Origin: a virus
Taxonomy: Duplodnaviria; Heunggongvirae; Uroviricota; Caudoviricetes
Reading direction: 5' to 3' (one strand)
IMG/VR virus record: IMGVR_UViG_3300005831_000057
Length of the DNA: 64,000 nucleotides
Part shown: in pieces, positions 1 to 64,000 of the stretch
How positions within the stretch are numbered: position 1 is the first letter of the stretch
How the letters are laid out: each line of letters begins with the position of its first letter
Notes under the pieces: model-generated
Database searches by the model: none
Told to the model about the DNA's origin: nothing
What the model saw: only the letters and a program-made list of their open reading frames with translations
Translations under genes and position numbers: made by a program

Positions 1-12
1 TCGATAATTGAT

Positions 13-609
13 ATGATTAATATATTCATTCCTCATGTAGATAGTATACCACATTATATAGACACTAACTATTCCAATAAAGTAGATCTGAATGCTGTAA
101 AAAAACTTCTAGACAAAGGCACTAAAATAAAAGATATAGCTAACAGATTAGGTGTTAAAATACATAGAATTTACGACTGTATATATATTAATAGTTTAAG
201 TTATCCAGACGATTATGTTAAAATGGGAGAAATCGGTGTCGTGCAACTAAACTTAAATGGAGAGTATATTAATAGATTTGATTCTATTAAAGATGCCAGT
301 AGGTATAATAATATTAAGTACCACAATATATCTCATGCTATGAATAAAAAAAGAGTGTATTCATCTGGATACTTATGGGTAAAAGAATGTGAATACGATA
401 AAAATTTTAGTGATTATTATGTTAAGAATATAAACTATGATGTAAATGTGCATAAATACAGTTTAAAAAATGAATATATATGTTCGTACGATAGTATATT
501 GGAAGCAGAAGTTGACACTGGAATAAAAAAGAATATGATATATGCAGTAGCGTTTAAGAATAAAAGAAAAACTACAGGAGGATTTATATGGAAGAATACT
601 CTTGTATAA
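13..609 (+). CDS. Homing-endonuclease-like DNA-binding protein; the frame is open to the window edge, so it may be 5'-truncated
   Basis: Helix-turn-helix segment (DIANRLGVKIHRIY). The C-terminal FDSIKDASRYNNIKYHNISHAMNKKRVYSSGYLWV block resembles the DNA-binding tail modules of phage HNH/GIY-YIG endonucleases. There is no stop between nt 1 and the ATG at 13. Confidence 0.4.
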   Translation: MINIFIPHVDSIPHYIDTNYSNKVDLNAVKKLLDKGTKIKDIANRLGVKIHRIYDCIYINSLSYPDDYVKMGEIGVVQLNLNGEYINRFDSIKDASRYNNIKYHNISHAMNKKRVYSSGYLWVKECEYDKNFSDYYVKNINYDVNVHKYSLKNEYICSYDSILEAEVDTGIKKNMIYAVAFKNKRKTTGGFIWKNTLV

Positions 610-811
610 TATTATAAGAATCCTCAGAGACTGCGGGATGTATATGGTAACATATATATTGAAGTTGTTTTCCCTGTCGCAAGACGAGAATAATATACAG
701 TCCGAACCTCATGCAATAATCCGATATAAAAAAGAAACATGAGAATAAGCCAGAAATGACTTATCGCCATACTTAGTATGGTCAGTAGCCAGTCATGGCG
801 AAAGTAACAGA
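610..811 (+). ncRNA. Structured GC-richer non-coding segment; candidate group I intron core (P3-P9) between the endonuclease ORF and the tape measure reading frame
   Basis: Locally higher GC than the flanks. Short hairpins (ccatacttagtatgg; gccagtcatggc) and complementary GACTG/CAGTC segments. Lies directly between an endonuclease-like ORF and a structural gene whose N-terminus looks internal. Confidence 0.25.
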
Positions 812-3800
812 ATGATGAAAGGCGAACTAGATAAATTAGGCGAAGAATCTGCTGGAGTAGAGTCGATTAGTAAAATGCAGACTCAAATACTAAACCTTAC
901 CAAAGGACAAGTAAATATTTTTAAAGATAACGGAGATTTTAAAGACACTTACACTATAATGGAGGGTATATCAAAGGTATTCTCAGATTTAAGCCAAACA
1001 AACCAAGCAGAGTTATTAGAAACTGTATCTGGAAAACAAAGAGCAAATCAGATAGCAGCCATAATACAATCTTTTCAATCTGGTCAAGCACAAAAGGCGT
1101 ATCAAGCATCGTTAAATTCGACTGGTTCGGCTATGAAAGAAAACGAAGAGAGAGCCAAAGGTTTAGAATATAAAATGGCTCAATTAAAAGCTACCATAGA
1201 AAAACTGTCTTCTGTTGTGATAGATTCTGATTTCTTAAAAACTCTTATGGATTCTGGAATAGGAGCTTTAGATGTAATTACTAAATTAATTGATAAATTT
1301 GGACTTATGAATATCGCTCTAGTGACATTAACATCAGTACTTAGCGCTAAAGGAATTGGGGTTGCTCAATTATTTAGTGGATTAAGTGGTGGAACTAAAA
1401 TCGGCTCTGGTATGTTCGAAGATATTAACAAATCTATCAAAGAATATAATAATAGCTTATCAAAATCAATAGATATACAGAATAAAAGCATAGACTCGAT
1501 ATCGATAGAAAACGAATCTCTTGGAAACTACCTAAGAACTAAGAATGGTGCAACTGCTAGTACTGGTGAATATGTAAAAGGTATGGCAAAAGCTAGAATA
1601 GCTACAATAAAAATGGCGGCGGCTACAATGGCTATGAATGTTGCGATGACTGTGGCTGTGTCTGCGATAATTGGATTGGCAGTGTCTGAATTTCAAAAAC
1701 TTACAACAGCGACTACAGAATCTCTTGACAAGTTCACCGAAATGACTGATAAGCGTAAAGAAGAATCTGCTAGTTTAGACAAACAGATATCAAAATATAA
1801 AGAACTTAGATCTATAATCGAGAGCAATGCATCTACAACTGAACAAGTCAATACTGCCAAAAGTCAATTGTTGGAAATACAAGACAACTTATTAAGCAGT
1901 TATTATGACGAAGCAGATGGTATTGATTTAGTTAATGGCAAAATGGACGATCAAATAGCTAAGATGAAAAAGATATCGGTAGAAGCTTCAAGAAAATATA
2001 CTATATCTAATTTTGATAGTTATGAAAAGTCAAGAAAGTATTTGGAAGAAAACAAATGGTATAGTGCAATTCCTGCATTTTCAAAAACTGGAATAAAGAA
2101 AGATGCTGCCGACATAGGCGAAGACTTCTTTAAAAAGCAAGGATTTACAACTGAAAAATATACTGCTTGGGATAAGAGTAACCAAAGTTTAAAAAATCCT
2201 ATGGGAACAGCAGAGATGTTGAAAGTGTACCTTCCAGCTTCGACTAGAGAAGAGGCTATAAAGAAGTTTAACAACTTGTTCGACGCATTAAACAAAGAGT
2301 TCGGAAGTAATAATCCTAAGATAGCATCGCTTAAAAGTGCCATATCTAAACAGTTGGAAGATTATGGTCTTGACGAAGAGGCTATAGGAAAACAAAGAGC
2401 TAATATTGAAGAATATCTTAAGAATGTAGTAATATCTGATGATAGGCTCAGACCTATATACCAAAAGGCTCTTGACGCAAAAGATGCTTACGATACTGCT
2501 GTTAAAGCTGGTGACGCAGAAGCTATAAAATCAGCTCAGAATAATATAAAGGCTGTTAAAGAAGACGCTAAGATAGCAGAAGGTATTATAGAAGGATCTG
2601 GAAAAATATTTTCTAATTTATTTAGTGGCTTAGACTTATCAACTAAAGTTTTAGAAGAATTTAATGTAGTAGCAAAAGATACGTCGTTTAATATGTCAGA
2701 AGACGATGTTAAGCTATTAGAGACTTATAATACCAAGCTTAAAGATATTTATGACAAAATGCAATCAATGGACAAACTTAGTCAGTCTGATGCATTAGCT
2801 ATAATAACACAATATAGTGACTTTGATTGGAACTCTGTAGGAGCTATTAACAAAGACGGATCTATAAACGTCGAAAATATGGCTACTGGAATGAGTAAAT
2901 TATACAATTCCACTCTTAAGTTGGCACAAGAAGCATTTCCTAATTTATCAAGTGCTATGAACATATTTAAAAGCGAGGCTTCAAATCAAGACTCTATAAT
3001 AAAATCTTCACTTGACGACATAAAAGAACTTGAAGACGTAAGTAAGAAATTGGCATCAAAGCAATCATTATCTGGTGAAGAAATGGCTGCACTCATAAGC
3101 AAATATCCGACACTTAATAGTCTTATAAAGAAAACATCAAAAGGTTATTCATTGGAAGAAGATGCTTTAAACGAACTTATACGTGCTAGAGGTTCTGAGG
3201 GCAATACTGCTATCGCTTCAAGAGTTAAGGCTTCTAAGGCTATAATACTTACTGCCAAAGCCAATATAGATGCTATAAATAAAGAATTGAAAGCTATTCA
3301 TAATGCTACTGTGGGATTATGGAAATATGCCGAAACTGCTTACTCTGTATTTGCAATGTTAAATAATGGTAAATTCGTAGATTGGGATACTCTAGTTGAT
3401 AGAATTGGTAAGAGAATGATAGATACTAACCAAAAAGAAATATCTAAACAAAACAAAGAGTTAGATAAATTATATGGCGAAATGTCTGATATTGCTACAT
3501 CTACCGATAAAACTAAAAAAGACAAGACTAAGAACACAGCTACGCTATTTGATTGGATTGCTAAAAAGCTTGATATAATGGCTAAGGCTACAGAAAATGC
3601 TAAGAATAAAATCGAAGATTTCTATAGTTTAGTTAATAAGAATAAAGCTACAAAAGATGCCATATCTAGTATACGAAAAGAGATTGACGCAAATAAAAGA
3701 GCTATAACAGAATATGGTAAATTGGCTGGAAAGGTCAGTCTTAGCAAAGGATGGAAAGATAAAGTAAAAAATGGCGGATATTCTATTTCTAGTGTAAGTG

Positions 3801-5641
3801 ACGAAAATACTATAAAGAAAATTCAAGAATATCAAGAATATTATGACAAGATAAATCAATCAAAAGAAAAGATATCGCAATTAAAGAAAGAAGAGTTAGA
3901 ACTTTATAGACAAAGACTTGAAAATATAAAGACATTCTACAATCTTCAAAAGTCATATCGTTCGGCTAGCACAGATACTATTCAGTCGAGAATAGATTCA
4001 AGGTCTAATTTGGGAGCGTCTACTACTTCGGCTAGCTACAAGAAAGACTTAGAGAATCTAAGAAATTCACAACAAAAAGAGTTAAAGATTATAAAAGAAG
4101 AGCGTACTAAGTATAAAAAGGATTTGGACGTACTATATAAATCTGGAAATATTAGCGGAACTGCTTATGTAGAAGGATTGACATATGTAAAAGAATTAGA
4201 TTCTGCTATAATAAACATGAACTCTTCGATTGCTGATACGCAAAACTCAATAGATAACATTAATTATAATAAGCTAATAATTGCTAACGATTCTCTTGAC
4301 AATAGTATAAACAAGCTTAATAATAGTTTAGACGTGAAACTTAAAAAGGGAATGAAACTTAGTACATCTGATTATACTAGCATAATATCTCAATATGAAA
4401 AAGTAGGAAGCAATATAAAGTCTCAGATTTCCGAAGCTAAAAGGTTGCAATCTAAAGAAAATGTAAATTCAGATATATGGTTAAAGTATGCAAGTGATAT
4501 ATCTTCGCTAGAGAATGAACTTACCGATGTTCAGATATCCATAATTGATACAAAGACAGCGATGTTTGAATCATTAATATGGCAACCGATAGAACGTGCT
4601 AATCAAAGTGCTGAAACGTTAAGAGGTAATCTGTCCTCTTTGGCTAATCTTATAGACGATTCTGATATGTTTGATAAGAGTGGCAATATAACAGCTTTGG
4701 GTGTAGCTAAACAATCATTGTTACAACAAGAATTTGATAACTCTAAGAAGTCTGTTAATGAATATGTTAAAGAAATAGATAAGTTAAATACTGCATATAA
4801 AGGTGGCAAGACTGGACTTACTAAAGATCAATATACTGAAAAGTTGCAATCTTTAAGAAGTGGATTATTGTCTACTGCATCTGAAACCAAGTCTTTATAT
4901 GAACAACTTAATAAACTTGAAAAAGATAGAAGTACAAAAGAGATAGAAAGCTTAAAAGAGTCTATTGCTTTACGTGAAAAGGCTTTGCAGAAAAAGAAAG
5001 ATTATTATGACTACGACAAACAGATTTCAGAAAAGACAAAAGATATAAGGTCGTTGCAATCACAAATAATTTCTCTTGAAGGCGTTACTACGGCAGAAGG
5101 TAAAGCTAGAAGGGCTAGACTTAGATCTGAATCAGAAAGGTTAGGATCTGAACTTAAGGATATAGTAAAAGATCATCAAATACAAGTTATAACTGATGGA
5201 TTTAATAATCTTAGCGAAACATTAGATACTCAACTAGAAGAACTTAATAATTCATCGTCTATATCAGCAGAAATGCTTATGCAAATAAAAGATTCTATAC
5301 TTGGCGGAACTGGCAATTCTTTAGATATTAGTAGGAATAGCTTTCAACAAGTGGGCGATATAATAAATGACAGTTCTATGTCAAAACGAGATAAGACTTC
5401 TCAATTAAAAGGTATAAAGGGGACTTTTAGAAATTCACTTCCGTCTTCTTTAAGCAATTCAATAGACTCGTCTAAATTATCAAGTTCTGGAGCTTTGCAG
5501 AATATAAATATAGATAATAGTATTACTGTTCAAGGAAGTATGGATAGTGCAACAATGTCACAACTCAAAGGTCTTAAAGGACAAATAGTGAATGATACAA
5601 TTAAAGAAATTAAGAGAAATTTAGAAAGAGCTGGTTATTAA
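812..5641 (+). CDS. Tail tape measure protein
   Basis: 1609 aa, extensively coiled-coil, with an internal hydrophobic segment (AATMAMNVAMTVAVSAIIGLAV). Sits immediately upstream of the Dit/Tal genes. Confidence 0.8.
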   Translation: MMKGELDKLGEESAGVESISKMQTQILNLTKGQVNIFKDNGDFKDTYTIMEGISKVFSDLSQTNQAELLETVSGKQRANQIAAIIQSFQSGQAQKAYQASLNSTGSAMKENEERAKGLEYKMAQLKATIEKLSSVVIDSDFLKTLMDSGIGALDVITKLIDKFGLMNIALVTLTSVLSAKGIGVAQLFSGLSGGTKIGSGMFEDINKSIKEYNNSLSKSIDIQNKSIDSISIENESLGNYLRTKNGATASTGEYVKGMAKARIATIKMAAATMAMNVAMTVAVSAIIGLAVSEFQKLTTATTESLDKFTEMTDKRKEESASLDKQISKYKELRSIIESNASTTEQVNTAKSQLLEIQDNLLSSYYDEADGIDLVNGKMDDQIAKMKKISVEASRKYTISNFDSYEKSRKYLEENKWYSAIPAFSKTGIKKDAADIGEDFFKKQGFTTEKYTAWDKSNQSLKNPMGTAEMLKVYLPASTREEAIKKFNNLFDALNKEFGSNNPKIASLKSAISKQLEDYGLDEEAIGKQRANIEEYLKNVVISDDRLRPIYQKALDAKDAYDTAVKAGDAEAIKSAQNNIKAVKEDAKIAEGIIEGSGKIFSNLFSGLDLSTKVLEEFNVVAKDTSFNMSEDDVKLLETYNTKLKDIYDKMQSMDKLSQSDALAIITQYSDFDWNSVGAINKDGSINVENMATGMSKLYNSTLKLAQEAFPNLSSAMNIFKSEASNQDSIIKSSLDDIKELEDVSKKLASKQSLSGEEMAALISKYPTLNSLIKKTSKGYSLEEDALNELIRARGSEGNTAIASRVKASKAIILTAKANIDAINKELKAIHNATVGLWKYAETAYSVFAMLNNGKFVDWDTLVDRIGKRMIDTNQKEISKQNKELDKLYGEMSDIATSTDKTKKDKTKNTATLFDWIAKKLDIMAKATENAKNKIEDFYSLVNKNKATKDAISSIRKEIDANKRAITEYGKLAGKVSLSKGWKDKVKNGGYSISSVSDENTIKKIQEYQEYYDKINQSKEKISQLKKEELELYRQRLENIKTFYNLQKSYRSASTDTIQSRIDSRSNLGASTTSASYKKDLENLRNSQQKELKIIKEERTKYKKDLDVLYKSGNISGTAYVEGLTYVKELDSAIINMNSSIADTQNSIDNINYNKLIIANDSLDNSINKLNNSLDVKLKKGMKLSTSDYTSIISQYEKVGSNIKSQISEAKRLQSKENVNSDIWLKYASDISSLENELTDVQISIIDTKTAMFESLIWQPIERANQSAETLRGNLSSLANLIDDSDMFDKSGNITALGVAKQSLLQQEFDNSKKSVNEYVKEIDKLNTAYKGGKTGLTKDQYTEKLQSLRSGLLSTASETKSLYEQLNKLEKDRSTKEIESLKESIALREKALQKKKDYYDYDKQISEKTKDIRSLQSQIISLEGVTTAEGKARRARLRSESERLGSELKDIVKDHQIQVITDGFNNLSETLDTQLEELNNSSSISAEMLMQIKDSILGGTGNSLDISRNSFQQVGDIINDSSMSKRDKTSQLKGIKGTFRNSLPSSLSNSIDSSKLSSSGALQNINIDNSITVQGSMDSATMSQLKGLKGQIVNDTIKEIKRNLERAGY

Positions 5642-5703
5642 TTATTTTGGTACGTGTAGTAATATTATTATGCGTACCAATTTATTAGAAAGGGGGATTT
5701 ATT

Positions 5704-6513
5704 TTGGTAACTTTTACTTATAATAGCGTAAGTTTATCTTCTATGTTAACTGATAGTATGACAGTCTGTAGGCTCGATGCGTCACAAGATTATCCAAGTT
5801 TTCTAGGAAGAGAAATTATCAAAGGAGAGGTTAGAGCAAGCAGACCAGTTGCTAACTTTTACGGAACAAAAAATGCAAATGTAATCGAATTTTCTTTTAC
5901 AATTGTAAAGTCTAATAAGACAGCGTTTAGCGCAACAGATATAAGAACTTTAAACAGACAATTAACATCTACGAAATATCCAAGATTTATGGTGTGGACT
6001 GACACTCCAAATACAATAACGTATCGTGGATTAATAGATACAGAATCATACTTGGTGCTTGGAAAGAATGTGTATGGAATAACTTACAAGTTTACATCAA
6101 ATTCTCCATATGTATGGTCTGATATAACTACGTCAACTACAATAGTAACGACTACTAGTAACGTGTCTATAAGCTATCCTACTGACGAAATGTATAATTA
6201 TGGATATCCGTCAATAACATTAAATAATTCTAGCGTAACTGCTAAAACATATACGATAACAAATACAACAGACAATAACAGAAGTATGACAATAACCGTT
6301 CCTCCTAGCACTACATATTATATAGATACCGAATATAATCGAGTTTTAGATGATTATGGTTCTATATCGTTCGAGGATTTAGGATGGGAAAATTTGACAA
6401 ATCTACAATGGATAAGATTGGTATATGGGGCTAACGCATTTGTATTGACTGGAGCTGGAACTATAACATTTTCTTTTAGATATCCAATGAAAGATATAGG
6501 GGTGATTATTTAA
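5704..6513 (+). CDS. Distal tail protein (Dit-like)
   Basis: 269 aa ORF directly after the TMP and overlapping the start of the large tail protein, the canonical siphovirus Dit position. Confidence 0.55.
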   Translation: MVTFTYNSVSLSSMLTDSMTVCRLDASQDYPSFLGREIIKGEVRASRPVANFYGTKNANVIEFSFTIVKSNKTAFSATDIRTLNRQLTSTKYPRFMVWTDTPNTITYRGLIDTESYLVLGKNVYGITYKFTSNSPYVWSDITTSTTIVTTTSNVSISYPTDEMYNYGYPSITLNNSSVTAKTYTITNTTDNNRSMTITVPPSTTYYIDTEYNRVLDDYGSISFEDLGWENLTNLQWIRLVYGANAFVLTGAGTITFSFRYPMKDIGVII

Positions 6514-9500
6514 TGGCTATTTATAACTTTTTGGAAGGATTATTAATAAAGAAAAATGGAGCGTTCGGAAGGCTTAGACTTAGTCAAGAAGAAATACTAT
6601 TATCCAAGAATACATATCTATTAACTCCTAGTAAAATATATCTGTGTAAACCCAATAGAAAGCCTATATGCGTCTTAAATGGAGTTGATATAAATAGTGT
6701 ACAAACAAGCGTTAGACTACAAGATATATGCAAACTATCGTTTTCTGTTGATAAATATATAACAATAGGTGATTCTGAAATTGTAAGTGATGGATATGAT
6801 ATACTTCATGCTTATATGGAAGTTTATGTTGAGAATATTGGATATTTTAAAATACAAGAGCCGTCAATAATGATAGAAGATGGAAGAGAATATAAAACTG
6901 TAAGCGGAGAGTCTGTAGATAAAGAGCTTATAGACAAAGATTTGATTGGGCTATCTATAAATATGGGAACAGAAGATTCGCTAGAAATGTTAGTTGATGG
7001 CAACGTTAGTAATGCTGGATTTAGAATAGAGCCTATTACATTTTATAATGAATTCAGACCAGAGTTGTCGCTTCTTGATATAGTAATGGAAAAGATTTCT
7101 GGATGGAGTATAGCGTTCGTAGACGAAAGTTTAAAGAATAGAGTATTTAATTTTGAAATAGATTCTAAAAATATATATGCATTTTTAACACAAGATGTTT
7201 CTGGTTCTGCTGAATGTATATTCTTCTTTAACACAATAGACAAAACTATAAGTGTTTATGCCAAAGAAAATATAGGCGAAGATACTGGAATATTTATATC
7301 ACAAGAAAACCTAATGAATACTGTTGACATAAATTGCGACTCTGATAGCATATATACGAGACTTAATGTTAGAGGAGAAGGCGAATTAAATTTATCAGCT
7401 GTTAACTTTGGTGACTTAAGGATATTTAATAGAGATTATTTTATGACTACAGACTATGTGTCTCAAGATATAATAGATAAGCATACTTATTGGAAAAATT
7501 ACAGAGAACTACAAAGATCATTGTATATACAAAAATTCAAAGATTATACTACACAATCTGAAATAGTGGACGAAATAACATATCGTGTACCCAATGATGG
7601 ATGTAATACTTACCAGTGGAATCAGTTAACTCAACTTGAACTAAATGCTAATCTAGTATATTACCAAGCCGAACTTACTACAATGCAAATATCAGTAGAC
7701 ACTACGCCACAATATACCACAGATGGTAATTATATAGCATGGACTCTTAATGGAAGCATAAATCATCAAGCATATATGAATTTATTGTTATCTCAAAACA
7801 AAGGATATTACACATATTACGAAATACTTAATTATATAATGCCAAATATAGAATTAGCGATTGGTAATTATGGTTTATCAGAAGAAAACAAAACGCCTTA
7901 TGTGGAAGATTGGGATACTAACTTTGACTTATATGGAACTGTGGAATTATCGACAAAAAGGGAAGCTTACAAAGAACAACTAATGATACTTTCAAATGTG
8001 GTAATCTTAGATGTGAATAGATCTCCCATATATTTCGCATCATTAACGGCTTCACAGAAATCACAAAATGGTATTAACGAGTCTACGTATGACAACTATT
8101 GCAACACTTACGCTAGTACAAAATTGAATCTTGACAATTGTGAGATATCGCTAGAAGAAAGACAAATAGAACTTAATGATGCTACGGATTTGATGAATAC
8201 ATATATATCTGATTTAGAGAATATGCGAAATGACGTTGATATTTCTAATGTACAATTTGGATTTACTACTGACGAATTAAACACAATTAATATTTTAAAT
8301 ATAGATACAGATTACGCAAATGATAATATATTGGTAACAGAAACTAATACGAGTATTGAAGCTATAGATGTCGCAAATGATTTATATCTTGACGCTACTG
8401 AAAAGTTAATATCACTATCTCAGCCACAATATAATTTTTCTACCACAATAGATAATTTATACAACATGATAGAATTTTATGATTGGAAAATAGATTTCAA
8501 AGTTGGTAATTTTATAAGAGTAGCTATAAGAGATGGTTATGTAGTAAAGTTTAGGCTTTCAGACATTACATTTAATCCTTGTGATGCAGAAAGCGAATTA
8601 TCGGTAACATATACAAATATGGTAAGATCTAAAAATGGGCTTAATGATTTTACGACTTTATTTGATTCTACAATATCAGCACAGAAAAACAGTATATCTT
8701 ATGCGTCAACTAAAGCTACTGGACAAATAGAATTGACTGCTGAATTGCTACAGAAAATATCAAATTCAAGTCAGATATCAAGCAAGATTTCTAATAGTCA
8801 AAGCGCCACATCTACAGATACAGAGCTCAAAACTAGCACAGTTGTAGGCGACGTTATTGGAGCTAGAAAAGTGGACGCTGAAATAATGACTGTTACAAAA
8901 GCCAATGTTAATGAATTATTTTCTGGAGACATAACATTTACTGGAACTATAACTGGTGGATCTTATGATGGCGGAGTTGACAATGGAGTTATAAAAAGTT
9001 TGAATTATGTTCCTAATACAAGCGGAACTAGATTGGACTTGGTTAATGGAAGTTTCGAAACTAGTAGTGCATTACTTCGTGGAGATATTTATGCTGACAA
9101 TGGATACATTGGTGGAGTAGATGGATTTACAATAGATACTAACGCAATCAGAAATGGGAAAACGACGTTCGCTGACTACGTAAATCAAGGTGTGTATATT
9201 TCTACTTCTGGAATTAGTATAGGTGATGCATTGGGTGGATGGATAGGAATAGATATAGACGGAACTATGGAGTTAAGAAGATATAATGAACTAGGTGTGT
9301 TACTTTCTTCTAATCGAGTAGAACCAGATTTAATAAATATCTATACAGATGATACATATTTTACAACCATATCAGATGGGTTAGTTTTATGTAGCGGAGA
9401 TATTTTGGCTAATTACAATCCTACTACTACAAATGGTATATCATTAGCTACGATAGGTTACGATTCTGGGTGGATTGCTCCTACGATATTAGCATCATTT

Positions 9501-9809
9501 CAGAATTCCGATGTGGCAATATCTTACAGAAAACTAGGCAAACATATTGAATTAAGAGGATCATTTTCGTTAATCAGTGGGACATTATCTGGTTCGAGAA
9601 CAATATTTACACTTCCAGATGGATATAGACCGACTACAACTAGAAGATATGTAGCAAGAACAAGTACGCCAACGACAATGTTAGCAATAACAGTCAACAC
9701 AACTGGCGTGGTAACTATACAAGCACAATCAGTTACAACAACTCCTACGTACATTAATTTTACGACAGGTGTAGTGTATTATTTAGATCAAGTATCGTTT
9801 TTGATTTAA
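6513..9809 (+). CDS. Tail-associated lysin / tail endopeptidase-like protein (Tal) with a C-terminal receptor-binding-like region
   Basis: 1098 aa in the canonical position after Dit. The C-terminus is rich in G/T/S repeats typical of fibre or RBP modules. Confidence 0.55.
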   Translation: MAIYNFLEGLLIKKNGAFGRLRLSQEEILLSKNTYLLTPSKIYLCKPNRKPICVLNGVDINSVQTSVRLQDICKLSFSVDKYITIGDSEIVSDGYDILHAYMEVYVENIGYFKIQEPSIMIEDGREYKTVSGESVDKELIDKDLIGLSINMGTEDSLEMLVDGNVSNAGFRIEPITFYNEFRPELSLLDIVMEKISGWSIAFVDESLKNRVFNFEIDSKNIYAFLTQDVSGSAECIFFFNTIDKTISVYAKENIGEDTGIFISQENLMNTVDINCDSDSIYTRLNVRGEGELNLSAVNFGDLRIFNRDYFMTTDYVSQDIIDKHTYWKNYRELQRSLYIQKFKDYTTQSEIVDEITYRVPNDGCNTYQWNQLTQLELNANLVYYQAELTTMQISVDTTPQYTTDGNYIAWTLNGSINHQAYMNLLLSQNKGYYTYYEILNYIMPNIELAIGNYGLSEENKTPYVEDWDTNFDLYGTVELSTKREAYKEQLMILSNVVILDVNRSPIYFASLTASQKSQNGINESTYDNYCNTYASTKLNLDNCEISLEERQIELNDATDLMNTYISDLENMRNDVDISNVQFGFTTDELNTINILNIDTDYANDNILVTETNTSIEAIDVANDLYLDATEKLISLSQPQYNFSTTIDNLYNMIEFYDWKIDFKVGNFIRVAIRDGYVVKFRLSDITFNPCDAESELSVTYTNMVRSKNGLNDFTTLFDSTISAQKNSISYASTKATGQIELTAELLQKISNSSQISSKISNSQSATSTDTELKTSTVVGDVIGARKVDAEIMTVTKANVNELFSGDITFTGTITGGSYDGGVDNGVIKSLNYVPNTSGTRLDLVNGSFETSSALLRGDIYADNGYIGGVDGFTIDTNAIRNGKTTFADYVNQGVYISTSGISIGDALGGWIGIDIDGTMELRRYNELGVLLSSNRVEPDLINIYTDDTYFTTISDGLVLCSGDILANYNPTTTNGISLATIGYDSGWIAPTILASFQNSDVAISYRKLGKHIELRGSFSLISGTLSGSRTIFTLPDGYRPTTTRRYVARTSTPTTMLAITVNTTGVVTIQAQSVTTTPTYINFTTGVVYYLDQVSFLI

Positions 9810-9856
9810 TTAATTATAGATATAATAAATAGAGAAAGTACGAAGGAGGAAATGAG

Positions 9857-10291
9857 TTGAATCACGAGTGTATAAAACTAGATAAGATAGAAGCTATTGA
9901 TGACAAGGTAAATAAATTATCAGACAATTTAAAGAATTCAGAATACAGACTTGATAGATTGTTTGAAATTACTGGATGTATGCAAAAAATGGAATCATAT
10001 GTTATTATGCTTATCGACGCAGCTGACGTGCAGAACAAGTTTAATGATGGATTTGTAGATTCTGTCAACCAGATATCACACACATTAAGAGCTATATCTG
10101 ACACTAGCAATATCGCAATAATTGGGATGAACAAGTTAACAGAGAAGATTTTAAAAGTAGAGGAAGATTCTAAGATAACAATAGAAGCTACCAATATAAT
10201 ACCTTTTATCAAGAAACATGGTGGTAAAATTATTACTGGAATAATAGTAGGAATAACAGCTATAATTGCAAAGCTACAAGGTATTTTTTAA
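9857..10291 (+). CDS. XhlA-like lysis accessory protein (N-terminal coiled coil, C-terminal transmembrane helix)
   Basis: AAGGAGGA RBS then a TTG start. Coiled-coil N-terminus and C-terminal TM helix (IITGIIVGITAIIAKL). Immediately precedes the holin and endolysin. Confidence 0.4.
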   Translation: MNHECIKLDKIEAIDDKVNKLSDNLKNSEYRLDRLFEITGCMQKMESYVIMLIDAADVQNKFNDGFVDSVNQISHTLRAISDTSNIAIIGMNKLTEKILKVEEDSKITIEATNIIPFIKKHGGKIITGIIVGITAIIAKLQGIF

Positions 10292-10304
10292 GGAGGAGTT
10301 TAGG

Positions 10305-10502
10305 ATGAGGAGTAAAGTTATTAAGTTGCTAACAGTTAAATCTATTACTACATTAATGATGATGGCTGTATTTTGTTACTTATCAATAACGCAAGCAGTA
10401 AATACGCAGCAATTCTTAACAGTGTTTACAATGGTTATATCATTTTATTTTGGTACTCAGGCAAACAAAACAGATGGAAAAATAGTTAGAGAGGATGAAT
10501 AG
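10305..10502 (+). CDS. Holin
   Basis: 65 aa with two hydrophobic helices and a charged C-terminus. AGGAGGAG RBS. Directly upstream of the endolysin. Confidence 0.6.
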   Translation: MRSKVIKLLTVKSITTLMMMAVFCYLSITQAVNTQQFLTVFTMVISFYFGTQANKTDGKIVREDE

Positions 10503-10504
10503 TT

Positions 10505-11284
10505 ATGAATCAAAAAGGATTTGAATTATTAAAAGTTTTAGAAGGGTGTAGTCTTAAGGCTTATAAACTTGAAGGCGAGAAATACTTTACAATTGGATAC
10601 GGTTATAGCTTTGACGAGTCAATAACAGAAGACACAGTTTGGACACAAAAACATGCAGAAGAGATGTTAATGAAATCTGTTGGCAAATATGAAGATTATG
10701 TTCACATACACGCTGGAAGATATGGATTTAATTTCAACGAGAATCAAATATCAGCATTAACTTCATATTGTTACAATCGTGGCGAAGGTGGAATCATAGA
10801 ACTTTTGGGCGTAAGCAAAACAATCGAAGATGTATCAGAGAATATCGTTGAGTACTGGGGGCGTTCTTACAGATATAAAAATGCGCTAATCGAAAGACGT
10901 AAAAAGGAAAAGATTTTATTTGACACAAAAGTAAATAGTGATACCAAAGTAAATATAGTAAAACATACAACAAAAGTATCAAAAGGTGATATCGTTAAGT
11001 CTATGCAAAATGCTCTGAATTTAAGCTATGACAGTAAATTAGCGGTTGATGGTAAGATTGGAATGAAGACATTGAAAGTATTAAAATCTACATTTGTAAA
11101 AAATAGAACTGAAAACGAATATGCAAAATGGGTTCAATCAAGACTTAAAGAACGTGGGTATTGCATTAAAGTTGACGGAATTTTTGGCGATGAAAGCGAG
11201 AAGGTACTTAGGTCATTCCAAAGAAATAATAAAATTAAAGTAGATGGTATCTGCGGATATTATACAGTTACTAGATTAGTATAA
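10505..11284 (+). CDS. Endolysin: phage lysozyme (GH24-like) N-terminal domain plus two PG_binding_1-like repeats
   Basis: LEGCSLKAYKLEGEKYFTIGYGY matches the phage lysozyme catalytic region. C-terminal VDGKIGMKTLKVLK and VDGIFGDESEKVLRSFQ repeats match peptidoglycan-binding domains. Confidence 0.8.
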   Translation: MNQKGFELLKVLEGCSLKAYKLEGEKYFTIGYGYSFDESITEDTVWTQKHAEEMLMKSVGKYEDYVHIHAGRYGFNFNENQISALTSYCYNRGEGGIIELLGVSKTIEDVSENIVEYWGRSYRYKNALIERRKKEKILFDTKVNSDTKVNIVKHTTKVSKGDIVKSMQNALNLSYDSKLAVDGKIGMKTLKVLKSTFVKNRTENEYAKWVQSRLKERGYCIKVDGIFGDESEKVLRSFQRNNKIKVDGICGYYTVTRLV

Positions 11285-11358
11285 ATAAAAGTGCCATATC
11301 TTAATTGGTGTGGCACTATACTTATGATAAAAACAAACATTAAAAGGGAGGACATAAT

Positions 11359-13698
11359 ATGTACGCAGAAATCAATGATTTAGAAAATATATCTGGAAGT
11401 GTACAAACTACAGATTTAATAGTAATAGACAGAAATGATGGGCAAGACGCAAAAAATGCAAACATGTCACAAGTAAAAGAATATATGTGGAGAGATTTAG
11501 TACAAAGCGGAGGTGCTCCTACAAATCTTGCACTTGTATACGACACAGTTGACGACATGAAAGATTCCACAGCTACAGTTGGAACTAAGGTTAAGACTTA
11601 CGGTTATTATGTATTAGGCGACGGAGGTGGTGCTGATTATGTAATTTATGCATCTACATCAGAAGGGACTAGTTTCTATATAACACTTAATAATGGCAAT
11701 AAGGCTGTTTTGGCTGATAGAGAAGTACATCCATTACAGGTAGGATTTAGAACTAACTTAACAGATTTAGATACTATTGTAAAAGTTGATGCTAACTGGT
11801 TAATATTGAAAAATTTAATAGCAGACTTGAAAACAAACAAGACTAGAGATATGGTAAAATTTGACAGATTACTTAGCCTTAACAGAGTTTATACCGAGTG
11901 GATCAGTAACAGAAATTGTCCGATTGGCTTTTATAGTGACAGTACAACAGATGGAGCTACTACTACTGGTCATGTAAAAAACACTTATAGCGATGCTACA
12001 TTTAAAGTTACAATAAACGATTCTCCGAACGCATATCCTACAAAATTGGTAGACTATATAAAAATGGCAAGCAATAAGCCTTCGATTCCAGTATCATGTT
12101 ACAATGGTGGATTTGATGGTATGTCATTTGTTAGCGGATTCGGTCTTAGATATTGGTATAATACTTGGTTTAGAGGATTGTTAGGAAGTAACGTAGATTA
12201 TTCAGATGTAAGAATGATTGTGATAGGATTCGGAACTAATGATATTAAAAATGCTGGAAATACTGCCCCAGTTGTAGATTCGTTTTCAAGAGACTTAGAG
12301 TGTGCTATAATTGACAGTTTTCTGCGTGGAGTTCAGCCAGTAATTCAGTCTCCAGTTATTAATAGTAGACGTGTTGGATCTACGGTAAATTCTATCAACG
12401 GCGACGAAACAATTACTATAATAGAAAGTGTAGAAAAGGAGTTATGCTTGAAATATAATCTTGAGTATATAAGTATGAGAGATCCTCTTGATAATATACT
12501 AGATATGTATACAGTTCTTAATTTTGGAGATTTCATGTCTGCTACAGATATGCTACATCCGACAGATATGGGACATAGACTTCATGCTGGATATCTTTGC
12601 ACTTTGTTAAATCCTAATATTGCCAAGATAGACGAGAATAAATCACTTAAAACTTTATGGGCTGGACATCCCAACTTTGTAATGAATCCAACAGAAATAA
12701 TTGCACCTGTAGTATGGGATGGAACTGTACTTAAAGAGATTCCAGATCCATATAATGCACCAGAAACCTATTATTATGATTGGGCTGCGTCTGAAGGCAA
12801 TACTAAAGTTTATGGCGATTTATTAATGCAATTTCCATGTTGGTGCGATAGACCTACTGCTTTATATTATAACAAGATAGACAATGATGATACCACTGGC
12901 AGAAATATAGATGTATATTCAACAATAGTAAATACCACTGAGACGCTCACAGTCGTTCAAGAAAGCTATGTTCAGCCAGAGACTACTTACTATTCAGATA
13001 AGACATTTGTGTGCCTTCTACCAGCTGGATTAAGCCATATAAAGGTATATGCTAACCATAAAGCTTCTAATCAGAGAGTTGGATCGTTTTATTTAGCCGA
13101 AGTTAACGAACAGTTCTTATTCGAACTTGGACGTGGAAGTTCTACTTCTAACTACTATACAAAGCTTATAAACTTTCATCCAGTATTCAGCACATATACT
13201 AGCAAGATGACGAGACGTAAAAATTCTTTAATTGAATATTATAATGGAGCAGACGGAACTGCCGTTAACATAAGTTTTAAGTTGATAACTCCGCTAGACA
13301 CTGTTACTAGTTATGTAGTTTATAGTCATTTTAACGATGTTCAAGCATATAAGGATTGTTATAATAGTATTGTAATTCTTAATAATACAGTAACTCTTAG
13401 AACTAGGACATTGGCTGCGACAAATATTATAAACACACAAACAATAGCTGGATTAAATGCATTGTTAGTTTCTGGAGCGGAAGTTCTTATAACTTATATA
13501 TCAAACTTTTCTGGAGGCGGAGGAGTTTCTGTGAGAATGTATGTAGACGGAACTCTTAAGTATACGTACACATCAACAGTATTGGGACAGATATGGACAG
13601 AAGGATATGATTTGGCTATACCTTCAATACTAGCTAAAGATTTATGCATAGCTACCAAAGTTCCAGTTGATGGATTTGATTTGATTTATTTAATATAA
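11359..13698 (+). CDS. SGNH/GDSL-family hydrolase domain protein (779 aa), possibly an esterase-bearing fibre or depolymerase
   Basis: SGNH blocks readable: I FYSDSTTDG (Ser nucleophile), III IGFGTNDIKN, V DMLHPTDMGH (DxxH). Long flanking N- and C-terminal regions. Confidence 0.55.
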   Translation: MYAEINDLENISGSVQTTDLIVIDRNDGQDAKNANMSQVKEYMWRDLVQSGGAPTNLALVYDTVDDMKDSTATVGTKVKTYGYYVLGDGGGADYVIYASTSEGTSFYITLNNGNKAVLADREVHPLQVGFRTNLTDLDTIVKVDANWLILKNLIADLKTNKTRDMVKFDRLLSLNRVYTEWISNRNCPIGFYSDSTTDGATTTGHVKNTYSDATFKVTINDSPNAYPTKLVDYIKMASNKPSIPVSCYNGGFDGMSFVSGFGLRYWYNTWFRGLLGSNVDYSDVRMIVIGFGTNDIKNAGNTAPVVDSFSRDLECAIIDSFLRGVQPVIQSPVINSRRVGSTVNSINGDETITIIESVEKELCLKYNLEYISMRDPLDNILDMYTVLNFGDFMSATDMLHPTDMGHRLHAGYLCTLLNPNIAKIDENKSLKTLWAGHPNFVMNPTEIIAPVVWDGTVLKEIPDPYNAPETYYYDWAASEGNTKVYGDLLMQFPCWCDRPTALYYNKIDNDDTTGRNIDVYSTIVNTTETLTVVQESYVQPETTYYSDKTFVCLLPAGLSHIKVYANHKASNQRVGSFYLAEVNEQFLFELGRGSSTSNYYTKLINFHPVFSTYTSKMTRRKNSLIEYYNGADGTAVNISFKLITPLDTVTSYVVYSHFNDVQAYKDCYNSIVILNNTVTLRTRTLAATNIINTQTIAGLNALLVSGAEVLITYISNFSGGGGVSVRMYVDGTLKYTYTSTVLGQIWTEGYDLAIPSILAKDLCIATKVPVDGFDLIYLI

Positions 13699-13701
13699 CA
13701 A

Positions 13702-13746
13702 AATAGGATAGTTGAGATTGGTTTTCTCTTCTATCCTATTTTTTAC
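13702..13746. terminator. Bidirectional rho-independent terminator between convergent gene blocks
   Basis: AATAGGATAG ... CTATCCTATT inverted repeat followed by a T-run, at the plus/minus strand switch. Confidence 0.55.
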
Positions 13747-13749
13747 ATT

Positions 13750-14295
13750 TTATCCAATTATATAACTTTTGTTAAACATTGCTCTTCTTGGGCATTTTAT
13801 TTCGATATATTTCCCGTCTACGTATTGCCACCACTCTCTGTCTGATATCTTAGAGTACAATCCCTCTTCTATTTTTTCAACTACAACATACTTATATGCT
13901 TCGTCGTGAAGGTCGCTTACTATGTCATGTGCACATTCCGCTATGTCGTCAAAGAATCCAAAACATTTTCTTGTAGAATCATTTACGTCGTCAATATCTT
14001 TAAGCCCAATAACTAAATATATATATGGTATCGGTGGAGATTCTGGTTCTTCTGGTGGACAATACTCTTTAAAATCTCTGTCTATAGATCCTTTTATTAC
14101 TATTGATGTGTTACAATTAGTGCATTTATACACTCTACTTCCATTTCTAGTTACGCTTGATTTAGTTAACGGAGAATCACACATATAGCATTTTCCGCCA
14201 TTATACTTTAAATCTACCAACTTATTTATTCTAGTTCCAAATAAATATATTATTACACAAAATATAGTTAAATACATAATAGCTTCATATTGCAT
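13750..14295 (-). CDS. Membrane-anchored zinc-ribbon protein
   Basis: N-terminal TM helix, then CxxC...CxxC (CYMCDS...CTNCN), a proline-rich linker and an acidic C-terminal domain. Confidence 0.35.
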   Translation of the reverse strand: MQYEAIMYLTIFCVIIYLFGTRINKLVDLKYNGGKCYMCDSPLTKSSVTRNGSRVYKCTNCNTSIVIKGSIDRDFKEYCPPEEPESPPIPYIYLVIGLKDIDDVNDSTRKCFGFFDDIAECAHDIVSDLHDEAYKYVVVEKIEEGLYSKISDREWWQYVDGKYIEIKCPRRAMFNKSYIIG

Positions 14296-14321
14296 ATCAA
14301 ATCCTCCTAATTAAATCTTTC

Positions 14322-14636
14322 TCAGTCTTTATTTAAAAAATTTTCATGTATCTTTCTTGTACTTTCAATGCCACACTTGATAAAATCGGTAAATCTATTT
14401 ATCTTATCTAGTGCAATGTCTACTTGTTCAATATTCCTACTTAAATTCCATTTTTCAATTTCGATTAAATCCTTAAATCCGTCACTTAAATTTTCGACAC
14501 TTTGTTCCATTGTTATCTGTAGTTCTTTGCTTGCCTTCTTTAAGTCTGACAAAGTATTCAATGCAACATCTAAATCCTCGTCAATCATTTTTTGTATTCT
14601 CTTCCCAGTATCTACTATATCGTCTAACGTACGCAT
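14322..14636 (-). CDS. Hypothetical coiled-coil protein
   Basis: 104 aa ORF in an operon with the neighbouring minus-strand genes. Confidence 0.3.
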   Translation of the reverse strand: MRTLDDIVDTGKRIQKMIDEDLDVALNTLSDLKKASKELQITMEQSVENLSDGFKDLIEIEKWNLSRNIEQVDIALDKINRFTDFIKCGIESTRKIHENFLNKD

Positions 14637-14708
14637 TATAGCCTTTCTCCTTTTGTTTTTTTATTTTCACAAGCAGCCATATATAATCAACCACTTGTGA
14701 ATTTAGTA

Positions 14709-15494
14709 CTACTTATAAAACTTCTGTCCACTCGAATTTACATATGTACAGTTCAAACTATTCCACCATCTCATGTCTCCGACTAGACTTGGCTCACAAA
14801 AATATACTGCTCCATTCGTGAAGTCTTTTGAATATAAAGCTTTATTAACAGCATTCTTAGTAGATTCTGTAACTTTTACGCTATAATATCTACCATCTGA
14901 AATTGGAGAAAACTGACTTCGTTGAAACACAACACCTTTTATAGTGTCTGGAAATTGATTGCTTTTAATCCTATTCAATACAACAAAACATATTGACATT
15001 TTTGCATTAATATTGCCACCAGTTTCTTCGGCTTCAACTATCCTATATAGAATATTCAGATCGTTTTGTGAAAATTTCCAACCATTACTGTTACTCTCCT
15101 TTTTAACAACCCTCTTAGACTTTTTAATTACTTTTTTCTTAACTGGTTTAGCGGTAGCATGTACTTTATGACTTCTTACAATCTTTGGCTTTTTAACAAC
15201 CTTGCTCTTTCTTACTACTGGAGTATGGGTTTTAGTTACCACATTTTTAACTATTTTCTTTACCACTAAACTTTTTGTGGGGGCTGGCAATGAATCAGAA
15301 TCTTCGCTACCCTCCTTGTTGTCTTTTTTTTCGATACCTAAGCTTTTATGTTCTGCTGACATTAATACTTTATCAGTTTTTACGAACTTTGTATTAGAAC
15401 GAGTACTTGATTCAGAATAACAAATCATTGGTGTAGATAATACTCCAACTAAAACAGTTAACGCAAAGGTACGACTTAGTCTCCTCTTTTTCAT
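14709..15494 (-). CDS. Secreted SleB/CwlJ-like cell wall hydrolase (Hydrolase_2 domain) with a Lys-rich linker
   Basis: Signal peptide (MKKRRLSRTFALTVLVGVLS), a lysine/valine-rich low-complexity linker, and C-terminal IVEAEETGG...VVLNR...VVFQRSQFSP motifs of the SleB cortex-lytic family. Confidence 0.65.
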   Translation of the reverse strand: MKKRRLSRTFALTVLVGVLSTPMICYSESSTRSNTKFVKTDKVLMSAEHKSLGIEKKDNKEGSEDSDSLPAPTKSLVVKKIVKNVVTKTHTPVVRKSKVVKKPKIVRSHKVHATAKPVKKKVIKKSKRVVKKESNSNGWKFSQNDLNILYRIVEAEETGGNINAKMSICFVVLNRIKSNQFPDTIKGVVFQRSQFSPISDGRYYSVKVTESTKNAVNKALYSKDFTNGAVYFCEPSLVGDMRWWNSLNCTYVNSSGQKFYK

Positions 15495-15538
15495 ATACTA
15501 TCTCCTTTTGTTTTTATAGCATTTACACAAACACTATA

Positions 15539-15691
15539 TTATTCTTCCAATATAAGGTCTAGCGTACATAGATAGCATATCTGGGAGTCTTCTAACAACA
15601 CATATATATCTTTACCATTTAAACTAATTATACTTCTTACTTTCCCTTTACGCTTTGTTATAGTCTCTACGTAATCGCCAATTTCGACCAT
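15539..15691 (-). CDS. Small protein (50 aa), translationally coupled
   Basis: GAGGAGG RBS 6 nt before the ATG. The ORF (MVEIGDYVETITKRKGKV...) is not in the supplied track because it is under 60 aa. Confidence 0.3.
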   Translation of the reverse strand: MVEIGDYVETITKRKGKVRSIISLNGKDIYVLLEDSQICYLCTLDLILEE

Positions 15692-15695
15692 TGGA

Positions 15696-16019
15696 TTATT
15701 CCTCCTCGGTTACAATACTTATTTTGTTAGATATAATGTTGTCCATTATTTCCTTTCCGATTTCTTGTATTGTGAACCTTGTATTAATAATAACATAGAT
15801 ATTGCATAATGTCAATAGTATTTTTGAAATTTTTACAATATCTTCTATAAAAAATATAACATCGGTGTCATTAGCGTTGGAATTAAATGTTGCAATTTTA
15901 GTATCTGACGATATAATATCTTTAGACAAGTCTAATTCGTCTACATAAAATCCGTCTCTTAGGCTTAAAAATATAATATACTCTTTATTGGTTAGATAAA
16001 TACTTTTGGCAAACATCAC
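15696..16019 (-). CDS. Hypothetical protein
   Basis: 107 aa ORF whose start overlaps the stop of the upstream gene. Confidence 0.3.
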   Translation of the reverse strand: MMFAKSIYLTNKEYIIFLSLRDGFYVDELDLSKDIISSDTKIATFNSNANDTDVIFFIEDIVKISKILLTLCNIYVIINTRFTIQEIGKEIMDNIISNKISIVTEEE

Positions 16020-17137
16020 TTAATCCCTTTGATGGTAGTATATAAATCATCGTACGATTCACATCTTATCCCATCCCAATCGCTATTAAATGCATATTTC
16101 TTACCAAAACAAATATCAACATCTGCGTTAGAAGTCTTAAGATTAGAACCAAGATCGTCTATAAAAATACCATTCATCATATTTATAGAAGATTTATCCT
16201 TGTATTTGTTCTCGTCAAGTAAAATTAGATTTGCATATGGAAAAATTCTTCCTAGTAATTCCGACTTACCTTTTAGATTTTTGTCAGTACCAATAGTTAC
16301 AAAATTAATTTCATATCCATCGTCGTACAACTTGTTAATTACCTCTTCTGAATTTTCAAAGAAATGCATATTTTCTTTATTAAAAAACCTGTCATCGTTG
16401 AAATATCCTTTTATGGTTTCCATTTTACAATTTACTTCTTCAAAATCCCAACTCACAACAATATTAGGATCAATATCTGTATCAAAGTCTTTGTTGTACA
16501 TTCCAACTACAGTTTTAAATGTATCGTTTAATGTTCCGTCAAAGTCAAAGAATAGTCTTTTTAGATATCTTTTATCTGTAGACCACTTATCGATTATCTC
16601 GTCTAGCGTAACTGGAGCGTAATCATAAAACATGCATCCAACATTATAAGCATTACACTCATATCCGTTATTATTTAAATCCCTAATCATCTTAAGAGCT
16701 ACATCGTGCTCTGGGGTTTTGTGAAAATGTCCATATAGATGAATTCCACCATGATAATGACCGTCATAAAATGGCATTAAGTAATGTGAAAGCACAACTT
16801 TCTTTGTTTCTCCATTGTTTAACGTAACAGATATTTTGGAATAGTCTGAAATCCCATTGAAAGCTTTTTTGTTAGTTCCATTGCTTAGGAATTTATCATG
16901 ATTTCCAGTTACTATATTAATCTGTCCGTTAAGTTTCTTTAAAAGACTAGGGACATCGTCGTGTCTCCAAATCATATCGCCAAGAACATATACAACTCCA
17001 TCTTTTGGCACTTTTTCATTCCATCGTCTTATAAGCTCGTTTTCCATTTCTTCTGTGTCTCTGAATGGTCTGTCATCGAATCCTATACAGTTATAATGTC
17101 CTATGTGTAAATCTGATGTAAAAAAAACTTTGCTCAT
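16016..17137 (-). CDS. Calcineurin-like metallophosphoesterase fused to a HAD-superfamily (DxDGT) phosphatase/nucleotidase domain
   Basis: MPE motifs DLHIGH, GDM, GNHD, GHFH in the N-terminal half. C-terminal FFDFDGTLNDT (HAD motif I) and IFIDD (motif IV). Confidence 0.65.
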   Translation of the reverse strand: MSKVFFTSDLHIGHYNCIGFDDRPFRDTEEMENELIRRWNEKVPKDGVVYVLGDMIWRHDDVPSLLKKLNGQINIVTGNHDKFLSNGTNKKAFNGISDYSKISVTLNNGETKKVVLSHYLMPFYDGHYHGGIHLYGHFHKTPEHDVALKMIRDLNNNGYECNAYNVGCMFYDYAPVTLDEIIDKWSTDKRYLKRLFFDFDGTLNDTFKTVVGMYNKDFDTDIDPNIVVSWDFEEVNCKMETIKGYFNDDRFFNKENMHFFENSEEVINKLYDDGYEINFVTIGTDKNLKGKSELLGRIFPYANLILLDENKYKDKSSINMMNGIFIDDLGSNLKTSNADVDICFGKKYAFNSDWDGIRCESYDDLYTTIKGIK

Positions 17138-17140
17138 CTA

Positions 17141-18115
17141 CTAATCATCCTCCTCTTCTGGAAATGTTGCTATGTCATCCCAATTGCTTGTATCAAATGG
17201 TATATCGTCACATATGAAATTAGACATCCGTTCGCTAAGCGTTGTCGGTGTTATAGCACGATGAATAGCATCAATAGCACTATCGAGTCCAACGACGTGA
17301 GTCGGACTATTATATGTCGCACCTGCCAACGAATCTACTACATTGCCATTATTAAACATAATTGTACGAACATCATTAGTTGTAATATTAGAATCAACAT
17401 AACCACTGCCATAATTACTGCTGAAATAACTATTAAAACTACTAGGCATATTATATAGTATATACTCTTCAAACTTAGACATATTAGTGTATTCTTTTGG
17501 AGACCTAGGTAATGTAGGTATACAGTTATATATCTTATTACTTAAATTTGAAAGTCTTCCATTCATATATTCTGCACAGTCAACAACGTTATTAATAACA
17601 GTATCTATTAAAATATCTACATGGCATGAATTGATGTTATAAAAATCATAATTATCAGCTGTCATCCTTCTTTCAATTTCTTCTTGAGAATCTCCTCTTG
17701 ACAACAATCTAATTTTGGTCTCTTGGTCGGTACATTTAACTAATACAGACGCAAAATTTATACTAGTATTATTAGATACCGCACGAAGACCGTCTGGGTT
17801 AAGAATCAAAACATTATTCATTCCAGAAAGCATCTTGGTCAAAGGAGTTCCATAAAAGCATTTTCCAAACGAAGCATCATAACTTGTAGTTTCTAAAAAC
17901 ACACCTTTGTGATTCATATTATCAAATTCTTCTTCCGATACAAAATGATAATCAACTCCGTCAACCTCACCTTCTCGCATAGGTCTTGTCGTACAAGTAA
18001 CCACTTTGTTCCATCCAAACTTGACCAACTCATTGACGATGGTCGTCTTACCGCTTCCACTTCTGCCGATTATTACACAGTTAAAGTTATTATTTTCACT
18101 TAAATTTCTAGGCAT
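17141..18115 (-). CDS. Guanylate-kinase-like nucleoside monophosphate kinase with a C-terminal extension
   Basis: P-loop GRSGSGKTT and the guanylate kinase signature TTRPMREGEVDGVDYHFVSEEEF. Confidence 0.7.
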   Translation of the reverse strand: MPRNLSENNNFNCVIIGRSGSGKTTIVNELVKFGWNKVVTCTTRPMREGEVDGVDYHFVSEEEFDNMNHKGVFLETTSYDASFGKCFYGTPLTKMLSGMNNVLILNPDGLRAVSNNTSINFASVLVKCTDQETKIRLLSRGDSQEEIERRMTADNYDFYNINSCHVDILIDTVINNVVDCAEYMNGRLSNLSNKIYNCIPTLPRSPKEYTNMSKFEEYILYNMPSSFNSYFSSNYGSGYVDSNITTNDVRTIMFNNGNVVDSLAGATYNSPTHVVGLDSAIDAIHRAITPTTLSERMSNFICDDIPFDTSNWDDIATFPEEEDD

Positions 18116-18380
18116 TAAAACCCTCCTTTCTATTTTTTATTTTTTCTTATCATACTTATAAATACAAGCAATATTCCAGTTGCAATAATTACTTGCGAAA
18201 ATACAAGTGTAGAGTTAAAAAATCCTGCAAAATCCATACTATCTTCTCCTATTCTTTTTATTTTCCTTAATACACTCTTGAATCGTTTCTATTATTACAA
18301 CTACAGCTCCTAGCGAAACTGCTACAGATAAAGCTACTACTATGCTTAAGAATAATTCTGTAAAAGTAGCTTTGTTTATC

Positions 18381-18409
18381 ATTGTAGCGTAATTAAATAT
18401 ATTTGTCAA
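18381..18409 (-). promoter_or_regulatory. Sigma-A-type promoter (minus strand): TTGACA-N17-TACAAT
   Basis: Reverse complement reads TTGACAaatatatttaattacgcTACAAT, upstream of a small hydrophobic peptide ORF. Confidence 0.45.
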
Positions 18410-18575
18410 ATTTAGTTCCCTTGCCTTTCTCTGTGTCTTTATATTTCTTTTCTTTTTCTTTCATTCCTCTTAAAGCCATCGTTAGTATAGTAGCTGGAAT
18501 AATCATTGCGAATATTACAACTACCAATCTTGACGACATTTCTAATAAATATTCTTGCATAAACCCTCCTTTTAA

Positions 18576-18809
18576 TTATCTTTCTAGTTCTACGATATTT
18601 GAAACTACTATCGTTATGTCGTCTTCGCAATTTTCAAAACAGCTTTTCTTTATTTCTTTAGGCAGCATCTTTACATATTCAATATTTATTGGAACATACA
18701 TATTTCTTAGGAATATATTTCCGTCGCCGTTAATCATTTTTGTATTATTTTTAAATGTGTAGTGTACAAGAAAATTTCTTCCTTTGTCCTGTTTACTCGT
18801 ATCGTTCAT
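18576..18809 (-). CDS. Hypothetical protein
   Basis: 77 aa ORF downstream of a consensus promoter. Confidence 0.3.
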   Translation of the reverse strand: MNDTSKQDKGRNFLVHYTFKNNTKMINGDGNIFLRNMYVPINIEYVKMLPKEIKKSCFENCEDDITIVVSNIVELER

Positions 18810-18843
18810 TTTTTCTATCTCCTTTTTGTTTATTTATAATACT

Positions 18844-18872
18844 ATTATACATACTCTTCTTAGTATTGTCAA
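18844..18872 (-). promoter_or_regulatory. Consensus sigma-A promoter (minus strand): TTGACA-N17-TATAAT
   Basis: Reverse complement reads TTGACAatactaagaagagtatgTATAAT. Confidence 0.55.
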
Positions 18873-18881
18873 TACCTAATT

Positions 18882-19244
18882 TTATAAAAATACACTTTTA
18901 TCTGGTAGCGCCAAAGGGTTGTATTTGTTTAGTTTATTTATTGATGTAACTTCGTAAAAAGTGCTGCCATCAATCGAAAACGTAATATTGATTATATCAT
19001 CTGCACCATTTTCAAAAACGCTATATATTGATATTTTACCACTTTTCATTTTACCTATTGTCGCACTATCCACTTTCTTAACTATCCATTCTTGGGATTT
19101 TCTATATTCATAACATAAGCATATATACTCTACGTTATTGGCATTTCTACATATAAACAATATAGGATGGTTGTCGTATTCCATAAGTGTTTCTGCGATA
19201 TACAAATCTCCTATGTTATGAATACTTTCGAAATATTTCTTCAT
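18882..19244 (-). CDS. Hypothetical protein
   Basis: 120 aa ORF. Confidence 0.3.
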   Translation of the reverse strand: MKKYFESIHNIGDLYIAETLMEYDNHPILFICRNANNVEYICLCYEYRKSQEWIVKKVDSATIGKMKSGKISIYSVFENGADDIINITFSIDGSTFYEVTSINKLNKYNPLALPDKSVFL

Positions 19245-19250
19245 TTACTA

Positions 19251-19892
19251 TTAATCCCTTTCGTCTTTATTTTTGTATTCAAATCTTATACTCGAAATTT
19301 CGTTATCGTCCATAATAATAGCACATAATCTACCACCAAATACACATCCGTTATCAATACATATACAATTGTACTTAATATTAACTAAATTGTCTTCTAC
19401 TGTAGTATGCCCATGCATGGTAAGACATTTGCGCTTAGAATCTACATTTCTACTCCATAAAATATCATCTTTTGTATTTTCTTCTATATCTGGTTTTGAT
19501 AGTGACGAGTGACACCAAACAATATCGCCATCTTTGAAATATAAAGGTAGACTTTTAATCGTGTGATACATCGCTTTATAACTCTGTCCGTTTTTATAAA
19601 AACTTCTCTTCGTTTTGTTACCGCCATTTGAAATCCAAGACTTATCCACTTCGTTTACATAATCCAAAAACATCTGTTCGTGATTTCCTAACAGCCATAT
19701 AAATTTGTCACTTTTGGCAATAATTCTAGTATTTATGATAAAATTAAAAAGTTCATAACTATTACGTCCTCTGTCTATTACATCTCCAGTAATTATAAGT
19801 CTATCTTGTTGTGGATCATAATTTATTTTATCTAACAATGTCATAAGTGTATAATAACATCCATGTATATCTCCGACTGTTATAGTTCTCAT
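19251..19892 (-). CDS. PPP-family (lambda-phosphatase-like) metallophosphoesterase
   Basis: GDIHGCYY, GDVIDRG and GNHE motifs. This is the same fold as the phosphoesterase module of bacterial Pnkp. Confidence 0.75.
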   Translation of the reverse strand: MRTITVGDIHGCYYTLMTLLDKINYDPQQDRLIITGDVIDRGRNSYELFNFIINTRIIAKSDKFIWLLGNHEQMFLDYVNEVDKSWISNGGNKTKRSFYKNGQSYKAMYHTIKSLPLYFKDGDIVWCHSSLSKPDIEENTKDDILWSRNVDSKRKCLTMHGHTTVEDNLVNIKYNCICIDNGCVFGGRLCAIIMDDNEISSIRFEYKNKDERD

Positions 19893-19908
19893 ATTCTCTC
19901 CTTTTATT

Positions 19909-20835
19909 TTAATGCGAATTTACATCAGCGTCGTGTAATGTCATAAGTTGTCTATATAAATCATAGCCTAACATATCTTGATACTTTTTATACGTTTTTT
20001 TATACTTCCAAGAATAAGGCATCATGTGTAAATTTACCAATGTAGATATATTAATTATTTCGCTATCAGAATATCCATCACGCAATTGCAAAATATCATA
20101 AGCTCCTACATTTTCATGGTTGTAATAGTGAGCATCACTGTCAACTTCTCCTAAATGATTCAAAAATGTCTTAGTAAATGGTTTTCCGATATCATGCAAC
20201 TTCGCAGCAACCACGACTAAATCTGAATCTTTTAGTAAATCACGATTAGCGTACTTATTAATTACTTGCCATGACGTGTTGTACATATGCTTTCCAAGCG
20301 TGTCTTTGTGGTGTGAGTTTTCTTGGTCAAATCTGCATATCTCTTCTGTAAGAAAGTCTTTAATAGTTTTAGGCTTAAACGATATAGGCGTATGTATTTT
20401 AATATCATTCCACCCTTCATACATAGATGGAGTATTCCAATTAGTATACATCTTTTTTATTACATATTCTGGTACAATTCTATCTCTATTATTGTTATTT
20501 TTGATGCATTCTTCATAAGTATTATAGGCGATATGACATTCTTTGAATACCTCTAAATTATTTTTTCTAGCAAAAGAATCTAACTCTAACAAGAAAGCCA
20601 TTCTCTTTTTTCTACAAATATTAGTTGCGTCATATACCACGTCTTTGCCATCTAATAATGTATTAAAAGTTCTTTCTTTCATAATCCTGAACACTTCTGT
20701 AGCATCTTTCTGCACCCTTTCGTCGCCATATAATTCTTCTCTTATACTATCTGACGAATGAACGATTCCAGTAGCAGATTTAGCCAATGTAGACTTTCCA
20801 CTAGCTGGCAATCCTACTAACATAGCAAATTTCAT
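19909..20835 (-). CDS. Polynucleotide-kinase-like P-loop kinase fused to an HD phosphohydrolase domain
   Basis: AAGGAGG RBS before MKFAMLVGLPASGKST (Walker A, T4 Pnkp-like N-terminus). C-terminal H...LHDIGK HD motif. Confidence 0.6.
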   Translation of the reverse strand: MKFAMLVGLPASGKSTLAKSATGIVHSSDSIREELYGDERVQKDATEVFRIMKERTFNTLLDGKDVVYDATNICRKKRMAFLLELDSFARKNNLEVFKECHIAYNTYEECIKNNNNRDRIVPEYVIKKMYTNWNTPSMYEGWNDIKIHTPISFKPKTIKDFLTEEICRFDQENSHHKDTLGKHMYNTSWQVINKYANRDLLKDSDLVVVAAKLHDIGKPFTKTFLNHLGEVDSDAHYYNHENVGAYDILQLRDGYSDSEIINISTLVNLHMMPYSWKYKKTYKKYQDMLGYDLYRQLMTLHDADVNSH

Positions 20836-20837
20836 AA

Positions 20838-21821
20838 TCAATCCTCCTTTAAACATCTTTTTATTTCAATAGCTATCCCTTTTATTACAGGTACGCATAC
20901 AGAGTTTCCTGCTTGTTTATACAATCTAGCATCACTCATATCATCTGGTAAAACATAATATTCAGGAAATCCTTGTGCATTAAAACATTCTCTTGGTGTC
21001 ATTTTTCTAATACCATGCTTAGTCTTTATTAAGCAAACGTTATGTCCGCCTTCCCCTTGATTTGCCGTAAGAGTTGGCACAACTCCTGATCGATTTTTTC
21101 TTACATACTTCCTTCTCCACTGATATATTGCTGGATTTTCTGGTTCATCATTTTTCATCCCATCCACTAAAGCATCGTATATTTCGCCTTTATACTTACC
21201 TAATGTATAATAATACTTTTCGTCAACCTTGTTATTAAAATCGATAATATCTTTTACTGTAGTTGTCAAATGGGTAGCAAGCGGCCAATGAAATTTTTCA
21301 TAATCTTCTTCATCTCTAAATGCCACAATGTAAATTCTTTCTCTGTTCTGTGCTATGTTTCCATAATTCATCGCATTTAATACTTGATAAGTGTATTTAT
21401 ATCCAAGTATATCTAGTTGTTCACAAATCACTCTGAATGTATTTCCGTTATCATGTCCAACAAGATTTTTTACATTTTCAAAAAAAGCAAATCTTGGTTT
21501 CTTATCCTCTAGTATGCGTGTTAATTCAAAAAACAGCTCTCCACGCCCTTTTTCATCTTCAAATCCTTTTCTGTATCCCGCAATAGAAAAAGACTGACAT
21601 GGAAATCCAGCTAGCATAATATCAAAATCAGGTATTTCTTCACTTTTTACATCGCATATATCTCTCATGTCTACTTTTATATCAAAATTAAGTTCAAATG
21701 TCTTTGTTGGGTATAGATCGATTTCATTTGCATAAATAGTTTTAAAAATTTCTGCGCTTTCAAATCCACAGTCGATACCTCCTACGCCAGCAAAAAAAGA
21801 TGCACACCTTAACATAATCAA
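20838..21821 (-). CDS. DNA (cytosine-5)-methyltransferase
   Basis: FAGVGG (motif I), GFPCQ (IV), ENV (VI), GNSV (X). Confidence 0.85.
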   Translation of the reverse strand: MIMLRCASFFAGVGGIDCGFESAEIFKTIYANEIDLYPTKTFELNFDIKVDMRDICDVKSEEIPDFDIMLAGFPCQSFSIAGYRKGFEDEKGRGELFFELTRILEDKKPRFAFFENVKNLVGHDNGNTFRVICEQLDILGYKYTYQVLNAMNYGNIAQNRERIYIVAFRDEEDYEKFHWPLATHLTTTVKDIIDFNNKVDEKYYYTLGKYKGEIYDALVDGMKNDEPENPAIYQWRRKYVRKNRSGVVPTLTANQGEGGHNVCLIKTKHGIRKMTPRECFNAQGFPEYYVLPDDMSDARLYKQAGNSVCVPVIKGIAIEIKRCLKED

Positions 21822-23095
21822 TCCTCCTTTAAATACTTTTTTATTTCAGACATCTTTATGTATTTTGGTGACTTGGTGTTTTCGTTTTGCTTTATATAAT
21901 TAACGCTCTTCCCAAGATGTCTTCTTATTACATATTTTGCAATGCTTTTATCTACATTATTTCTTACATAAATCATAAAATCTTTAGTGTTGTCAGTGCT
22001 GCGAATTGCATCGGTGATACTTCTATCCACATCTTCGTTTATTGTATAAAGATATCTAAACACAATGTCTGATATATATCCAACTCTATGCTTATACGCC
22101 GCTGGTACTTTACTTATAAAATCGTCAAAATTGCCATCTCCTATACATTTAATTATAAGATTTACCGAAGATGACTTGTCTAGTATCTTGTGGATATTAA
22201 CATAATCGTCATACTTTATCTTAACCTTAAATCCATCAATGTCTAGCACGAATCCTTCTGCTTCATTTGATCTTACATCTTTTAATGAATTAAAGACTTT
22301 ATCTAATGTAGTATCAAAGAGTCTAGTAGACTTAACACTATATTGAGTTGCGAAACCTATTACGTCTTCATAAGAAAATTCTATTCCATTATTATTGTCT
22401 CTTATTCCGATTAAATACATTCCTTCGTATTCTTTCTTATAAACAACTACATGTTGATCTTTTAATGATATATATTCAAATATAAACGTAAGACCAATGT
22501 TGCTTTTAATCATCTTCAAATAATTGTTGTCATTTTCAATCATACTGTAAGCGTCTTCAAGTCGCCAAGAAGTCTTCCTATTTATGCTCATACTGCTTGC
22601 CATAACTAAATTATCATTATACCAAGTTGCAGTCATCATAGATCCGTCAAGCTTATCCGAGAATTCTACACTGTTAGCGTTTTCTATCATAGCTGAAATA
22701 TTCTCATAACTAGTTTCGTCGCTCTCGTTGAGATTCCTAAATTTTCTAAATGGACAAAGTACAATTTCGTCAGATATTAAGTTTATAACTACTCCTCTAC
22801 ACTCTTTGTAAAATCCTCCATAAGAATCCCAGAATTTATCATACTTATTTACTTCTTCTGAATTATTGAATACACTTGAATAATTTCCGTATCTTATAAT
22901 CGCCAAATTATGATGATATGAAATTTGCAAATCTCTAAACAAGCAACGATATTCTTCTAAACCAAGTCTCTCTATCCAGTTCTCTATTATGGTATTACCT
23001 TCTAATGCTTTAAAATCAAAAGCATAGCCAAACCTTTTTACATATTCATCTTTTATTTCTACTACTTTATTTAAAACTGCGTTCCAAGACTTCAT
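21818..23095 (-). CDS. RNA ligase (Rnl1-like covalent nucleotidyltransferase)
   Basis: Motif I SDKLDGS (KxDG), motif III FEYIS, motif IV EGFVL, motif V KVKIK. Embedded with the kinase and phosphatase genes. Confidence 0.6.
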   Translation of the reverse strand: MKSWNAVLNKVVEIKDEYVKRFGYAFDFKALEGNTIIENWIERLGLEEYRCLFRDLQISYHHNLAIIRYGNYSSVFNNSEEVNKYDKFWDSYGGFYKECRGVVINLISDEIVLCPFRKFRNLNESDETSYENISAMIENANSVEFSDKLDGSMMTATWYNDNLVMASSMSINRKTSWRLEDAYSMIENDNNYLKMIKSNIGLTFIFEYISLKDQHVVVYKKEYEGMYLIGIRDNNNGIEFSYEDVIGFATQYSVKSTRLFDTTLDKVFNSLKDVRSNEAEGFVLDIDGFKVKIKYDDYVNIHKILDKSSSVNLIIKCIGDGNFDDFISKVPAAYKHRVGYISDIVFRYLYTINEDVDRSITDAIRSTDNTKDFMIYVRNNVDKSIAKYVIRRHLGKSVNYIKQNENTKSPKYIKMSEIKKYLKED

Positions 23096-23123
23096 AATTA
23101 ACCTCCTTAATTATCATAAACAT

Positions 23124-23152
23124 ATTGTATCACATCACCGATGGTATGTCAA
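23124..23152 (-). promoter_or_regulatory. Sigma-A promoter with extended -10 (minus strand), driving the ligase-Dcm-kinase-phosphatase block
   Basis: Reverse complement reads AAAAAAAA..GTGTTGACAtaccatcggtgatgTGaTACAAT. Confidence 0.5.
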
Positions 23153-23217
23153 CACTTTATTCAAAAAAAAGATAAGAAAGCCAATTAAAACTTCCTCATC
23201 TTCTATTTATACACTTA

Positions 23218-23712
23218 TTAGTAGCGATTAACATAATCTAATCTTGTAACTTCAAATACTTTCTTATCGTGAAATTCTCCATCGAGTAAGATATCTTCGT
23301 TTTTATAAACTCCAACAACTCTACCTCCAAAATTATTAACAATTCTTTCATATTTTTCTATAGCTGGATTTCTAGTGTAACATCCAAAATTAAGCTTATT
23401 AAACTTGAACTTCATAAATATATCATCAAATAATTTTAGTAGATCTAGTCCAAACATAGGGTTGTCTGAAAAGTTTATAATAGACAATCCACTTGCATTA
23501 TTTGTAGTTCTATCAATTTCATACGAAAAATATCCTATTACATTACTATCTTTATCTATGCTTACAAATTCATGAGAACTCCATGTGTTTTCGCTGCATG
23601 TATATGACTTTCTGTAATTGCCACAAAACGCAAACATATATTTCAAATCTAGTCCAATATTTGTAAATAAATCTTTTAATTCTGATTCATATTTAGCAGC
23701 TATGTCAATCAT
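23218..23712 (-). CDS. Hypothetical protein, possibly GNAT-like acetyltransferase
   Basis: 164 aa. NPAIEKYERIVNNFGG is reminiscent of the GNAT motif A region. Weak call. Confidence 0.3.
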   Translation of the reverse strand: MIDIAAKYESELKDLFTNIGLDLKYMFAFCGNYRKSYTCSENTWSSHEFVSIDKDSNVIGYFSYEIDRTTNNASGLSIINFSDNPMFGLDLLKLFDDIFMKFKFNKLNFGCYTRNPAIEKYERIVNNFGGRVVGVYKNEDILLDGEFHDKKVFEVTRLDYVNRY

Positions 23713-23917
23713 TATTGTCTCCCAATTCTATTTTATTTCTTTGTGCGATATTATAATCGTTAGCATGTTGAGAAAACACTTCTTTCCCACAACTATTACA
23801 CAAGCAGATTTTACCATGATAATTATACTTTTCGCCATCGACCACTGTATACATAAGTTTCCATATAGTAACATGCGTAACATCTTTTTTGCAATTACCA
23901 CAAAATACTTTTCTCAT
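23705..23917 (-). CDS. Small zinc-ribbon protein
   Basis: CGNC...CNSC cysteine pairs. Confidence 0.3.
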   Translation of the reverse strand: MRKVFCGNCKKDVTHVTIWKLMYTVVDGEKYNYHGKICLCNSCGKEVFSQHANDYNIAQRNKIELGDNND

Positions 23918-23930
23918 AAAAGTCTCCTTG

Positions 23931-24161
23931 CTATTTTATTTCATTGAGTAATTTTAGTTTAATATGGCGCAACGCAAGGTCATATATTCCAAGATTCTTA
24001 CATTCTTCAATTGGTATAGTTTTATATCTATCTCGCATTATGTTAACTCCAAGCCTAGTATTCCAGTTTTTATGACCGCCAGAAACTTTATCTTCTACAT
24101 ATATTTCGTATGCAACATCATATTCAACTCCATCGTGAAGTATTTTAATTTTCATATACAT
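23931..24161 (-). CDS. Hypothetical protein
   Basis: 76 aa ORF directly downstream of nrdD. Confidence 0.3.
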   Translation of the reverse strand: MYMKIKILHDGVEYDVAYEIYVEDKVSGGHKNWNTRLGVNIMRDRYKTIPIEECKNLGIYDLALRHIKLKLLNEIK

Positions 24162-24165
24162 CCTC

Positions 24166-26304
24166 CTATAAATGCAACTTTCTTTCTTTTATCTCTTTTG
24201 TCTTGCCTAGATTCCAGAAATTAGTTCCGAGATATCCACAAGTTCTTCTAGTTATAGTCAGCTTAGATTCGTCACGATTATTACAATTAGGGCAATACCA
24301 TTTTATATTTTCATCTATCAACATTTCGCCTTCAAATCCACATACTTGACAGTAATCACATTTTGTATTAAATTCTGCATACTGAATTGTATCGTATATA
24401 AATTTTATTCCAGATTCTACAGCCTCGATATTATGCATCATATATGGGATTTCTGCGTAACTTATACATCCTCCGTTAGATATTGGCTGAAACTGCGACT
24501 CAAACATGAACTTACTAAACATGTCTATTTTCTCTCTTACGTCAACATGATAAGAATTGGTGTAATAACCTTTATCAGTTACGTTTTCTATAATTCCAAA
24601 TTGCTCTGTGTCTATTTTGGCAAATCTGTAACATAAAGACTCAGCTGGAGATCCATACAATCCAAATCCTATAGTGGTATCGTTCTTCCATCTTTCAGTA
24701 GTTTCCCTTAGTTTATTCATAACTCTTAAAGAGAACTTAAGTCCGTCTGTTTCTGTGTGGCTTTTACCAGTCATAAGTATTGATAGTTCGTATAAACCAA
24801 TATACCCAAGCGAAATTGTGGAATATCCATTATATAAATACTTATCTATAACCTCTCCTTTGTCTAGCCTTGCTATAGCGCCGTCTTGCCAATGTATAGG
24901 ACTTGCGTCTGAAATAGTTCCTTTTAATAGTTTATGCTTACACATCAACACTTCGTAACACATTTCTAGTCTTTCTTCCAATATTTTCCAAAACGTATCT
25001 TCGTCGCCATTACTTACAATTCCTATTTGTGGTAGATTAATACTGACAACTCCTTGATTAAACCTTCCTTCCCACTTATAATTACCATCTTCATCTTTGA
25101 AATTAGACAAGAAACTTCTACATCCCATACTCGAAAATACTTCTCCGTCATAAGCCTCTCGCATCTTTTTGGCAGAAATATAGTCTGGGTACATTCTTTT
25201 AGCACTGCATTTAGCACACAACTTTGTTATGTAATCGAACTTACCACCGCTAAGATTGTTATTCTCATCAAGTACATATATCAACTTTGGGAAAGCTGGA
25301 GTTATATTAGCATCTTGCTTATTCGTGATTCCTTCATATCTTTGTTTGATGATTTCGTATACAATCATTTGAATCTCGTCTATATATTCGTCTGACTCAT
25401 CGAGGTGTAAAAATATTGTAACAAAAGGGGATTGTCCATTAGTCGTCATAAGTGTATTAATCTGGTACTGAATCGTCTGTACACCAGACTTTAAATCATC
25501 CATCATCCTATCTATCGCCAAAGTGTTTGATAAACTCTCGCCAAATCCTAAATCGTTATGATAGTGGCAAAATGCTTTAATGCGTGTCTTTCTAAGATAT
25601 TTTCCAAGATGTTTTATGTTTACAGATTGTCCACCAAACTGACTACTTGCTACTGCTGCCATAATTTGCGTCATTACTGTACATGCCACTTGAAAACTTT
25701 TTGGACTTTCAATTTTAATCCCATTTATAGATGTCCCATTGTCTAACATATCTTTTATGTCGATTAAACAACAATTAAACATTCCTTTTTGCATAGAATA
25801 GTCTAAGTCGTGAACATGGTAAATTCCTTTGTCATGAGCATCAATCACATGTTGTGGAAATAAAATTCTTCTTGCTATATCTTTAGACGTTTCGCCAGCA
25901 ATCAAATCTCTTTGTGTAGAATTTAGAATAGAGTTTTTATTTGAGTTATCATAAGACACTTCATTTTTTTCTCTGTTGATTAGTTGCATAATGCTATCGT
26001 CGGTAGTATTTGATTCTCGTATCATACTTCTTTTATATCTATATAGCATATAATTCTTAGCTAAATCTTTATTTGGCAAATTCATCAATGCATTTTCTAT
26101 TTCGTTTTGGATATCCTCTACGGTTATTAATCCATCTTCTAAGCATATATAGTTGGCAACTTGACTTGTAATGTCTTCTGCCAATTCTAAGTCTTCGTCG
26201 TCTAAATCTGTCTTATATAATCCCTTCATGGAACTGCATATTGCGTTAAAAATCTTGCGACTATCAAACTTTACCTCTTCGCCATTTCTTTTAATTATAA
26301 TCAT
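24166..26304 (-). CDS. nrdD: Anaerobic ribonucleoside-triphosphate reductase (class III RNR)
   Basis: N-terminal ATP-cone. C-terminal zinc ribbon CDYCQVCG...CPNC and the glycyl-radical motif RRTCGYLG. Confidence 0.9.
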   Translation of the reverse strand: MIIIKRNGEEVKFDSRKIFNAICSSMKGLYKTDLDDEDLELAEDITSQVANYICLEDGLITVEDIQNEIENALMNLPNKDLAKNYMLYRYKRSMIRESNTTDDSIMQLINREKNEVSYDNSNKNSILNSTQRDLIAGETSKDIARRILFPQHVIDAHDKGIYHVHDLDYSMQKGMFNCCLIDIKDMLDNGTSINGIKIESPKSFQVACTVMTQIMAAVASSQFGGQSVNIKHLGKYLRKTRIKAFCHYHNDLGFGESLSNTLAIDRMMDDLKSGVQTIQYQINTLMTTNGQSPFVTIFLHLDESDEYIDEIQMIVYEIIKQRYEGITNKQDANITPAFPKLIYVLDENNNLSGGKFDYITKLCAKCSAKRMYPDYISAKKMREAYDGEVFSSMGCRSFLSNFKDEDGNYKWEGRFNQGVVSINLPQIGIVSNGDEDTFWKILEERLEMCYEVLMCKHKLLKGTISDASPIHWQDGAIARLDKGEVIDKYLYNGYSTISLGYIGLYELSILMTGKSHTETDGLKFSLRVMNKLRETTERWKNDTTIGFGLYGSPAESLCYRFAKIDTEQFGIIENVTDKGYYTNSYHVDVREKIDMFSKFMFESQFQPISNGGCISYAEIPYMMHNIEAVESGIKFIYDTIQYAEFNTKCDYCQVCGFEGEMLIDENIKWYCPNCNNRDESKLTITRRTCGYLGTNFWNLGKTKEIKERKLHL

Positions 26305-26322
26305 TTACTCTCCTTGTCGATA

Positions 26323-26508
26323 TTATTTATTTTCATTACTATTTCCGAACTCTTTCAGATTATCAAACATAAGACCATCTTCAATGTAAAAAATATCATA
26401 TCCATATGAACATATTGATACAATTTGTCCTAGCCTTAAATCTGGGTTGTCTTTCCAAATATCTCTAAGCTTATCAACTATAACATCTATTCTTGATTCG
26501 TCTCTCAT
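26323..26508 (-). CDS. Hypothetical small protein
   Basis: 61 aa ORF coupled to nrdD. Confidence 0.3.
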   Translation of the reverse strand: MRDESRIDVIVDKLRDIWKDNPDLRLGQIVSICSYGYDIFYIEDGLMFDNLKEFGNSNENK

Positions 26509-26786
26509 GCACAGTCTCCCATAACTTTAATAGATTCTATTTTACTAGCCATAATAATTATAGAACTATTATTGTCTTCCCAATCTCTAAATTCTATCAA
26601 CTTATCAGATCTAAGTATAAATGTTTTAATCTCTTGCGTAGTAGATACTGCCGATAAATACATGCAGTTTAATACGTCACCAGAACTCATTACGATTCTT
26701 AGCTTGTACTTATAAAATACTCTGTCGTCTGTGACACTTTCTGTTTTTGTCATATTTAATCCTTTCGTATACCTAAAACTCCACAC
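26505..26786 (-). CDS. Hypothetical protein
   Basis: 93 aa ORF. Confidence 0.3.
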   Translation of the reverse strand: MWSFRYTKGLNMTKTESVTDDRVFYKYKLRIVMSSGDVLNCMYLSAVSTTQEIKTFILRSDKLIEFRDWEDNNSSIIIMASKIESIKVMGDCA

Positions 26787-26819
26787 AAGATATACTCATA
26801 TGGAGTTTATTAAGGTATG

Positions 26820-27038
26820 TTATTTTATTCTTTCTATCTTTAAAATCTCGGAACTTCTAATAGCTATTGACGTGCTGTTTAGATTCACCACTCCGTCACT
26901 AATCTTAGATATTACTCCAATAAACGGATTGTGTTTAATCGTTGTGTATAATGCCACTTTGTCATCTTTTATAAATATTGTTTTCGCTTCGTTATATAAT
27001 ACATGCTGATTTGTACCAAGTTTCAAAGTTGAAATCAT
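26820..27038 (-). CDS. Hypothetical protein
   Basis: 72 aa ORF. Confidence 0.3.
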   Translation of the reverse strand: MISTLKLGTNQHVLYNEAKTIFIKDDKVALYTTIKHNPFIGVISKISDGVVNLNSTSIAIRSSEILKIERIK

Positions 27039-27195
27039 ATTTATGTCTCCTTATATTCTGCACATTTTATATCTTCGTGCATGTTATTTTGTATTTTTGA
27101 CGCAGAGTGCTCGTCCTTTTGATATTTACACTTACAATCATTATTCTTGAAATCGATATCATGATTTTTACAATTCCTGCAATTACTCATTAATG

Positions 27196-27636
27196 TTACC
27201 ATACGAAAGATATCGAAACGCTGTGTGTTTTAGGAGTTTCTCTTTCCCATAATAAATCTCTTGTATCTGCGTTAAATTTTAATTGATCAATTCCTACTTC
27301 TTTTGACAATCCATAAACTTTCATGATGTCGTATTTTTCATTTTTAGTATTGGTAAAATCTGACTTATATCTTCCAGCTCTAATAATTTCATTACCTTTT
27401 TGGTCTACTAGATTGTTATACTCGCTGCATGAAGAAACCATTAAAATTCTTCCATCTCTGATTTCTACCATCATAAATGGCTTTAAAGCTACTGGAGTAT
27501 CTTGTCTGTAAGAGCCATTGAATAATTCACTATAATTAATATATCTTTCATTCGTACTATCAACCACATAATCATTATGAACTCCAAATGGAGCATCTAA
27601 CACTACAACGTCGCCAATTCTTAATCCTTTAATCAT
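27196..27636 (-). CDS. Hypothetical protein
   Basis: 146 aa ORF. Confidence 0.35.
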   Translation of the reverse strand: MIKGLRIGDVVVLDAPFGVHNDYVVDSTNERYINYSELFNGSYRQDTPVALKPFMMVEIRDGRILMVSSCSEYNNLVDQKGNEIIRAGRYKSDFTNTKNEKYDIMKVYGLSKEVGIDQLKFNADTRDLLWERETPKTHSVSISFVW

Positions 27637-27906
27637 AATATTCTCCTTTATTTTGTCTTATTTTATTTTTTTAACACACTTATTAACTACTATCTTAGAT
27701 CATTAATGTAACATTCCTTGTTATTTAGCTTGTCACATAATTCTTCCATGTCATTTTCTTTCTTAGATCTGATTCCAGTATAAGACTTAAGTCCATGCTC
27801 GCTTTCTGCTTCGAAAATGCAAAAATTACCATCTACTAACTTTGTACTATAGAATTTGTTCATTAATTTTCTCCTTTCTAGTTATTTTATTTATACTCCC
27901 CGTATA

Positions 27907-28065
27907 CTAACCGAATTTCTTCATTAATTTTTCTGCTTCACTTATTGAAAGAGCTGGTATGCCTTTTTTTGGACAGTCATCATATAAAACGCATGATTTT
28001 TTTTCACATACTACTCTTTTACAGTAATTTTGTAAGCTAAGGATATTCTTTTGGTGCTTTGTCAT
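27907..28065 (-). CDS. Small Cys-containing protein (52 aa)
   Basis: GGAGGAAGG RBS. Lies downstream of a consensus promoter. Not in the ORF track because it is under 60 aa. Confidence 0.3.
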   Translation of the reverse strand: MTKHQKNILSLQNYCKRVVCEKKSCVLYDDCPKKGIPALSISEAEKLMKKFG

Positions 28066-28096
28066 TTTTCCTTCCTCCTTTCTTTATCATATACTT

Positions 28097-28125
28097 ATTA
28101 TATCATATATCTTTTTGGTTGTCAA
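28097..28125 (-). promoter_or_regulatory. Consensus sigma-A promoter (minus strand): TTGACA-N17-TATAAT with an upstream A-tract
   Basis: Reverse complement reads AAAAAAAAGTATTGACAaccaaaaagatatatgaTATAAT. Overlaps the last codons of the 2TM gene. Confidence 0.55.
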
Positions 28126-28366
28126 TACTTTTTTTTACATTATTTAAATTATTTTTCTTTATTACTTTAGCTATAAATAAATCTATAAAGTATCTTGGAA
28201 TGTAGTTTATAGAAAAACATGTAAATAAGCATATTGCAAATCTATCAAGGGCTGAATCTACACATATTTCAAGCTTTATAGTTATTAAGAAAATCAATAC
28301 TATAGACGACATAGATAGTATCATTGTTGATATAAATTCTGATAGGAACTTATCTAATTTATTCAT
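28103..28366 (-). CDS. Small two-helix membrane protein (last gene of the MTase-NTase cassette)
   Basis: 87 aa, two hydrophobic helices. Its start overlaps the upstream stop (ATGA). Confidence 0.4.
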   Translation of the reverse strand: MNKLDKFLSEFISTMILSMSSIVLIFLITIKLEICVDSALDRFAICLFTCFSINYIPRYFIDLFIAKVIKKNNLNNVKKSIDNQKDI

Positions 28367-28806
28367 AAGTTATCTGTTTTAATCATATATATAACTGCGT
28401 CAACACGATTGTCTTCGAGTTCTTTACGTATAATATCTATAAGGAAATTATATTTATCCTTATCTTCTAAGTAAAACGCAATAGAACATATGTTTCTGCG
28501 TGCCCAATCCTTAATATTACTTATATTTTTGCGAATAAATTCAATATTTCCGTCATAATCATCATGTCCAATATATGTCAAGGCAGAACTTACAAAAACT
28601 CTGTCTGAAAATGTCCAATCATTACGCATTGATAAGAAATTTATACTAGATAGAAATCTTGCATAATCAGACTTGGCTGTCTTGTTAATACTAAAACACT
28701 CTTCTACTATTTTGTTATTCATTCCTTCTCCATCACGTCCGCTTATAAAAAAATCCACACGTCTTTCTTCTTTCTTGTATTCTTCAATATCTAATACTTC
28801 TATCAT
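28363..28806 (-). CDS. Hypothetical soluble protein of the NTase cassette
   Basis: 147 aa. ATGA overlaps with both neighbours. Confidence 0.35.
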   Translation of the reverse strand: MIEVLDIEEYKKEERRVDFFISGRDGEGMNNKIVEECFSINKTAKSDYARFLSSINFLSMRNDWTFSDRVFVSSALTYIGHDDYDGNIEFIRKNISNIKDWARRNICSIAFYLEDKDKYNFLIDIIRKELEDNRVDAVIYMIKTDNL

Positions 28807-29888
28807 ACTTTCACTCCTTTGTTATTTTTTATATTTCCAACTACAATTCTTTCGTTTACCGACATTGTAAAATCTCTTATTTTCTTATAGTCGGGCTTAT
28901 CTGACAACTCTGTGTTTTTCTTTGCGTATTCTAACTTTTGTTCGTAATCTGCTATTATGTCGAAGAATTCTGTCACAACTTGCTTATTATCGTCTAAATA
29001 TTTACCATTTCTTATATCCATTAATAGATCATGCTCAGCGTCTCTATAAGTTACTATCTTTTGTTTCTCAAGTATATCTAAGCACATAATATATAATCTT
29101 AATAGGTGGCACATATGCTTTCCAAGTTTATCATGTTTCGCAGCGTTTTCGTTACGCTTACCTAAAACTCCATATTCTTTTACAATCGACTGCATTTCTG
29201 ACATCATCGACTTATAATCTCTTAATGGATAATTCTTAAAGTTTACATCCATAAAAATTTCAGTATCATATTCTTCTTGTGCTGACTCGCCAATATACAA
29301 ATTGATATTATCATCATCGTTGCTAAAATACCTATCTTTAAAATAATATTTGGCATTATTCAGTGTATTTAATATATGCTGCTCTCTTTCAGAATGAGAT
29401 ACGTCACGTTTAGATTTGTTAGTAAGTCGTCTAAGCTGTTGATTGGCATATCCTCCAAATGAATGAATTGCTAGTTTTGATAAGAATAAATCGCTATTAT
29501 CTAAAAGTTCTTGTCCAATATCGCTAACATGTAAATAATGTTCTTTGTTACATCCTAGAATTTCAATAGTGTTTGGATTGCAATTGGTTAAAAGTGTGAT
29601 TATTTTGTTAAATGAATAAATTGTAGTGTCAGTTTCGTTGTTAATAAATTGGTTAAAGTTACTATTTGTCAAGATATCTTCTTTTGAGTTTAAAGCAATT
29701 CCTCTTACATCTAGGTCACTGTCTTCGTTGTTAGTGCCATAAGCATAACTTCCACCAAGTGTTAGTAATATTATATTATCTTTTAATCTTGGTTCATCTC
29801 TAAGAAAGCTATATTTATCCGAATTTACTAACTGTTTGATTTCTTCTAAATTCATGACTCGCTCCTTTCTAAAACACATATTAACCAT
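28803..29888 (-). CDS. Pol-beta-superfamily nucleotidyltransferase (GS...DxD) with a helical C-terminal domain
   Basis: LGGSYAYGTNNEDSDLDVRG matches the minimal NTase G[GS]x(9-13)DxD signature. The true start may be the internal MNLEEI. Confidence 0.55.
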   Translation of the reverse strand: MVNMCFRKERVMNLEEIKQLVNSDKYSFLRDEPRLKDNIILLTLGGSYAYGTNNEDSDLDVRGIALNSKEDILTNSNFNQFINNETDTTIYSFNKIITLLTNCNPNTIEILGCNKEHYLHVSDIGQELLDNSDLFLSKLAIHSFGGYANQQLRRLTNKSKRDVSHSEREQHILNTLNNAKYYFKDRYFSNDDDNINLYIGESAQEEYDTEIFMDVNFKNYPLRDYKSMMSEMQSIVKEYGVLGKRNENAAKHDKLGKHMCHLLRLYIMCLDILEKQKIVTYRDAEHDLLMDIRNGKYLDDNKQVVTEFFDIIADYEQKLEYAKKNTELSDKPDYKKIRDFTMSVNERIVVGNIKNNKGVKV

Positions 29889-30636
29889 TATTCCAAACTT
29901 CTATTTTAGTGTCTATACACGCAATGTGATTATTAATTCTTTTATTTGATATGTTGTAATAATTCCTATCTAGTTCGAATCCTATGTATTGTCTATTAGT
30001 ATTTATACATGCTATAGCGGTACTCCCGCCCCCTATGCAATTATCCATCACAACTTCGCCGTCGTTTGTATACGTTTTAATTAGGTATTCTAATAGAGCT
30101 ACTGGTTTTTGTGTTGGATGTACCGTATTTTTATCACGCTTAAATTCTATAACCGACAAAGGATATCTTTCACCTTCACTTTTTGAAATATGTCCACCGC
30201 AGCTTTTATCGTAATTATAACTCTCGCTTCCGCTTCCTTGTTTGCAAATATACGGTTTAAATCCCAATCTCATTTGTGGGTTATATGTAGGAGTTTTCTT
30301 GTAAAATACTAATATATTCTCATGATTTTTTAGTGGCATCTTTTTAGCGTTAAGAAATCCAGTTCCATTCTCTTTTTGCCATATCCATTCATACTTTAGG
30401 TTTTTTATGTTGCTACATCCCAATACTTTGTCAAATGGAGATTGTGCAAATAGTACGATAGCTCCATCGTCTTTTATTACTCTATTATAAGCGTTCCACA
30501 ACTCTTGTAAATCGATAACAGTATCCCACTTGTTTCTAGTAGTTCCATATGGCAAATCACATAAAATCATATCAATTGATTTGTCATTTAATTTTTTCAT
30601 TCCTTCTATGCAATCTTCATTATATATTTCATTCAT
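29881..30636 (-). CDS. Beta-class DNA methyltransferase (N6-adenine or N4-cytosine)
   Basis: Motif IV ILCDLPYG near the N-terminus and motif I DNCIGGGSTAIAC near the C-terminus, the permuted beta-class order. Confidence 0.8.
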   Translation of the reverse strand: MNEIYNEDCIEGMKKLNDKSIDMILCDLPYGTTRNKWDTVIDLQELWNAYNRVIKDDGAIVLFAQSPFDKVLGCSNIKNLKYEWIWQKENGTGFLNAKKMPLKNHENILVFYKKTPTYNPQMRLGFKPYICKQGSGSESYNYDKSCGGHISKSEGERYPLSVIEFKRDKNTVHPTQKPVALLEYLIKTYTNDGEVVMDNCIGGGSTAIACINTNRQYIGFELDRNYYNISNKRINNHIACIDTKIEVWNNG

Positions 30637-30654
30637 ACAATAGCATTCTCCTTT

Positions 30655-30690
30655 TAATATATTGTATCACATATTTTGTCAAAAGTAAAT
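30655..30690 (-). promoter_or_regulatory. Putative promoter for the MTase-NTase cassette
   Basis: Reverse complement contains TTGACAaaatatgTGaTACAAT-like elements. The exact hexamer assignment is ambiguous. Confidence 0.3.
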
Positions 30691-30712
30691 AAAGATTAAT
30701 AATGTAATTGCT

Positions 30713-31177
30713 TTATAAGGTTGCAAAATATGGTATATCTCTATTCTTCCACGAAAATATATGACTTTTACACTTATTGTAGTAATTGATATACGAATTT
30801 TCTACATCTAACAACTTTACTTCTTCTGGCATACATTTTGGAGGAGTTGTAAATCCTATGTCTGCTATATTCGGCTCTGTCATATCTTCCATTATCTGTT
30901 GGCATTTATGAACTTTGCCATATCTGTAAGTATATTCTTTTGATATCGCAATTCCCAACTCTCTAAGATATTTCCAATTAGATAACGATTCTCTTGCCCA
31001 TATACAACTAGGATGATTTTTATGAGTAAGTTTATAATTAGCTAATTCTGATTGTTCACATACGTGATAAGTGGAACATAATATTTGAGCTGTTTCTGTT
31101 GGCATTTTAACTACATGTTTGTCTACATACATTTTTACATTGTTTTCTATATCATAGTCTAGTATAAAAATATTCAT
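30713..31177 (-). CDS. Hypothetical protein
   Basis: Start placed at MNIFILDYD, which follows an AGGAGGA RBS. The longer ORF in the track begins upstream without an RBS. Confidence 0.35.
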   Translation of the reverse strand: MNIFILDYDIENNVKMYVDKHVVKMPTETAQILCSTYHVCEQSELANYKLTHKNHPSCIWARESLSNWKYLRELGIAISKEYTYRYGKVHKCQQIMEDMTEPNIADIGFTTPPKCMPEEVKLLDVENSYINYYNKCKSHIFSWKNRDIPYFATL

Positions 31178-31199
31178 AAAAATCATCCTCCTATTTGTA

Positions 31200-32108
31200 T
31201 TATTTACTATTATACACCTTTTTAAACATTGTGTCAATACTATCTTCTAAATTATATCTAATTTCTGACGTGGAGTTATTTGCATACTTGCCGTCTACTA
31301 GATCGATATAAAATGTAAAGTTTCCATCATCTCCCATATAGAAAGACTTCCAATCTTTTTCGTCCATCTTGTTTTTTAAGTCTAATTGCTTCAATGCTAA
31401 ATTGTCAAAACTTACAACTTTAAAGTGCGTAAATATATCTATTATATTGTCACTCATAAACTTCTTTCTTGCTTCAATCAATTCTTCGTTATTTTTAAAA
31501 TTATCAACACCACGTCTAAATTGCTTATATCCCAATACTAAAATCTTTAAATCATTATTAGCTAAAGCTTCTATATCTCTTTGACTTACGATTCCATTAA
31601 TTATATGTATAACCGCATTGTCGAACTTCTTGATATCGGCTATAAACTTACTAGTCGGATTGCTTAATGACACTCCTAGCCCATTAATAAGTTTTTGTTC
31701 GTATAAGTATCTTATCTTGTCAAAATATCTATCGAAATGAACTTGGTTTACTGTCATGCTTACGATTATACTTTTACTCTTCATAAGCTCTAAAAATTCT
31801 ACGATGTCTGGATGCGAAATTGGATTGCCTCCACCAATAGCAAGTTCTGTATATGGATGCAGCGAATTATAAAAAGTTGGATTCAATATATCTCCGTGCA
31901 ACCCTTCGATACTGCTATTTTCATGACACATAGGACAGCTTAGATCGCAGTAGTTGGTAATTTTGACATCGCAACATTCACTAAACTCTGGAATAAACTC
32001 GTCATCTTTTGTTTGTCTTATTTTTGTTCCATTATCTAAATCTAATAGCACATTAAAGTTTCCATTTTTATAAGTAACAAATTTCATATTATTAGTCATC
32101 CCTTCCAT
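31200..32108 (-). CDS. Radical SAM protein (candidate glycyl-radical activase, NrdG-like, or another radical SAM enzyme)
   Basis: CDLSCPMCHE is a CxxxCxxC cluster motif of the activase type. AIGGGNPISHPD is a glycine-rich SAM-binding-like motif. Confidence 0.5.
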   Translation of the reverse strand: MEGMTNNMKFVTYKNGNFNVLLDLDNGTKIRQTKDDEFIPEFSECCDVKITNYCDLSCPMCHENSSIEGLHGDILNPTFYNSLHPYTELAIGGGNPISHPDIVEFLELMKSKSIIVSMTVNQVHFDRYFDKIRYLYEQKLINGLGVSLSNPTSKFIADIKKFDNAVIHIINGIVSQRDIEALANNDLKILVLGYKQFRRGVDNFKNNEELIEARKKFMSDNIIDIFTHFKVVSFDNLALKQLDLKNKMDEKDWKSFYMGDDGNFTFYIDLVDGKYANNSTSEIRYNLEDSIDTMFKKVYNSK

Positions 32109-32493
32109 ATACTCCGAATATATGAATTACTTCTCCAGATTTTGTAGTATAGGTATCTTCGTAGCCTTCTACACTGTAATTATCTTCGCTTTCAAGGAAA
32201 TCTTCGAGTGTGTATATGCACAACTCTTTTAACGCTTCGTCTAAACTCATTTCGTGTACTTTATACTTTTTAATAAGATCTGCAACTTCTTGTTTTTCGT
32301 ATATATTACCACCACTATCGACAAACGCCTCTTTGTTTAATAATCTTTGATACACGTCGTCCTCGCATACTGTAAGAGAGTGTGTGCTGCTTGAGTTTGT
32401 TTCGAATACATTTCTTCTAATTTGAATTTTCATAATTAATCTCCTTTTTTTATTTAATATAATAATACCACAACATTTTATATACGTCAACAA
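32092..32493 (-). CDS. Hypothetical protein sharing a conserved C-terminus with the ORF at 42746-43120
   Basis: 133 aa. C-terminal YTTKSGEVIHIFGVYG. Confidence 0.3.
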   Translation of the reverse strand: MLTYIKCCGIIILNKKRRLIMKIQIRRNVFETNSSSTHSLTVCEDDVYQRLLNKEAFVDSGGNIYEKQEVADLIKKYKVHEMSLDEALKELCIYTLEDFLESEDNYSVEGYEDTYTTKSGEVIHIFGVYGRDD

Positions 32494-32976
32494 CTATTTT
32501 AAAATAGATTCGTCTAAGCAATTTTTGCATATTTCGAATATCAATCTTCCAATATTTGCCTTTTTTATAAAGTACACATACATACCATTCCTTTTCTGCC
32601 ATGTAAGTATAGTTCTAAGAAACGCAATTTCGTTAAGTTTAGACTTGTATTTATGTGCGAATATATCGTCTAGCGAATCCTCTTCTATTAACAAGTAAAC
32701 ATTTGGTATATTTATAAATCTGTTAAACTCCATAAATATTCTTCCGCTATCATCTACGATATTGCCAGAAATCTCACTTAGACTATTTTTGCGTTCTATA
32801 CATAGTTCGTCGGTAAAATATGTATCTATTGGAAACCCTAGTTCTGGACAAGCGTTTATCCTGAACGAGTAATCACCAGTTTTCATAAGTCTATTTTCAT
32901 ATACTATTCCGCAGCTATCAAAATAATTAGTTATATGACCATTTACATTTTCACGAGTGTCTAAAAGTATAACCAT
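32494..32976 (-). CDS. Hypothetical protein
   Basis: 160 aa ORF. Confidence 0.3.
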   Translation of the reverse strand: MVILLDTRENVNGHITNYFDSCGIVYENRLMKTGDYSFRINACPELGFPIDTYFTDELCIERKNSLSEISGNIVDDSGRIFMEFNRFINIPNVYLLIEEDSLDDIFAHKYKSKLNEIAFLRTILTWQKRNGMYVYFIKKANIGRLIFEICKNCLDESILK

Positions 32977-33024
32977 ATTGCTTAGTAACTTTTCATAATT
33001 CTTTTTGGTGTAATAATATTTGAT

Positions 33025-36000
33025 CTAAATCGCCACCTTTCTATATTTTGTAATCCACATTTCTTTAGTGCCTACGACCGAAACATAACTATTGGTAGCT
33101 TCATCAAACGTACTCTGTGGCTTAGTTTCATATCCGTCAACATATATAACATCGCCTATTTCTAGTTTGCTTCTGCTAAAGCTTCTCTTATTTATTTTAA
33201 CCATCATAGATTTTCCGTTGGATAAAGAATATATGCTTAGTTTTGGTGAATATTTTGTGTCTACACCAGTTATTAATATCATTTTAGCATACTTCAAGTC
33301 TTTAATATCCACATATCCCATAAACTCCATCTGATAGTCTATTAGCTCTCTTAAAGTAATAGATTTTATAGCTGGTATCTTGGATATAATTTTTTTTATC
33401 AACTTACCCACATCTACATTACTATAAGTCTTTTCAGAAACTTTGTTGCACAATTTAGCCATCTCTGATTCCGAAATTCCTAATTTATCAAGTTCGCTTT
33501 TCTTAAATTGAGATCTGTCACATACGCTATTAAATATGTCAACTATTTTTAACAATCTATTAACATCTCCAAACTCGTCGAAGAAGTTTATCTTTATAAG
33601 TATCGATAATTGTTTGCTGTTTAGCGACGTGCTATTTTTTATACTCCATAACAAATCCACAAAATCATCAAATTTGCAATCTCTTAAATTATAAAGTTCG
33701 GTACAAGATAGTTCATTCATATACTTTACCGATCCAATTCCCCTATATACAACCTTATTGCTTATCATATATTTGTAGTTGGAATGTCTGAACTTTATTC
33801 CATTTATAGAAATTTCTTTCTGTTTAGCCAATAATTCTCCACTCACAATATCTTCTTCTGTATCGGAATTGTTAAGATATGCCATTACAAATAATTCTGG
33901 ATGGTAAAATCTTAGCATAGCACATAAATATCCAATCATGGAATATCCTACTGTATGGTTATATCCGAACTGATAAGCACTAGAACTTTCTATTATGTCT
34001 AAAAATTCCTTAGCTTCCTTTTCAGCAATATGTCTTGGTTGAGTAGATTTTGAACAATATCCTTCTAGTATAGACGGCAGTGCATCGTTAAGTCTATCTA
34101 CTTGTTTTCTTCCTATCGCACGTCTTATATTGTCAGCTTCACTTCCAGATAGTCCACATATCTCTATTAGAAATCTACTCGTATCTTCTTGGAAAGCTAA
34201 ATATCCTCTACTTCCTTTAAGCAATTCGTCTATTAATGGCGATGGATTTTTGTTTATTATTCCACTAGCAAGCCGATCTCTGTATATTTTCCCAGACGGT
34301 CTTATCGCAGCGTTAGTAAGTGAAATATGAGATATCTCTGTAGGTTTTATTCTTTGAAGCATATCAAAAGCAAATTTACTTTCGAACTGAAAAATTCCAA
34401 CAGCATATTTTATCATATCATCCCATACTTTCATATCGCTCCAGTCTATCTCATAAGATTTAGGATATTTCTTGCCAAGACATCTATATACATCTTTTAT
34501 TATCTCGATATTTTTAAGCCCAAGAATATCATACTTTACCAAACTAATCTCGTGTATTTCGTCCATATTTATAGACATACATCTTTTATTATCTTCCCAA
34601 AAAGTGCCATAGTTGTCATTCAACGTCGTCGGAGAAACAACTATTCCAGCTGGATGTATTCCTTTAGAAACAACTACGTTTACCATTCCTTTATAGTAGT
34701 AAAATATGTCGCTATATTTTTCAATACATTTATCCTTGTCGGTAGAAAACTCTTCTTTCACCTTTTTGGCAAAATCTAAACTTAAATTGTATGGAATTTT
34801 AACATTTTTGTCTTTAAGGCTATATCCATTATCTAACATCCACTTATTTCTAAATCCTCTTACAATCCCATCTATAGCAGCTTTATCTCCCATTGTGCCA
34901 GTAACAAGTATGTATGACGTATATTCAATTCCGAATCTATCTATTATATATTCATAAACTTTACATCTATCTGATGGAGCAAAATCTAAATCAATATCTC
35001 CGATCTCTTTTCTGTCTTTATTGGCAAATCTTGAGAAAACAGTATTCCATCTTATAGGATCTACGTCTGTGATATCTGTAATAAATGCTATAATAGAACC
35101 TCCTACAGAACCTCTGCAAAATCCAATTGGTATATCGTTTTCCCAACACCAACAACATAACTCAGACATAAATAATATAAATCCAATCATTCCAATTTCT
35201 TTAAATACTGCCAACTCTTCTTTAATGCCATTTATATAATCTTCATATTTTTCACTAACCAAATGTCCGTTATTATACTTGGTTTTTAGCATATCATTTA
35301 TTCTAGTTTCCAATATACAATATTCATCTTCGTACAACTTGGGATATTTAAAGCTTAAATCTAACTCGAAACCATCAACGCTATCAGCCATAACATTTGT
35401 ATTTTCTACAGCCAATTCATAAACTTCTTTATCTAATGAACCTTGAAGCCTAAACATATCTAAGACTTCTTCGTAGGATTTACATGTCAGATCAAAATCG
35501 TCTTCGTTGGAAAATAACATCCCTTTAGAATATTGAAGCATAGTTCTACACTCTGCTTTATAACCATCTAATGAATGAGTGTCAGTTCCAGCTATCAACG
35601 GTTTATTTGTTATCTTGGATAGTTCGTACAGATGACTATTATATTCAATCTGTTCCTTGCAATTAGTGTGAGGTTGAATTTCGTAGTAATCATATGCATA
35701 AATAAGTCTGCTATAATAATTATTAATTCTGTTAACTCTCGACGCTGCTTCTTCGTTTAAATTTTCATTTTTTGCAAGTTCTTCTTTTAATTTTATAAGT
35801 TTATTAAGAGGAGATGCCAAGCAGGCTGAAATTTTTATTACGTTGTCAGATATATTCAAGAACTCGTCAAATGTGAGTCTAGGTTTGTAGTGTACATGAT
35901 CCTTTTGTGTAGACAGATCTATTAGCGAATTAACCTCTTTAAAGCCTTCTGGATATGTCTTAGCTATCAATATACTATGATAATTATCTCTTATATTTTC

Positions 36001-36336
36001 ATCTAAAGTTTCAGTAAGATATATTTCAACTCCATGAATATATTTTATTGGTTTGAGCTCCAAAACTGAAACATCGCTAATTCCAGAAAGTATTTTATCC
36101 AGTCCATTCTTCTCTACATATATTGGACTTTTTAAACTTCCGCCATAAACTTTATATTGTGTCGATTCGCAGTACATTTTTTTATCAACCCAATCGTAGG
36201 TATTACCATGTTCGGTGAAGCATATTGACGTATGTCCTAGCTCTTTGGCTCTATGAATATAATCTTTGTAATTAGTAGTACTATCAAGTAAACTTAATTC
36301 GGTATGCACATGAAACCATGTAATATTTTTGTCCAT
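33025..36336 (-). CDS. DNA polymerase III alpha subunit (PHP-domain C-family polymerase, DnaE-like)
   Basis: N-terminal PHP HVHTELSLLD...HGN. Catalytic-region GFCRGSVGGS...IGDIDLDFAPSDR motif. 1103 aa. Confidence 0.85.
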   Translation of the reverse strand: MDKNITWFHVHTELSLLDSTTNYKDYIHRAKELGHTSICFTEHGNTYDWVDKKMYCESTQYKVYGGSLKSPIYVEKNGLDKILSGISDVSVLELKPIKYIHGVEIYLTETLDENIRDNYHSILIAKTYPEGFKEVNSLIDLSTQKDHVHYKPRLTFDEFLNISDNVIKISACLASPLNKLIKLKEELAKNENLNEEAASRVNRINNYYSRLIYAYDYYEIQPHTNCKEQIEYNSHLYELSKITNKPLIAGTDTHSLDGYKAECRTMLQYSKGMLFSNEDDFDLTCKSYEEVLDMFRLQGSLDKEVYELAVENTNVMADSVDGFELDLSFKYPKLYEDEYCILETRINDMLKTKYNNGHLVSEKYEDYINGIKEELAVFKEIGMIGFILFMSELCCWCWENDIPIGFCRGSVGGSIIAFITDITDVDPIRWNTVFSRFANKDRKEIGDIDLDFAPSDRCKVYEYIIDRFGIEYTSYILVTGTMGDKAAIDGIVRGFRNKWMLDNGYSLKDKNVKIPYNLSLDFAKKVKEEFSTDKDKCIEKYSDIFYYYKGMVNVVVSKGIHPAGIVVSPTTLNDNYGTFWEDNKRCMSINMDEIHEISLVKYDILGLKNIEIIKDVYRCLGKKYPKSYEIDWSDMKVWDDMIKYAVGIFQFESKFAFDMLQRIKPTEISHISLTNAAIRPSGKIYRDRLASGIINKNPSPLIDELLKGSRGYLAFQEDTSRFLIEICGLSGSEADNIRRAIGRKQVDRLNDALPSILEGYCSKSTQPRHIAEKEAKEFLDIIESSSAYQFGYNHTVGYSMIGYLCAMLRFYHPELFVMAYLNNSDTEEDIVSGELLAKQKEISINGIKFRHSNYKYMISNKVVYRGIGSVKYMNELSCTELYNLRDCKFDDFVDLLWSIKNSTSLNSKQLSILIKINFFDEFGDVNRLLKIVDIFNSVCDRSQFKKSELDKLGISESEMAKLCNKVSEKTYSNVDVGKLIKKIISKIPAIKSITLRELIDYQMEFMGYVDIKDLKYAKMILITGVDTKYSPKLSIYSLSNGKSMMVKINKRSFSRSKLEIGDVIYVDGYETKPQSTFDEATNSYVSVVGTKEMWITKYRKVAI

Positions 36337-36349
36337 ACGTCAACCTCCA

Positions 36350-37135
36350 TTATTCTTCTATATTATATTCGCATGTATATCTGAAATCGCATAATCTTTG
36401 GCATTGTATAAAATCTTTATTTGCAACAAAAGTCTTGTCTTTATATATTTTCTTTATAGTATCTTCTGCCCATAAAATACTGTTATTATATTCCTCTTGG
36501 TTGAATGGTATTGTGTAAAACTTACTATCCCTAAAATGCAACCATGTTATTTCGCTAGGATATGATCCATATTTGGTATATATATCTTTGCAGTATAAAT
36601 ACATTTGCTTTTTATACGATTCAAAGTTGTTCATGCAACTCTTTAATATTCCACCTTTTACCTTTTCTGGGAATTGAGAACTTTTAAAGTCTAACACAGT
36701 AATCTTGTCTTCGTTTTTATCCTTAATTACTAAGTCGATAAATCCTCTAAATTTATACTTATCAACCATAAAATCGCACTTATCTTCAATTCCTATAATT
36801 TCGTAGTTGTCAAACCAATCAAAATCGAACTCGGAAAGGAATTTGCAGCAATCGTAATAACCTTTGTCCATAGTCGAAGATTTCGTTACGTATTCTATAC
36901 TTTTGTAATTTTTAATGTAGTATTCAGTAATTTCTTCTATAGTTAGTTCTTTTTTGAAATACATCTCCAACGTCTTATGGATTAACTTACCATTTTCAGC
37001 CCACCAATTTCCAGAACCGCATCTCTCTTCTATATATTTTAAATAAAATGAGTATGGGCATTGCTCGTAAGAATGTATTCTACTATAAGAAAACGTCATC
37101 TTATCTAATTCTTTTTTATAAGACATATGCTCCAA
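36350..37135 (-). CDS. PD-(D/E)XK nuclease, Cas4/RecB-like exonuclease
   Basis: One N-terminal Cys, D and LDFK (ExK) motifs, QMYLY (QhxxY), and a C-terminal Cx3Cx5C cluster. Confidence 0.6.
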   Translation of the reverse strand: MEHMSYKKELDKMTFSYSRIHSYEQCPYSFYLKYIEERCGSGNWWAENGKLIHKTLEMYFKKELTIEEITEYYIKNYKSIEYVTKSSTMDKGYYDCCKFLSEFDFDWFDNYEIIGIEDKCDFMVDKYKFRGFIDLVIKDKNEDKITVLDFKSSQFPEKVKGGILKSCMNNFESYKKQMYLYCKDIYTKYGSYPSEITWLHFRDSKFYTIPFNQEEYNNSILWAEDTIKKIYKDKTFVANKDFIQCQRLCDFRYTCEYNIEE

Positions 37136-37273
37136 CTTCCTATTCTTATTTTTTGTAAAACATAAACGATATTACCATCCTTAATTTTTGATACCATTTA
37201 ATTTTAATTCCATGATGTAGCTCCATCTTATTTATCATTTTTAGCATATTAATCATCTTGCTATACATCCTCC

Positions 37274-37597
37274 TTATTTTAACTTTTTCTCTGCTCTTCT
37301 TTTTCTCTGCATCTCCATCTGTCTTTCTTTATTTTCAGCATACCAGTTAGATGCTTTGGTTATATTTTTATTTCTAAACTCTTCGTCATTATGATATCTT
37401 TCTCTTTGATAGTTAGCATAGTACTCTTTATTCTCTTCTCTATGCTTTGCACTTCTTTCTAGTTGCTTCTTGTCAGTCTTAAGTCCAGAAAACTCCTTGT
37501 CTCTTGCATTAGCCTTTATCTTTTCTTCTGTAGATATAGAATCGTTGATACAGTCTGAAAACTTACACGCAAAACATTTCATATCACATATAGCCAT
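37274..37597 (-). CDS. Hypothetical basic protein
   Basis: 107 aa, N-terminal Cys cluster and a K/R/E-rich C-terminus. Confidence 0.3.
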   Translation of the reverse strand: MAICDMKCFACKFSDCINDSISTEEKIKANARDKEFSGLKTDKKQLERSAKHREENKEYYANYQRERYHNDEEFRNKNITKASNWYAENKERQMEMQRKRRAEKKLK

Positions 37598-37613
37598 TTC
37601 AAAATCCTCCTAG

Positions 37614-38624
37614 TTATATAATTTTTGTTTTATTTTTATATAGTGAATTCCAAATATCTATCCCTTTGTCTATTGGAGAACATTTAGAATCTTTACCACC
37701 TAATAATTTATTACGGTCTTCTATTATATATACATCTAAAAATCTCTTTAATGTATCGATATCTTTTCTTACTCTTCTTTCGTTGTAATCAACATCAGAA
37801 TCATAACAGAATACAACTTTGCATCCTAGTTTTATCAATATTACAATCTGCTCATGAGTAAGCGTATGTTTCTCTGCTGCTACCGAATCTTTTACATCAT
37901 TCCCATAAAGTTTCATTACGCTCTTTATACTTTCAAATATTTTAATCTCTCCACTTTCTTTTATAAATGGAAGAGTATGATTTATTCCTTGAAAGTAGTC
38001 TAATGTTCCTATCGGATAGTAATTGGTATATTTTGACAATCCTATCTGTTTATAATTAGGAATTCTAGTTCTAGCCTTTATGTTTATAAAGTTCCCATTA
38101 TTATCATAAACTGGATAAACTATCTGATTAGATCTTTTGTCTACTCTTATCTCGAATAAATCTATTTCTTCTTGTCTTATTCCTTCTGATAGCCATTCAT
38201 CTATCCTATCAATAGTATAGCAATTATATATCGACTTGTCAAGTATTTTTCTTTCATTTACACAATCAATTTTTCTGCTATCCATTATCTTTTTTATATC
38301 ACGATTCACCTTTACTGTTTCTGATTGGCACATTGTACTCAAATCAATCTCTGCAAGCAACGAAGCTTTTTTTACCGATTCATCATATGGAAGCTTCTCT
38401 ACATTATTCAGCCACGAGATTATACCTCCTCCGATACCACAAGAAAAACAATAAAACCTATTCTTAATTGGAGTAACCGATAGCGAAGGAGTTAAATCTG
38501 TATGTAAAGGGCAAGTAATGAAATAGTCATTATTTTTCTGCTTCATTTCGTTGCTTCTGGATATATATTCTAGCAAATCTACAGATTCGTTTATTGACTG
38601 CAAAAATTCATAATCGTATTTCAT
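37614..38624 (-). CDS. DNA primase (CHC2 zinc finger + TOPRIM, DnaG-like)
   Basis: CPLHTDLTPSLSV...FYCFSCGIGG zinc-finger signature. Confidence 0.7.
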   Translation of the reverse strand: MKYDYEFLQSINESVDLLEYISRSNEMKQKNNDYFITCPLHTDLTPSLSVTPIKNRFYCFSCGIGGGIISWLNNVEKLPYDESVKKASLLAEIDLSTMCQSETVKVNRDIKKIMDSRKIDCVNERKILDKSIYNCYTIDRIDEWLSEGIRQEEIDLFEIRVDKRSNQIVYPVYDNNGNFINIKARTRIPNYKQIGLSKYTNYYPIGTLDYFQGINHTLPFIKESGEIKIFESIKSVMKLYGNDVKDSVAAEKHTLTHEQIVILIKLGCKVVFCYDSDVDYNERRVRKDIDTLKRFLDVYIIEDRNKLLGGKDSKCSPIDKGIDIWNSLYKNKTKII

Positions 38625-38636
38625 TTTGCCTCCTAC

Positions 38637-39998
38637 TTATATAAATGGATTTTCTTCTAAAATATGTTTCTTGGCTTCTACGATTCTTATGCTAGTTCCA
38701 AGAAATTTCATGTCAATATAATCATTTTGGTTTCTATGATTTTTACCAAGTCTGTTAAGTTTTACCGTAAATTTATGAGTGCCACACTCAGCTCCGTCAC
38801 GTATGATTTCTTCTGGTGTTTTTTCTTCAAACTTACATGCAACAGTACAATATCTCTCTATTCCGTCAGACTCGGCTACAACTCCAGTTCTTGATAACTG
38901 ACAAAATGCTAACACTGGAATTTTTAACTCGCCAGCAACTCTGTTTTTTAAAAAGTTGGTTAACGATCCCATTTCTAATGATCGGCTTGCACTATCAATT
39001 ATCGAATCAGCACCTTTAATATAGTCATATATAACCATTTTTAGCCCAACTTCTATCTTTTTTTGCGCCACAATCGAGAACATTTGTTCTTTTGTCATGC
39101 TCGGAGCGTAATGATGGTATATTGGCAACTTTGAAATATTTTCTATAGCTCTTTCTATCTTTATATTTTCTTCATTTGTAAGACTTTCATGCTTTATTTT
39201 TTCTCCAGACAATCCACTAAAATAAGATATTAATCGCAAAGAGAATTGATCTGATGGCATTTCTGTATCAAATATCAATACTGGAATTCCTTGAAGTGCC
39301 AAATTTACCGCAGTAGCTAACGATAACAAAGATTTGCCCACCTTCATTCTTGCCTCGATAATGTATAATTCTCCGTCCTCGAAATGAAAAAAGTTATTAA
39401 TGCTTTCGTACGGAGTTGGAAATCCATAAGTTCCGCATCTTTCTTTTATAGACTTTATACTATTCCATGTTGACATAACATTACCTCCTATGGTTGAAAT
39501 TTCGCCATCGGTCACAAATTTTGTAGTGAGTGAATTAAAGTCATTATATATGTTACCACTCATCTCCTCAAGAGTTACATCTTTTTTTGTACACATTTGC
39601 TGCCAATTCATTGACTGCTTTAGAAATTCTCTTTTGAAGGCAAGAGTCATAACTATTTTTACCAACATCAAATATTCTTCCACCGTATCTCGCTTGCTGT
39701 TAAAACAAAGGTCTATATATTCTTGTATCTTGGGAAGATTATACTCTTCCGTCTTTCTCTTTACGGCTGGATGCGAAGATATTATTTGCTCAATATTCAA
39801 TGCAGTAATATTTGTTATTTTACTATTAAGAAGTTCTTTTACAGCCCAATAAATACATGCATTGTCTGTATGATAGAAAAACTTTTCATGAAAGTATACC
39901 GAGTGCGTAATAAATTCTGGATGATAAATTAAAGTAGAAACAATTCCAGCTTCGGCTTTACTATCAACCATCTCTGATAATTGTTCGGTTAATCCCAA
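38637..39998 (-). CDS. Replicative DNA helicase (DnaB-like)
   Basis: 453 aa. DnaB-like N-terminal domain followed by a RecA-fold with Walker A EARMKVGKS. Confidence 0.65.
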   Translation of the reverse strand: MGLTEQLSEMVDSKAEAGIVSTLIYHPEFITHSVYFHEKFFYHTDNACIYWAVKELLNSKITNITALNIEQIISSHPAVKRKTEEYNLPKIQEYIDLCFNSKRDTVEEYLMLVKIVMTLAFKREFLKQSMNWQQMCTKKDVTLEEMSGNIYNDFNSLTTKFVTDGEISTIGGNVMSTWNSIKSIKERCGTYGFPTPYESINNFFHFEDGELYIIEARMKVGKSLLSLATAVNLALQGIPVLIFDTEMPSDQFSLRLISYFSGLSGEKIKHESLTNEENIKIERAIENISKLPIYHHYAPSMTKEQMFSIVAQKKIEVGLKMVIYDYIKGADSIIDSASRSLEMGSLTNFLKNRVAGELKIPVLAFCQLSRTGVVAESDGIERYCTVACKFEEKTPEEIIRDGAECGTHKFTVKLNRLGKNHRNQNDYIDMKFLGTSIRIVEAKKHILEENPFI

Positions 39999-40038
39999 TA
40001 AGCATACCTCCTCTTTGAGTTACATTTTATTAATTAAA

Positions 40039-41238
40039 TTATTCATTGTCAAAAATACATTCTAGCACTTTAGCCATTCTTGTAATCATCGGAACTACTA
40101 ATGCATTCCCCATGCAAAAATATCTCATTCTCTCCGTCATTCCAGTATTTGTCCAGTTATCGTCAAATCCATTTAGACGTTCAGATTCTAACGGCGTAAT
40201 TACTCTTAGTTTATTAGTGCTATTACACATTACTACGTGCGAACTTCTGTTGCAAGTACTTTCGCTAGTTAGCATAGTCCTACTAGGTCTGTCTAAGAAA
40301 TCTGGAAATGGCACTGCTCCTTCGGAATATATGTATTCATGACCAGTCTTCGAAATTCTATTTATCTTTTTAGAATTTTTAAGATATTCCCACTTAGATA
40401 TATTCTGTCCTAAGTAATACTTTTCGTCAACAACTTTTTCTAATACATCGCAAAGATTTATAGTGGTTTCTCTTTTTTCTAATACTTTAACTGTGTATAT
40501 TTCCCCGTCGCTCATATATCCCGCATTCTCAAATTCAAACATATAGTTGTCAGATACATTTTGTATATAATTATATTCTACAGTTGAATATTTTAATACC
40601 TCGCATTCACTTATTGGAAATGCTTTGCAAAAAAAACCATCCTTTGTAATTATATCTAACTTATCATCAATGTTCATCCTTTGTTTAAATTTAGTACTTG
40701 TTTTGTATGCAAATATAAATACTCTTCTCCTTCTTTGCGCTGCCCCATACGACGCTGCGTTTACAACTCGCCATTCTACGTCATATCCGAGTTTGGCAAA
40801 GCACGATAGTATTATTCCAAAATCCCTACCTCTTTGCGTTGAAGGTGATTTTAAAAGCCTATCTACATTTTCAAGCAATACAAACGGAGGACTTTTAGCT
40901 AATAATACATCCATTATAGACCACCATAGTACTCCTTTTTTACCTTTAATTCCTTCTTGACCATTCAAGCATCTGGCAACTGAATAATCTTGACATGGAA
41001 ATCCTCCTACTAATAAATTATGATTTGGAATATTTTCTTTATTTACTTCGTTTATATCTATATTTGTAAATTGATCAATATACCCATAATGTTTTAGATA
41101 ACAGTCGTGCGCCCACTGATTTTTTTTATTAGGTTCGTATTGATTAAACCACACAGTATCCCAGTCTTTATTTTGTCTTTCTAGTCCCAATCGAAATCCA
41201 CCCACACCAGCAAACAACTCGCAAACGGTCTTTTCCAT
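40039..41238 (-). CDS. DNA (cytosine-5)-methyltransferase (second copy)
   Basis: FAGVGG, GGFPCQDYS, ENV and QRRRRVF motifs. Confidence 0.85.
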   Translation of the reverse strand: MEKTVCELFAGVGGFRLGLERQNKDWDTVWFNQYEPNKKNQWAHDCYLKHYGYIDQFTNIDINEVNKENIPNHNLLVGGFPCQDYSVARCLNGQEGIKGKKGVLWWSIMDVLLAKSPPFVLLENVDRLLKSPSTQRGRDFGIILSCFAKLGYDVEWRVVNAASYGAAQRRRRVFIFAYKTSTKFKQRMNIDDKLDIITKDGFFCKAFPISECEVLKYSTVEYNYIQNVSDNYMFEFENAGYMSDGEIYTVKVLEKRETTINLCDVLEKVVDEKYYLGQNISKWEYLKNSKKINRISKTGHEYIYSEGAVPFPDFLDRPSRTMLTSESTCNRSSHVVMCNSTNKLRVITPLESERLNGFDDNWTNTGMTERMRYFCMGNALVVPMITRMAKVLECIFDNE

Positions 41239-41271
41239 TGCCCACCTCTTTTCGTTGTATTTTGTTAATTG

Positions 41272-41742
41272 CTAGAATATATCACCAAATAGACTAGTAG
41301 GTTTCTGACGCTTTACTTCGCTTTGAACAGGAATAAACTCGTTGTCACATTCGTCTTCAATATTATCTATAATTTTGCTAGATTTAAATATATTCCAAGC
41401 CTTCAAAACATCGTCTCGGTCTATTAAATAATATATGCTCTGTGGGTATGAAACTTTTATATTGTTAGACACCGAATATTTTAACGCAAAAAGAAGATAG
41501 TCGGAATCAATTCTTTTTGCAAATATTATATTGTTTATAACTTTCATTAGATTGCTAAAGACAACAGTCTTACTTATATTTTCTGCGAAGTAATCTCTTA
41601 TCTTTATTACGTTTTCTTTGTTTTTGGCACAGTCTTTGTGATATTTACGCCTATTAACTATAACAACATCCTCCCCTAAAATATCTGGGGAGTCATGCTG
41701 ACATTTAATATATGTACACTTATATATATTATCTTCTGCCAT
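41272..41742 (-). CDS. Hypothetical protein with N-terminal Cys/His cluster
   Basis: 156 aa ORF. Confidence 0.3.
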   Translation of the reverse strand: MAEDNIYKCTYIKCQHDSPDILGEDVVIVNRRKYHKDCAKNKENVIKIRDYFAENISKTVVFSNLMKVINNIIFAKRIDSDYLLFALKYSVSNNIKVSYPQSIYYLIDRDDVLKAWNIFKSSKIIDNIEDECDNEFIPVQSEVKRQKPTSLFGDIF

Positions 41743-41752
41743 AATCTACCTC

Positions 41753-42124
41753 CTAATTAAAAGGAAGTTCTTCGTCTAAATCTGTAGGGATATTCATAAA
41801 TCCATCAGATTGTGGTTTTGTTGGCAAAGGATTTGTGCTATCTAGCATTTCGAAGTCGAATACTAAAAAGTTAGTGTAGTATTTTTCATCTTGTTTTGAA
41901 GTAGTAACGTCGCAAGATTCGATCTTTACTCTTCCGTTAAATCCTACAGTTGAATTAATCTTTGTGTGTGCGTCTCCAATAAATCTTACAAACTTGGAAG
42001 AAAAGTCTGTCTCGTATTTATCGGTACTCTTATCCTTTCTACTTGTGCTAAGTTCCACAATTGAATACTTACCTTTGTTGTCTACGTTCCAAATCTTTGC
42101 ATATGCTCCAGTTCTAAATCCCAT
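41753..42124 (-). CDS. Single-stranded DNA-binding protein-like
   Basis: 123 aa with an acidic C-terminal tail ending DLDEELPF, similar to the SSB DD(I/L)PF tail. Confidence 0.45.
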   Translation of the reverse strand: MGFRTGAYAKIWNVDNKGKYSIVELSTSRKDKSTDKYETDFSSKFVRFIGDAHTKINSTVGFNGRVKIESCDVTTSKQDEKYYTNFLVFDFEMLDSTNPLPTKPQSDGFMNIPTDLDEELPFN

Positions 42125-42142
42125 AATCTATACCTCCGTTTT

Positions 42143-42724
42143 TTATTTTCTTACTTTACATAATTCGTCGTATAATCCTTTTAGTATATCTACATCTTTA
42201 ATATTTCTAGGATCTCCATCTTCAATAGCAGCTTTACATAAATCGCCTACTTTTTCTTTTGCTTTATCTGACAACTTACATTTAGCTACCATCGTATCGA
42301 AACACATCTGTCTGTATTTGGTTAAATCAATGGCAAGTTCAGTATCTTCCATTTTTTCGTAAATATAAATACCTAATCCCATTAATGCCAAACATTTAAC
42401 TAAACATCTTTGATTTGACTTGTTAGCATCCATTGACGTAATCATATCTGCTGGGATTGACTTATTTTTAAAGTCCATAATTGGCAAATAAGAAGTTTGT
42501 TTTGCGTCTTGGCTAGGAATTGTAACTGTAACATTAACCCATCCAGTCCTTCCGTCGTCAAACCACGGTCTTCCATCGGCATTAGTTCCAGTTTCAAACG
42601 TAGTGTCTGGATATTTACCTTTGATTGTAGCCCAAGCTGATGCCCAATCTAAATAAGTCAGTCCATTTTTGGTGCTTGTCCTGTCGTTTACAGAAATTTC
42701 TGATAAGTTTTTAAAATAATCCAT
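42143..42724 (-). CDS. Rad52/Sak-like single-strand annealing protein (DUF1071-like)
   Basis: GLTYLDWASAW...YPD resembles the Sak/Rad52-like SSAP signature. Adjacent to the SSB. Confidence 0.4.
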   Translation of the reverse strand: MDYFKNLSEISVNDRTSTKNGLTYLDWASAWATIKGKYPDTTFETGTNADGRPWFDDGRTGWVNVTVTIPSQDAKQTSYLPIMDFKNKSIPADMITSMDANKSNQRCLVKCLALMGLGIYIYEKMEDTELAIDLTKYRQMCFDTMVAKCKLSDKAKEKVGDLCKAAIEDGDPRNIKDVDILKGLYDELCKVRK

Positions 42725-42745
42725 GTAAATCCTCCTTTATTTTTA

Positions 42746-43120
42746 TTAAGACTCGTTAAGTCCATAAAACCCGAAAACAACAATACTTTCTCCTTTTGGA
42801 GTTGTGAAATAATCTTCAAAATATTCAATTCCTTGCTCTACACATGCATCAATATATTGCTCTTGTGTAAGAAACCCTGCATCTTTGATGCACCATTCTT
42901 TATCCTCTTCTGACATTTCATTAAAACCTTTATATATAGGCTTTCCATAAGGATCTTTCATATTTCTAACAGCTTTTTCTACTTGTGTAATTATAACAAG
43001 CTCTTCACTTACTACGTCAAATAGTCTGTGTTTTCTTTGCCAAAATATAAATGCTTCGTTAGTGCATATATTTCTGTCGCACCTAACTATTTCTTCGCCA
43101 TCTTCATTATTAAAAATCAC
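42746..43120 (-). CDS. Hypothetical protein sharing a conserved C-terminus with the ORF at 32092-32493
   Basis: 124 aa. C-terminal FTTPKGESIVVFGFYG. Confidence 0.3.
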   Translation of the reverse strand: MIFNNEDGEEIVRCDRNICTNEAFIFWQRKHRLFDVVSEELVIITQVEKAVRNMKDPYGKPIYKGFNEMSEEDKEWCIKDAGFLTQEQYIDACVEQGIEYFEDYFTTPKGESIVVFGFYGLNES

Positions 43121-43380
43121 TCTACCACTCCAATCTCTTCGATTTTTTCAACCTTTTCAGTTTCTTCAAACTCTTTTACTCCGTCTATTATAAAAAATTC
43201 TGTATGCGAACCAACATCTACAAATATTCTTCCATTTTCTTCCCAACTTCTTGAGTAATAACTCTTGTAATTCTTTGATTCAAGGAACATATTTATAGTA
43301 ATATAAGCCTCTTCCATCGATTCTACATTATTACATATCGTCACTTCTTCTCCGTTAGCTCGCATAAATATAACTTTCAT
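43117..43380 (-). CDS. Hypothetical protein
   Basis: 87 aa ORF. Confidence 0.3.
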   Translation of the reverse strand: MKVIFMRANGEEVTICNNVESMEEAYITINMFLESKNYKSYYSRSWEENGRIFVDVGSHTEFFIIDGVKEFEETEKVEKIEEIGVVE

Positions 43381-43393
43381 GTTACACCTCCAT

Positions 43394-44347
43394 TTATTTG
43401 TCTTTAATTATTGCACTTACGCCTTGAACAGTAACTTTGCTACCGTTCCATTTTTCTATTTCTTTATATTTAACAAGATTATCATTAATTGATGCTGAAA
43501 TCTTCTTGTTGGCAGTAGCTTCTGCACTAGATTTAATAATTACTGCATCTGCATCGGCTTTTGCTTTTGATAAAATCTGTTTATTCTTGTTTTGCTGCGT
43601 AATAATATTCTGTTCGGATGAAAACTTTTGGTTAATTGACTTCTGAATAGACGCATCTTGATAAGTTAATCCATTTTTCATACCTAAAACTGTAATGGTA
43701 ATTCCACGTCCACTAAAATAATCCACTACATCTTTTCTTACACTGTCCATAATAACACTTTTGTTTGCTAGCACATTATTTAACGTGTATTTTGCACACT
43801 CTTCGACAAATTTAGACTCTACTCTTGCCCTAATTTCAGTATCCATAATATTTGCTAACGTCTTATTATTGTATCTATATAAGAATTTTGTAGCATTAAA
43901 CTCGTCAATTTGAGCAGAACAGTTCATTCCGACACTGAAACCGATTGATTCTTTTGATTCAGCCATAATTACTTGATTTTTTGGGGTAGTTCCAGTCTTG
44001 CTATCGGATGTCCACTCTCTTGTTTCTGGCTTTCTTTCCACGATAACTAATTTTACTGTTGCACGATAATACCCAGAGTCTTCAAATCTTCCAGTTTGAA
44101 CCCATCTTTTAGAAATCGTGATCTCTTTTGATGCGACTTTTGCACTATTTAACGCTTCTTCTGACTTAAAAACTTCTTGATCAACTACATCTCCAGTCAA
44201 TGGAATCAAAAATGCCGTCTGCGAAGCCTCTATTGTTTTAATTTCTGGCTTATTATATGGTCTGCATCCCATAAACGAGCATGATACTAATACAAATAAT
44301 ACAACTAAAATACTTCTTCTAATTCTTACGCTTGGTTTAATTTTCAT
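43394..44347 (-). CDS. SPFH/band-7 (prohibitin-like) domain lipoprotein
   Basis: Lipobox LVSCSF. The central region resembles a band-7 domain and is followed by an Ala/Lys-rich coiled coil. Confidence 0.45.
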   Translation of the reverse strand: MKIKPSVRIRRSILVVLFVLVSCSFMGCRPYNKPEIKTIEASQTAFLIPLTGDVVDQEVFKSEEALNSAKVASKEITISKRWVQTGRFEDSGYYRATVKLVIVERKPETREWTSDSKTGTTPKNQVIMAESKESIGFSVGMNCSAQIDEFNATKFLYRYNNKTLANIMDTEIRARVESKFVEECAKYTLNNVLANKSVIMDSVRKDVVDYFSGRGITITVLGMKNGLTYQDASIQKSINQKFSSEQNIITQQNKNKQILSKAKADADAVIIKSSAEATANKKISASINDNLVKYKEIEKWNGSKVTVQGVSAIIKDK

Positions 44348-44615
44348 CTTTCTCTCCTTTTACTAAATAAATAAGTTTACGAGTTGCATATTTTATATCA
44401 TTTCCAAAAACTATTGCTGCCAAAACTAAATAGCTTGCAAAACTAACATTTTTAATATTATTATATAGCCTAAACGCACCAGATTCGATTTCTCCGCCAT
44501 TCAACTGCTTAAGGCACATACTTGTAGATACTGATGGCTCAAACGCTTCTATAAGGCAAATAGATGTAATAACCACTAATGCATATATTATAATTTTAAT
44601 AACCATATTCTTCAT
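44337..44615 (-). CDS. Small membrane protein
   Basis: 92 aa with two hydrophobic helices. Overlaps the SPFH gene start. Confidence 0.35.
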   Translation of the reverse strand: MKNMVIKIIIYALVVITSICLIEAFEPSVSTSMCLKQLNGGEIESGAFRLYNNIKNVSFASYLVLAAIVFGNDIKYATRKLIYLVKGEKDEN

Positions 44616-44814
44616 ATCTTATCGCCCTTTCTTTCTTATCAATAGTTTCGTCTACATCAGTCAAGGCTGCTCTTGCTTTTATGTAATCTTGATTATCTGT
44701 AGTATCAAATCTTCCTACTTGTGTGTATTTGTCAAGCAAAACTAATATGTCTGATCTTTGCCTTCTCAATTCAACTACTTCTTTCCTAGTTCTTGTAATA
44801 TCTTCTTTCGTCAT
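44596..44814 (-). CDS. Hypothetical protein
   Basis: 72 aa ORF. Confidence 0.3.
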   Translation of the reverse strand: MTKEDITRTRKEVVELRRQRSDILVLLDKYTQVGRFDTTDNQDYIKARAALTDVDETIDKKERAIRYEEYGY

Positions 44815-44967
44815 AATTCCTCCTATTTAATTAATTTGTTGGCATAAAATTAAGACCATCCAAAATATATCAATATATAACTCTTTGGTCTTATTGTGCC
44901 TAAACACAGAGTTTTCATCATATGGGTTTTGTTTGCTGTTAGAATCCTATACAAGATTCGTAATATA

Positions 44968-46473
44968 TTACATAATCTCTTTTAAAATATCTTCTAATGG
45001 CTGATATCTTTCAGAGTTAAGTACGTCTAACAATACTTCATATGGATCCATTTTGTCAGATAACACCATCTTGAAAGTGTTTACTGAAAATCCACTTACT
45101 AAGGCAACTCCAAGTTCATTTTGAATTACTGGAATAGTACTGCTTCTTGAACATACATTCCAAAATACCAACCTTGGCATATTATATCCATGATCTTTGA
45201 AATCTTGTGTTAGCTTGTCAAAGATTCTTACTTCTGCATTTTCTTTGCATTCGTCAAATTCCATATCGGATATAACCAAAATATTACTTGGCAAATCCTC
45301 TTGTTTCATATTGCCATTAATCGCAGTGTCGAGAATAAGCTTAAACACAGCCTCGATGTCGGTGTTACTTACTTCCCATTCATCATTAGCTCTGTGAAGT
45401 TTTGCCAATAATGAATCGCGTCCGCTTAAATCGACAAGCTGAGGTTTACTTGAAAACGTAATAAACTTATCCTTAAACTCTCCACTACACCTTTCTGAAA
45501 AATATATAGAAAGTGAAGTAGCTACATCGTGTGCAGTTACAGTGGTATTTCCTACACTTGTACCCATACTACCCGAACCATCTCTTACGACAATTGTATT
45601 CGAATTTCCATCAACAATATCTTTCTGATTAGCCCACAACATTTCAAGATTACTGTCTAAGTCTGTGCGATACTCACTTTTATACCTAGAAACTATCTCG
45701 TATGGCATAAGAACTCCAGCGTTAACAGTCTCTTCTCCACTTTTAACCTTCTCTATAAACTCTGAACGCCTTGCTTCGTCATGCTTATAGAACGCTGCGT
45801 TGTAAAGAAGATTATTCTTTGATGTAATTGTCTTGTAGTTAATTTCATCCCATCTTCCACTACACATTTTAACTTCTACCACGTCGATATATCTTCTAAG
45901 ACTTGATAATGCTTTTCTATATTCCTTTTCAGTAAGTCCAAGATATCCGCTTACAATTTTTCCAAGTCTCTTAGTATTCTTAGAGCTTGCATTAATAGAT
46001 GGTAGCCACTTACCAAGCAATGAAACTTCTTGATCATTGTCTAAAGCATTAAGATCTTGATCAAGAGTACGTTTGATCATTGATAATACTAATTCTGACA
46101 ACTTTGTGTCTAGTAAGCATAAAATGTCGTCGAATCTTCCATAGAAAGGAATAAACTTAATTAAATCCTTTACCACTTCTTTGTTGTTTTCAGCCAAATA
46201 GCAAATAATAATCTTGAACAAATTTCTTTCTCCTAGTCCTTCTCTTATATCTCTGGCGTAAAATAACCACTTGATTGAATTCTTTGCATCTTCGTCATAA
46301 GCCTTAACAAAAGATTTGATAATTTCTTCACTCGTAGAATTTCTAAATGAAGAAACTTTAAAATTTAAATCCAATAAATATTTTCCAGTAGTCTTATATC
46401 CTAAACCACCATTCTCTGTGATACTAAAATTGTTATCTAAATCTAACTGTTTTTCTAATTTTGTAATAAACAT
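44968..46473 (-). CDS. TROVE-like + vWA protein related to Ro60/Rsr (DUF2828-like)
   Basis: C-terminal vWA MIDAS VVRDGSGSMGT...T...D. The ~290-aa helical N-terminal region is compatible with TROVE. AGAGGA RBS. Confidence 0.55.
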   Translation of the reverse strand: MFITKLEKQLDLDNNFSITENGGLGYKTTGKYLLDLNFKVSSFRNSTSEEIIKSFVKAYDEDAKNSIKWLFYARDIREGLGERNLFKIIICYLAENNKEVVKDLIKFIPFYGRFDDILCLLDTKLSELVLSMIKRTLDQDLNALDNDQEVSLLGKWLPSINASSKNTKRLGKIVSGYLGLTEKEYRKALSSLRRYIDVVEVKMCSGRWDEINYKTITSKNNLLYNAAFYKHDEARRSEFIEKVKSGEETVNAGVLMPYEIVSRYKSEYRTDLDSNLEMLWANQKDIVDGNSNTIVVRDGSGSMGTSVGNTTVTAHDVATSLSIYFSERCSGEFKDKFITFSSKPQLVDLSGRDSLLAKLHRANDEWEVSNTDIEAVFKLILDTAINGNMKQEDLPSNILVISDMEFDECKENAEVRIFDKLTQDFKDHGYNMPRLVFWNVCSRSSTIPVIQNELGVALVSGFSVNTFKMVLSDKMDPYEVLLDVLNSERYQPLEDILKEIM

Positions 46474-46512
46474 AATCTTCCTCTTTTCTTTTCATTTTTT
46501 TATTTAATCACT

Positions 46513-46562
46513 AGATACCATATTCATCGCATATGATTTTTTTAATTTGCTGCGTGTACCTA
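46513..46562. repeat. Direct repeat copy R1 (core TTCATCGCATATGATTTTTTTAATTTGCTGCGTGTACC)
   Basis: Near-identical to R4. Read directly from the sequence. Confidence 0.8.
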
Positions 46563-46586
46563 TGATTATGTTTTATTTTTTACTTA

Positions 46587-46627
46587 CAAGATGCCATATT
46601 TCATCGCATATGATTTTTAATTTGCTG
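46587..46627. repeat. Direct repeat copy R2 (CAAGATGCCATATTTCATCGCATATGATTTTTAATTTGCTG)
   Basis: Shares the core with R1 and R4. Directly flanks the tRNA-like element. Confidence 0.8.
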
Positions 46628-46639
46628 TTAACATCTTAA

Positions 46640-46752
46640 TCGACACAGTAGGGCTCGAACCTACGACATATAGTTTTCTTTTTTATTGCTGTATAAATAT
46701 TTTACAATATTTTAAATTTTGCTATCGCTCTCCCAGCTGAGCTATGTGTCGA
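46640..46752 (-). ncRNA. tRNA-like ncRNA with a ~50-nt expansion replacing the anticodon arm; candidate Y-RNA-like (YrlA-type) RNA
   Basis: On the minus strand: a perfect 7-bp acceptor stem (CGACACA/TGTGTCG), a D-arm GCTCAGCTGGGAGAGC and a T-arm GTAGGTTCGAGCCCTAC. ~50 nt of AT-rich insert with an AAATATT-GTAA-AATATTT hairpin lies between the D- and T-arms. No CCA is encoded. Confidence 0.5.
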
Positions 46753-46782
46753 ATCTACTAGATGCGCTTTAACTTTAAAATA

Positions 46783-46807
46783 GTTTTTTTAATTTGCTGC
46801 TTACATC
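46783..46807. repeat. Partial direct repeat copy R3 (TTTTTTTAATTTGCTGCTTACATC)
   Basis: Matches the 3' half of R1/R2/R4. Flanks the tRNA-like element on the other side. Confidence 0.6.
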
Positions 46808-46817
46808 TATTTTTTTA

Positions 46818-46870
46818 CAAGATACGTTATTTTCATCGCATATGATTTTTTTAATTTGCTGCGTGTACCT
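46818..46870. repeat. Direct repeat copy R4 (CAAGATACG...TTCATCGCATATGATTTTTTTAATTTGCTGCGTGTACCT)
   Basis: 38/38 identity with the R1 core. Located at the predicted 5' end of the transcript from the 46881-46909 promoter. Confidence 0.8.
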
Positions 46871-46880
46871 TACTTTAATC

Positions 46881-46909
46881 ATTATATCATACTTATTTTT
46901 GCTTGTCAA
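46881..46909 (-). promoter_or_regulatory. Perfect-consensus sigma-A promoter (minus strand): TTGACA-N17-TATAAT with an A-tract UP element
   Basis: Reverse complement reads AAAAAAAGTGTTGACAagcaaaaataagtatgaTATAAT. Confidence 0.6.
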
Positions 46910-46960
46910 CACTTTTTTTATTTATTTTTTTATTTAATTTGCATCAACTACTATAAAAAT

Positions 46961-46989
46961 ATTATATCATGTATATTTCAAGATGTCAA
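46961..46989 (-). promoter_or_regulatory. Second perfect-consensus sigma-A promoter in tandem (minus strand)
   Basis: Reverse complement reads AAAAAAAGTATTGACAtcttgaaatatacatgaTATAAT. Confidence 0.6.
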
Positions 46990-46997
46990 TACTTTTT

Positions 46998-47720
46998 TTA
47001 AATTATTACTAAGTTATTTATATAATCTCTATTCTTTGTGAATATTGGTATTTCGTTATCGATCACCCATTCGCCAAGTCCGTTTCTTATGGCGCAAGAT
47101 CCTCTTTTGAAACTAGTCTCGACATTATTCCAATTAATATCCTTCTCCATCAACATATCTTGTACCTCCGACGTATTCTTAAATTGTAAAGACTTGTGAG
47201 AAAATACCGACTGAGCCAATCCATTTATACTATTCCTTGTGGCATCTTGCTGTCGCCAAACTAAGCAGTTAGCAGCGTCTCCTTTTGGTATGTTGAAAAC
47301 TCTTGAGTCAAATGTAGCACTCTTAAGTTTTTCATATTTATCTATATTGCAACCGTCTATTCTACTACATATACTCTTATTAAATTCCAAAGTAGCAATA
47401 GAAGCTGAAACGCTTACCATCTTTTGGATATTATTACTAAACCAAGGCTGAGTTTCAAGTCTAAAATAATCCACTATCAATAGCGTTATTTCGTCAGACT
47501 GTGTATACCCAAGCACGCAACCTTGTATTTTCTTGCACAATTGTAGCATCGTATCTTGCATCGCACCAGATAAAACTGTGTCGTATGGACGATCTATTCC
47601 TTTGGCTAAAGTGTGAAACGCACAGCCGTCAAGTCTTATAATGACTGGAGTTCGTCTCATTAATTCTCCATTACTAACTCTTTCATAAGCCTTCATTCTA
47701 TCTCCTAGCGAATCTACCAT
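46998..47720 (-). CDS. Thg1-like protein (tRNA-His guanylyltransferase family 3'-5' polymerase, TLP)
   Basis: KAYERV, VIIRLDGCAFHTL, GYTQSDEITLL, VWRQQDATRNSINGL and the C-terminal block align with the Thg1/TLP hallmarks (KFEYVR, VVVRLDGRNFHRF, AYGQSDEYSF, SWRQADCHINNL). Confidence 0.85.
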   Translation of the reverse strand: MVDSLGDRMKAYERVSNGELMRRTPVIIRLDGCAFHTLAKGIDRPYDTVLSGAMQDTMLQLCKKIQGCVLGYTQSDEITLLIVDYFRLETQPWFSNNIQKMVSVSASIATLEFNKSICSRIDGCNIDKYEKLKSATFDSRVFNIPKGDAANCLVWRQQDATRNSINGLAQSVFSHKSLQFKNTSEVQDMLMEKDINWNNVETSFKRGSCAIRNGLGEWVIDNEIPIFTKNRDYINNLVII

Positions 47721-47731
47721 AAACTCACCTC

Positions 47732-48511
47732 CTATAATATTATTGCGTCAAGTCCTATATTTACACTGTCGAACGCATTTCTCTTCTCTTCTTTAGTTAT
47801 TCCAATATATTCAAGCGTAATAGAGCTAGAACTGTGCCCTAAAATACTCTGCAATACAGATAACATTTTTCCTTTATCTTCTGACGTATCATATCTAAAT
47901 CTGCAAAAACTACGTCTTAGGCTATGTGTGCCAACATCGTACCTTACACATGCGAAGTCTGATGCATCCTTTATGCTCTTGTAAAAAGCAGGATAATTCA
48001 TATGTCCGCCTCTAGCACCTTCAAATACATAATCTTCATGATTTACATATTTTATATTCTTGCCAACAGACTTAAGATAATTACTTATTGCCATTCTAAA
48101 TCCTTCATTAAAAGACAAAAAAACATGCTTGTCATATCTACTTGTTTTTTCTGGCTTAATCGTTTTGCCATCTTTGAAATTATTATTATCGTCTAGTATA
48201 TCGCCAAACTTAATAGACAATAAGTCATTTATTCTAAGCCCGAGATTTATATTGCATAAGAATATTGCCTTTTGGCATCTATAAGAATCTCTATATCTAT
48301 ACTGCGATTCAGTTATCATTTTGTCATAATATGCTACAAACTTATTTACATCTTCTAGCCTAATATATTCGCCTTTATCTTCACGATTACTTTTGGCGTT
48401 AGACTTCGTTTGTTTTGGAAGTCCATCTTTTCTTAATTTTGCTACTTTACCGCCGTCTATAACTTCTAACGGCTTACTTGTTTCAAAAGAATAAATTCTT
48501 GCAGTATTCAT
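47732..48511 (-). CDS. Tyrosine recombinase / integrase family protein
   Basis: R (GLRINDLL), HSLRRSF (HxxR) and LGHSSSSITLEYIG (catalytic Tyr) motifs. Confidence 0.7.
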   Translation of the reverse strand: MNTARIYSFETSKPLEVIDGGKVAKLRKDGLPKQTKSNAKSNREDKGEYIRLEDVNKFVAYYDKMITESQYRYRDSYRCQKAIFLCNINLGLRINDLLSIKFGDILDDNNNFKDGKTIKPEKTSRYDKHVFLSFNEGFRMAISNYLKSVGKNIKYVNHEDYVFEGARGGHMNYPAFYKSIKDASDFACVRYDVGTHSLRRSFCRFRYDTSEDKGKMLSVLQSILGHSSSSITLEYIGITKEEKRNAFDSVNIGLDAIIL

Positions 48512-48683
48512 ATCGATTCCTCCTATCCAATATAATAATTTACTTTCTCTTTAACTAATATAATCCCTACTACTACTAAACATATTAAAAACATATTATT
48601 CCTCCTATGGTAGCTAATATTAACTTGCTTGCTTACCTTGAATATAGTATACCAAAGATAAACAAGAAAGTCAATAGTAAAAT

Positions 48684-49787
48684 TTAATTTATTTCAGTTA
48701 TCCACAGAAAATCTTCGCCGTCTTCATTTCGTCCGATTACTTCAAAGTCTATCTGTACTGTCTGCTCTGTAACAGAACTCGTAAAAACTATGCATCCTTC
48801 TTCTGGTTTAAAATCAATGTCGCACATTCCGTAAAATCCTAAATCCATCATGTCTGTGTTAATATCGTCAAATGTAAGCGTACGTCCTAAAATATTATCT
48901 TCTACAGAACTCTTTTCGTTGGCAGTTTGAGCTTCTTCTATCTCTTCTAATACACCAGACGGTTTGTATTTATTTCCGCTATAATAATATCCATTATAGT
49001 AATATTCGTCAGTATCATACTCGTCGTCTTCGTCAATTTCTTCGGCATTGTAATAACTGTGCTTTGGAATATAATTATAGTTGTATTTAAATACATACTT
49101 TTCATATGCGAACGCTTTAGGATTCTCGGCTGCGTCATCTAGCATATTTTCTACTTTCTTAGCAGTATTCATCATTGCGTTTATAGAAATATATTCAGAC
49201 GTGCTATGTTCGTTAAGATACCCAATACTAAGATTTACACTTGCTACATCCCATGCGTCAGATAATTTACAGATGTCAGAAAAACTTCCAGTCTGCTTAG
49301 TAAATCCAAAATTGGTAACGTATTCTTGGAATTCTTTATTTTCACAGCTATAAAATACTGCGTCATTAACCCCACGTCTATCCAATTCGATCATATAGTT
49401 TATCTTAGGACAATTCATTAGTCTAACTGCTTGCGACGCTCCTATAGCACCAATCTCTTCGTCATGTGTAAATAGAATATGCGGTCTATATCCATCATTT
49501 AAAATTTCTTTGATGGCATAAACTCCACATCTATCATCGCCGCCAATTCCTTGAGGAGACCACATAAATTTTTCCCAAGGATCATGAACGATATTTGTTG
49601 GCAAGTTTTTATGAACAGTATCTAAATGAGCGACTAATAAAACTGGAATACTTCCTTCTGCGTAAATGAATTTATCACTTTCAAATACGTAGTCGTAGCA
49701 ACCATTCAAGAATCCCATAACGCTGTCGTGCAATTCATCTTGTGTCATTCTTAATATTTTCTTAAACTTCTTTGCTTTAAATTCCAT
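48684..49787 (-). CDS. M20/M28/M42-type dinuclear metallohydrolase-like protein
   Basis: VAHLDTVH, GGDDRCGV and THDEEIGAIG motifs. Start set at MEFKAK, which follows an AGAGGG RBS. Confidence 0.45.
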   Translation of the reverse strand: MEFKAKKFKKILRMTQDELHDSVMGFLNGCYDYVFESDKFIYAEGSIPVLLVAHLDTVHKNLPTNIVHDPWEKFMWSPQGIGGDDRCGVYAIKEILNDGYRPHILFTHDEEIGAIGASQAVRLMNCPKINYMIELDRRGVNDAVFYSCENKEFQEYVTNFGFTKQTGSFSDICKLSDAWDVASVNLSIGYLNEHSTSEYISINAMMNTAKKVENMLDDAAENPKAFAYEKYVFKYNYNYIPKHSYYNAEEIDEDDEYDTDEYYYNGYYYSGNKYKPSGVLEEIEEAQTANEKSSVEDNILGRTLTFDDINTDMMDLGFYGMCDIDFKPEEGCIVFTSSVTEQTVQIDFEVIGRNEDGEDFLWITEIN

Positions 49788-49788
49788 A

Positions 49789-51234
49789 TTAATCCCTCTT
49801 CTCTGATTTTTCATTTTGTGAATCGAAACACTCTTGACATATCACTCTCTCCGTATATGAGCCTACATCATTCATTGTTTTTCCGCAATAAACACATTTT
49901 GCATCAACTCCTATATCAAATACTGCGTCTTTATCTATGTCGACAGATTCTGAATGAGCTATTGACACATGCTCATCTCTTACGGCATCCCTATAAATTG
50001 TTGTCGCATAGTTAATTTTACCACCATAACTATTTCTGGTAATCCTCCACTTGTTTATAATGCCTAATTTGTCGGACATTATCTTTTCTAGCATTTGTCT
50101 GACACATTTAGAAATTGATTCATTCTTGCTTGTGAATTGCTTTGAGAATATAGTGCAGCAAGTATTCTTATCTAGGTGTATAAATTGTACCCAAGACTTA
50201 AATGCTCCGTCAACTGCAAATCCATATTTCTTCTGAGTAGTAATCTCGTTGCCACATGCAAATCCCACCAAAGTACATTCATCTAACATTCTTCCGATTC
50301 CACTAGACACATATCCGTCTATGCCGTGAATAAATCCGTCTAAATCTCCATCACGACACATAATATAATCGTATGGATCAATAGAAATTGTAACATTTGA
50401 TTTTACCACTTTTGACTTCATGATATCGTCGAAATCTTTAATGAAGTCTTTATTTTTTACAATATGCCTAATAATATCTGAAACCTTGTTAGATTTAACG
50501 TATAAGTTTGAAGCTATAAGCCTAATCACATGTCTATCCGTATATCTTATCGAATCTCGTAAAACTTCATCTGTCTGAAAATTCATCATAAGCGTAGCAT
50601 ATCTAGGATGTTTCATACATAAAGAACTAATCATATTTGCCATTAACGGCTCGTTGATATCGACTTCAACTTCCTCTGTGACAGATAAATTATTCCCCAT
50701 CATTACATAAAAATCATATTTAGCCACAGCCCAATCTTTAAGATATTCGTTAACCACATCTTTATTTGGCATCTTTTTATTATAACTATTGCTGCCAGCG
50801 ATTGCAAGTAATTTTTTAAATCTTTTCAAATCAACTTTACTAATCATTTCCTTTATTATCTCTTCATTTTTTTCGTTTACAATGCTATATTTAGTTGTCG
50901 CCAATTTATCACCTTCCTCTTCTTTATTTAAACTATCTTTATACTCGTTAAGAAATTTTAACATTATAATACGAGTTGACTCGGTTACAGAATACTCATC
51001 TATATTATTTATTGCAAAATCTATCTCTTCTTCTGTAGGAAAATATCTCTCAAAGCTATTAATTCGAACTATACTCCACCATTCTAAACCTACTTCATTA
51101 TTCCTAGAGCTTATAGTTACCATTCCTCCTATATCGGTACATAATCCTATGAATTTATTAAATAATGATGTTTCAGTATAACTATTGTCTATAGCTCTCC
51201 AGAACTTTCCTATGTATCTATCCCACTTATCCAT
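49789..51234 (-). CDS. Hypothetical 481-aa protein, paralog of the upstream gene; C-terminal Cys4 cluster
   Basis: Collinear similarity with the 492-aa neighbour (MLKFLNEYKD vs MLKDYLNNEE; ISIDPYDY in both; C-terminal CVYCGK...CQEC). Confidence 0.5.
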   Translation of the reverse strand: MDKWDRYIGKFWRAIDNSYTETSLFNKFIGLCTDIGGMVTISSRNNEVGLEWWSIVRINSFERYFPTEEEIDFAINNIDEYSVTESTRIIMLKFLNEYKDSLNKEEEGDKLATTKYSIVNEKNEEIIKEMISKVDLKRFKKLLAIAGSNSYNKKMPNKDVVNEYLKDWAVAKYDFYVMMGNNLSVTEEVEVDINEPLMANMISSLCMKHPRYATLMMNFQTDEVLRDSIRYTDRHVIRLIASNLYVKSNKVSDIIRHIVKNKDFIKDFDDIMKSKVVKSNVTISIDPYDYIMCRDGDLDGFIHGIDGYVSSGIGRMLDECTLVGFACGNEITTQKKYGFAVDGAFKSWVQFIHLDKNTCCTIFSKQFTSKNESISKCVRQMLEKIMSDKLGIINKWRITRNSYGGKINYATTIYRDAVRDEHVSIAHSESVDIDKDAVFDIGVDAKCVYCGKTMNDVGSYTERVICQECFDSQNEKSEKRD

Positions 51235-51243
51235 TATCTCCTC

Positions 51244-52722
51244 CTAATAATCATCATCGTCATCGTCATCGTCTCCGTTACAAGAACGACATGACACTCT
51301 ACTGCTGCTATTCTTCATTATTTTGCCACAATACACACAAGGAGCATCTTTGCCTACATTTACACATCCAAGCGATTCGGAATTTTCAGGATGCGAAGAT
51401 ATATGGTCATATCCATGCAATACGTCATGATATCCTAGGTTGCTTATATCATTGTATTCAAATGGCAACTCACTATTATAGCTTTGGTAGTATGCGTCAA
51501 CTCCAAAATAATCATTTATACTTTTAAACATCAACTTCCTTACTTCTGACGACAATTCTTCTGACTTATTCGGGTATTGTCTGCTAAAAATAACAGAACA
51601 TGATTTTTTATCCATATACACACATTGTCTCCAATATTTTGAATTTCCAATAAACTCAAACCCTAAAATATTATATCTGTAATTTTCGCCATTTTCTCGA
51701 TAGGCTATCAATGTACTTTCGTCGGTCATATAACTCACCATTCCAGTTGAATAACATCCATCAATAATATTATGGCATGAATCCCAATTATGTTTGTTGG
51801 TAGACATTGTAAGATAATCGTATGGATCAATAGAAATTACAATTTTACCTTTTACTTTCTTGTTTTGCATTGATACAGATAAATCGCTATTAAACTTACC
51901 ATCTTCGTGCAGTCTTGCCATAAATGACGATACTCTTCCGCCAATCTTAAATAGCTTTGGCATATATCTTGAAAATAAATCGTGAAATTCCATTTTATTG
52001 TTTATTAATTCTTTGCTTTTGAACGCATCTAAGTTACATGCCATTTCTGGATATCTCATCTGCAACTTTTCAATCTCTTTTTTCATTTCACTTTCGTCCA
52101 TGGAGATATCTACTTCTGCTTCAATAGATAATTTATTTCCAAACAAAACATAGAACTCAGCTTTATTTTCAGCCCAAACATCCAAATACTTACGAACAAT
52201 ATCAGCACTAGCTGCTTTCGATGTGCTTTTAGTACTCCCAGCAATTGACATCATATTGAAAAATCTTTCGTCGTCAATTTTGCCAATCATTTCTTTTTTT
52301 ATAGCCGCTTTGTCTTCTAGCGTTATATTATAGCTAAACTTTTCAACTTCTTTTATATCTTCCGCTTTAAAGTTTTCTTCATTATTTAGATAGTCTTTCA
52401 ACATATTAATAACGACTGGATATCTTTCAAAATTATTATTCCCTTTGACGAAATCAACATAACTATTCACCTCGTCTTTTGTCGGATTATAAATATCAAA
52501 GCAATTTGAATCTTTATTTCTTACGTCATAACCAACTACATAAGGACTAATATCTAAGCAACTACATACAAAAATCTTTAAGTCGTAATATATACCTATA
52601 AACTTATTCTTCTTATTAGTAACTATAAACTCGCCATTAGAATTTTCATTTGCGATAACTATATTGCCATTTGTAAACACCTTTCTTTTTAGCGCATCTA
52701 ACTTTTTAAAAGTTTCTACCAT
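51244..52722 (-). CDS. Hypothetical 492-aa protein, paralog of the downstream gene; C-terminal Cys cluster and poly-Asp tail
   Basis: Same conserved blocks as its neighbour. Ends CVYCGK...CRSCNGDDDDDDDDY. Confidence 0.5.
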   Translation of the reverse strand: MVETFKKLDALKRKVFTNGNIVIANENSNGEFIVTNKKNKFIGIYYDLKIFVCSCLDISPYVVGYDVRNKDSNCFDIYNPTKDEVNSYVDFVKGNNNFERYPVVINMLKDYLNNEENFKAEDIKEVEKFSYNITLEDKAAIKKEMIGKIDDERFFNMMSIAGSTKSTSKAASADIVRKYLDVWAENKAEFYVLFGNKLSIEAEVDISMDESEMKKEIEKLQMRYPEMACNLDAFKSKELINNKMEFHDLFSRYMPKLFKIGGRVSSFMARLHEDGKFNSDLSVSMQNKKVKGKIVISIDPYDYLTMSTNKHNWDSCHNIIDGCYSTGMVSYMTDESTLIAYRENGENYRYNILGFEFIGNSKYWRQCVYMDKKSCSVIFSRQYPNKSEELSSEVRKLMFKSINDYFGVDAYYQSYNSELPFEYNDISNLGYHDVLHGYDHISSHPENSESLGCVNVGKDAPCVYCGKIMKNSSSRVSCRSCNGDDDDDDDDY

Positions 52723-52748
52723 TTCGCTCCTCCTTAAACTATTTTATA

Positions 52749-53009
52749 TTATCTTCCTTCGTAAATTCTTTTTATTCTATTCCAATCTACGCACTTATGT
52801 TTCTTTATTATTTCTTCGATTCCATATCTATATCCAGCCTCTAGCGTAAATATAGAGTCTGTGTGCGTCTTTATGAATTTAACTGGCAACTTATGAATAC
52901 GAGACCAAGTTCTTATAATTTCTGTGCGGTTCATATTTTTTCTTACAGTCTCTTTTTCTCCAACCAAAATCCCAAACCCTTGCATTACTACTTTCTTTTT
53001 GAATGACAT
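52749..53009 (-). CDS. Hypothetical protein
   Basis: 86 aa ORF. Confidence 0.3.
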   Translation of the reverse strand: MSFKKKVVMQGFGILVGEKETVRKNMNRTEIIRTWSRIHKLPVKFIKTHTDSIFTLEAGYRYGIEEIIKKHKCVDWNRIKRIYEGR

Positions 53010-53010
53010 A

Positions 53011-53250
53011 TTAGATTCCTACCTTAACTAATTTATAGTTGGTAATAGCTGGAAGATAAAAATACTTAAATCTTGCCTTAATATTTTCTGCGACAACCAC
53101 TAAATCCATCTGCCCAGTAATTCTTTTACTTGTAGTAATTTCTGTGCTTGCAGTGTGCTCAACTCTTTTAGTCACGCCAGTTTCATATGTATAAAAAATG
53201 ATATATTTATAAGTAGCCATTAGATTTCCTCCTTTTCTAGTAATTCCCAA
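53011..53250 (-). CDS. Hypothetical protein
   Basis: 79 aa ORF. Confidence 0.3.
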   Translation of the reverse strand: MGITRKGGNLMATYKYIIFYTYETGVTKRVEHTASTEITTSKRITGQMDLVVVAENIKARFKYFYLPAITNYKLVKVGI

Positions 53251-53489
53251 GTTATGTGTATTGCGAATTCGCCATCTTTACACACTGCCTCGGTGATGTA
53301 AATAAACGCTTGTAATTTATTTACTATTGGTACATTTGTTTCTACTTCGGTACTTCTTGGCGAATCAGAAGCTCTCTTATACACGTCTGACGTTTTTACA
53401 AGACAATTTATCCTATATTTGTATCTATATTTTTTCATACTTCTATTTCCTTTACTTTTTTTTGCTTTATTTATAATTACTTGTGACAT
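53220..53489 (-). CDS. Hypothetical basic protein
   Basis: 89 aa ORF. Confidence 0.3.
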   Translation of the reverse strand: MSQVIINKAKKSKGNRSMKKYRYKYRINCLVKTSDVYKRASDSPRSTEVETNVPIVNKLQAFIYITEAVCKDGEFAIHITWELLEKEEI

Positions 53490-54109
53490 TTACAAGCTAA
53501 ACATTATAACCAAACTAAATATATAGCTATAACGCCTAGCCTATACAATTTACTTCTTTAACATTCTATCCATATACATCTTAGCATTTCCGACTCTAAT
53601 TTCACGAGCAGAATCTTTTTGTTTGCTATCCATATACGTTACACATGTACGATTTGGACATTCTATAGACTTCCATCTACACTTTTTACAACATGCTGCT
53701 TGCTCCATTCTATCTCTCCTTTGCTATTCTATTTTTTATTTATTATCATCTATATTTTCAATTTCTTTCATCATTCTCTTGATTTTTATTCTGCTAATCT
53801 GAAAGCATGATACAAAAGAAACAAAAATTAATATTGCCATAATTTCTAACATACTCATATTACTTACCATTCTTTCCGTTTATCATATTATAATATCTCT
53901 TAAATTTTTCGTCGTCCATTCTGTAAATATCTTTCATTGCTATTCTGGTCTTAATACTATCAACTAGAACGCATAATGCAAAAATTACCACTAATATAAT
54001 TTCAAATATTCCCATAATTATCTCTTTCCTTTCCCATTTTTTATATTGTCACAGATAGAAACTATCCACAACATGATTAATGTAACCGACATCACTAATA
54101 ATACATCCA

Positions 54110-54313
54110 TTAATTCCCACTCCTTCTTTCCATTACTTTCTTAATTATCTCTTCCTTATTCTTTGGGTAATAAACTCCATTATAATACTTCTTATGATTT
54201 TCATTCGCAGCAATAGCACTGCATTTTTCGCTACAATTCTTAGCATCACTTCTGTTAGAAATAAACTTGTCGCCACATATTTGACAAACTTTATCATACT
54301 TTTGACCTCTCAT
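54110..54313 (-). CDS. Small zinc-ribbon protein
   Basis: CQIC...C..KC cysteine pairs. Confidence 0.3.
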   Translation of the reverse strand: MRGQKYDKVCQICGDKFISNRSDAKNCSEKCSAIAANENHKKYYNGVYYPKNKEEIIKKVMERRSGN

Positions 54314-54356
54314 TACAATTCTCCTATTCTTTTCTCGTATTTTTTTAATTCACTCA

Positions 54357-54638
54357 TTATGAAACCCTTTCGATTGACTCGATGCACTTTTTTGTACATA
54401 GATAAACTGAATACACTTCGTTTATACTAACAAGTGAAACGTATGTCGAAAACAGGCATTTAATTGGCGTAGCAACTCCGTCAGTAGCTACTTTTTCTAT
54501 GTTGCAATCTCCCCAATCTACTAATTTTCTCACATTTGACATTACGACACTTTCCCCATCTATAGAATCTAGCGTTCCAAAAAATACTCCAGCTCTATCT
54601 GATCTAACAATAACTCTTTTCCCGATAAATTGTTTCAT
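54357..54638 (-). CDS. Hypothetical protein
   Basis: 93 aa ORF. Confidence 0.3.
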   Translation of the reverse strand: MKQFIGKRVIVRSDRAGVFFGTLDSIDGESVVMSNVRKLVDWGDCNIEKVATDGVATPIKCLFSTYVSLVSINEVYSVYLCTKKCIESIERVS

Positions 54639-54685
54639 ACTATCTCCTTCGCTATTTAGGTAGCTGCCTATTTATTTTTTTATTC

Positions 54686-55030
54686 TTAAAATAGTCCTTC
54701 TACATAGTTAGTACTTCTACCAAATATGAAATAATTTTCTGCGTCATACCATTCTTTTCTTGGCATAAACAGCCCCTTCATATGTTCTAATTCCATCTTT
54801 GCTTTGTTAGACTCTCTTTCAGCCCAGTCGTTCGCTGCGTTATGATCGTCGGCGGCTATAGTAAACATGTCTTCGCCTCGATATAAATCTGATATCTGAT
54901 TGCTTTTATAAGTGTCATAAAGCTTTCTTTCAATTGCTTCATGCAACTCTTTCATTACAGAATATCTTTCTCTACTAGAAAGTTCATCCCATTTTCCCAA
55001 CTTTAATTCTATATATTTTATTATTCTCAT
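54686..55030 (-). CDS. Hypothetical protein
   Basis: 114 aa ORF. Confidence 0.3.
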   Translation of the reverse strand: MRIIKYIELKLGKWDELSSRERYSVMKELHEAIERKLYDTYKSNQISDLYRGEDMFTIAADDHNAANDWAERESNKAKMELEHMKGLFMPRKEWYDAENYFIFGRSTNYVEGLF

Positions 55031-55082
55031 TTCGTCACCTCTAATTTTATTTTTTTGTAGCTGATTCCAATTGCAGTATTTG

Positions 55083-55313
55083 TTATTTTTCTAGGAAGTC
55101 TTCGGCTTCTTTCAAAGTTTTACTCTGAAACTCGACTTCTCTAAGCTTTGTACATATGTTAAATTCTGACACATGCATAATCACATACTTGTTATAAATT
55201 CCAAGTTTTTTCATATCGTTTCTATTTAATTCCACAATACAATTTCCCTTAACTGTTTTCAGCTTTCTCATGTTAATCCTCCTTAATAATTTTGTATTCA
55301 ATTGGATGATCAT
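55083..55313 (-). CDS. Hypothetical small protein
   Basis: 76 aa ORF. Confidence 0.3.
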   Translation of the reverse strand: MIIQLNTKLLRRINMRKLKTVKGNCIVELNRNDMKKLGIYNKYVIMHVSEFNICTKLREVEFQSKTLKEAEDFLEK

Positions 55314-55593
55314 CTGTTACATATTTTGTGCCATTTGTTTTAAACTTGACACTAATTAAACTTCCGTTTTTGATATTGTAATCCACCAAGAATTTACTAC
55401 CATCTTGAGTAATTACACATCCATTCTGGTAAACACACTCTCTCGTAACCACATATTTTGGTACTTGCTTTTGTTCTAAAACTTTAACACCCCCGTCGAT
55501 AAGTATGGTGGCTAACATGACTAAAATTCCTATTCCTAAAATCCTAAGCGAATCCATTCTATTTCCTTTCACTAAAACCCTCCTTTTATACAC
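55273..55593 (-). CDS. Membrane-anchored hypothetical protein
   Basis: 106 aa with an N-terminal TM helix. Confidence 0.3.
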   Translation of the reverse strand: MYKRRVLVKGNRMDSLRILGIGILVMLATILIDGGVKVLEQKQVPKYVVTRECVYQNGCVITQDGSKFLVDYNIKNGSLISVKFKTNGTKYVTDDHPIEYKIIKED

Positions 55594-55847
55594 TTATTTA
55601 TTTCTGTTCGAACATCCACGCTCCACAAAAACTGCATAGCTTGTTCTACAGTTATTTTTCCACTTAATAACGCGATCTGCTTCTCTACAAATAACTCCGA
55701 TAGCCAATGTGGGTTGAAAGTTTTAAGTCTATTCTTTCCACGTTTTCTACTGACGCTCAATTGCTCATTATATTCCATGCTATTAAGCCTTGTATTCCAT
55801 TTAAACAATACTCTGTTAATCTTTGATGGTAAATTTTTCTGTTCCAT
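55572..55847 (-). CDS. Hypothetical protein
   Basis: 91 aa ORF, first gene after the promoter. Confidence 0.3.
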   Translation of the reverse strand: MEQKNLPSKINRVLFKWNTRLNSMEYNEQLSVSRKRGKNRLKTFNPHWLSELFVEKQIALLSGKITVEQAMQFLWSVDVRTEINKCIKGGF

Positions 55848-55875
55848 AACTACCTCCTATGTATGTTCTATTATT

Positions 55876-55904
55876 AATATACCATATATGATTTTACTTG
55901 TCAA
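55876..55904 (-). promoter_or_regulatory. Sigma-A promoter (minus strand): TTGACA-N17-TATATT
   Basis: Reverse complement reads TTGACAagtaaaatcatatatggTATATT. Confidence 0.45.
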
Positions 55905-55913
55905 CTATTATTT

Positions 55914-56222
55914 TTATTCTGTATCTTTTAAATCTTTAATGTCTTGTACGTAATCAGATATTTTTCTACGTATCACTCTTATCAGACACTTAAATTCCAA
56001 TACTGCGCTACATACTATTGCAGCTTTTCTACTTATAAAAGTATATTTTAGATATTTATTCCATGTTGGTATGTCCAGTTCTGTTATTCGTTCCGTATTC
56101 ATGTTGTAGACATTGTTCTCGTCTGATCCATGAAACTTATTCTTGCAAATAACAAAGCTAAAAGGATTAACCATGTAATAATAATCACCAGATTTTAAAT
56201 TGTCAGCTTTTTTCTTAGTCAT
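55914..56222 (-). CDS. Hypothetical protein
   Basis: 102 aa ORF. Confidence 0.3.
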   Translation of the reverse strand: MTKKKADNLKSGDYYYMVNPFSFVICKNKFHGSDENNVYNMNTERITELDIPTWNKYLKYTFISRKAAIVCSAVLEFKCLIRVIRRKISDYVQDIKDLKDTE

Positions 56223-56235
56223 AATACACCTACTT

Positions 56236-56457
56236 TCATACTAAATTCATTGATATCCATCTTTTAGCGCTTGTCAAGGTCTTGCATACTACCAATACCG
56301 ATAACTCCTCGCTACACTCCTCTACGTTATAGACATCATTCTCTTTTGATATCCATACGTATTTTCCATATTTCTTGTGGTTAATTTCTCTAGCCCAACA
56401 TGTAGGACTCCCGTCATCATCGTCACTTTCGTGTATTACACTATATGTAGTCTTCAT
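56236..56457 (-). CDS. Hypothetical protein
   Basis: 73 aa ORF, first gene after the promoter. Confidence 0.3.
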   Translation of the reverse strand: MKTTYSVIHESDDDDGSPTCWAREINHKKYGKYVWISKENDVYNVEECSEELSVLVVCKTLTSAKRWISMNLV

Positions 56458-56503
56458 CTGTTCTCCTCTGCTTTACGAAGCATAACTTTTTTTGTTATAA
56501 CTA

Positions 56504-56532
56504 ACTATACAATAAATAATTATATCTGTCAA
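56504..56532 (-). promoter_or_regulatory. Sigma-A promoter (minus strand): TTGACA-N17-TATAGT with an A-tract UP element
   Basis: Reverse complement reads AAAAAAAGTGTTGACAgatataattatttattgTATAGT. Confidence 0.5.
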
Positions 56533-56568
56533 CACTTTTTTTAAAAATGTTATAAAGAATTTAATATG

Positions 56569-57279
56569 TTATTTTATTCCATATCTTTCCAATTCTTCTT
56601 TTAACTCTTCTCTTAGTATTGAATCATTCCTTAATTCATTTCCGTAGTATCTTAGAACTGCCATAGCCTCTAAATATCCATTACTTAATTCGCCATACAA
56701 TTCTTCTAGTGTTTTACGATTTATAAAATCCTCATCTGTCCTCATGATAGTTTCATAAATCTGTGGGTATTTTTCATGTACACCACTAATGTGAATAAGT
56801 TGATAATATCCTCCACCTAAATATTTTATCCAATGGGAATCGTTAGCATCTCTAATATTAACGTAAGATCCATTCACCATATAACTGCTTTTATATTCAA
56901 GAAATGCTTTTCTATCAGCGTCGTTCTTAAATGTAATACCATCATTATGTTCTATGTATGTTCTCATGGTTGAATGTTCTCCTTTACTTGTAATTGCCAA
57001 AGCTTCGTTGTAATAGATATCTACTTCGAAACTATAATATCCATCTTGTTCTGAATAACAAGGAATAAAATACATCTTCCCTTCGTTTCCGAACCTAAAT
57101 CCAAAATCTAATCCATTTTCAAATGTGAGTTCTTCGTCAAAATCCTCGTCATACGCAGCGCACTCCAACTCTTCAAACGCAGCGTAATTAATCTCGTTAC
57201 AATCTGGTAAGAATACATATGTGATACTATTCCCGTTATCGAAAAATATTCCATCTTCGTTTACTTCTCTTATTTTCAT
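56569..57279 (-). CDS. Hypothetical protein
   Basis: 236 aa ORF. Confidence 0.35.
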   Translation of the reverse strand: MKIREVNEDGIFFDNGNSITYVFLPDCNEINYAAFEELECAAYDEDFDEELTFENGLDFGFRFGNEGKMYFIPCYSEQDGYYSFEVDIYYNEALAITSKGEHSTMRTYIEHNDGITFKNDADRKAFLEYKSSYMVNGSYVNIRDANDSHWIKYLGGGYYQLIHISGVHEKYPQIYETIMRTDEDFINRKTLEELYGELSNGYLEAMAVLRYYGNELRNDSILREELKEELERYGIK

Positions 57280-57352
57280 ATCGTTCTCCTTTTTATTTTA
57301 ATACTTATTACAACACCTCAGATTAAGGTGCTGAGTAAATACTAAAATATGT

Positions 57353-57703
57353 TTATTCTGTATATTCAGAGTATAGTAAATGTAATATTTCGTCACTAGA
57401 CATACCGTCGTCAATCAAATCCATTCCAAGACTCGCGAACTTCTGTTCTAAATATTCTTTGTTTCGTTCTCTAAGTTCCTCTTCTGACATTTTAGCCAAA
57501 TTATTTTTTAATCTTTCTTCGGCTCTGTTATATGACTCTTGCGATATTTCTTGCTCGTACACGCATTCCCTTCTTATAGTAAGTGCAGTTTGTCCGCACA
57601 TATCACACTTATAATATATGAAACGTCTACTAGCACTTCGGAACTGTTCTATATAGTCATGAAAACATGTATTTCTTTTGGTAAATATATTAAACATTCC
57701 CAT
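57353..57703 (-). CDS. Hypothetical protein
   Basis: 116 aa ORF. Confidence 0.3.
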   Translation of the reverse strand: MGMFNIFTKRNTCFHDYIEQFRSASRRFIYYKCDMCGQTALTIRRECVYEQEISQESYNRAEERLKNNLAKMSEEELRERNKEYLEQKFASLGMDLIDDGMSSDEILHLLYSEYTE

Positions 57704-57735
57704 TATATCTCCTCACTTTTTTTATTTTTGTTCTA

Positions 57736-58242
57736 TTAAATACTGTATTTAGCTTTAATACTTTTATATGCTTCAAGCGCTGCAATGCAGTCATATAATG
57801 GATTGTGACAATTTCCAACTACCACTATATTATTGTTTTTGTTATACGTATCCACCGAAGTTCCAATTTCTGGAAATGCGCTAATATCGATCAATGGGTA
57901 TGGTGCGTCAAAGTCGCCGATAAACCCAAACTCTCTCGCATCTATAAACAGTTTAGCTTCCACTGGAACTCCCATATGAACTATAATTTCAGCGTCATTT
58001 TTGTTCTCCATATAGAAGTCTATGAAGTCGTTTAGCATCCATTTATAGCTTCCATGAGTCATAGGAATATCTTCCATTACTGGCAATACATTATCCCTAA
58101 CAAACTCATTCGTAACTCCTTCAATTGGGCATCGAAAAGTTACACTTGTTATAATTCCATTTTCTTCTAATACCGCAGAGATACTAAATGCCTTGCCATA
58201 TAATCCATTTGTTTCTGCGTCTATACTGATTATTTTTTTCAT
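57736..58242 (-). CDS. DEDDh-family 3'-5' exonuclease (DnaQ-like)
   Basis: Exo I ISIDAETNGL and Exo III CHNPLYDCIA (HxxxxD) motifs. Confidence 0.65.
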   Translation of the reverse strand: MKKIISIDAETNGLYGKAFSISAVLEENGIITSVTFRCPIEGVTNEFVRDNVLPVMEDIPMTHGSYKWMLNDFIDFYMENKNDAEIIVHMGVPVEAKLFIDAREFGFIGDFDAPYPLIDISAFPEIGTSVDTYNKNNNIVVVGNCHNPLYDCIAALEAYKSIKAKYSI

Positions 58243-58382
58243 TATACTTCCTTTCTTTAGATTATTTTATTTTTATTAATCGTTCCATGATTTTATAAGA
58301 CAAATTACAACAAATATCAACGCTAGTACTGTAATAATTAATACCGCTGCGTTAGCATCTCCGTGCATCATAGTATAATATT

Positions 58383-58583
58383 TTATTTTGTCACCTCCTT
58401 CTGTTCTATTTGTTCTATACTGTCAACCAACTCTACTTCGAAGTAATTTTCTTCCGCCTCCTCGAACTTGTCGAATGTTTCTTTAAATCTGATATCGTAA
58501 ATACGCTCTTCCTCATATGTCGCTTGTCTATTAATTGCATAGTAAGCACCAGTTGGATGATATTTGTATACATGAATTCCCAT
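58383..58583 (-). CDS. Hypothetical small acidic protein
   Basis: 66 aa ORF. Confidence 0.3.
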   Translation of the reverse strand: MGIHVYKYHPTGAYYAINRQATYEEERIYDIRFKETFDKFEEAEENYFEVELVDSIEQIEQKEVTK

Positions 58584-58613
58584 CTTTATTTCCTCCTATT
58601 TTTTGTTATACGT

Positions 58614-58940
58614 TTATTGTAAAAATTCAAAATCATACCCATTTACTTTTATATTGATATATAGCCCTTCTTGTTCTATTCCTTGGTCATCACCATTAAC
58701 GAAATAATCATAGTCAAAATGTCCTATTTCGTCACGTAATTTTCGAATACCTTCTACGACTTTATTATATCTATCTTCTGCAATCTTTTTTGACACATTG
58801 AAATGTTCTGTAGCCTCCTCTTTTGTAGCGAAGCAATTTGTCCAATATCGGTTTACTTCCTTTAGTATAAAATCGTTTACACCGTCTTGCTGATTCTGGT
58901 ATGTATAATATATTCTCTTTTCCATTTTTGTTTCCTCCAT
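58614..58940 (-). CDS. Hypothetical protein
   Basis: 108 aa ORF. Confidence 0.3.
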   Translation of the reverse strand: MEETKMEKRIYYTYQNQQDGVNDFILKEVNRYWTNCFATKEEATEHFNVSKKIAEDRYNKVVEGIRKLRDEIGHFDYDYFVNGDDQGIEQEGLYINIKVNGYDFEFLQ

Positions 58941-59121
58941 TCCTCCTATTTATATTTTTCTTTAGCTTCTTTCACAGTCCCACAAAATCCGACTGTTATA
59001 ATAGACGTTCTGCCATTTATTACAATCTTTTCTTTCACCTCTACAGTCTTAAAATGACCATTCTCATGTTCTACAAATTCATACTTATTTACCATCAATT
59101 TTCCTCTTTTCATTTATTTTA

Positions 59122-59670
59122 TTAGTCAATTATAATTCCATCTTTTTTCAAATATTTTCTTAGGGCGTTATAGCTTAATGTTACGCTATATTCTTGCTGA
59201 GTTCCATAATACCTTATGATATTACAAGCGAGTCTAAAATTCGCCCCAGTTTCTCCATATGTAGGAATTTCTTCTATATCAATCCATCTGTCTGTTATAT
59301 TAACAATGTCTTCTGTTATAACAAACTGCCCATGATTATTGTTCCTTACATTTACAACTTTGTATATATCTTCTCTTTCCTCGTAACAGTCTACCCACGT
59401 TTTGCCGTGAATGAATCCATTTAAAGCTCCGAACTCTATCCACCCATTACACGCTCTATTATCCAAGTGTGCTATTGTATATTCTTCTGCATGTTCTGTG
59501 CTTTTAAACGACATTGAGAAAGATAAATTTTCTATCTCCTCTTGTACATTTGTGCCATTTGCTACCAGAAAATAATCTAAGTTACTTAAGTCTACAGATA
59601 TAATTCCGTCGCTAAGTACTTCGCATCCTATTATTTTAACCATGTTATACCTTCTTTCAATTTTTGTCAT
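59122..59670 (-). CDS. Hypothetical protein
   Basis: 182 aa ORF coupled to ardA. Confidence 0.3.
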   Translation of the reverse strand: MTKIERRYNMVKIIGCEVLSDGIISVDLSNLDYFLVANGTNVQEEIENLSFSMSFKSTEHAEEYTIAHLDNRACNGWIEFGALNGFIHGKTWVDCYEEREDIYKVVNVRNNNHGQFVITEDIVNITDRWIDIEEIPTYGETGANFRLACNIIRYYGTQQEYSVTLSYNALRKYLKKDGIIID

Positions 59671-60182
59671 ATTACCTTTATAGCTCCATTGCTCGTAAAG
59701 CTATATCCAGCGTCTCGCCCATATGCTTCATAGTCGAAATATTTTGTAATACAATTGTCTATTCTTAGCATTTCGCCATCTTCTAATAACTTCATTCCTA
59801 AATCTTTATAGTTTGTTATATCATGAAGATAATAATAATTTTTCTGTCCTACCATTTGTAAATAATGTCCTATACATTGAGTATATTCGTCATATTCTGC
59901 TAATGCTTGCAGTTCTTCCATTTCTATTTCGCATAAGCTTTCATACGATTTGTAAACCTTGTTAATGTCGGAATAATTAGTATATGTATATCTTTCAATC
60001 TTTATATCTATATCGCAATCAATATCAAAAGTGGAAAACATTCTATCTCTGTCGCTTATTACATTATTCTTATAGAGTAATGTCTCAAATGCTTGCTCTG
60101 TTATAGGAAACTCAACCCATATCCCTATAACCTCAAAATTATTAATATACTTATTTGTATTTACTACATATACGCTAAACAT
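59667..60182 (-). CDS. ardA: ArdA-like anti-restriction protein
   Basis: N-terminal VVNTNKYINNFEVIGIWVEFP and C-terminal YFDYEAYGRD...SNGAI resemble the ArdA family. Acidic composition. Confidence 0.55.
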   Translation of the reverse strand: MFSVYVVNTNKYINNFEVIGIWVEFPITEQAFETLLYKNNVISDRDRMFSTFDIDCDIDIKIERYTYTNYSDINKVYKSYESLCEIEMEELQALAEYDEYTQCIGHYLQMVGQKNYYYLHDITNYKDLGMKLLEDGEMLRIDNCITKYFDYEAYGRDAGYSFTSNGAIKVI

Positions 60183-60197
60183 CTTATTTTCCTCTTT

Positions 60198-61325
60198 TCA
60201 TTTTATTTTACATCTTGTGAGTATAGTCTGCTTTATTCCATTATACTCATTGAATTCTTTAATAGTTCCTAGCACTGTTATACATCTATCTAGTATTTCA
60301 TTTTGTGTCTTCCATATAAAGATTATTCCATCATTTGACGTTAATCTATACATGTAAGTCAATATAGTTTTGTAATAACTATAACTCGTCGGATAACTAG
60401 TGACAAGTTCTACTTTTAAATTCTCAATAGTGTATCTCTTACCTATTTCGCCATTAAAATGTTTTGTTTCATTATTCTTATTGTTTTGTTCTACGCTTTT
60501 CTTATACTGTACATAAGCATAGGCTATAAAACCATTAGGCTGTTCTATATAATCCCTTGATAAGCTTGATACAATGTTATCAGAGAAATTATTATATGTC
60601 AAGCCCAGATTTTTGAAGTAACTTATTACCTTTTGTGCTACCTCAACGGCTTTCTGTTCTACGTTATTTATACACACGACATCATTGAACGATTTATTTT
60701 TTGTCTCGTCCTTTTGATATCCATATTTATCTATGTTTTCAATACACCTACACAAATAGCTAAATGTTTTGAACATAGGCTTAAATGCACTGCTTTCTAT
60801 GTCTTCTAGTTTGCTTTCTTCGTAACAGAATACATCTAAATCAACATATCCTTTTACGATATCTAAGCAACTGATTCCAGTAAATTCATTGAGACATGTA
60901 CTTCCGACTTGAACAAAATTACCACTAGAATCCACTAGTATGATAGTTTTATTCCTATTTCTTATAGTATTACAGTGGTCACAATTGCCCTTACTTGTTA
61001 TATATTTGTAAGGTACTGTATAGCTATAATCAACCATGTTAACCACGTTTATATTATTTGATTGACTCTGGTTTTTATGGTCTATTACGGCGACGATTTT
61101 ATAATCACCGATTTTTAACTCTCCCATACTAAACTCATAATTGCATATAGTCGTATATGATTTACTATATGTTCTATCAGTTTCGTTGTAGTATGCTACC
61201 TCCTCTATGGTATTTTCAAGTCGTTCAAACGTGTAATTGATACCTAGTTTGTCCAACTTTTTTATAACATGTTCTATCTTTTTTTTGACTTGATAAAACC
61301 GACTTTCCAAGCACTTGTATTCCAT
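60198..61325 (-). CDS. Hypothetical 375-aa protein
   Basis: Start placed at MEYKCLE, which follows an AGGAGG RBS. The longer track ORF overlaps the upstream gene. Confidence 0.4.
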   Translation of the reverse strand: MEYKCLESRFYQVKKKIEHVIKKLDKLGINYTFERLENTIEEVAYYNETDRTYSKSYTTICNYEFSMGELKIGDYKIVAVIDHKNQSQSNNINVVNMVDYSYTVPYKYITSKGNCDHCNTIRNRNKTIILVDSSGNFVQVGSTCLNEFTGISCLDIVKGYVDLDVFCYEESKLEDIESSAFKPMFKTFSYLCRCIENIDKYGYQKDETKNKSFNDVVCINNVEQKAVEVAQKVISYFKNLGLTYNNFSDNIVSSLSRDYIEQPNGFIAYAYVQYKKSVEQNNKNNETKHFNGEIGKRYTIENLKVELVTSYPTSYSYYKTILTYMYRLTSNDGIIFIWKTQNEILDRCITVLGTIKEFNEYNGIKQTILTRCKIK

Positions 61326-61390
61326 GACGTACCTCCTTTTGATTAATACGCAAGCACGCAATAGACTTGTATGCTTGCATGTAACCAAAA

Positions 61391-61711
61391 TTATTTTATA
61401 AATTGTGAAATAAAACAACAATTCTCTGTTTTGCAATATTCAAATGCGCCGTTCAAGACGTTATAAAACCATCTTTCGTCAGAGTTAGCCATTTCTATCT
61501 GTTTTTCTGGTAGCTTTTCAGCTAACCTTTCGCAAACGTCCATAACTAAATTTTCTGGCAACATTAAGTTAACTTTTGCCATATCCCAAATATTCGCTGG
61601 CTCTTCTGTGAAGGTAGTATTATTTACAATGCTATCTACCACCTTTTTATAGTTTTCGTAACCTCTTACTAGTTCTAAATATTCGCTTGACTCCATACTT
61701 ACTTTTGCCAT
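61391..61711 (-). CDS. Hypothetical protein
   Basis: 106 aa ORF downstream of the palindromic operator-like site. Confidence 0.3.
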   Translation of the reverse strand: MAKVSMESSEYLELVRGYENYKKVVDSIVNNTTFTEEPANIWDMAKVNLMLPENLVMDVCERLAEKLPEKQIEMANSDERWFYNVLNGAFEYCKTENCCFISQFIK

Positions 61712-61756
61712 AATTATTATACCTCTTTCGATTTTTTATTTTTGTTATATATTAAT

Positions 61757-61770
61757 GTTTCACGTGAAAC
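61757..61770. promoter_or_regulatory. Perfect 14-bp palindrome GTTTCACGTGAAAC (putative operator)
   Basis: Identical copy at 62544-62557. Both sit in the 5' regions of consecutive small minus-strand genes. Confidence 0.5.
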
Positions 61771-61774
61771 GTTC

Positions 61775-62227
61775 CTATTCATTGATGTTAATCGGTAATA
61801 CTAAACCTATCATATTTTCACTTAAGTCATATATAAATATCGGACTTAATTTTTTACTATTCTTAAATACAATATCTTTTCCGAACATATCTATGTATCT
61901 TTTGTCGGCGTAAACTTTGTACTCTTTATCATTTTCTTTTTCGAACTCTATAGCAGTATACTTATTAAAAACTTTACAATTTGCAGTAGGTTTTACAGTT
62001 TCTGTTGTGTCGCAATTTATAACCTTGTCAAGCGATTCTAATACTCTGATTTTTTTTAATTTTAGCTTATCAATGTCTAAAATCCACTCTTGTTTTTCTA
62101 CAAGAATGATATAATGTCCATTGCTAACTCCAAAATATTTTTCATTCGTAAAGATTGTAAAATCAACTCCACTATTTTTCTTTATAGCCTTTAATATGTC
62201 CATTTGAATTTTTATTGTATCTGTCAT
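61775..62227 (-). CDS. Hypothetical protein
   Basis: 150 aa ORF. Confidence 0.3.
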   Translation of the reverse strand: MTDTIKIQMDILKAIKKNSGVDFTIFTNEKYFGVSNGHYIILVEKQEWILDIDKLKLKKIRVLESLDKVINCDTTETVKPTANCKVFNKYTAIEFEKENDKEYKVYADKRYIDMFGKDIVFKNSKKLSPIFIYDLSENMIGLVLPININE

Positions 62228-62264
62228 TATTTTTTACCTCTTTCAATTTTTATTTTTTGTTATA

Positions 62265-62531
62265 TTAATATATTACCAATACCGACATATTTAATACGCA
62301 AGTACATTGCATGTTTAGCGTATACGCCTTGCCTCTTTTGTATATGAAGGTGTTTAGCGATACTTTTTTGTATAGCTCGCATACCTTTATTTTATCATTC
62401 AATCTGTTATCGGCTATTTCGTCAGCACCAATAAACATAAAATTTTCTAGATGCGCAACATTCTTTAATTCTGTCGCACACATTCTTAAACTTTGAGACT
62501 TTATTATTTTCTTTTGCAATCTTTTATTCAT
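62265..62531 (-). CDS. Hypothetical protein
   Basis: 88 aa ORF. Its 3' end overlaps a repeated TTAATACGCAAG block, so the boundaries are uncertain. Confidence 0.25.
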   Translation of the reverse strand: MNKRLQKKIIKSQSLRMCATELKNVAHLENFMFIGADEIADNRLNDKIKVCELYKKVSLNTFIYKRGKAYTLNMQCTCVLNMSVLVIY

Positions 62532-62543
62532 TTTCCTCCTTAT

Positions 62544-62557
62544 GTTTCACGTGAAAC
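62544..62557. promoter_or_regulatory. Second copy of the GTTTCACGTGAAAC palindrome, immediately 5' of an AGGAGG RBS
   Basis: Read directly from the sequence. Confidence 0.5.
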
Positions 62558-62560
62558 AAT

Positions 62561-63037
62561 TTAATACAAATATATGCACCCACTAGACACGAAATTATAA
62601 CCAGCGTGTATGATGCTTGCGCCATAACTTTTGTAGAAAAAGAAGTTATCAAAATTCAATTCATTTAGCATATCTATGCAGTTGTTTTGTTCTAACATAT
62701 TTTTAACAACTGCTCTACCCAGTTCCTCCTCATTGTTTACATTCCAATAGTACTCATATCTTTTACTAAGTACTATTTCAAGTGCGTCCTGTAGACAACA
62801 CCCTTTTACTTCTATTATAGCGTTAATTATATCAATGTCCACGTTTTCATTATTGGCACGTTCCACCAATAAATTTAATGCATAGATATCATCATAACTA
62901 TTAATCATACCATTAATTACATTTGTTTCCATGTCATCAATGATACATTCCTTCTCTTGCGTTATATTTTTAAGTTCTGTTGCGTCCATAGGCAACGTTA
63001 TCCAATCGCCATTAATTAAAACTTTTATCTCTAACAT
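62561..63037 (-). CDS. Hypothetical protein
   Basis: 158 aa ORF. Confidence 0.3.
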   Translation of the reverse strand: MLEIKVLINGDWITLPMDATELKNITQEKECIIDDMETNVINGMINSYDDIYALNLLVERANNENVDIDIINAIIEVKGCCLQDALEIVLSKRYEYYWNVNNEEELGRAVVKNMLEQNNCIDMLNELNFDNFFFYKSYGASIIHAGYNFVSSGCIYLY

Positions 63038-63064
63038 TTTTTGTTCCTCCTTGTTATATTTTTT

Positions 63065-63619
63065 TTAAAACATTAATCTTAATCTATCCTTTTCATCAAC
63101 CATATGAGGGATATAGTCAATAAAATTTTCAATATACCTCATTTCGCAAGTTTTTGGGTTTGTTATATAAACCCCCTTTTCGTCCATTTCTAGTTTTGAC
63201 GTATACTCTAAGCCTAACATATACGTTTTACCTATTATGTAATACTGATTAATGAAACTTTTTAACTCCTCTCGTATTTTTTCAGGAGAGTAATTGTCTC
63301 TCTTTGACAGTCTAGCGTATTCATGTATAGGGATTATTTTAAACTCCCTTACACTTTTGTAGCTTCCATCTCCCCAACTATAGCAAGAAAATTTAGTGGG
63401 AATATACCCAGCGGGAGTATATGAGTACACAAGTCTGTCATTGAACATAGGAATTGAGTCAACTATTCTTTGATAGTAGTCAACCTCTACGAATTTCGAG
63501 TTTTGTTCTAATGGTTTTGCTGAAAATCCACCACTAGGATTTCTTTTGTATTTTGAAACTGTTACCATTATCACACAATTATTTAGTTCTGATGTATTCA
63601 CATATATACTTTTTTTCAT
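63065..63619 (-). CDS. Hypothetical protein
   Basis: 184 aa ORF. Confidence 0.3.
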   Translation of the reverse strand: MKKSIYVNTSELNNCVIMVTVSKYKRNPSGGFSAKPLEQNSKFVEVDYYQRIVDSIPMFNDRLVYSYTPAGYIPTKFSCYSWGDGSYKSVREFKIIPIHEYARLSKRDNYSPEKIREELKSFINQYYIIGKTYMLGLEYTSKLEMDEKGVYITNPKTCEMRYIENFIDYIPHMVDEKDRLRLMF

Positions 63620-63696
63620 TTTTTGTTCCTCTTTTCATTTTTAATATAGATATCCAAATATACAAAATAGTTAATGTTGCATACTTGGTAAAAATA

Positions 63697-63972
63697 TTAA
63701 AGCATATAGACGTTAGTGATACGTACCTCTATATCTTCAAGTGCTGGGCGAGGTCTTGGAGTTTGACACACGCCGAACCCGTCCGCATTACCGCAATCGA
63801 AACAACATGGCTGTTGGTCTTTTGTTATGCCTAGGTGACAAATTGTATACGTGTTCTCAAATTCATAATTTATCCATAGACTCTCGCCTATTTTGTAACT
63901 ATATGAGTCTTTATTTTTTAGATATAAAGGACGCTCTCCCTCTCCGTCCCAAATTTCTAATAACTTTACCAC
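63697..63972 (-). CDS. Hypothetical protein with a Cys-rich segment
   Basis: 91 aa ORF with CCFDCGNADGFGVC. Confidence 0.3.
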   Translation of the reverse strand: MVKLLEIWDGEGERPLYLKNKDSYSYKIGESLWINYEFENTYTICHLGITKDQQPCCFDCGNADGFGVCQTPRPRPALEDIEVRITNVYML

Positions 63973-64000
63973 GTCGCCAATTTGGACATTTGGTAAATTA

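What the first reader, a model, noticed from the sequence alone, without database searches (positions are those of the whole stretch)
19251..23152. Pnkp-like RNA repair cassette split into separate genes, with a Dcm methyltransferase embedded
One promoter drives four genes in order: an Rnl1-like RNA ligase (KLDGS, FEYIS, EGFVL, KVKIK); a C5-cytosine methyltransferase; a P-loop polynucleotide-kinase-like protein fused to an HD domain; and a lambda-phosphatase-type metallophosphoesterase (GDxHG/GDxxDRG/GNHE). Kinase plus lambda-type phosphoesterase plus ligase are the activities of bacterial Pnkp/Hen1-type repair and of T4 Pnkp/Rnl1. Here they are unfused, the kinase carries an extra HD domain, and a DNA methyltransferase is interleaved.
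Basis: partly seen in the sequence, partly recalled or inferred. Interest (0 to 1): 0.75.

Follow-up and report, generated by a model that had tools for sequence, protein, structure and literature searches.

The report
Phage RNA-repair operon with inserted methylase
A phage of gut-type Firmicutes carries an ordinary "heal-and-seal" tRNA/RNA repair pair (an RNA ligase plus a kinase-phosphoesterase). A DNA methylase gene copied from host-like bacteria has been spliced into that pair, and a lambda-type phosphatase gene follows it, so this is a variant of a known system and not a new one.

Summary
On the minus strand, 23152-19251 contains a consensus promoter followed by four tightly packed genes: an Rnl1-type RNA ligase, a C5 DNA methyltransferase, a P-loop polynucleotide kinase fused to an HD phosphoesterase (Pnk-HD), and a lambda-phosphatase-type metallophosphoesterase (MPE). 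A fifth small ORF follows with no terminator.

The conserved unit is ligase + Pnk-HD. Pnk-HD is a large family (1,952 hits, also found in 39 cultured Bacillus-type phage records). In 78 of 99 related loci an RNA ligase lies within 3 kb, often with RlaP, Thg1-like or TROVE-like genes nearby. The HD domain is therefore the family's built-in 3'-end healer, not an extra. It is the domain-swapped counterpart of the characterised HD-Pnk.

The methyltransferase is a 980-bp insertion bracketed by a 36-nt direct repeat. It is 73-87% identical to methylases of gut Firmicutes, and one 87% relative sits in a chromosomal restriction-modification-type island. It is absent from this position in all 99 relatives. 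I read it as anti-restriction cargo, not RNA repair.

The MPE is rarely linked to Pnk-HD (7 of 99 loci), so its role in repair is plausible but unproven.

Novelty is modest: a variant of a known kind. Interest about 0.35.

The parts
23167..23204 (-). Terminator-like hairpin plus T-run that closes the upstream transcription unit (a 164-aa ORF)
   Evidence: The only terminator-like site found in 18500-24300; sequence read.
23124..23152 (-). Sigma-70-type promoter TTGACA-17-TACAAT with an extended TG
   Evidence: 11 of 12 match. It is followed by AAGGAGG and the ligase ATG. This is consensus evidence only.
21818..23095 (-). Rnl1-type ATP-dependent RNA ligase, 425 aa; adenylylation lysine K148 in KLDGS
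   Evidence: PF09511 87 bits. phrog_562 8e-43. T4 Rnl1 alignment with motifs I, III, IV and V conserved. 34% identical to the RNA ligase of Bacillus phage KLEB27-3.
21813..21848 (-). Direct repeat, copy 1: last codons of the ligase (EIKKYLKED*), RBS AAAGGAGG, and the ATG of the MTase
   Evidence: 36-nt repeat, 33 of 36 identical, spacing 980 nt. The exact 21-mer occurs only at these two sites in 64 kb; 0.01 expected.
20838..21815 (-). C5-cytosine DNA methyltransferase (M.HhaI-like), 325 aa; inserted cargo
   Evidence: PF00145 2e-83. M.HhaI 1e-56 against Dnmt2 4e-10. The top 120 of at least 8000 hits are 73-87% identical, in Lachnospiraceae, Erysipelotrichaceae and Dorea. The 87% relative P0130 lies beside Vsr and HpaII-RE fragments. 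78% DNA identity to that gene over 968 nt.
20833..20868 (-). Direct repeat, copy 2: last codons of the MTase (EIKRCLKED*), RBS, and the ATG of Pnk-HD
   Evidence: The EIKRC part corresponds to the native MTase tail (EMAKC in P0130).
20389..20835 (-). Pnk-HD, N-terminal half: P-loop 5'-OH polynucleotide kinase (GLPASGKS, general-base D29, R32, D69, R117/R119)
   Evidence: CthPnkp kinase domain 4gp7 at 1e-5 by sequence and 1.8e-7 by fold. The catalytic residues are invariant in 37 homologues. The model has pLDDT 94.
19909..20388 (-). Pnk-HD, C-terminal half: HD metal-dependent phosphoesterase (H176, H214-D215, H236, H270, D304 invariant)
   Evidence: Pfam HD 3e-6. TIGR02692 CCA tRNA nucleotidyltransferase HD region 1.7e-8. 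The best solved fold is the HD domain of tRNA nucleotidyltransferase 3wfo-3wfs, TM 0.61-0.67. It maps to positions 19-146 of phrog_6931 while the kinase maps to 186-339, so the domain order is swapped.
19251..19892 (-). Lambda-phosphatase-type binuclear metallophosphoesterase, 213 aa
   Evidence: 1g5b 1.7e-16. CthPnkp phosphatase 4j6o 1.5e-12. phrog_246 2.4e-53. TIGR04075 bacterial Pnkp 7e-16. All metal-ligand motifs are present.
18882..19244 (-). Fifth co-directional ORF, 120 aa, unknown function
   Evidence: It starts 6 nt after the MPE stop. The only match is a sub-threshold DUF6575 hit (19 bits against 26.6). It has no homologue in the 99 related loci.
18844..18872 (-). Next consensus promoter (TTGACA-17-TATAAT, 12 of 12); probable start of the following unit

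Best explanation
The locus is a phage tRNA/RNA 'heal-and-seal' repair operon whose core is two genes.

Proposed pathway. [quoted passage not shown] The C-terminal HD domain of Pnk-HD removes the cyclic or 3'-phosphate to give a 3'-OH. The N-terminal P-loop kinase phosphorylates the 5'-OH. The Rnl1-type ligase then seals the break through ligase-(K148)-AMP and AppRNA intermediates.

The other genes. The lambda-type metallophosphoesterase is co-transcribed and may act as an accessory or alternative 2',3'-cyclic phosphodiesterase; this part is uncertain. The C5 methyltransferase is not part of the pathway. It is a DNA methylase captured from the host gene pool and inserted as a 980-bp cassette exactly at the ligase/Pnk-HD junction, with duplication of the 36-nt junction. 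It most likely protects phage DNA from restriction.

Shown here: gene identities, catalytic residues, conserved synteny, and the insertion signature. Inferred: the substrates, the order of the steps, the operon structure, and the biological trigger.
For: Enzyme identities and intact active sites.

Kinase: nearest to RNA-repair polynucleotide kinases by sequence and by fold.

HD domain: nearest to the HD domain of class-II tRNA nucleotidyltransferases. The E. coli version of that domain is reported to have 2',3'-cyclic phosphodiesterase and phosphatase activity (Yakunin 2004, known to me only from the reference list of PMC2190708).

The Pnk-HD family: 1,952 proteins at E<=1e-5.

Synteny across 99 related loci:
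- 85 carry an ATP-dependent RNA ligase, 78 of them within 3 kb and 34-37 directly upstream.
- The ligase type varies (Rnl1-type in at least 18 loci, PF09414 Rnl2-type in 46, plus OB-fused and short forms) while the pairing is kept.
- 42 have an RlaP nucleotidyltransferase within 3 kb, 10 a TROVE-like gene and 4 a Thg1-like gene.
- 89 of 99 have at least one such partner within 3 kb.

Cultured phages show the same pair: in Thrax2 the RNA ligase overlaps the 'polynucleotide kinase'; PJN02 has an endonuclease inserted at the same junction; phage G has gp264 next to gp265.

Precedent: Runella HD-Pnk is a proven bifunctional end-healer encoded in an overlapping operon with a ligase (PMC6097658).

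MTase as an insertion:
- 36-nt flanking direct repeat, unique in the window.
- No MTase directly upstream of Pnk-HD in any of the 99 loci.
- 73-87% identity to Firmicute methylases, while its neighbours' best relatives reach only 47-49% (Pnk-HD), 47% (ligase) and 33% (MPE).
- A restriction-modification/Vsr context for the 87% relative.
- Two further DNA MTases in the same window.

MPE in repair:
- Adjacent and apparently co-transcribed.
- Its best PHROG family (phrog_246, 2.4e-53) has a P-loop kinase in its N-terminal profile positions, and it also hits a kinase-MPE-ligase family (phrog_8238) and bacterial Pnkp. This is a fusion ('Rosetta-stone') argument for a functional link.
- Lambda phosphatase and CthPnkp both hydrolyse 2',3'-cyclic phosphates (PMC2190708).
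- In L046, L055, L056 and L072 the order is RlaP, Pnk-HD, Thg1-like, MPE.
Against: - No biochemistry exists for any member of the Pnk-HD (kinase-first) family as far as my literature searches reach.
- No anticodon nuclease or other trigger is identified, and the host is unknown.
- The HD and MPE activities look redundant.
- MPE homologues occur in only 7 of 99 Pnk-HD loci.
- The MPE's own relatives are stand-alone genes in housekeeping or anonymous early-gene contexts.
- The ligase scores far below the T4 RnlA equivalog cut-off (51 against 242 bits).
- The operon structure rests on consensus motifs only.
- No 'empty-site' relative was found that would prove the insertion.
Confidence: 0.75

Rival explanations
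1. The metallophosphoesterase is not a repair enzyme. It is a NinI/lambda-phosphatase-type enzyme with another job, such as protein dephosphorylation, or hydrolysis of Ap4A-like or cyclic-nucleotide signals, or nucleotide metabolism. It merely shares a transcript with the repair genes. The repair system would then be strictly ligase + Pnk-HD.
For: - Only 7 of 99 Pnk-HD loci have any MPE homologue.
- 553 phage records carry homologues. Those listed are mostly lambdoid NinI genes, and the two neighbourhoods I inspected (ECP3, MMB025) show stand-alone genes among anonymous early genes.
- The closest cellular relatives sit in housekeeping contexts.
- The strongest NCBIfam hit is ApaH, over the N-terminal part only.
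- The HD domain already supplies 3'-end healing.
- The downstream units encode nucleotide-metabolism enzymes: a guanylate-kinase-like protein and an MPE-NT5C fusion.
Against: - The gene starts 16 nt after the Pnk-HD stop, with its own RBS and no terminator.
- The phrog_246 and phrog_8238 profiles and bacterial Pnkp fuse this MPE type to a polynucleotide kinase.
- Lambda phosphatase prefers 2',3'-cyclic nucleotides, and its physiological substrate is unknown (PMC2190708).
- MPEs do occur in some extended tRNA-repair clusters.
Confidence: 0.4
2. One reading: all four genes form one functional system, and the C5 methyltransferase acts on RNA. It would be Dnmt2-like, or would play the role of Hen1 by marking the repaired junction so it cannot be cut again.
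For: - Translational-coupling-type junctions lie on both sides of the MTase.
- Methyltransferases do occur in RNA repair clusters: Hen1, and the MTase-HIT protein in the Runella cluster (PMC6097658).
- Dnmt2 shows that the C5-MTase fold can methylate tRNA.
Against: - M.HhaI scores 1e-56 against 4e-10 for Dnmt2.
- The 87% relative lies next to Vsr (repair of T:G mismatches caused by 5mC deamination) and restriction-enzyme fragments.
- The MTase is absent from the junction in 99 of 99 relatives.
- It is flanked by an insertion-type direct repeat.
- Other selfish genes occupy the same junction elsewhere: HNH in L005, GIY-YIG in L019, and an 'endonuclease' in phage PJN02.
- The phage has two more DNA MTases, one of them abutting RlaP.
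Confidence: 0.04
3. The ligase/Pnk-HD pair heals and seals DNA ends or other nucleic-acid ends for phage replication or recombination, not damaged tRNA. A related possibility is that the ligase has a non-catalytic role like the tail-fibre attachment activity of T4 gp63.
For: - Runella HD-Pnk acts on both DNA and RNA ends; this is stated in the title of Munir & Shuman 2017, which I know only as cited in PMC6097658. From memory and unverified, Deinococcus HD-Pnk aids DNA-damage resistance.
- phrog_562 is annotated 'RNA ligase and tail fiber protein attachment catalyst'.
- The cassette lies among replication and nucleotide-metabolism genes: NrdD, DNA polymerase, helicase.
Against: - The partners that recur with Pnk-HD are RNA-specific: Rnl1/Rnl2 RNA ligases, RlaP, Thg1-like and TROVE-like genes, and arrays of tRNA genes.
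- The nearest relative of the HD domain is a tRNA-end-processing HD domain.
- All ligase catalytic motifs are intact.
- The related Bacillus phages encode a separate DNA ligase nearby.
Confidence: 0.1

Closest known systems
Bacteriophage T4 Pnkp + Rnl1 (tRNA-Lys repair against the PrrC anticodon nuclease)
   Same: Phage-encoded. An Rnl1-family ligase with conserved motifs I, III, IV and V, plus a bifunctional 5'-kinase/3'-phosphoesterase. The logic is the same: heal both ends, then seal.
   Different: The phosphoesterase here is an HD metal-dependent domain, not the DxDxT (HAD) acylphosphatase of T4 Pnkp. The ligase is only distantly related: 51 bits against the 242-bit equivalog cut-off. It also has an N-terminal extension of about 95 aa. 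Here the genes are adjacent or in one operon.
Runella slithyformis HD-Pnk and its overlapping ligase gene (Munir & Shuman 2017, as described in PMC6097658)
   Same: One polypeptide combines an HD 2',3'-phosphoesterase with a P-loop 5'-OH polynucleotide kinase, and its gene sits directly next to a ligase gene. Both halves of the window protein match a phage family (phrog_6931) that has the Runella domain order.
   Different: The domain order is reversed: kinase first, HD second. The partner is an Rnl1-type (elsewhere Rnl2-type) RNA ligase. No Tpt1 or MTase-HIT genes were noticed among the ORFs I annotated; I did not search the window systematically for them. The context is phage or prophage in Bacillota. 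No member with this domain order has been characterised biochemically, as far as my searches show.
Bacterial Pnkp/Hen1 (Clostridium thermocellum Pnkp)
   Same: The kinase domain is the closest solved relative (4gp7/4jst). The MPE resembles the CthPnkp phosphatase domain (4j6o 1.5e-12).
   Different: Pnkp is one protein of about 850 aa (kinase, MPE, ligase-like domain) that works with the Hen1 2'-O-methyltransferase. Here the scores are 34 and 58 bits against a cut-off of 750, there is no Hen1, the ligase is Rnl1-type, and an HD domain is present.
RNA ligase / 'polynucleotide kinase' gene pair of large Bacillus phages (Thrax2, PJN02, phage G, KLEB27-3)
   Same: The same Pnk-HD architecture over the full length, at 26-35% identity. 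It is found in 39 records, and in the neighbourhoods I inspected the ligase lies directly or closely upstream. This is the family to which the window genes belong.
   Different: Those records annotate the gene variously as polynucleotide kinase, AAA ATPase, HD-domain protein or hypothetical. The four neighbourhoods inspected have neither the MTase insertion nor an MPE directly after Pnk-HD; KLEB27-3 has annotated metallophosphoesterases 2-4 kb downstream. PJN02 has an endonuclease gene at the same junction.
Lambda NinI phosphatase (1G5B)
   Same: Similar size (213 against 221 aa), about 33% identity, and all binuclear-metal ligands including the Arg of GDxxDRG.
   Different: It is located directly after a polynucleotide kinase gene. 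The physiological substrate is unknown for both proteins.
M.HhaI-type C5 DNA methyltransferases of restriction-modification systems
   Same: All catalytic motifs are present; 1e-56 to M.HhaI; 73-87% identity to Firmicute methylases, one of which sits in an R-M/Vsr island.
   Different: Here it is an orphan (no restriction enzyme) inside a phage operon, flanked by a 36-nt direct repeat. Its target sequence is unknown because the target-recognition region does not align to M.HhaI.

Membership tests
Rnl1 (T4 RnlA-type) RNA ligases | Match to the family's nucleotidyltransferase domain above the curated threshold | tested here: met
   PF09511 87.1 bits against a cut-off of 28.3, covering profile positions 1-227 of 227.
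Rnl1 (T4 RnlA-type) RNA ligases | Motif I lysine (T4 K99) and motifs III, IV and V in register | tested here: met
   KLDGS aligns to KEDGS, FEYIS to FEFVA, EGFVL to EGYVA, and KVKIK to FKIK in the phmmer alignment to 2c5u.
Rnl1 (T4 RnlA-type) RNA ligases | Orthology with T4 RnlA (NCBIfam equivalog TIGR02308) | tested here: not met
   51.2 bits against a cut-off of 242. It is a distant subfamily shared with Bacillus phage KLEB27-3 and metagenomic phages.
Rnl1 (T4 RnlA-type) RNA ligases | C-terminal tRNA-specificity domain; sealing of tRNA anticodon-loop breaks | not testable with these tools
   The alignment to T4 Rnl1 ends at about residue 277 of 374-375. Activity needs biochemistry.
HD-Pnk end-healing enzymes (Runella/Deinococcus type) | HD phosphoesterase and P-loop 5'-OH polynucleotide kinase in one polypeptide, with catalytic residues intact | tested here: met
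   Pfam AAA_33 plus HD. The P-loop, D29, R32, D69, R117/R119 and H176, H214-D215, H236, H270, D304 are invariant in 37 homologues. The model has pLDDT 94.
HD-Pnk end-healing enzymes (Runella/Deinococcus type) | Domain order HD (N-terminal) then Pnk (C-terminal) | tested here: not met
   The kinase is residues 1-149 and the HD domain residues 150-308. Against phrog_6931 the HD half maps to positions 19-146 and the kinase half to 186-339, so the order is swapped.
HD-Pnk end-healing enzymes (Runella/Deinococcus type) | Gene adjacent to, or overlapping, a polynucleotide ligase gene | tested here: met
   A ligase lies within 3 kb in 78 of 99 related loci and directly upstream in 34-37. In the window the two genes are separated only by the inserted MTase.
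HD-Pnk end-healing enzymes (Runella/Deinococcus type) | 5'-OH kinase and 2',3'-cyclic/3'/2'-phosphoesterase activities | not testable with these tools
   Needs enzymology.
Bacterial Pnkp/Hen1 | A single kinase-MPE-ligase polypeptide (TIGR04075) | tested here: not met
   33.9 bits (kinase) and 57.6 bits (MPE) against a cut-off of 750. The domains are on separate proteins.
Bacterial Pnkp/Hen1 | A Hen1 2'-O-methyltransferase partner | tested here: not met
   The only methyltransferase in the cassette is a C5 DNA MTase. I did not scan the whole window specifically for Hen1.
T4 Pnkp | A DxDxT (HAD) 3'-phosphatase domain fused to the kinase | tested here: not met
   phrog_505 (polynucleotide kinase) matches only the kinase half, profile positions 2-148 of 295. 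The C-terminal half is HD.
Lambda-phosphatase / CthPnkp-type binuclear metallophosphoesterases | Motifs GDxHG, GDxxDRG, GNHE, H and GH in order | tested here: met
   GDIHG 7-11, GDVIDRG 36-42, GNHE 69-72, CH 127-128, HGHT 160-163. Aligned to 1g5b over residues 5-192.
C5 DNA methyltransferases (Dcm/M.HhaI) | Motifs I (FxGxG), IV (PCQ), VI (ENV), VIII (QxRxR) and X (GNSV), and the curated threshold | tested here: met
   TIGR00675 323.6 bits against 100.65; PF00145 280.8 bits against 22. Motifs located.
Dnmt2 tRNA (C38) methyltransferases | Closer to Dnmt2 than to DNA MTases | tested here: not met
   Dnmt2 chains score 4e-10 to 9e-9 against 1e-56 for M.HhaI. The nearest homologue sits in an R-M/Vsr context.

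The most novel reading that the evidence does not exclude
The cassette may encode a three-enzyme repair pathway in which 3'-end healing is split between two unrelated phosphoesterases. The lambda-type MPE would open the 2',3'-cyclic phosphate; lambda phosphatase does this but does not hydrolyse nucleoside monophosphates (PMC2190708). The HD domain would then remove the resulting 2'- or 3'-monophosphate. Alternatively, the two enzymes could serve different ribotoxin end chemistries. No characterised RNA repair system has such a division of labour. In addition, the kinase-first Pnk-HD family (about 2,000 or more members) would be a biochemically uncharted end-healing enzyme class of Firmicute phages.
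Probability: 0.15. Interest if true: 0.55.

Novelty: new variant of a known kind. Interest (0 to 1): 0.35.

Why it matters
RNA repair is a recognised phage counter-defence against tRNA-cleaving immune nucleases. Only a few enzyme combinations have been studied biochemically: T4 Pnkp/Rnl1, Pnkp/Hen1, RtcB and Runella HD-Pnk.

This locus shows that a kinase-first Pnk-HD enzyme paired with interchangeable RNA ligases is a widespread module in phages and prophages of Bacillota. In the databases it is mostly unnamed or annotated inconsistently. Characterising one member would transfer to thousands of genes.

The methyltransferase result is a caution for reading function from gene order. A gene sitting in the middle of an operon with perfect translational-coupling signals turns out to be recently inserted cargo. 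The ligase/Pnk-HD junction is a recurrent landing site for selfish genes (HNH, GIY-YIG, an endonuclease, and this MTase).

For a specialist the system is a predictable variation and not a surprise.

Tried and rejected
- Near-identity DNA search of the cassette against 50,697 phage records found nothing.
- Single-protein scans of IMG/VR with the ligase found no relative, and with Pnk-HD only two. An alignment-based scan was needed.
- Looking up the source contig by exact protein failed twice.
- I looked for an 'empty site' or donor by scanning the metagenome and viral collections for the exact 21-mer junction. This gave 14 stretches, none related by tblastn or blastn. They are chance RBS-like matches, so the insertion is inferred from the repeat and from more distant relatives only.
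- A strict lambda-type motif regex found no MPE in the 99 loci; phmmer and jackhmmer found 7 weak ones.
- Searching with the MPE in the big protein collection gave only 6 non-self hits at about 30% identity. The two contexts I inspected showed no repair link.
- Foldseek with the full Pnk-HD model returned only kinase hits, so I modelled the HD half separately.
- Munir & Shuman 2017 and Burroughs & Aravind 2016 are not held in the library. What I say about them comes from citing papers (PMC6097658, PMC7824862) or from memory.
- GC and GC3 do not distinguish the MTase from its neighbours, so composition gives no evidence on how old the insertion is.
- The RNA-methylase reading of the MTase was considered and rejected.

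Full report
OBSERVATION.

- Ligase (23095..21818, 425 aa). It matches Pfam RNA_lig_T4_1 at 87 bits (cut-off 28) and phrog_562 at 8e-43, and it aligns to the T4 Rnl1 crystal-structure sequences at 4e-10. R54, the motif I lysine (KLDGS against KEDGS), and motifs III, IV and V are all in register.
- Second gene, a complete C5 DNA methyltransferase. PF00145 2e-83; TIGR00675 324 bits against 101; M.HhaI 1e-56; motifs I, IV, VI, VIII and X are present.
- Third gene, a P-loop kinase fused to an HD domain (AAA_33 7e-11, HD 3e-6).
- Fourth gene, a 213-aa binuclear metallophosphoesterase with every lambda-phosphatase motif (1g5b 1.7e-16, CthPnkp phosphatase 4j6o 1.5e-12).

Upstream of the ligase lie a terminator-like hairpin, a TTGACA-17-TACAAT promoter with an extended TG, and AAGGAGG-ATG. 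No terminator-like site lies inside the cassette.

Three corrections apply:
1. The RBS-supported starts are ATG 21815 (MTase) and ATG 20835 (Pnk-HD).
2. A fifth ORF of 120 aa follows 6 nt after the phosphoesterase stop, and the next consensus promoter is at 18872-18844.
3. Promoter-like matches are not enriched over shuffles (37 against 36.2), so the single-promoter statement is an inference from gene packing, not a demonstrated fact.

THE KINASE-HD PROTEIN IS A FAMILY, AND THE HD DOMAIN IS ITS POINT.
- Family size. A search of the large protein collection gave 1,952 proteins at E<=1e-5. The top 120 are all about 300 aa, cover 86-98% of the query (nearly all 95-98%), and are 39-48% identical apart from the self hit.
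- Conserved residues. In an alignment of 37 members the invariant residues are exactly the catalytic ones. On the kinase side these are the P-loop GxxxSGKS, the general-base Asp (D29), R32, D69 of the DATN motif, and the lid arginines R117/R119. On the HD side they are H176, H214-D215, H236, H270 and D304.
- Model. The AlphaFold model is confident (pLDDT 94).
- Kinase half. Its closest solved structures are the Clostridium thermocellum Pnkp kinase domain, mammalian PNKP, fungal Trl1 kinase domains, PSTK, and Pnkp1 of the Pnkp/Rnl/Hen1 complex.
- HD half. Modelled alone (pLDDT 92.7), it is closest to the HD domain of class-II tRNA nucleotidyltransferases (3wfo-3wfs, TM 0.61-0.67). This agrees with the sequence hit to the CCA-enzyme model TIGR02692 (1.7e-8). 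The E. coli version of that domain is reported to be a 2',3'-cyclic phosphodiesterase/phosphatase (Yakunin 2004, known to me only from the reference list of PMC2190708).
- Domain order. Against PHROGs, the HD half maps to positions 19-146 and the kinase half to positions 186-339 of one family, phrog_6931. A phage family therefore exists with the opposite order, HD then Pnk. [quoted passage not shown] The window protein is the domain-swapped counterpart.

CONSERVED NEIGHBOURHOOD. I fetched 99 loci that encode full-length Pnk-HD relatives: 82 IMG/VR contigs, 14 contigs of Bacillota and other genomes, and three further metagenome contigs. I then searched their ORFs with profiles seeded from the window and from the loci themselves.

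- 85 loci carry an ATP-dependent RNA ligase. In 78 it lies within 3 kb, and in 34-37 it lies directly upstream on the same strand.
- The ligase type varies while the pairing persists: Rnl1-type as in the window in at least 18 loci, PF09414/Rnl2-type in 46, plus OB-fold-fused and short PF09414 forms. This is the classic signature of a functional partnership.
- 42 loci have an RlaP nucleotidyltransferase within 3 kb, and in 32 it sits directly upstream of Pnk-HD. 10 have a DUF2828/DUF7788 (TROVE-like) gene and 4 a Thg1-like gene within 3 kb.
- 89 of 99 loci have at least one such RNA-repair partner within 3 kb.
- The same gene pair is present in cultured phages. There are 39 records, nearly all large Bacillus phages. 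Thrax2 has the RNA ligase overlapping the 'polynucleotide kinase'. PJN02 has an endonuclease gene between them. Phage G has gp264 next to gp265. KLEB27-3 has gp190 and gp186.
- The published comparative literature already notes that in some jumbo phages calcineurin-like and HD phosphatases replace the usual HAD phosphatase beside polynucleotide kinases and ATP-grasp RNA ligases (PMC7824862).

THE METHYLTRANSFERASE IS INSERTED CARGO.
- Flanking repeat. The two junctions flanking the MTase ORF are almost the same sequence. A 36-nt direct repeat (33 of 36 identical, spacing 980 nt) comprises the last codons of the upstream ORF (..KYLKED* and ..RCLKED*), the RBS AAAGGAGG, a spacer and the ATG. Its exact 21-nt core occurs nowhere else in the 64-kb window; 0.01 occurrences are expected. 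Recombination between the copies would delete the MTase precisely and rebuild an adjacent ligase/Pnk-HD pair, as seen in L013, L077, L083-L086, L089 and L090.
- Absence elsewhere. None of the 99 related loci has an MTase directly upstream of Pnk-HD. The same junction holds other selfish genes in relatives: HNH in L005, GIY-YIG in L019, and an endonuclease in phage PJN02.
- Close bacterial relatives. The MTase is far better conserved than its neighbours. At least 8,000 hits were found, and the top 120 non-self hits are 73-87% identical, in Lachnospiraceae, Erysipelotrichaceae, Dorea and other Clostridia. The best relatives of Pnk-HD, the ligase and the MPE reach only 47-49%, 47% and 33%.
- Context of the closest relative. 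The 87% relative P0130 lies in a bacterial chromosomal island beside a Vsr mismatch endonuclease and HpaII restriction-enzyme fragments. DNA identity to it is 78% over 968 nt and fades about 25 nt before the stop codon.
- Direction of copying. The coding part of the repeat (EIKRC) corresponds to the native MTase tail (EMAKC in P0130). The ligase's present C-terminal residues were therefore probably copied from the cassette.
- Not an RNA methylase. Dnmt2 tRNA methylases score only 4e-10.
- Other MTases. The phage carries two more DNA methyltransferases, a second Dcm at 40039-41238 and an N6/N4 enzyme at 29881-30636 that overlaps the RlaP gene.

I conclude that the MTase is an anti-restriction DNA methylase and not a component of RNA repair.

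THE METALLOPHOSPHOESTERASE IS THE UNCERTAIN MEMBER.
For a repair role:
- It starts 16 nt after the Pnk-HD stop and has its own RBS.
- Its best PHROG family (phrog_246, 2.4e-53, matched at profile positions 180-399 of 417) has a P-loop kinase in its N-terminal positions, because the window kinase matches positions 9-105.
- It also matches a kinase-MPE-ligase family (phrog_8238) and bacterial Pnkp.
- Lambda phosphatase and CthPnkp both hydrolyse 2',3'-cyclic phosphates, and the natural substrate of lambda phosphatase is unknown (PMC2190708).
- Four related loci have the order RlaP, Pnk-HD, Thg1-like, MPE.

Against a repair role:
- Only 7 of 99 Pnk-HD loci contain any MPE homologue.
- The HD domain already provides 3'-end healing.
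- 553 phage records carry homologues, and the two neighbourhoods I inspected show stand-alone genes with no repair neighbours.
- The nearest cellular relatives are in housekeeping contexts.

I put the repair role at roughly even odds.

MECHANISM (inferred). [quoted passage not shown] The HD domain, possibly helped by the MPE, produces a 3'-OH. The kinase domain adds the 5'-phosphate. The ligase is adenylylated at K148, transfers AMP to the 5'-phosphate, and seals the break.

The same phage also encodes an RlaP nucleotidyltransferase (28803-29888), a Thg1-like enzyme (46998-47720) and a TROVE-like protein with a tRNA-like RNA. It therefore carries a dispersed, fuller RNA-repair toolkit.

COMPARISON AND NOVELTY.
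- The system works like T4 Pnkp/Rnl1 and like Runella HD-Pnk plus its ligase.
- It is not a member of bacterial Pnkp/Hen1 (no fused polypeptide, no Hen1) or of T4 Pnkp (no HAD domain).
- It departs from HD-Pnk in domain order.
- It belongs to a widespread phage family that is inconsistently annotated and, as far as my searches show, biochemically untested.

I rate it a new variant of a known kind, interest about 0.35.

LIMITS. There is no biochemistry and no transcript data. The host and the triggering nuclease are unknown. No close relative with an empty insertion site was found. Two key papers could not be read directly.

Noticed in passing
window 46640-46751 (-), within intergenic 46474-46997; related loci L035 2391-2743, L053 2359-3524, L050 1834-2340, L081 6630-6935: An oversized tRNA-like element lies directly upstream of the DUF2828/DUF7788 (TROVE-like, phrog_850 'RNA-binding protein') gene. 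It is 112 nt, scores 46 bits against the Rfam tRNA model with the model complete, and was not called by ARAGORN. Related phage loci have 2-4 such 112-124-nt elements in tandem at the same place. The acceptor and T stems covary, and 16 of 18 predicted pairs overall show compensatory changes. An insert of about 45 nt sits in the anticodon loop; it holds a covarying hairpin followed by a conserved ACAGCAA motif, and at least three different tRNA bodies carry it. These could be Y-RNA-like tRNA mimics for the TROVE-like protein (compare PMC4201824) or tRNAs with an unusual short insert. No Rfam family other than tRNA reached its gathering score in the window or in these loci. This may be more novel than the finding I was given.
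   Followed up: partly
window 46520-46586 and 46829-46895 (plus shorter copies near 46625 and 46800): Repeated units of about 45-67 nt (…GCAGCAAATTAAAAAAATCATATGCGATGAA…) flank the tRNA-like element. They share the CAGCAA motif with the tRNA-like inserts of related loci. Two consensus promoters lie upstream, at about 46909-46880 and 46990-46962.
   Followed up: no
window 44968-46473 (-), 46998-47720 (-), 28803-29888 (-): Further RNA-repair-type genes are dispersed in the same phage: a DUF2828/DUF7788 TROVE-like protein, a Thg1-like protein (tRNA 5'-end repair family) and an RlaP nucleotidyltransferase (PF10127, 63 bits). In most relatives RlaP sits between the ligase and Pnk-HD.
   Followed up: partly
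window 20833-20868 and 21813-21848; compare L005 7505-8008, L019 7226-8002, L192 4274-4996: The ligase/Pnk-HD junction is a recurrent insertion site for selfish genes: an MTase here, HNH, GIY-YIG, and an 'endonuclease' in Bacillus phage PJN02. Here the insertion is bracketed by a duplicated 36-nt stop/RBS/start junction, which suggests cassette integration by recombination at translation-initiation regions.
   Followed up: partly
window 40039-41238 (-) and 29881-30636 (-): There are two more DNA methyltransferases: a second C5 MTase of 399 aa, and an N6/N4 MTase whose ORF overlaps the start of the RlaP gene. With three MTases in 64 kb, the phage appears to invest heavily in anti-restriction.
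   Followed up: no
window 47732-48511 (-): A 259-aa phage-integrase-family (tyrosine recombinase) gene lies next to the Thg1-like gene in a phage that otherwise looks large and lytic (contig of at least 113 kb). Its role is unknown.
   Followed up: no
window 16016-17137 (-) and 17141-18115 (-): Downstream units encode a fusion of a calcineurin-like phosphoesterase with an NT5C 5'(3')-deoxyribonucleotidase, and a guanylate-kinase-like protein with a C-terminal extension of about 150 aa. This is nucleotide-metabolism context adjacent to the cassette.
   Followed up: no
phrog_246 and phrog_6931 (library observation): phrog_246, annotated 'NinI-like serine-threonine phosphatase', has a 417-position profile whose first 105 or so positions match a polynucleotide kinase. 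Many members are therefore probably Pnk-MPE end-healing fusions. phrog_6931, annotated 'unknown function', is an HD-Pnk family. Both annotations understate a likely role in RNA repair.
   Followed up: partly

What the first reader, a model, noticed from the sequence alone, without database searches (positions are those of the whole stretch)
44968..46473. Phage-encoded Ro60/Rsr-like TROVE-vWA protein
501 aa with a clear C-terminal vWA MIDAS (DGSGSMGT) and a helical N-terminal half. This is the domain order of Ro60 and the DUF2828 relatives. Ro60 proteins bind misfolded or structured ncRNAs and tether exoribonucleases. Here it sits next to a tRNA-like RNA and a Thg1-like enzyme, which suggests an RNP acting on tRNA-like substrates during infection.
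Basis: partly seen in the sequence, partly recalled or inferred. Interest (0 to 1): 0.7.

Follow-up and report, generated by a model that had tools for sequence, protein, structure and literature searches.

The report
Phage Ro60-like protein with partner RNAs
The gene encodes a phage version of the ring-shaped RNA-binding protein Ro60, from a large known family, and it sits behind an array of small, conserved, tRNA-mimicking RNAs, apparently undescribed, that accompany this gene in phages of many bacterial phyla and are probably its RNA partners.

Summary

The protein itself is not new. The family occurs in 711 GenBank phage records. According to a preprint, a Felixounavirus Ro60-like gene in the same position counters the Ppl defence (homology not tested here).

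The RNA context appears to be new. Between two consensus promoters and the start codon lie four ~50-nt units: a 7-bp closing stem, single-stranded RCAGCAA, and an inner hairpin. There is also one tRNA-Phe-like RNA whose anticodon loop is replaced by the same module. A covariance model, or its core sequence, finds this motif on the same strand near DUF2828 genes in 11 cultured-phage or reference lineages (clear model hits in six) and most of 80 metagenomic loci. It is absent from the tRNA cluster of phage T5. No Rfam family matches.

I infer a Ro60/Y-RNA-like particle that displays tRNA parts and acts in tRNA repair or counter-defence. Binding is untested.

The parts
44968..46473 (-). ORF of 501 aa: Ro60-like TROVE-type ring plus vWA protein, DUF2828/DUF7788 family, PHROG 850
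   Evidence: ORF list. Pfam and PHROG matches. AF2 model and fold searches.
45604..46473 (-). N-terminal alpha-helical half (residues 1-290), TROVE/HEAT-like solenoid. It carries at least 16 invariant or nearly invariant Arg/Lys residues.
45049..45600 (-). C-terminal vWA domain (residues 292-475)
45568..45582 (-). MIDAS DxSxS (D298-G-S300-G-S302). T371 and D403 complete the site.
   Evidence: Sequence. D298, S300, S302, T371 and D403 are invariant in 46 homologues.
46477..46484 (-). Shine-Dalgarno-like AGAGGAAG, 3 nt before the ATG
   Evidence: Read from the sequence.
46512..46562 (-). RCAGCAA unit 4: UAGGUAC-ac-GCAGCAA...GUAUCUA. It ends 38 nt before the start codon.
   Evidence: Regex with 7/7 stem pairing. 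CM R1 17.5 bits, E 0.0016, filters off.
46588..46637 (-). RCAGCAA unit 3: AAGAUGU-ua-ACAGCAA...GCAUCUU. It starts 2 nt after the tRNA-like RNA.
   Evidence: CM R1 25.0 bits, E 6e-6. Stem pairing.
46640..46751 (-). tRNA-Phe-like RNA with canonical acceptor, D and T arms and a 4-bp anticodon stem. The anticodon loop is replaced by the RCAGCAA module, and there is no U33 or usable anticodon.
   Evidence: Rfam tRNA 46.4 bits with a 48-nt insert. Not found by standard ARAGORN, and implausible in intron mode. Aligns with 11 homologous elements: 94% of cells paired, 20 of 27 pairs with compensatory changes.
46686..46712 (-). Embedded module: hairpin AAAUAUU-GUAA-AAUAUUU, then AU, then ACAGCAA
   Evidence: Sequence. 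The hairpin covaries among relatives, e.g. AAGACUU/AAGUCUU, GAGCCUU/AAGGCUU, GAGACU/AGUCUC.
46759..46809 (-). RCAGCAA unit 2: UAGAUGU-aa-GCAGCAA...GCAUCUA. The inner 3-bp hairpin has loop AUUUUAA. The unit ends 7 nt before the tRNA-like RNA.
   Evidence: CM R1 19.7 bits, E 3e-4. Stem pairing.
46819..46871 (-). RCAGCAA unit 1: AAGGUAC-ac-GCAGCAA...GUAUCUU. It starts about where promoter P2 should initiate.
   Evidence: CM R1 24.2 bits, E 1.2e-5. The stem includes a G-U pair, which fits RNA of this strand only.
46881..46909 (-). Promoter-like site P2: TTGACA, 17 nt spacer, TG-TATAAT (12 of 12 matches, extended -10)
   Evidence: Promoter scan. This is a consensus match only.
46961..46989 (-). Promoter-like site P1: TTGACA, 17 nt spacer, TG-TATAAT (12 of 12 matches)
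   Evidence: Promoter scan. No terminator-like site lies between the promoters and the ORF.
46998..47720 (-). Thg1-like 3'-5' nucleotidyltransferase (240 aa), immediately upstream on the same strand
   Evidence: Pfam Thg1 E 3.1e-29, PHROG 4717 E 1.2e-85. A homologue lies within 4 kb of DUF2828 in 20 of 80 related loci.

Best explanation
The ORF encodes a Ro60-like ring protein. A TROVE-type alpha-solenoid is closed by a vWA domain with a complete MIDAS site. It belongs to the DUF2828/DUF7788 (PHROG 850) family.

The gene is the last cistron of a short RNA-gene array driven by two consensus sigma-70 promoters. The array holds four ~50-nt 'RCAGCAA units' and one tRNA-Phe-like RNA that carries the same module in place of its anticodon loop.

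Shown:
- the fold of the protein;
- the motif and its covariation;
- its tight, strand-specific linkage to DUF2828 genes in phages of many phyla.

Inferred:
- The units are released from the polycistronic transcript, often by the tRNA-processing cuts at neighbouring tRNAs.
- The protein binds the module (a 7-bp helix of conserved sequence plus the adjacent single-stranded RCAGCAA tract) much as Ro60 binds the stem of a Y RNA.
- The resulting RNPs display tRNA parts: anticodon-arm mimics, whole tRNAs, or a tRNA body.

Most speculative: the RNP works on the tRNA/defence axis. It would shield, decoy or help repair tRNAs attacked by host nucleases, or hold host RNases or defence proteins through the vWA/MIDAS face. 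It would do this together with the Thg1-like 5'-end repair enzyme and, in relatives, a nick-sealing RNA ligase or RtcB.
For: Protein:
- DUF2828, DUF7788 and PHROG 850 matches.
- Invariant MIDAS residues and many invariant basic residues.

RNA motif:
- ACAGCAA occurs 539 times on the gene strand and 36 times on the other strand in the 80 loci plus the window region. 424 of the 539 lie within 2 kb upstream of DUF2828.
- The closing stem pairs 7/7 in 164 of 367 sites, against 49 in a control, at a tight spacing of 36-51 nt.
- In 131 CM hits, 97.7% of cells are paired against 69.6% in shuffles and ~40% when the partner is slid. All 12 pairs show double changes.

Linkage:
- 70 of 80 loci have a unit within 600 nt upstream or 400 nt downstream of DUF2828. 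204 units lie on the gene strand and 5 on the other.
- A motif-only search of IMG/VR (22 specified bases) returned 120 stretches. 80 of them carry a DUF2828 homologue, typically within ~45 nt before the start or ~60 nt after the stop.
- The CM gives clear hits (E <= 3e-5) next to DUF2828 in Campylobacter, Mycobacterium, Bacillus, Listeria, Escherichia and Staphylococcus phages.
- It gives marginal hits (E 0.008-0.04) just upstream of the gene in Sinorhizobium, Synechococcus and Prevotella (Lak) phages.
- By eye, a half-motif lies in the 5' UTR of a Vibrio phage gene, and an embedded variant sits in a tRNA-like RNA 2.8 kb downstream in Aeromonas phage Aeh1.
- The Mycobacterium locus has no tRNA within 6 kb, and the nearest tRNA in the Staphylococcus locus is 1.4 kb downstream.
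- Downstream tRNA arrays lack units: 120 tRNAs, 25 units, 21 of them within 70 nt of the stop.
- The 25-tRNA cluster of T5, where no DUF2828 homologue was found in the 40 kb examined, has none.

Precedent:
- Ro60 with adjacent same-strand tRNA-like Y RNAs in bacteria and phages (PMC4201824).
- phiLo Ro60 binds two upstream Y-like RNAs and host PNPase (PMC12135203).

Functional context:
- DUF2828, then an RNA ligase (PHA02142 OB fold plus RNA_ligase), then Thg1, in 20 loci.
- RtcB and an RNA ligase lie downstream in a Listeria phage.
- Bas63 gp130, a Ro60-like gene in the same position before the tRNA genes of a Felixounavirus, counters the Ppl defence (PMC11482910). Its homology to DUF2828 is inferred from that position, not tested.
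Against: - No binding data exist for any DUF2828 protein and these RNAs. No expression or processing data exist for the units.
- Bas63 gp130 alone, on a plasmid or inserted in T7, restores plaquing on Ppl cells. Phage units are therefore not required for that phenotype, unless host RNAs substitute.
- The motif has none of the sequence features of known Ro60 ligands (bulged Y RNA helix, CGAA motif). No Y RNA family of Rfam matches.
- The window's own units score modestly (17-25 bits) and have weak inner hairpins.
- The CM seed was chosen for perfect stems, and the hit alignment is fitted to the model, which inflates the paired fraction.
- Many metagenomic loci are related to each other, so the counts are not independent events. 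The cross-phylum hits are the independent evidence.
- The same module sits inside genuine tRNA genes, where it looks like an intron. An RNP-partner model does not explain that.
Confidence: 0.55

Rival explanations
1. The units are cis-acting elements of the transcript rather than trans-acting partners. They would be an operator through which the protein represses its own translation, and/or punctuation that guides RNase processing of the tRNA-rich precursor.
For: - The nearest unit ends 35-50 nt before the start codon in many loci, and 38 nt in the window.
- In Vibrio phage phi-Grn1 a half-unit lies in the 5' UTR, and its 3' partner AUGUC overlaps the start codon.
- In Sinorhizobium phiN3 a minimal unit ends 17 nt before the start.
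- Units often abut tRNA ends: 32 begin 0-9 nt after a tRNA and 38 end 5-29 nt before one.
Against: - Units also lie just after the stop codon (21 cases in the 80 loci; Staphylococcus, Mycobacterium and Escherichia phages) and come in arrays of 2-5.
- The inner hairpins are exact anticodon-arm mimics of many different tRNAs, which an operator would not need.
- The module is also built into tRNA bodies far from any start codon.
- Autoregulation would still require the protein to bind the motif, so this explanation overlaps with the main one.
Confidence: 0.2
2. The module is a small intron-like or mobile insertion that colonises phage tRNA regions. DUF2828, with an RNA ligase and Thg1, would be the machinery that excises it and heals the tRNA. 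The stand-alone units would be free or degenerate copies.
For: - In real tRNA genes the module interrupts the 5' strand of the anticodon stem. It lies between nt 28 and 29 in the tRNA-Asn(GUU) genes L030 3323 and L001 3632 and in L065 3744 (anticodon loop AUGCUAA), leaving an intact anticodon arm.
- Rfam finds 115-136-nt tRNAs in seven loci.
- A ligase related to nick-sealing RNA ligases, and a 3'-5' polymerase, follow DUF2828 in 20 loci.
- 'Enigmatic introns' were reported in Lak phage tRNAs. Lak-A1 has a DUF2828 homologue with a marginal unit hit (E 0.015) upstream.
Against: - No endonuclease is identified, and no ribozyme or intron family of Rfam matches.
- Stand-alone units outnumber embedded ones and keep covarying stems and anticodon-like loops, so they are under selection and not decaying.
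- Units occur with DUF2828 where there is no tRNA within 6 kb.
- The window's tRNA-like RNA would have no anticodon loop even after any excision.
- The window (64 kb) has no homologue of the ligase found in related loci.
Confidence: 0.13
3. The protein acts without any phage-encoded RNA. It would be a direct inhibitor or sponge of host factors, such as the Ppl defence protein or PNPase, through its vWA/MIDAS face or by binding host RNAs. The neighbouring units would belong to the tRNA region for unrelated reasons.
For: - Bas63 gp130 alone rescues T7 on Ppl cells and even improves plating without the defence.
- vWA MIDAS sites are protein-binding modules in the best vWA structural matches, Rea1/midasin and Rpn10.
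Against: - The motif tracks the gene, not tRNAs. It is found at DUF2828 genes with no tRNA nearby. It is absent from tRNA arrays further from the gene and from T5.
- A motif-only search recovers DUF2828 genes in 80 of 120 stretches.
- The ring half carries many invariant basic residues.
- The closest solved relative binds RNAs encoded next to its gene.
Confidence: 0.1

Closest known systems
Ro60/Rsr with Y RNAs, especially bacterial YrlA (Chen et al. 2014, PMC4201824)
   Same: - A ring of helical repeats closed by a vWA domain with a MIDAS site.
- A structured ncRNA gene lies next to the protein gene on the same strand.
- That RNA combines a stem formed by its two ends with a tRNA-like part.
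- The window's 46640-46751 RNA is a tRNA body without an anticodon loop, whose anticodon stem leads into the putative protein-binding module. This is the logic of YrlA.
   Different: - No sequence-level similarity: Pfam TROVE is not matched, and the profile search against PDB finds nothing.
- The N-terminal half is shorter.
- The RNA motif is different (AAGRCRC/GYGYCUU stem plus RCAGCAA, with no bulged Ro-binding helix).
- The RNA is much smaller (~55 nt), comes in arrays, and usually carries an anticodon-arm mimic rather than the T/D-arm mimic of YrlA. The tRNA-like body keeps free acceptor ends.
Thermus phage phiLo phiRo60 with Yrl1/Yrl2 and host PNPase (Hu et al. 2025, PMC12135203; PDB 9l5y, probably also 9kop)
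   Same: - It is a phage-encoded Ro60-like ring.
- Small structured RNAs are encoded just upstream of its gene and bind the protein.
   Different: - 16% identity, with no detectable sequence relationship to the DUF2828 family.
- The Yrl RNAs were defined by a CGAA motif, not RCAGCAA.
- No tRNA genes or tRNA repair genes came up for that phage in the passages of the paper I read.
- PNPase binding is untested for the DUF2828 family.
Bas63 (Felixounavirus) gp130, which counters the Ppl defence (PhageMaP preprint, PMC11482910)
   Same: - It is described as structurally similar to Ro60 and as lying directly upstream of the tRNA genes.
- This is the position of the DUF2828 gene in Felixounavirus ECML-1, where two RCAGCAA units follow the gene (one clear hit, one weak at E 0.03).
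- It gives the family an experimental phenotype.
   Different: - The identity of gp130 with the DUF2828 gene is inferred from the description and synteny. I did not align the sequences.
- The authors guessed that some annotated tRNAs might be Y RNAs, and did not describe the RCAGCAA motif.
- gp130 worked without phage RNAs in T7.
- The window phage is unrelated at the DNA level, and its host is unknown.
Rsr-YrlA-RtcB-RtcA RNA repair operon (Hughes et al. 2020, PMC7790460) and the ROT/TROVE repair platforms proposed by Burroughs and Aravind (as cited in PMC7824862)
   Same: A Ro60-type protein, a tRNA-like RNA and RNA end-healing or sealing enzymes are encoded together and tied to tRNA damage.
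   Different: - The enzymes here are a Thg1-like 3'-5' polymerase (window) and a ligase with an OB fold plus RNA_ligase domains, or RtcB (relatives).
- No RtcR-type regulator is present.
- The setting is a lytic-phage tRNA region, not a stress operon.
'Enigmatic' tRNA introns of Lak megaphages (Devoto et al., bioRxiv 10.1101/356790)
   Same: - Short insertions in phage tRNA genes that no known intron class explains.
- Lak-A1 encodes a DUF2828 homologue, with a marginal unit hit upstream of it.
   Different: I could not read the Lak intron sequences because the supplement is not held. Whether they contain the RCAGCAA module is untested.

Membership tests
DUF2828/DUF7788 phage proteins (PHROG 850) | Match to Pfam DUF2828 in the N-terminal half above the gathering score | tested here: met
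   116.1 bits against a cut-off of 29, E 2.4e-33.
DUF2828/DUF7788 phage proteins (PHROG 850) | Match to Pfam DUF7788 (vWA-like) in the C-terminal half, and an end-to-end PHROG 850 match | tested here: met
   DUF7788 155.6 bits against a cut-off of 27.1. PHROG 850 E 6.5e-128 over residues 17-491. 706 of 711 GenBank phage records align over at least 80% of the query.
Ro60/TROVE proteins | Sequence match to the TROVE domain (Pfam PF05731) or to solved Ro60 proteins | tested here: not met
   No TROVE hit at E <= 0.1. phmmer and a 46-sequence profile find no Ro60 in PDB.
Ro60/TROVE proteins | Fold: helical-repeat ring closed by a vWA domain | tested here: met
   [not shown]
Ro60/TROVE proteins | MIDAS motif DxSxS...T...D in the vWA domain | tested here: met
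   D298, S300, S302, T371 and D403 are invariant in 46 homologues.
Ro60/TROVE proteins | Binds a Y RNA or misfolded RNA; the RNA gene lies adjacent on the same strand | tested here: inconclusive
   Adjacent same-strand structured RNAs are present and conserved across phyla. Binding cannot be tested with these tools.
Y RNA / YrlA | Match to an Rfam Y RNA-type family, or the YrlA layout (ends form the Ro-binding stem, acceptor arm closed by a loop, GNCGAA T-loop motif) | tested here: not met
   Only tRNA reaches E <= 1 in the leader. Only tRNA-clan families (tRNA, tRNA-Sec, tmRNA) and two antisense chance matches reach E <= 0.1 in seven related loci. The layout differs: the acceptor ends are free and the module sits in the anticodon position.
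tRNA (for 46640-46751) | Cloverleaf with acceptor, D and T arms and conserved tertiary nucleotides | tested here: met
   Rfam tRNA 46.4 bits against a gathering score of 29. U8, A14, G18 G19, a UUCGA T loop, and a 7-bp acceptor stem are present. The helices covary among 12 relatives.
tRNA (for 46640-46751) | Seven-nucleotide anticodon loop with U33 and a readable anticodon | tested here: not met
   About 46 nt replace the loop. Standard ARAGORN finds nothing. Intron mode gives only an implausible Tyr(AUA) with a long extra arm. No deletion restores a loop with U33.
Thg1 / Thg1-like proteins (for 46998-47720) | Thg1 catalytic N-terminal domain | tested here: met
   Pfam Thg1 101.9 bits against a cut-off of 29.2. 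The C-terminal domain is weak (E 0.03). PHROG 4717 E 1.2e-85. Activity was not tested.
Known tRNA introns (group I) and self-cleaving ribozymes | Match to an Rfam intron or ribozyme family | tested here: not met
   No such family reaches E <= 1 in the window leader or E <= 0.1 in seven module-rich loci. At 43-55 nt the inserts are smaller than the group I introns known in bacterial tRNA genes, which are more than 200 nt (from general knowledge).

The most novel reading that the evidence does not exclude
The RCAGCAA module is a portable docking handle for the DUF2828 Ro60-like ring. Phages attach it to anticodon-arm mimics, to whole tRNAs (where it has been read as an 'enigmatic intron') or to anticodon-less tRNA bodies. 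The ring would then display or sequester tRNA parts, as decoys for or protection from host anticodon nucleases and other tRNA-targeting defences, or as a platform for ligase and Thg1 repair. This would define a new, very widespread class of viral Y-like RNAs. It would also give a mechanism to a family already reported to counter a bacterial defence system.
Probability: 0.25. Interest if true: 0.85.

Novelty: new variant of a known kind. Interest (0 to 1): 0.68.

Why it matters
Ro60-like proteins in phages are known. One has been shown to bind adjacent Y-like RNAs, and a Felixounavirus Ro60-like protein, probably of this family, is reported to counter a defence system. For the large DUF2828 branch (711 GenBank phage records, thousands of metagenomic homologues), no RNA partner has been described.

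The RCAGCAA units are a concrete and testable candidate. They are short, conserved in phages of Campylobacter, Mycobacterium, Bacillus, Listeria, Staphylococcus and Escherichia, with weaker matches in further host groups, and present in phages that can be grown and engineered.

Their anticodon-arm mimicry points to the conflict over tRNAs between phages and hosts. The embedded form may explain odd 'pseudo' or 'intron-containing' tRNA annotations in many phage genomes. If confirmed, annotation pipelines should stop calling these RNAs broken tRNAs.

Tried and rejected
- **Standard tRNA.** ARAGORN finds no tRNA in the window. Its intron mode gives an implausible tRNA-Tyr(AUA) with a 24-nt intron and a long extra arm. 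I rejected the reading as a decoding tRNA.
- **Sequence route to Ro60.** phmmer and profile searches against PDB gave nothing relevant. Only fold comparison works.
- **Close relatives of the window phage.** blastn against GenBank phages found only two short matches. An exact 25-mer of the tRNA-like 3' half has no match in IMG/VR. The identical protein P0001 has no contig on record.
- **Pattern searches.** A 14-base motif pattern in IMG/VR is dominated by chance matches. I replaced it with a 22-base pattern that includes the 3' stem strand.
- **Mapping intron boundaries.** Deleting every possible segment and re-running ARAGORN was too permissive to be useful. I read the boundaries by hand for a few tRNAs.
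- **Known ribozymes or introns.** No Rfam family matches.
- **Promoter or DNA-level element.** I rejected this because the stems covary, include G-U pairs valid on one strand only, and lie inside tRNA transcripts.
- **General feature of phage tRNA clusters.** I rejected this for three reasons. Downstream tRNA arrays in the same loci lack units. The T5 cluster lacks them. The Mycobacterium locus has units with no tRNA within 6 kb, and in the Staphylococcus locus the nearest tRNA is 1.4 kb downstream.
- **Armless decoding tRNAs.** I consider this unlikely. The stem is always followed by G, whatever the anticodon, and full-length tRNAs with the same anticodon coexist in the same locus.
- **Literature.** Searches for DUF2828 and for the motif sequence gave nothing relevant. 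The Lak phage supplement with the intron sequences is not held. A guessed accession for Bas63 turned out to be Bas51.
Full report
**1. The observation**

The window has an ORF of 501 aa on the minus strand, from the ATG at 46473 to the stop at 44968. The motif DGSGSMGT is at residues 298-305. Pfam gives DUF7788 for residues 292-475 (E 1.5e-45), DUF2828 for the N-terminal half (E 2.4e-33), and only a weak VWA_2 match (E 0.0087). PHROG 850, labelled 'RNA-binding protein', matches end to end (E 6.5e-128).

On the same strand upstream lie a Thg1-like ORF (46998-47720; Pfam Thg1 E 3.1e-29) and an integrase-like ORF. Rfam finds one tRNA-like RNA at 46640-46751 (46.4 bits) with 48 nt inserted in the anticodon loop. 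ARAGORN finds no tRNA anywhere in the window.

**2. The protein**

The family is large:
- More than 7,900 metagenomic homologues share the two Pfam domains.
- tblastn finds it in 711 of 50,697 GenBank phage records. These include Felixounaviruses, Listeria P100-like phages, mycobacteriophages (annotated 'Ro-like RNA binding protein'), and Campylobacter, Staphylococcus, Bacillus, Vibrio and Aeromonas phages, at 30-43% identity.

Sequence methods do not connect it to Ro60. Pfam TROVE is not matched, and neither the protein nor a 46-sequence profile finds Ro60 in PDB.

Fold comparison does connect them. An AlphaFold2 model built from the alignment (pLDDT 81, pTM 0.78) has an all-helical N-terminal half and an alpha/beta C-terminal half.
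- Foldseek ranks the phage TROVE structure 9kop first (E 4.5e-8, TM 0.58/0.62). Ro60 structures follow (alignments of 557-578 columns), and generic vWA domains cover only the C-terminal ~200 residues.

The MIDAS residues D298, S300, S302, T371 and D403 are invariant. At least 16 Arg/Lys residues in the helical half are invariant or nearly so. I conclude that this is a Ro60-like ring protein of a sequence family distinct from canonical TROVE.

**3. The leader region**

The 524-nt stretch between the Thg1 stop and the ORF start carries two perfect sigma-70-type promoters (TTGACA, 17 nt, TG-TATAAT) at 46989-46961 and 46909-46881. It has no terminator-like site.

It also holds four copies of a repeat that contains (G/A)CAGCAAAUUAAAAA. 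Two copies lie on each side of the tRNA-like RNA.

The tRNA-like RNA has canonical acceptor, D and T arms and a tRNA-Phe-like variable loop (AUGUC). Its anticodon loop is replaced by an A-rich tract, a hairpin (AAAUAUU-GUAA-AAUAUUU) and AU-ACAGCAA.

**4. Related loci show what the repeats are**

I fetched 80 IMG/VR loci that encode homologues of 48-54% identity. None of the window's other neighbours is conserved there except Thg1, which is present in 20 of 80 loci. In 75 of the 80 loci, same-strand tRNA genes lie within 4 kb.

Directly upstream of the gene, these loci carry tRNA-like elements of the same build as the one in the window. They also carry many copies of a heptamer, ACAGCAA.
- The heptamer occurs 539 times on the gene strand and 36 times on the other strand in the 80 loci plus the window region. 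About 46 per strand is expected by chance.
- 424 of the 539 lie in the 2 kb before the gene.
- The local consensus is aaa-G-R-C-R-C-N-N-A-CAGCAA-w-U-U-U-a.

The 7 nt before the heptamer pair perfectly with a segment 36-51 nt downstream in 164 of 367 distinct sites, against 49 in a positional control.

The resulting unit is ~55-65 nt long:
- a 7-bp closing stem (AAGRCRC/GYGYCUU, but also GGGGCGC/GCGCCCC, ACGACGC/GCGUCGU, GAGAGAC/GUCUCUC, ACAUCCC/GGGAUGU);
- two free nucleotides, then RCAGCAA, then ~10 nt;
- an inner hairpin;
- an A-rich return strand, the 3' stem strand and a G.

In about 100 of 381 distinct units the inner hairpin is an exact anticodon-arm mimic, with a 5-bp stem and a 7-nt loop carrying Y32, U33 and R37. 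The loops are CUUUUAA (Lys UUU, 25 units), CUUGAAA (15), CUGUUAA (Asn GUU, 8), UUUGGGU (Pro UGG, 8), CUGCUAA (6), CUGCAAA (6) and CUCAUAA (5).

The four repeats in the window are units of this kind, at 46819-46871, 46759-46809, 46588-46637 and 46512-46562. The last ends 38 nt before the start codon, which is the usual distance in relatives.

**5. Three topologies, one core**

- **Stand-alone units**, as described above.
- **Inside genuine tRNA genes.** A hairpin version (X-loop-X', NN, RCAGCAA, ~8 nt) interrupts the 5' strand of the anticodon stem. It lies between nt 28 and 29 in the tRNA-Asn(GUU) genes L030 3323 and L001 3632, and in L065 3744, whose anticodon loop reads AUGCUAA. The tRNA's own anticodon arm therefore takes the place of the inner hairpin. 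Rfam reports such tRNAs as 115-136 nt long.
- **Fused to a tRNA body that has no anticodon loop.** One family is Phe-like and includes the window RNA. A second has a class II-like body.

In a 12-sequence alignment of the Phe-like family, 94% of cells are paired against 71% in shuffles. 20 of 27 pairs show compensatory changes, including all seven pairs of the module hairpin.

The third form has the logic of bacterial YrlA: a tRNA-like body whose anticodon stem runs into the presumed protein-binding element (PMC4201824).

**6. Statistical support and specificity**

I built a covariance model from 26 units. It finds 131 hits at E <= 0.001 in 52 sources. 97.7% of cells are paired against 69.6% in shuffles and ~40% when the partner is slid. 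355 cells show double changes against 87 in shuffles. The seed was chosen for perfect stems and the alignment is fitted to the model, so the paired fraction is inflated. The variety of pair types and the hits in independent lineages are the stronger evidence.

Under the strict stem criterion, 70 of 80 loci have a unit within 600 nt upstream or 400 nt downstream of the gene. 204 units lie on the gene strand and 5 on the other.

The units are not a general property of tRNA arrays:
- The 80 loci hold 151 canonical tRNAs and 178 units upstream of the gene. Downstream they hold 120 tRNAs and only 25 units, 21 of which lie within 70 nt of the stop codon.
- In phage T5, tblastn with the window's DUF2828 and neighbouring proteins found nothing in the 40 kb examined. 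The 25-tRNA cluster there has no hit, and ACAGCAA is at chance level.

**7. Reverse test and independent lineages**

I searched IMG/VR with the motif alone: AAGACAC-NN-ACAGCAA-N28-56-GUGUCUUG. This has 22 specified bases, and about one chance match is expected. 80 of them contain a DUF2828 homologue (30-57% identity), all but one on the motif's strand. In most of these the unit ends ~45 nt before the start or begins ~60 nt after the stop; in the rest it lies up to several kb away.

Results in 11 cultured-phage or reference lineages:

| Phage | Position relative to DUF2828 | Evidence |
|---|---|---|
| Campylobacter F375 | Between the last tRNA and the gene | CM, E 3e-8 |
| Mycobacteriophage Crossroads | Two units right after the stop | CM, E 1e-7 and 3e-6 |
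| Bacillus Tsamsa | Two units before the start | CM, E 1.4e-7 and 3.4e-5 |
| Felixounavirus ECML-1 | Two units after the stop, between the first tRNAs | CM, E 3e-7; second weak (0.03) |
| Listeria LMLPA3 | Before the start | CM, E 3e-6; second weak (0.1) |
| Staphylococcus PG-2021_88 | Three tandem units after the stop | CM, E 7.5e-10 to 2.6e-5 |
| Sinorhizobium phiN3 | Just upstream, on the gene strand | CM, marginal (E 0.008) |
| Prevotella Lak-A1 | Just upstream, on the gene strand | CM, marginal (E 0.015) |
| Synechococcus B3 | Just upstream, on the gene strand | CM, marginal (E 0.041) |
| Aeromonas Aeh1 | Variant ACCGCAA inside a 122-nt 'tRNA-Val', 2.8 kb downstream | By eye |
| Vibrio phi-Grn1 | Half-unit in the 5' UTR; its 3' partner overlaps the start codon | By eye |

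Synechococcus B3 also has the variant ACUGCAA embedded in a 'pseudo-tRNA' 400 nt downstream of the gene. The Mycobacterium locus has no tRNA within 6 kb, and in the Staphylococcus locus the nearest is 1.4 kb downstream. The motif therefore follows the gene rather than tRNAs.

**8. Gene context**

- In 20 related loci the gene is followed by an RNA ligase (PHA02142 OB fold plus RNA_ligase domains) and then a Thg1-like gene. From general knowledge, that domain pair resembles nick-sealing RNA ligases.
- In the Listeria phage the gene lies between an 18-tRNA cluster and genes annotated as an RtcB-type 2',3'-phosphate ligase, an RNA ligase and a phosphohydrolase.
- In Felixounavirus, Campylobacter and Bacillus phages it borders the tRNA cluster.
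- In the window, Thg1 is immediately upstream. No ligase of the related-loci type is present in the 64 kb.

**9. What is already known**

- Ro60 orthologues with adjacent tRNA-like YrlA RNAs occur in over 250 bacteria and 22 phages (PMC4201824).
- Jumbo-phage surveys mention ROT/TROVE proteins with a tRNA-like partner, and sporadic Thg1 (PMC7824862).
- The Ro60 of Thermus phage phiLo has been solved. It binds two Y-like RNAs encoded upstream of its gene and forms complexes with host PNPase that slow the enzyme (PMC12135203).
- In the Felixounavirus Bas63, gp130 is described as Ro60-like and as lying directly upstream of the tRNA genes. It counters the Ppl defence system and does so even when moved alone into T7. 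The authors guessed that some annotated tRNAs might be its Y RNAs (PMC11482910).
- Lak megaphages were reported to have tRNAs with 'enigmatic introns'.

I found no description of the RCAGCAA motif. No Rfam 15 family matches it, and full-text searches for DUF2828 and for the motif sequence gave nothing relevant.

**10. Mechanism**

Shown:
- a Ro60-like fold with an intact MIDAS site;
- a covarying RNA motif in five copies between strong promoters and the gene;
- cross-phylum, strand-specific linkage of motif and gene.

Inferred, at about 0.55-0.6:
- The protein binds the module, meaning a helix of conserved sequence plus the adjoining single-stranded RCAGCAA tract. This is the kind of helix-plus-single-strand ligand that Ro60 accepts.
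- The units are cut out of the polycistronic RNA, often by the tRNA-processing cuts at flanking tRNAs. 32 units start 0-9 nt after a tRNA 3' end, and 38 end 5-29 nt before a tRNA 5' end.

More speculative, at about 0.25-0.4: the RNP displays anticodon arms, whole tRNAs or a tRNA body in order to decoy, shield or help repair tRNAs under attack, or to hold host RNases or defence proteins. It would work with Thg1 and ligases.

Rivals:
- a cis-acting operator or processing signal, which still implies that the protein binds the motif;
- an intron-like or mobile insertion, with DUF2828, ligase and Thg1 as the healing machinery;
- an RNA-independent inhibitor, favoured by the T7 transfer result.

**11. 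Verdict**

The protein is a new member of a known and partly characterised kind. The accompanying RNA motif appears to be undescribed, is very widespread, and can be tested directly in cultured phages. The whole is best called a new variant of the Ro60/Y RNA theme. Interest 0.68.

Noticed in passing
L030 3264-3400, L001 3570-3700, L065 3690-3800 (and many other related loci): Genuine tRNA genes carry a 43-55-nt insert between nt 28 and 29 of the anticodon stem. Examples are tRNA-Asn GUU (L030, L001) and a tRNA with anticodon loop AUGCUAA (L065). The insert is a hairpin followed by RCAGCAA, so these are intron-like elements of no known class. Whether they are spliced is unknown.
   Followed up: partly
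L312 5863-5972 (Synechococcus phage B3); L313 8151-8272 (Aeromonas phage Aeh1): Features annotated 'tRNA-Pseudo-GCA' (110 nt) and 'tRNA-Val' (122 nt) contain module variants ACUGCAA and ACCGCAA after a hairpin. Such over-long or pseudo-tRNA annotations near DUF2828 genes are probably module-bearing tRNA-like RNAs.
   Followed up: partly
L309 4940-4990 (Vibrio phage phi-Grn1): The 5' UTR of the DUF2828 gene holds AAAGACAUUUUACAGCAA. The complementary AUGUC overlaps the start codon, which suggests translational autoregulation through the motif.
   Followed up: no
L004-L013, L022-L025, L028, L032, L038, L058 (about 5.6-7.9 kb in each locus): There is a conserved three-gene order: DUF2828, then an RNA ligase (PHA02142 OB fold plus RNA_ligase domains), then a Thg1-like gene. 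It follows an array of module-bearing tRNAs.
   Followed up: partly
window 46881-46909 and 46961-46989 (-): Two promoter-like sites match the sigma-70 consensus perfectly (12 of 12, with an extended -10 TG), 80 nt apart. A 67-nt repeat (46829-46895 and 46520-46586) copies the second promoter's -10 region and unit 1 in degenerate form in front of unit 4.
   Followed up: partly
window 46759-46765 with 46631-46637 (-): The 3' stem strand of unit 2 (GCAUCUA) can also pair with the 5' stem strand of unit 3 (AAGAUGU). This alternative helix would enclose the whole tRNA-like RNA and extend its acceptor stem. It may matter for processing.
   Followed up: no
window 47732-48511 (-): A tyrosine-recombinase-like ORF (Pfam Phage_integrase E 4.6e-12, PHROG 216) lies next to Thg1. 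Recombinase-like genes with an MrpR N-terminal domain also sit upstream of the tRNA/unit arrays in 18 related loci.
   Followed up: no
window 49789-51234 and 51244-52722 (-): Two adjacent ORFs of 481 and 492 aa look like paralogues. They share motifs such as ISIDPYDY and a C-terminal CVYCGK...C..C pair. They gave no tblastn match in the 80 related loci; profile libraries were not searched.
   Followed up: no
window 43394-44347 (-) and 48684-49814 (-): One ORF is an SPFH/Band 7-like lipoprotein (Pfam Band_7 E 1.5e-5, PHROG 200). The other is a peptidase-like protein (PHROG 34186/4191, with weak M28/M42 matches). An SPFH homologue also lies upstream of the tRNA arrays in 9-24 related loci.
   Followed up: no
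window 19422-19471 (-): This is the only hit of the unit model in the window that lies far from the DUF2828 gene (15.1 bits, E 0.1). It is probably chance. A weaker match (11.0 bits, E 0.18) lies at 44852-44892 on the plus strand, just past the gene's stop.
   Followed up: no
L316 (phage T5, record 28-41 kb): The T5 tRNA region is annotated with eight 'stable RNAs with unknown functions', some tRNA-like. None matches the unit model, and no DUF2828 homologue was found in this 40-kb region. They may be an unrelated example of non-tRNA RNAs in phage tRNA clusters.
   Followed up: partly
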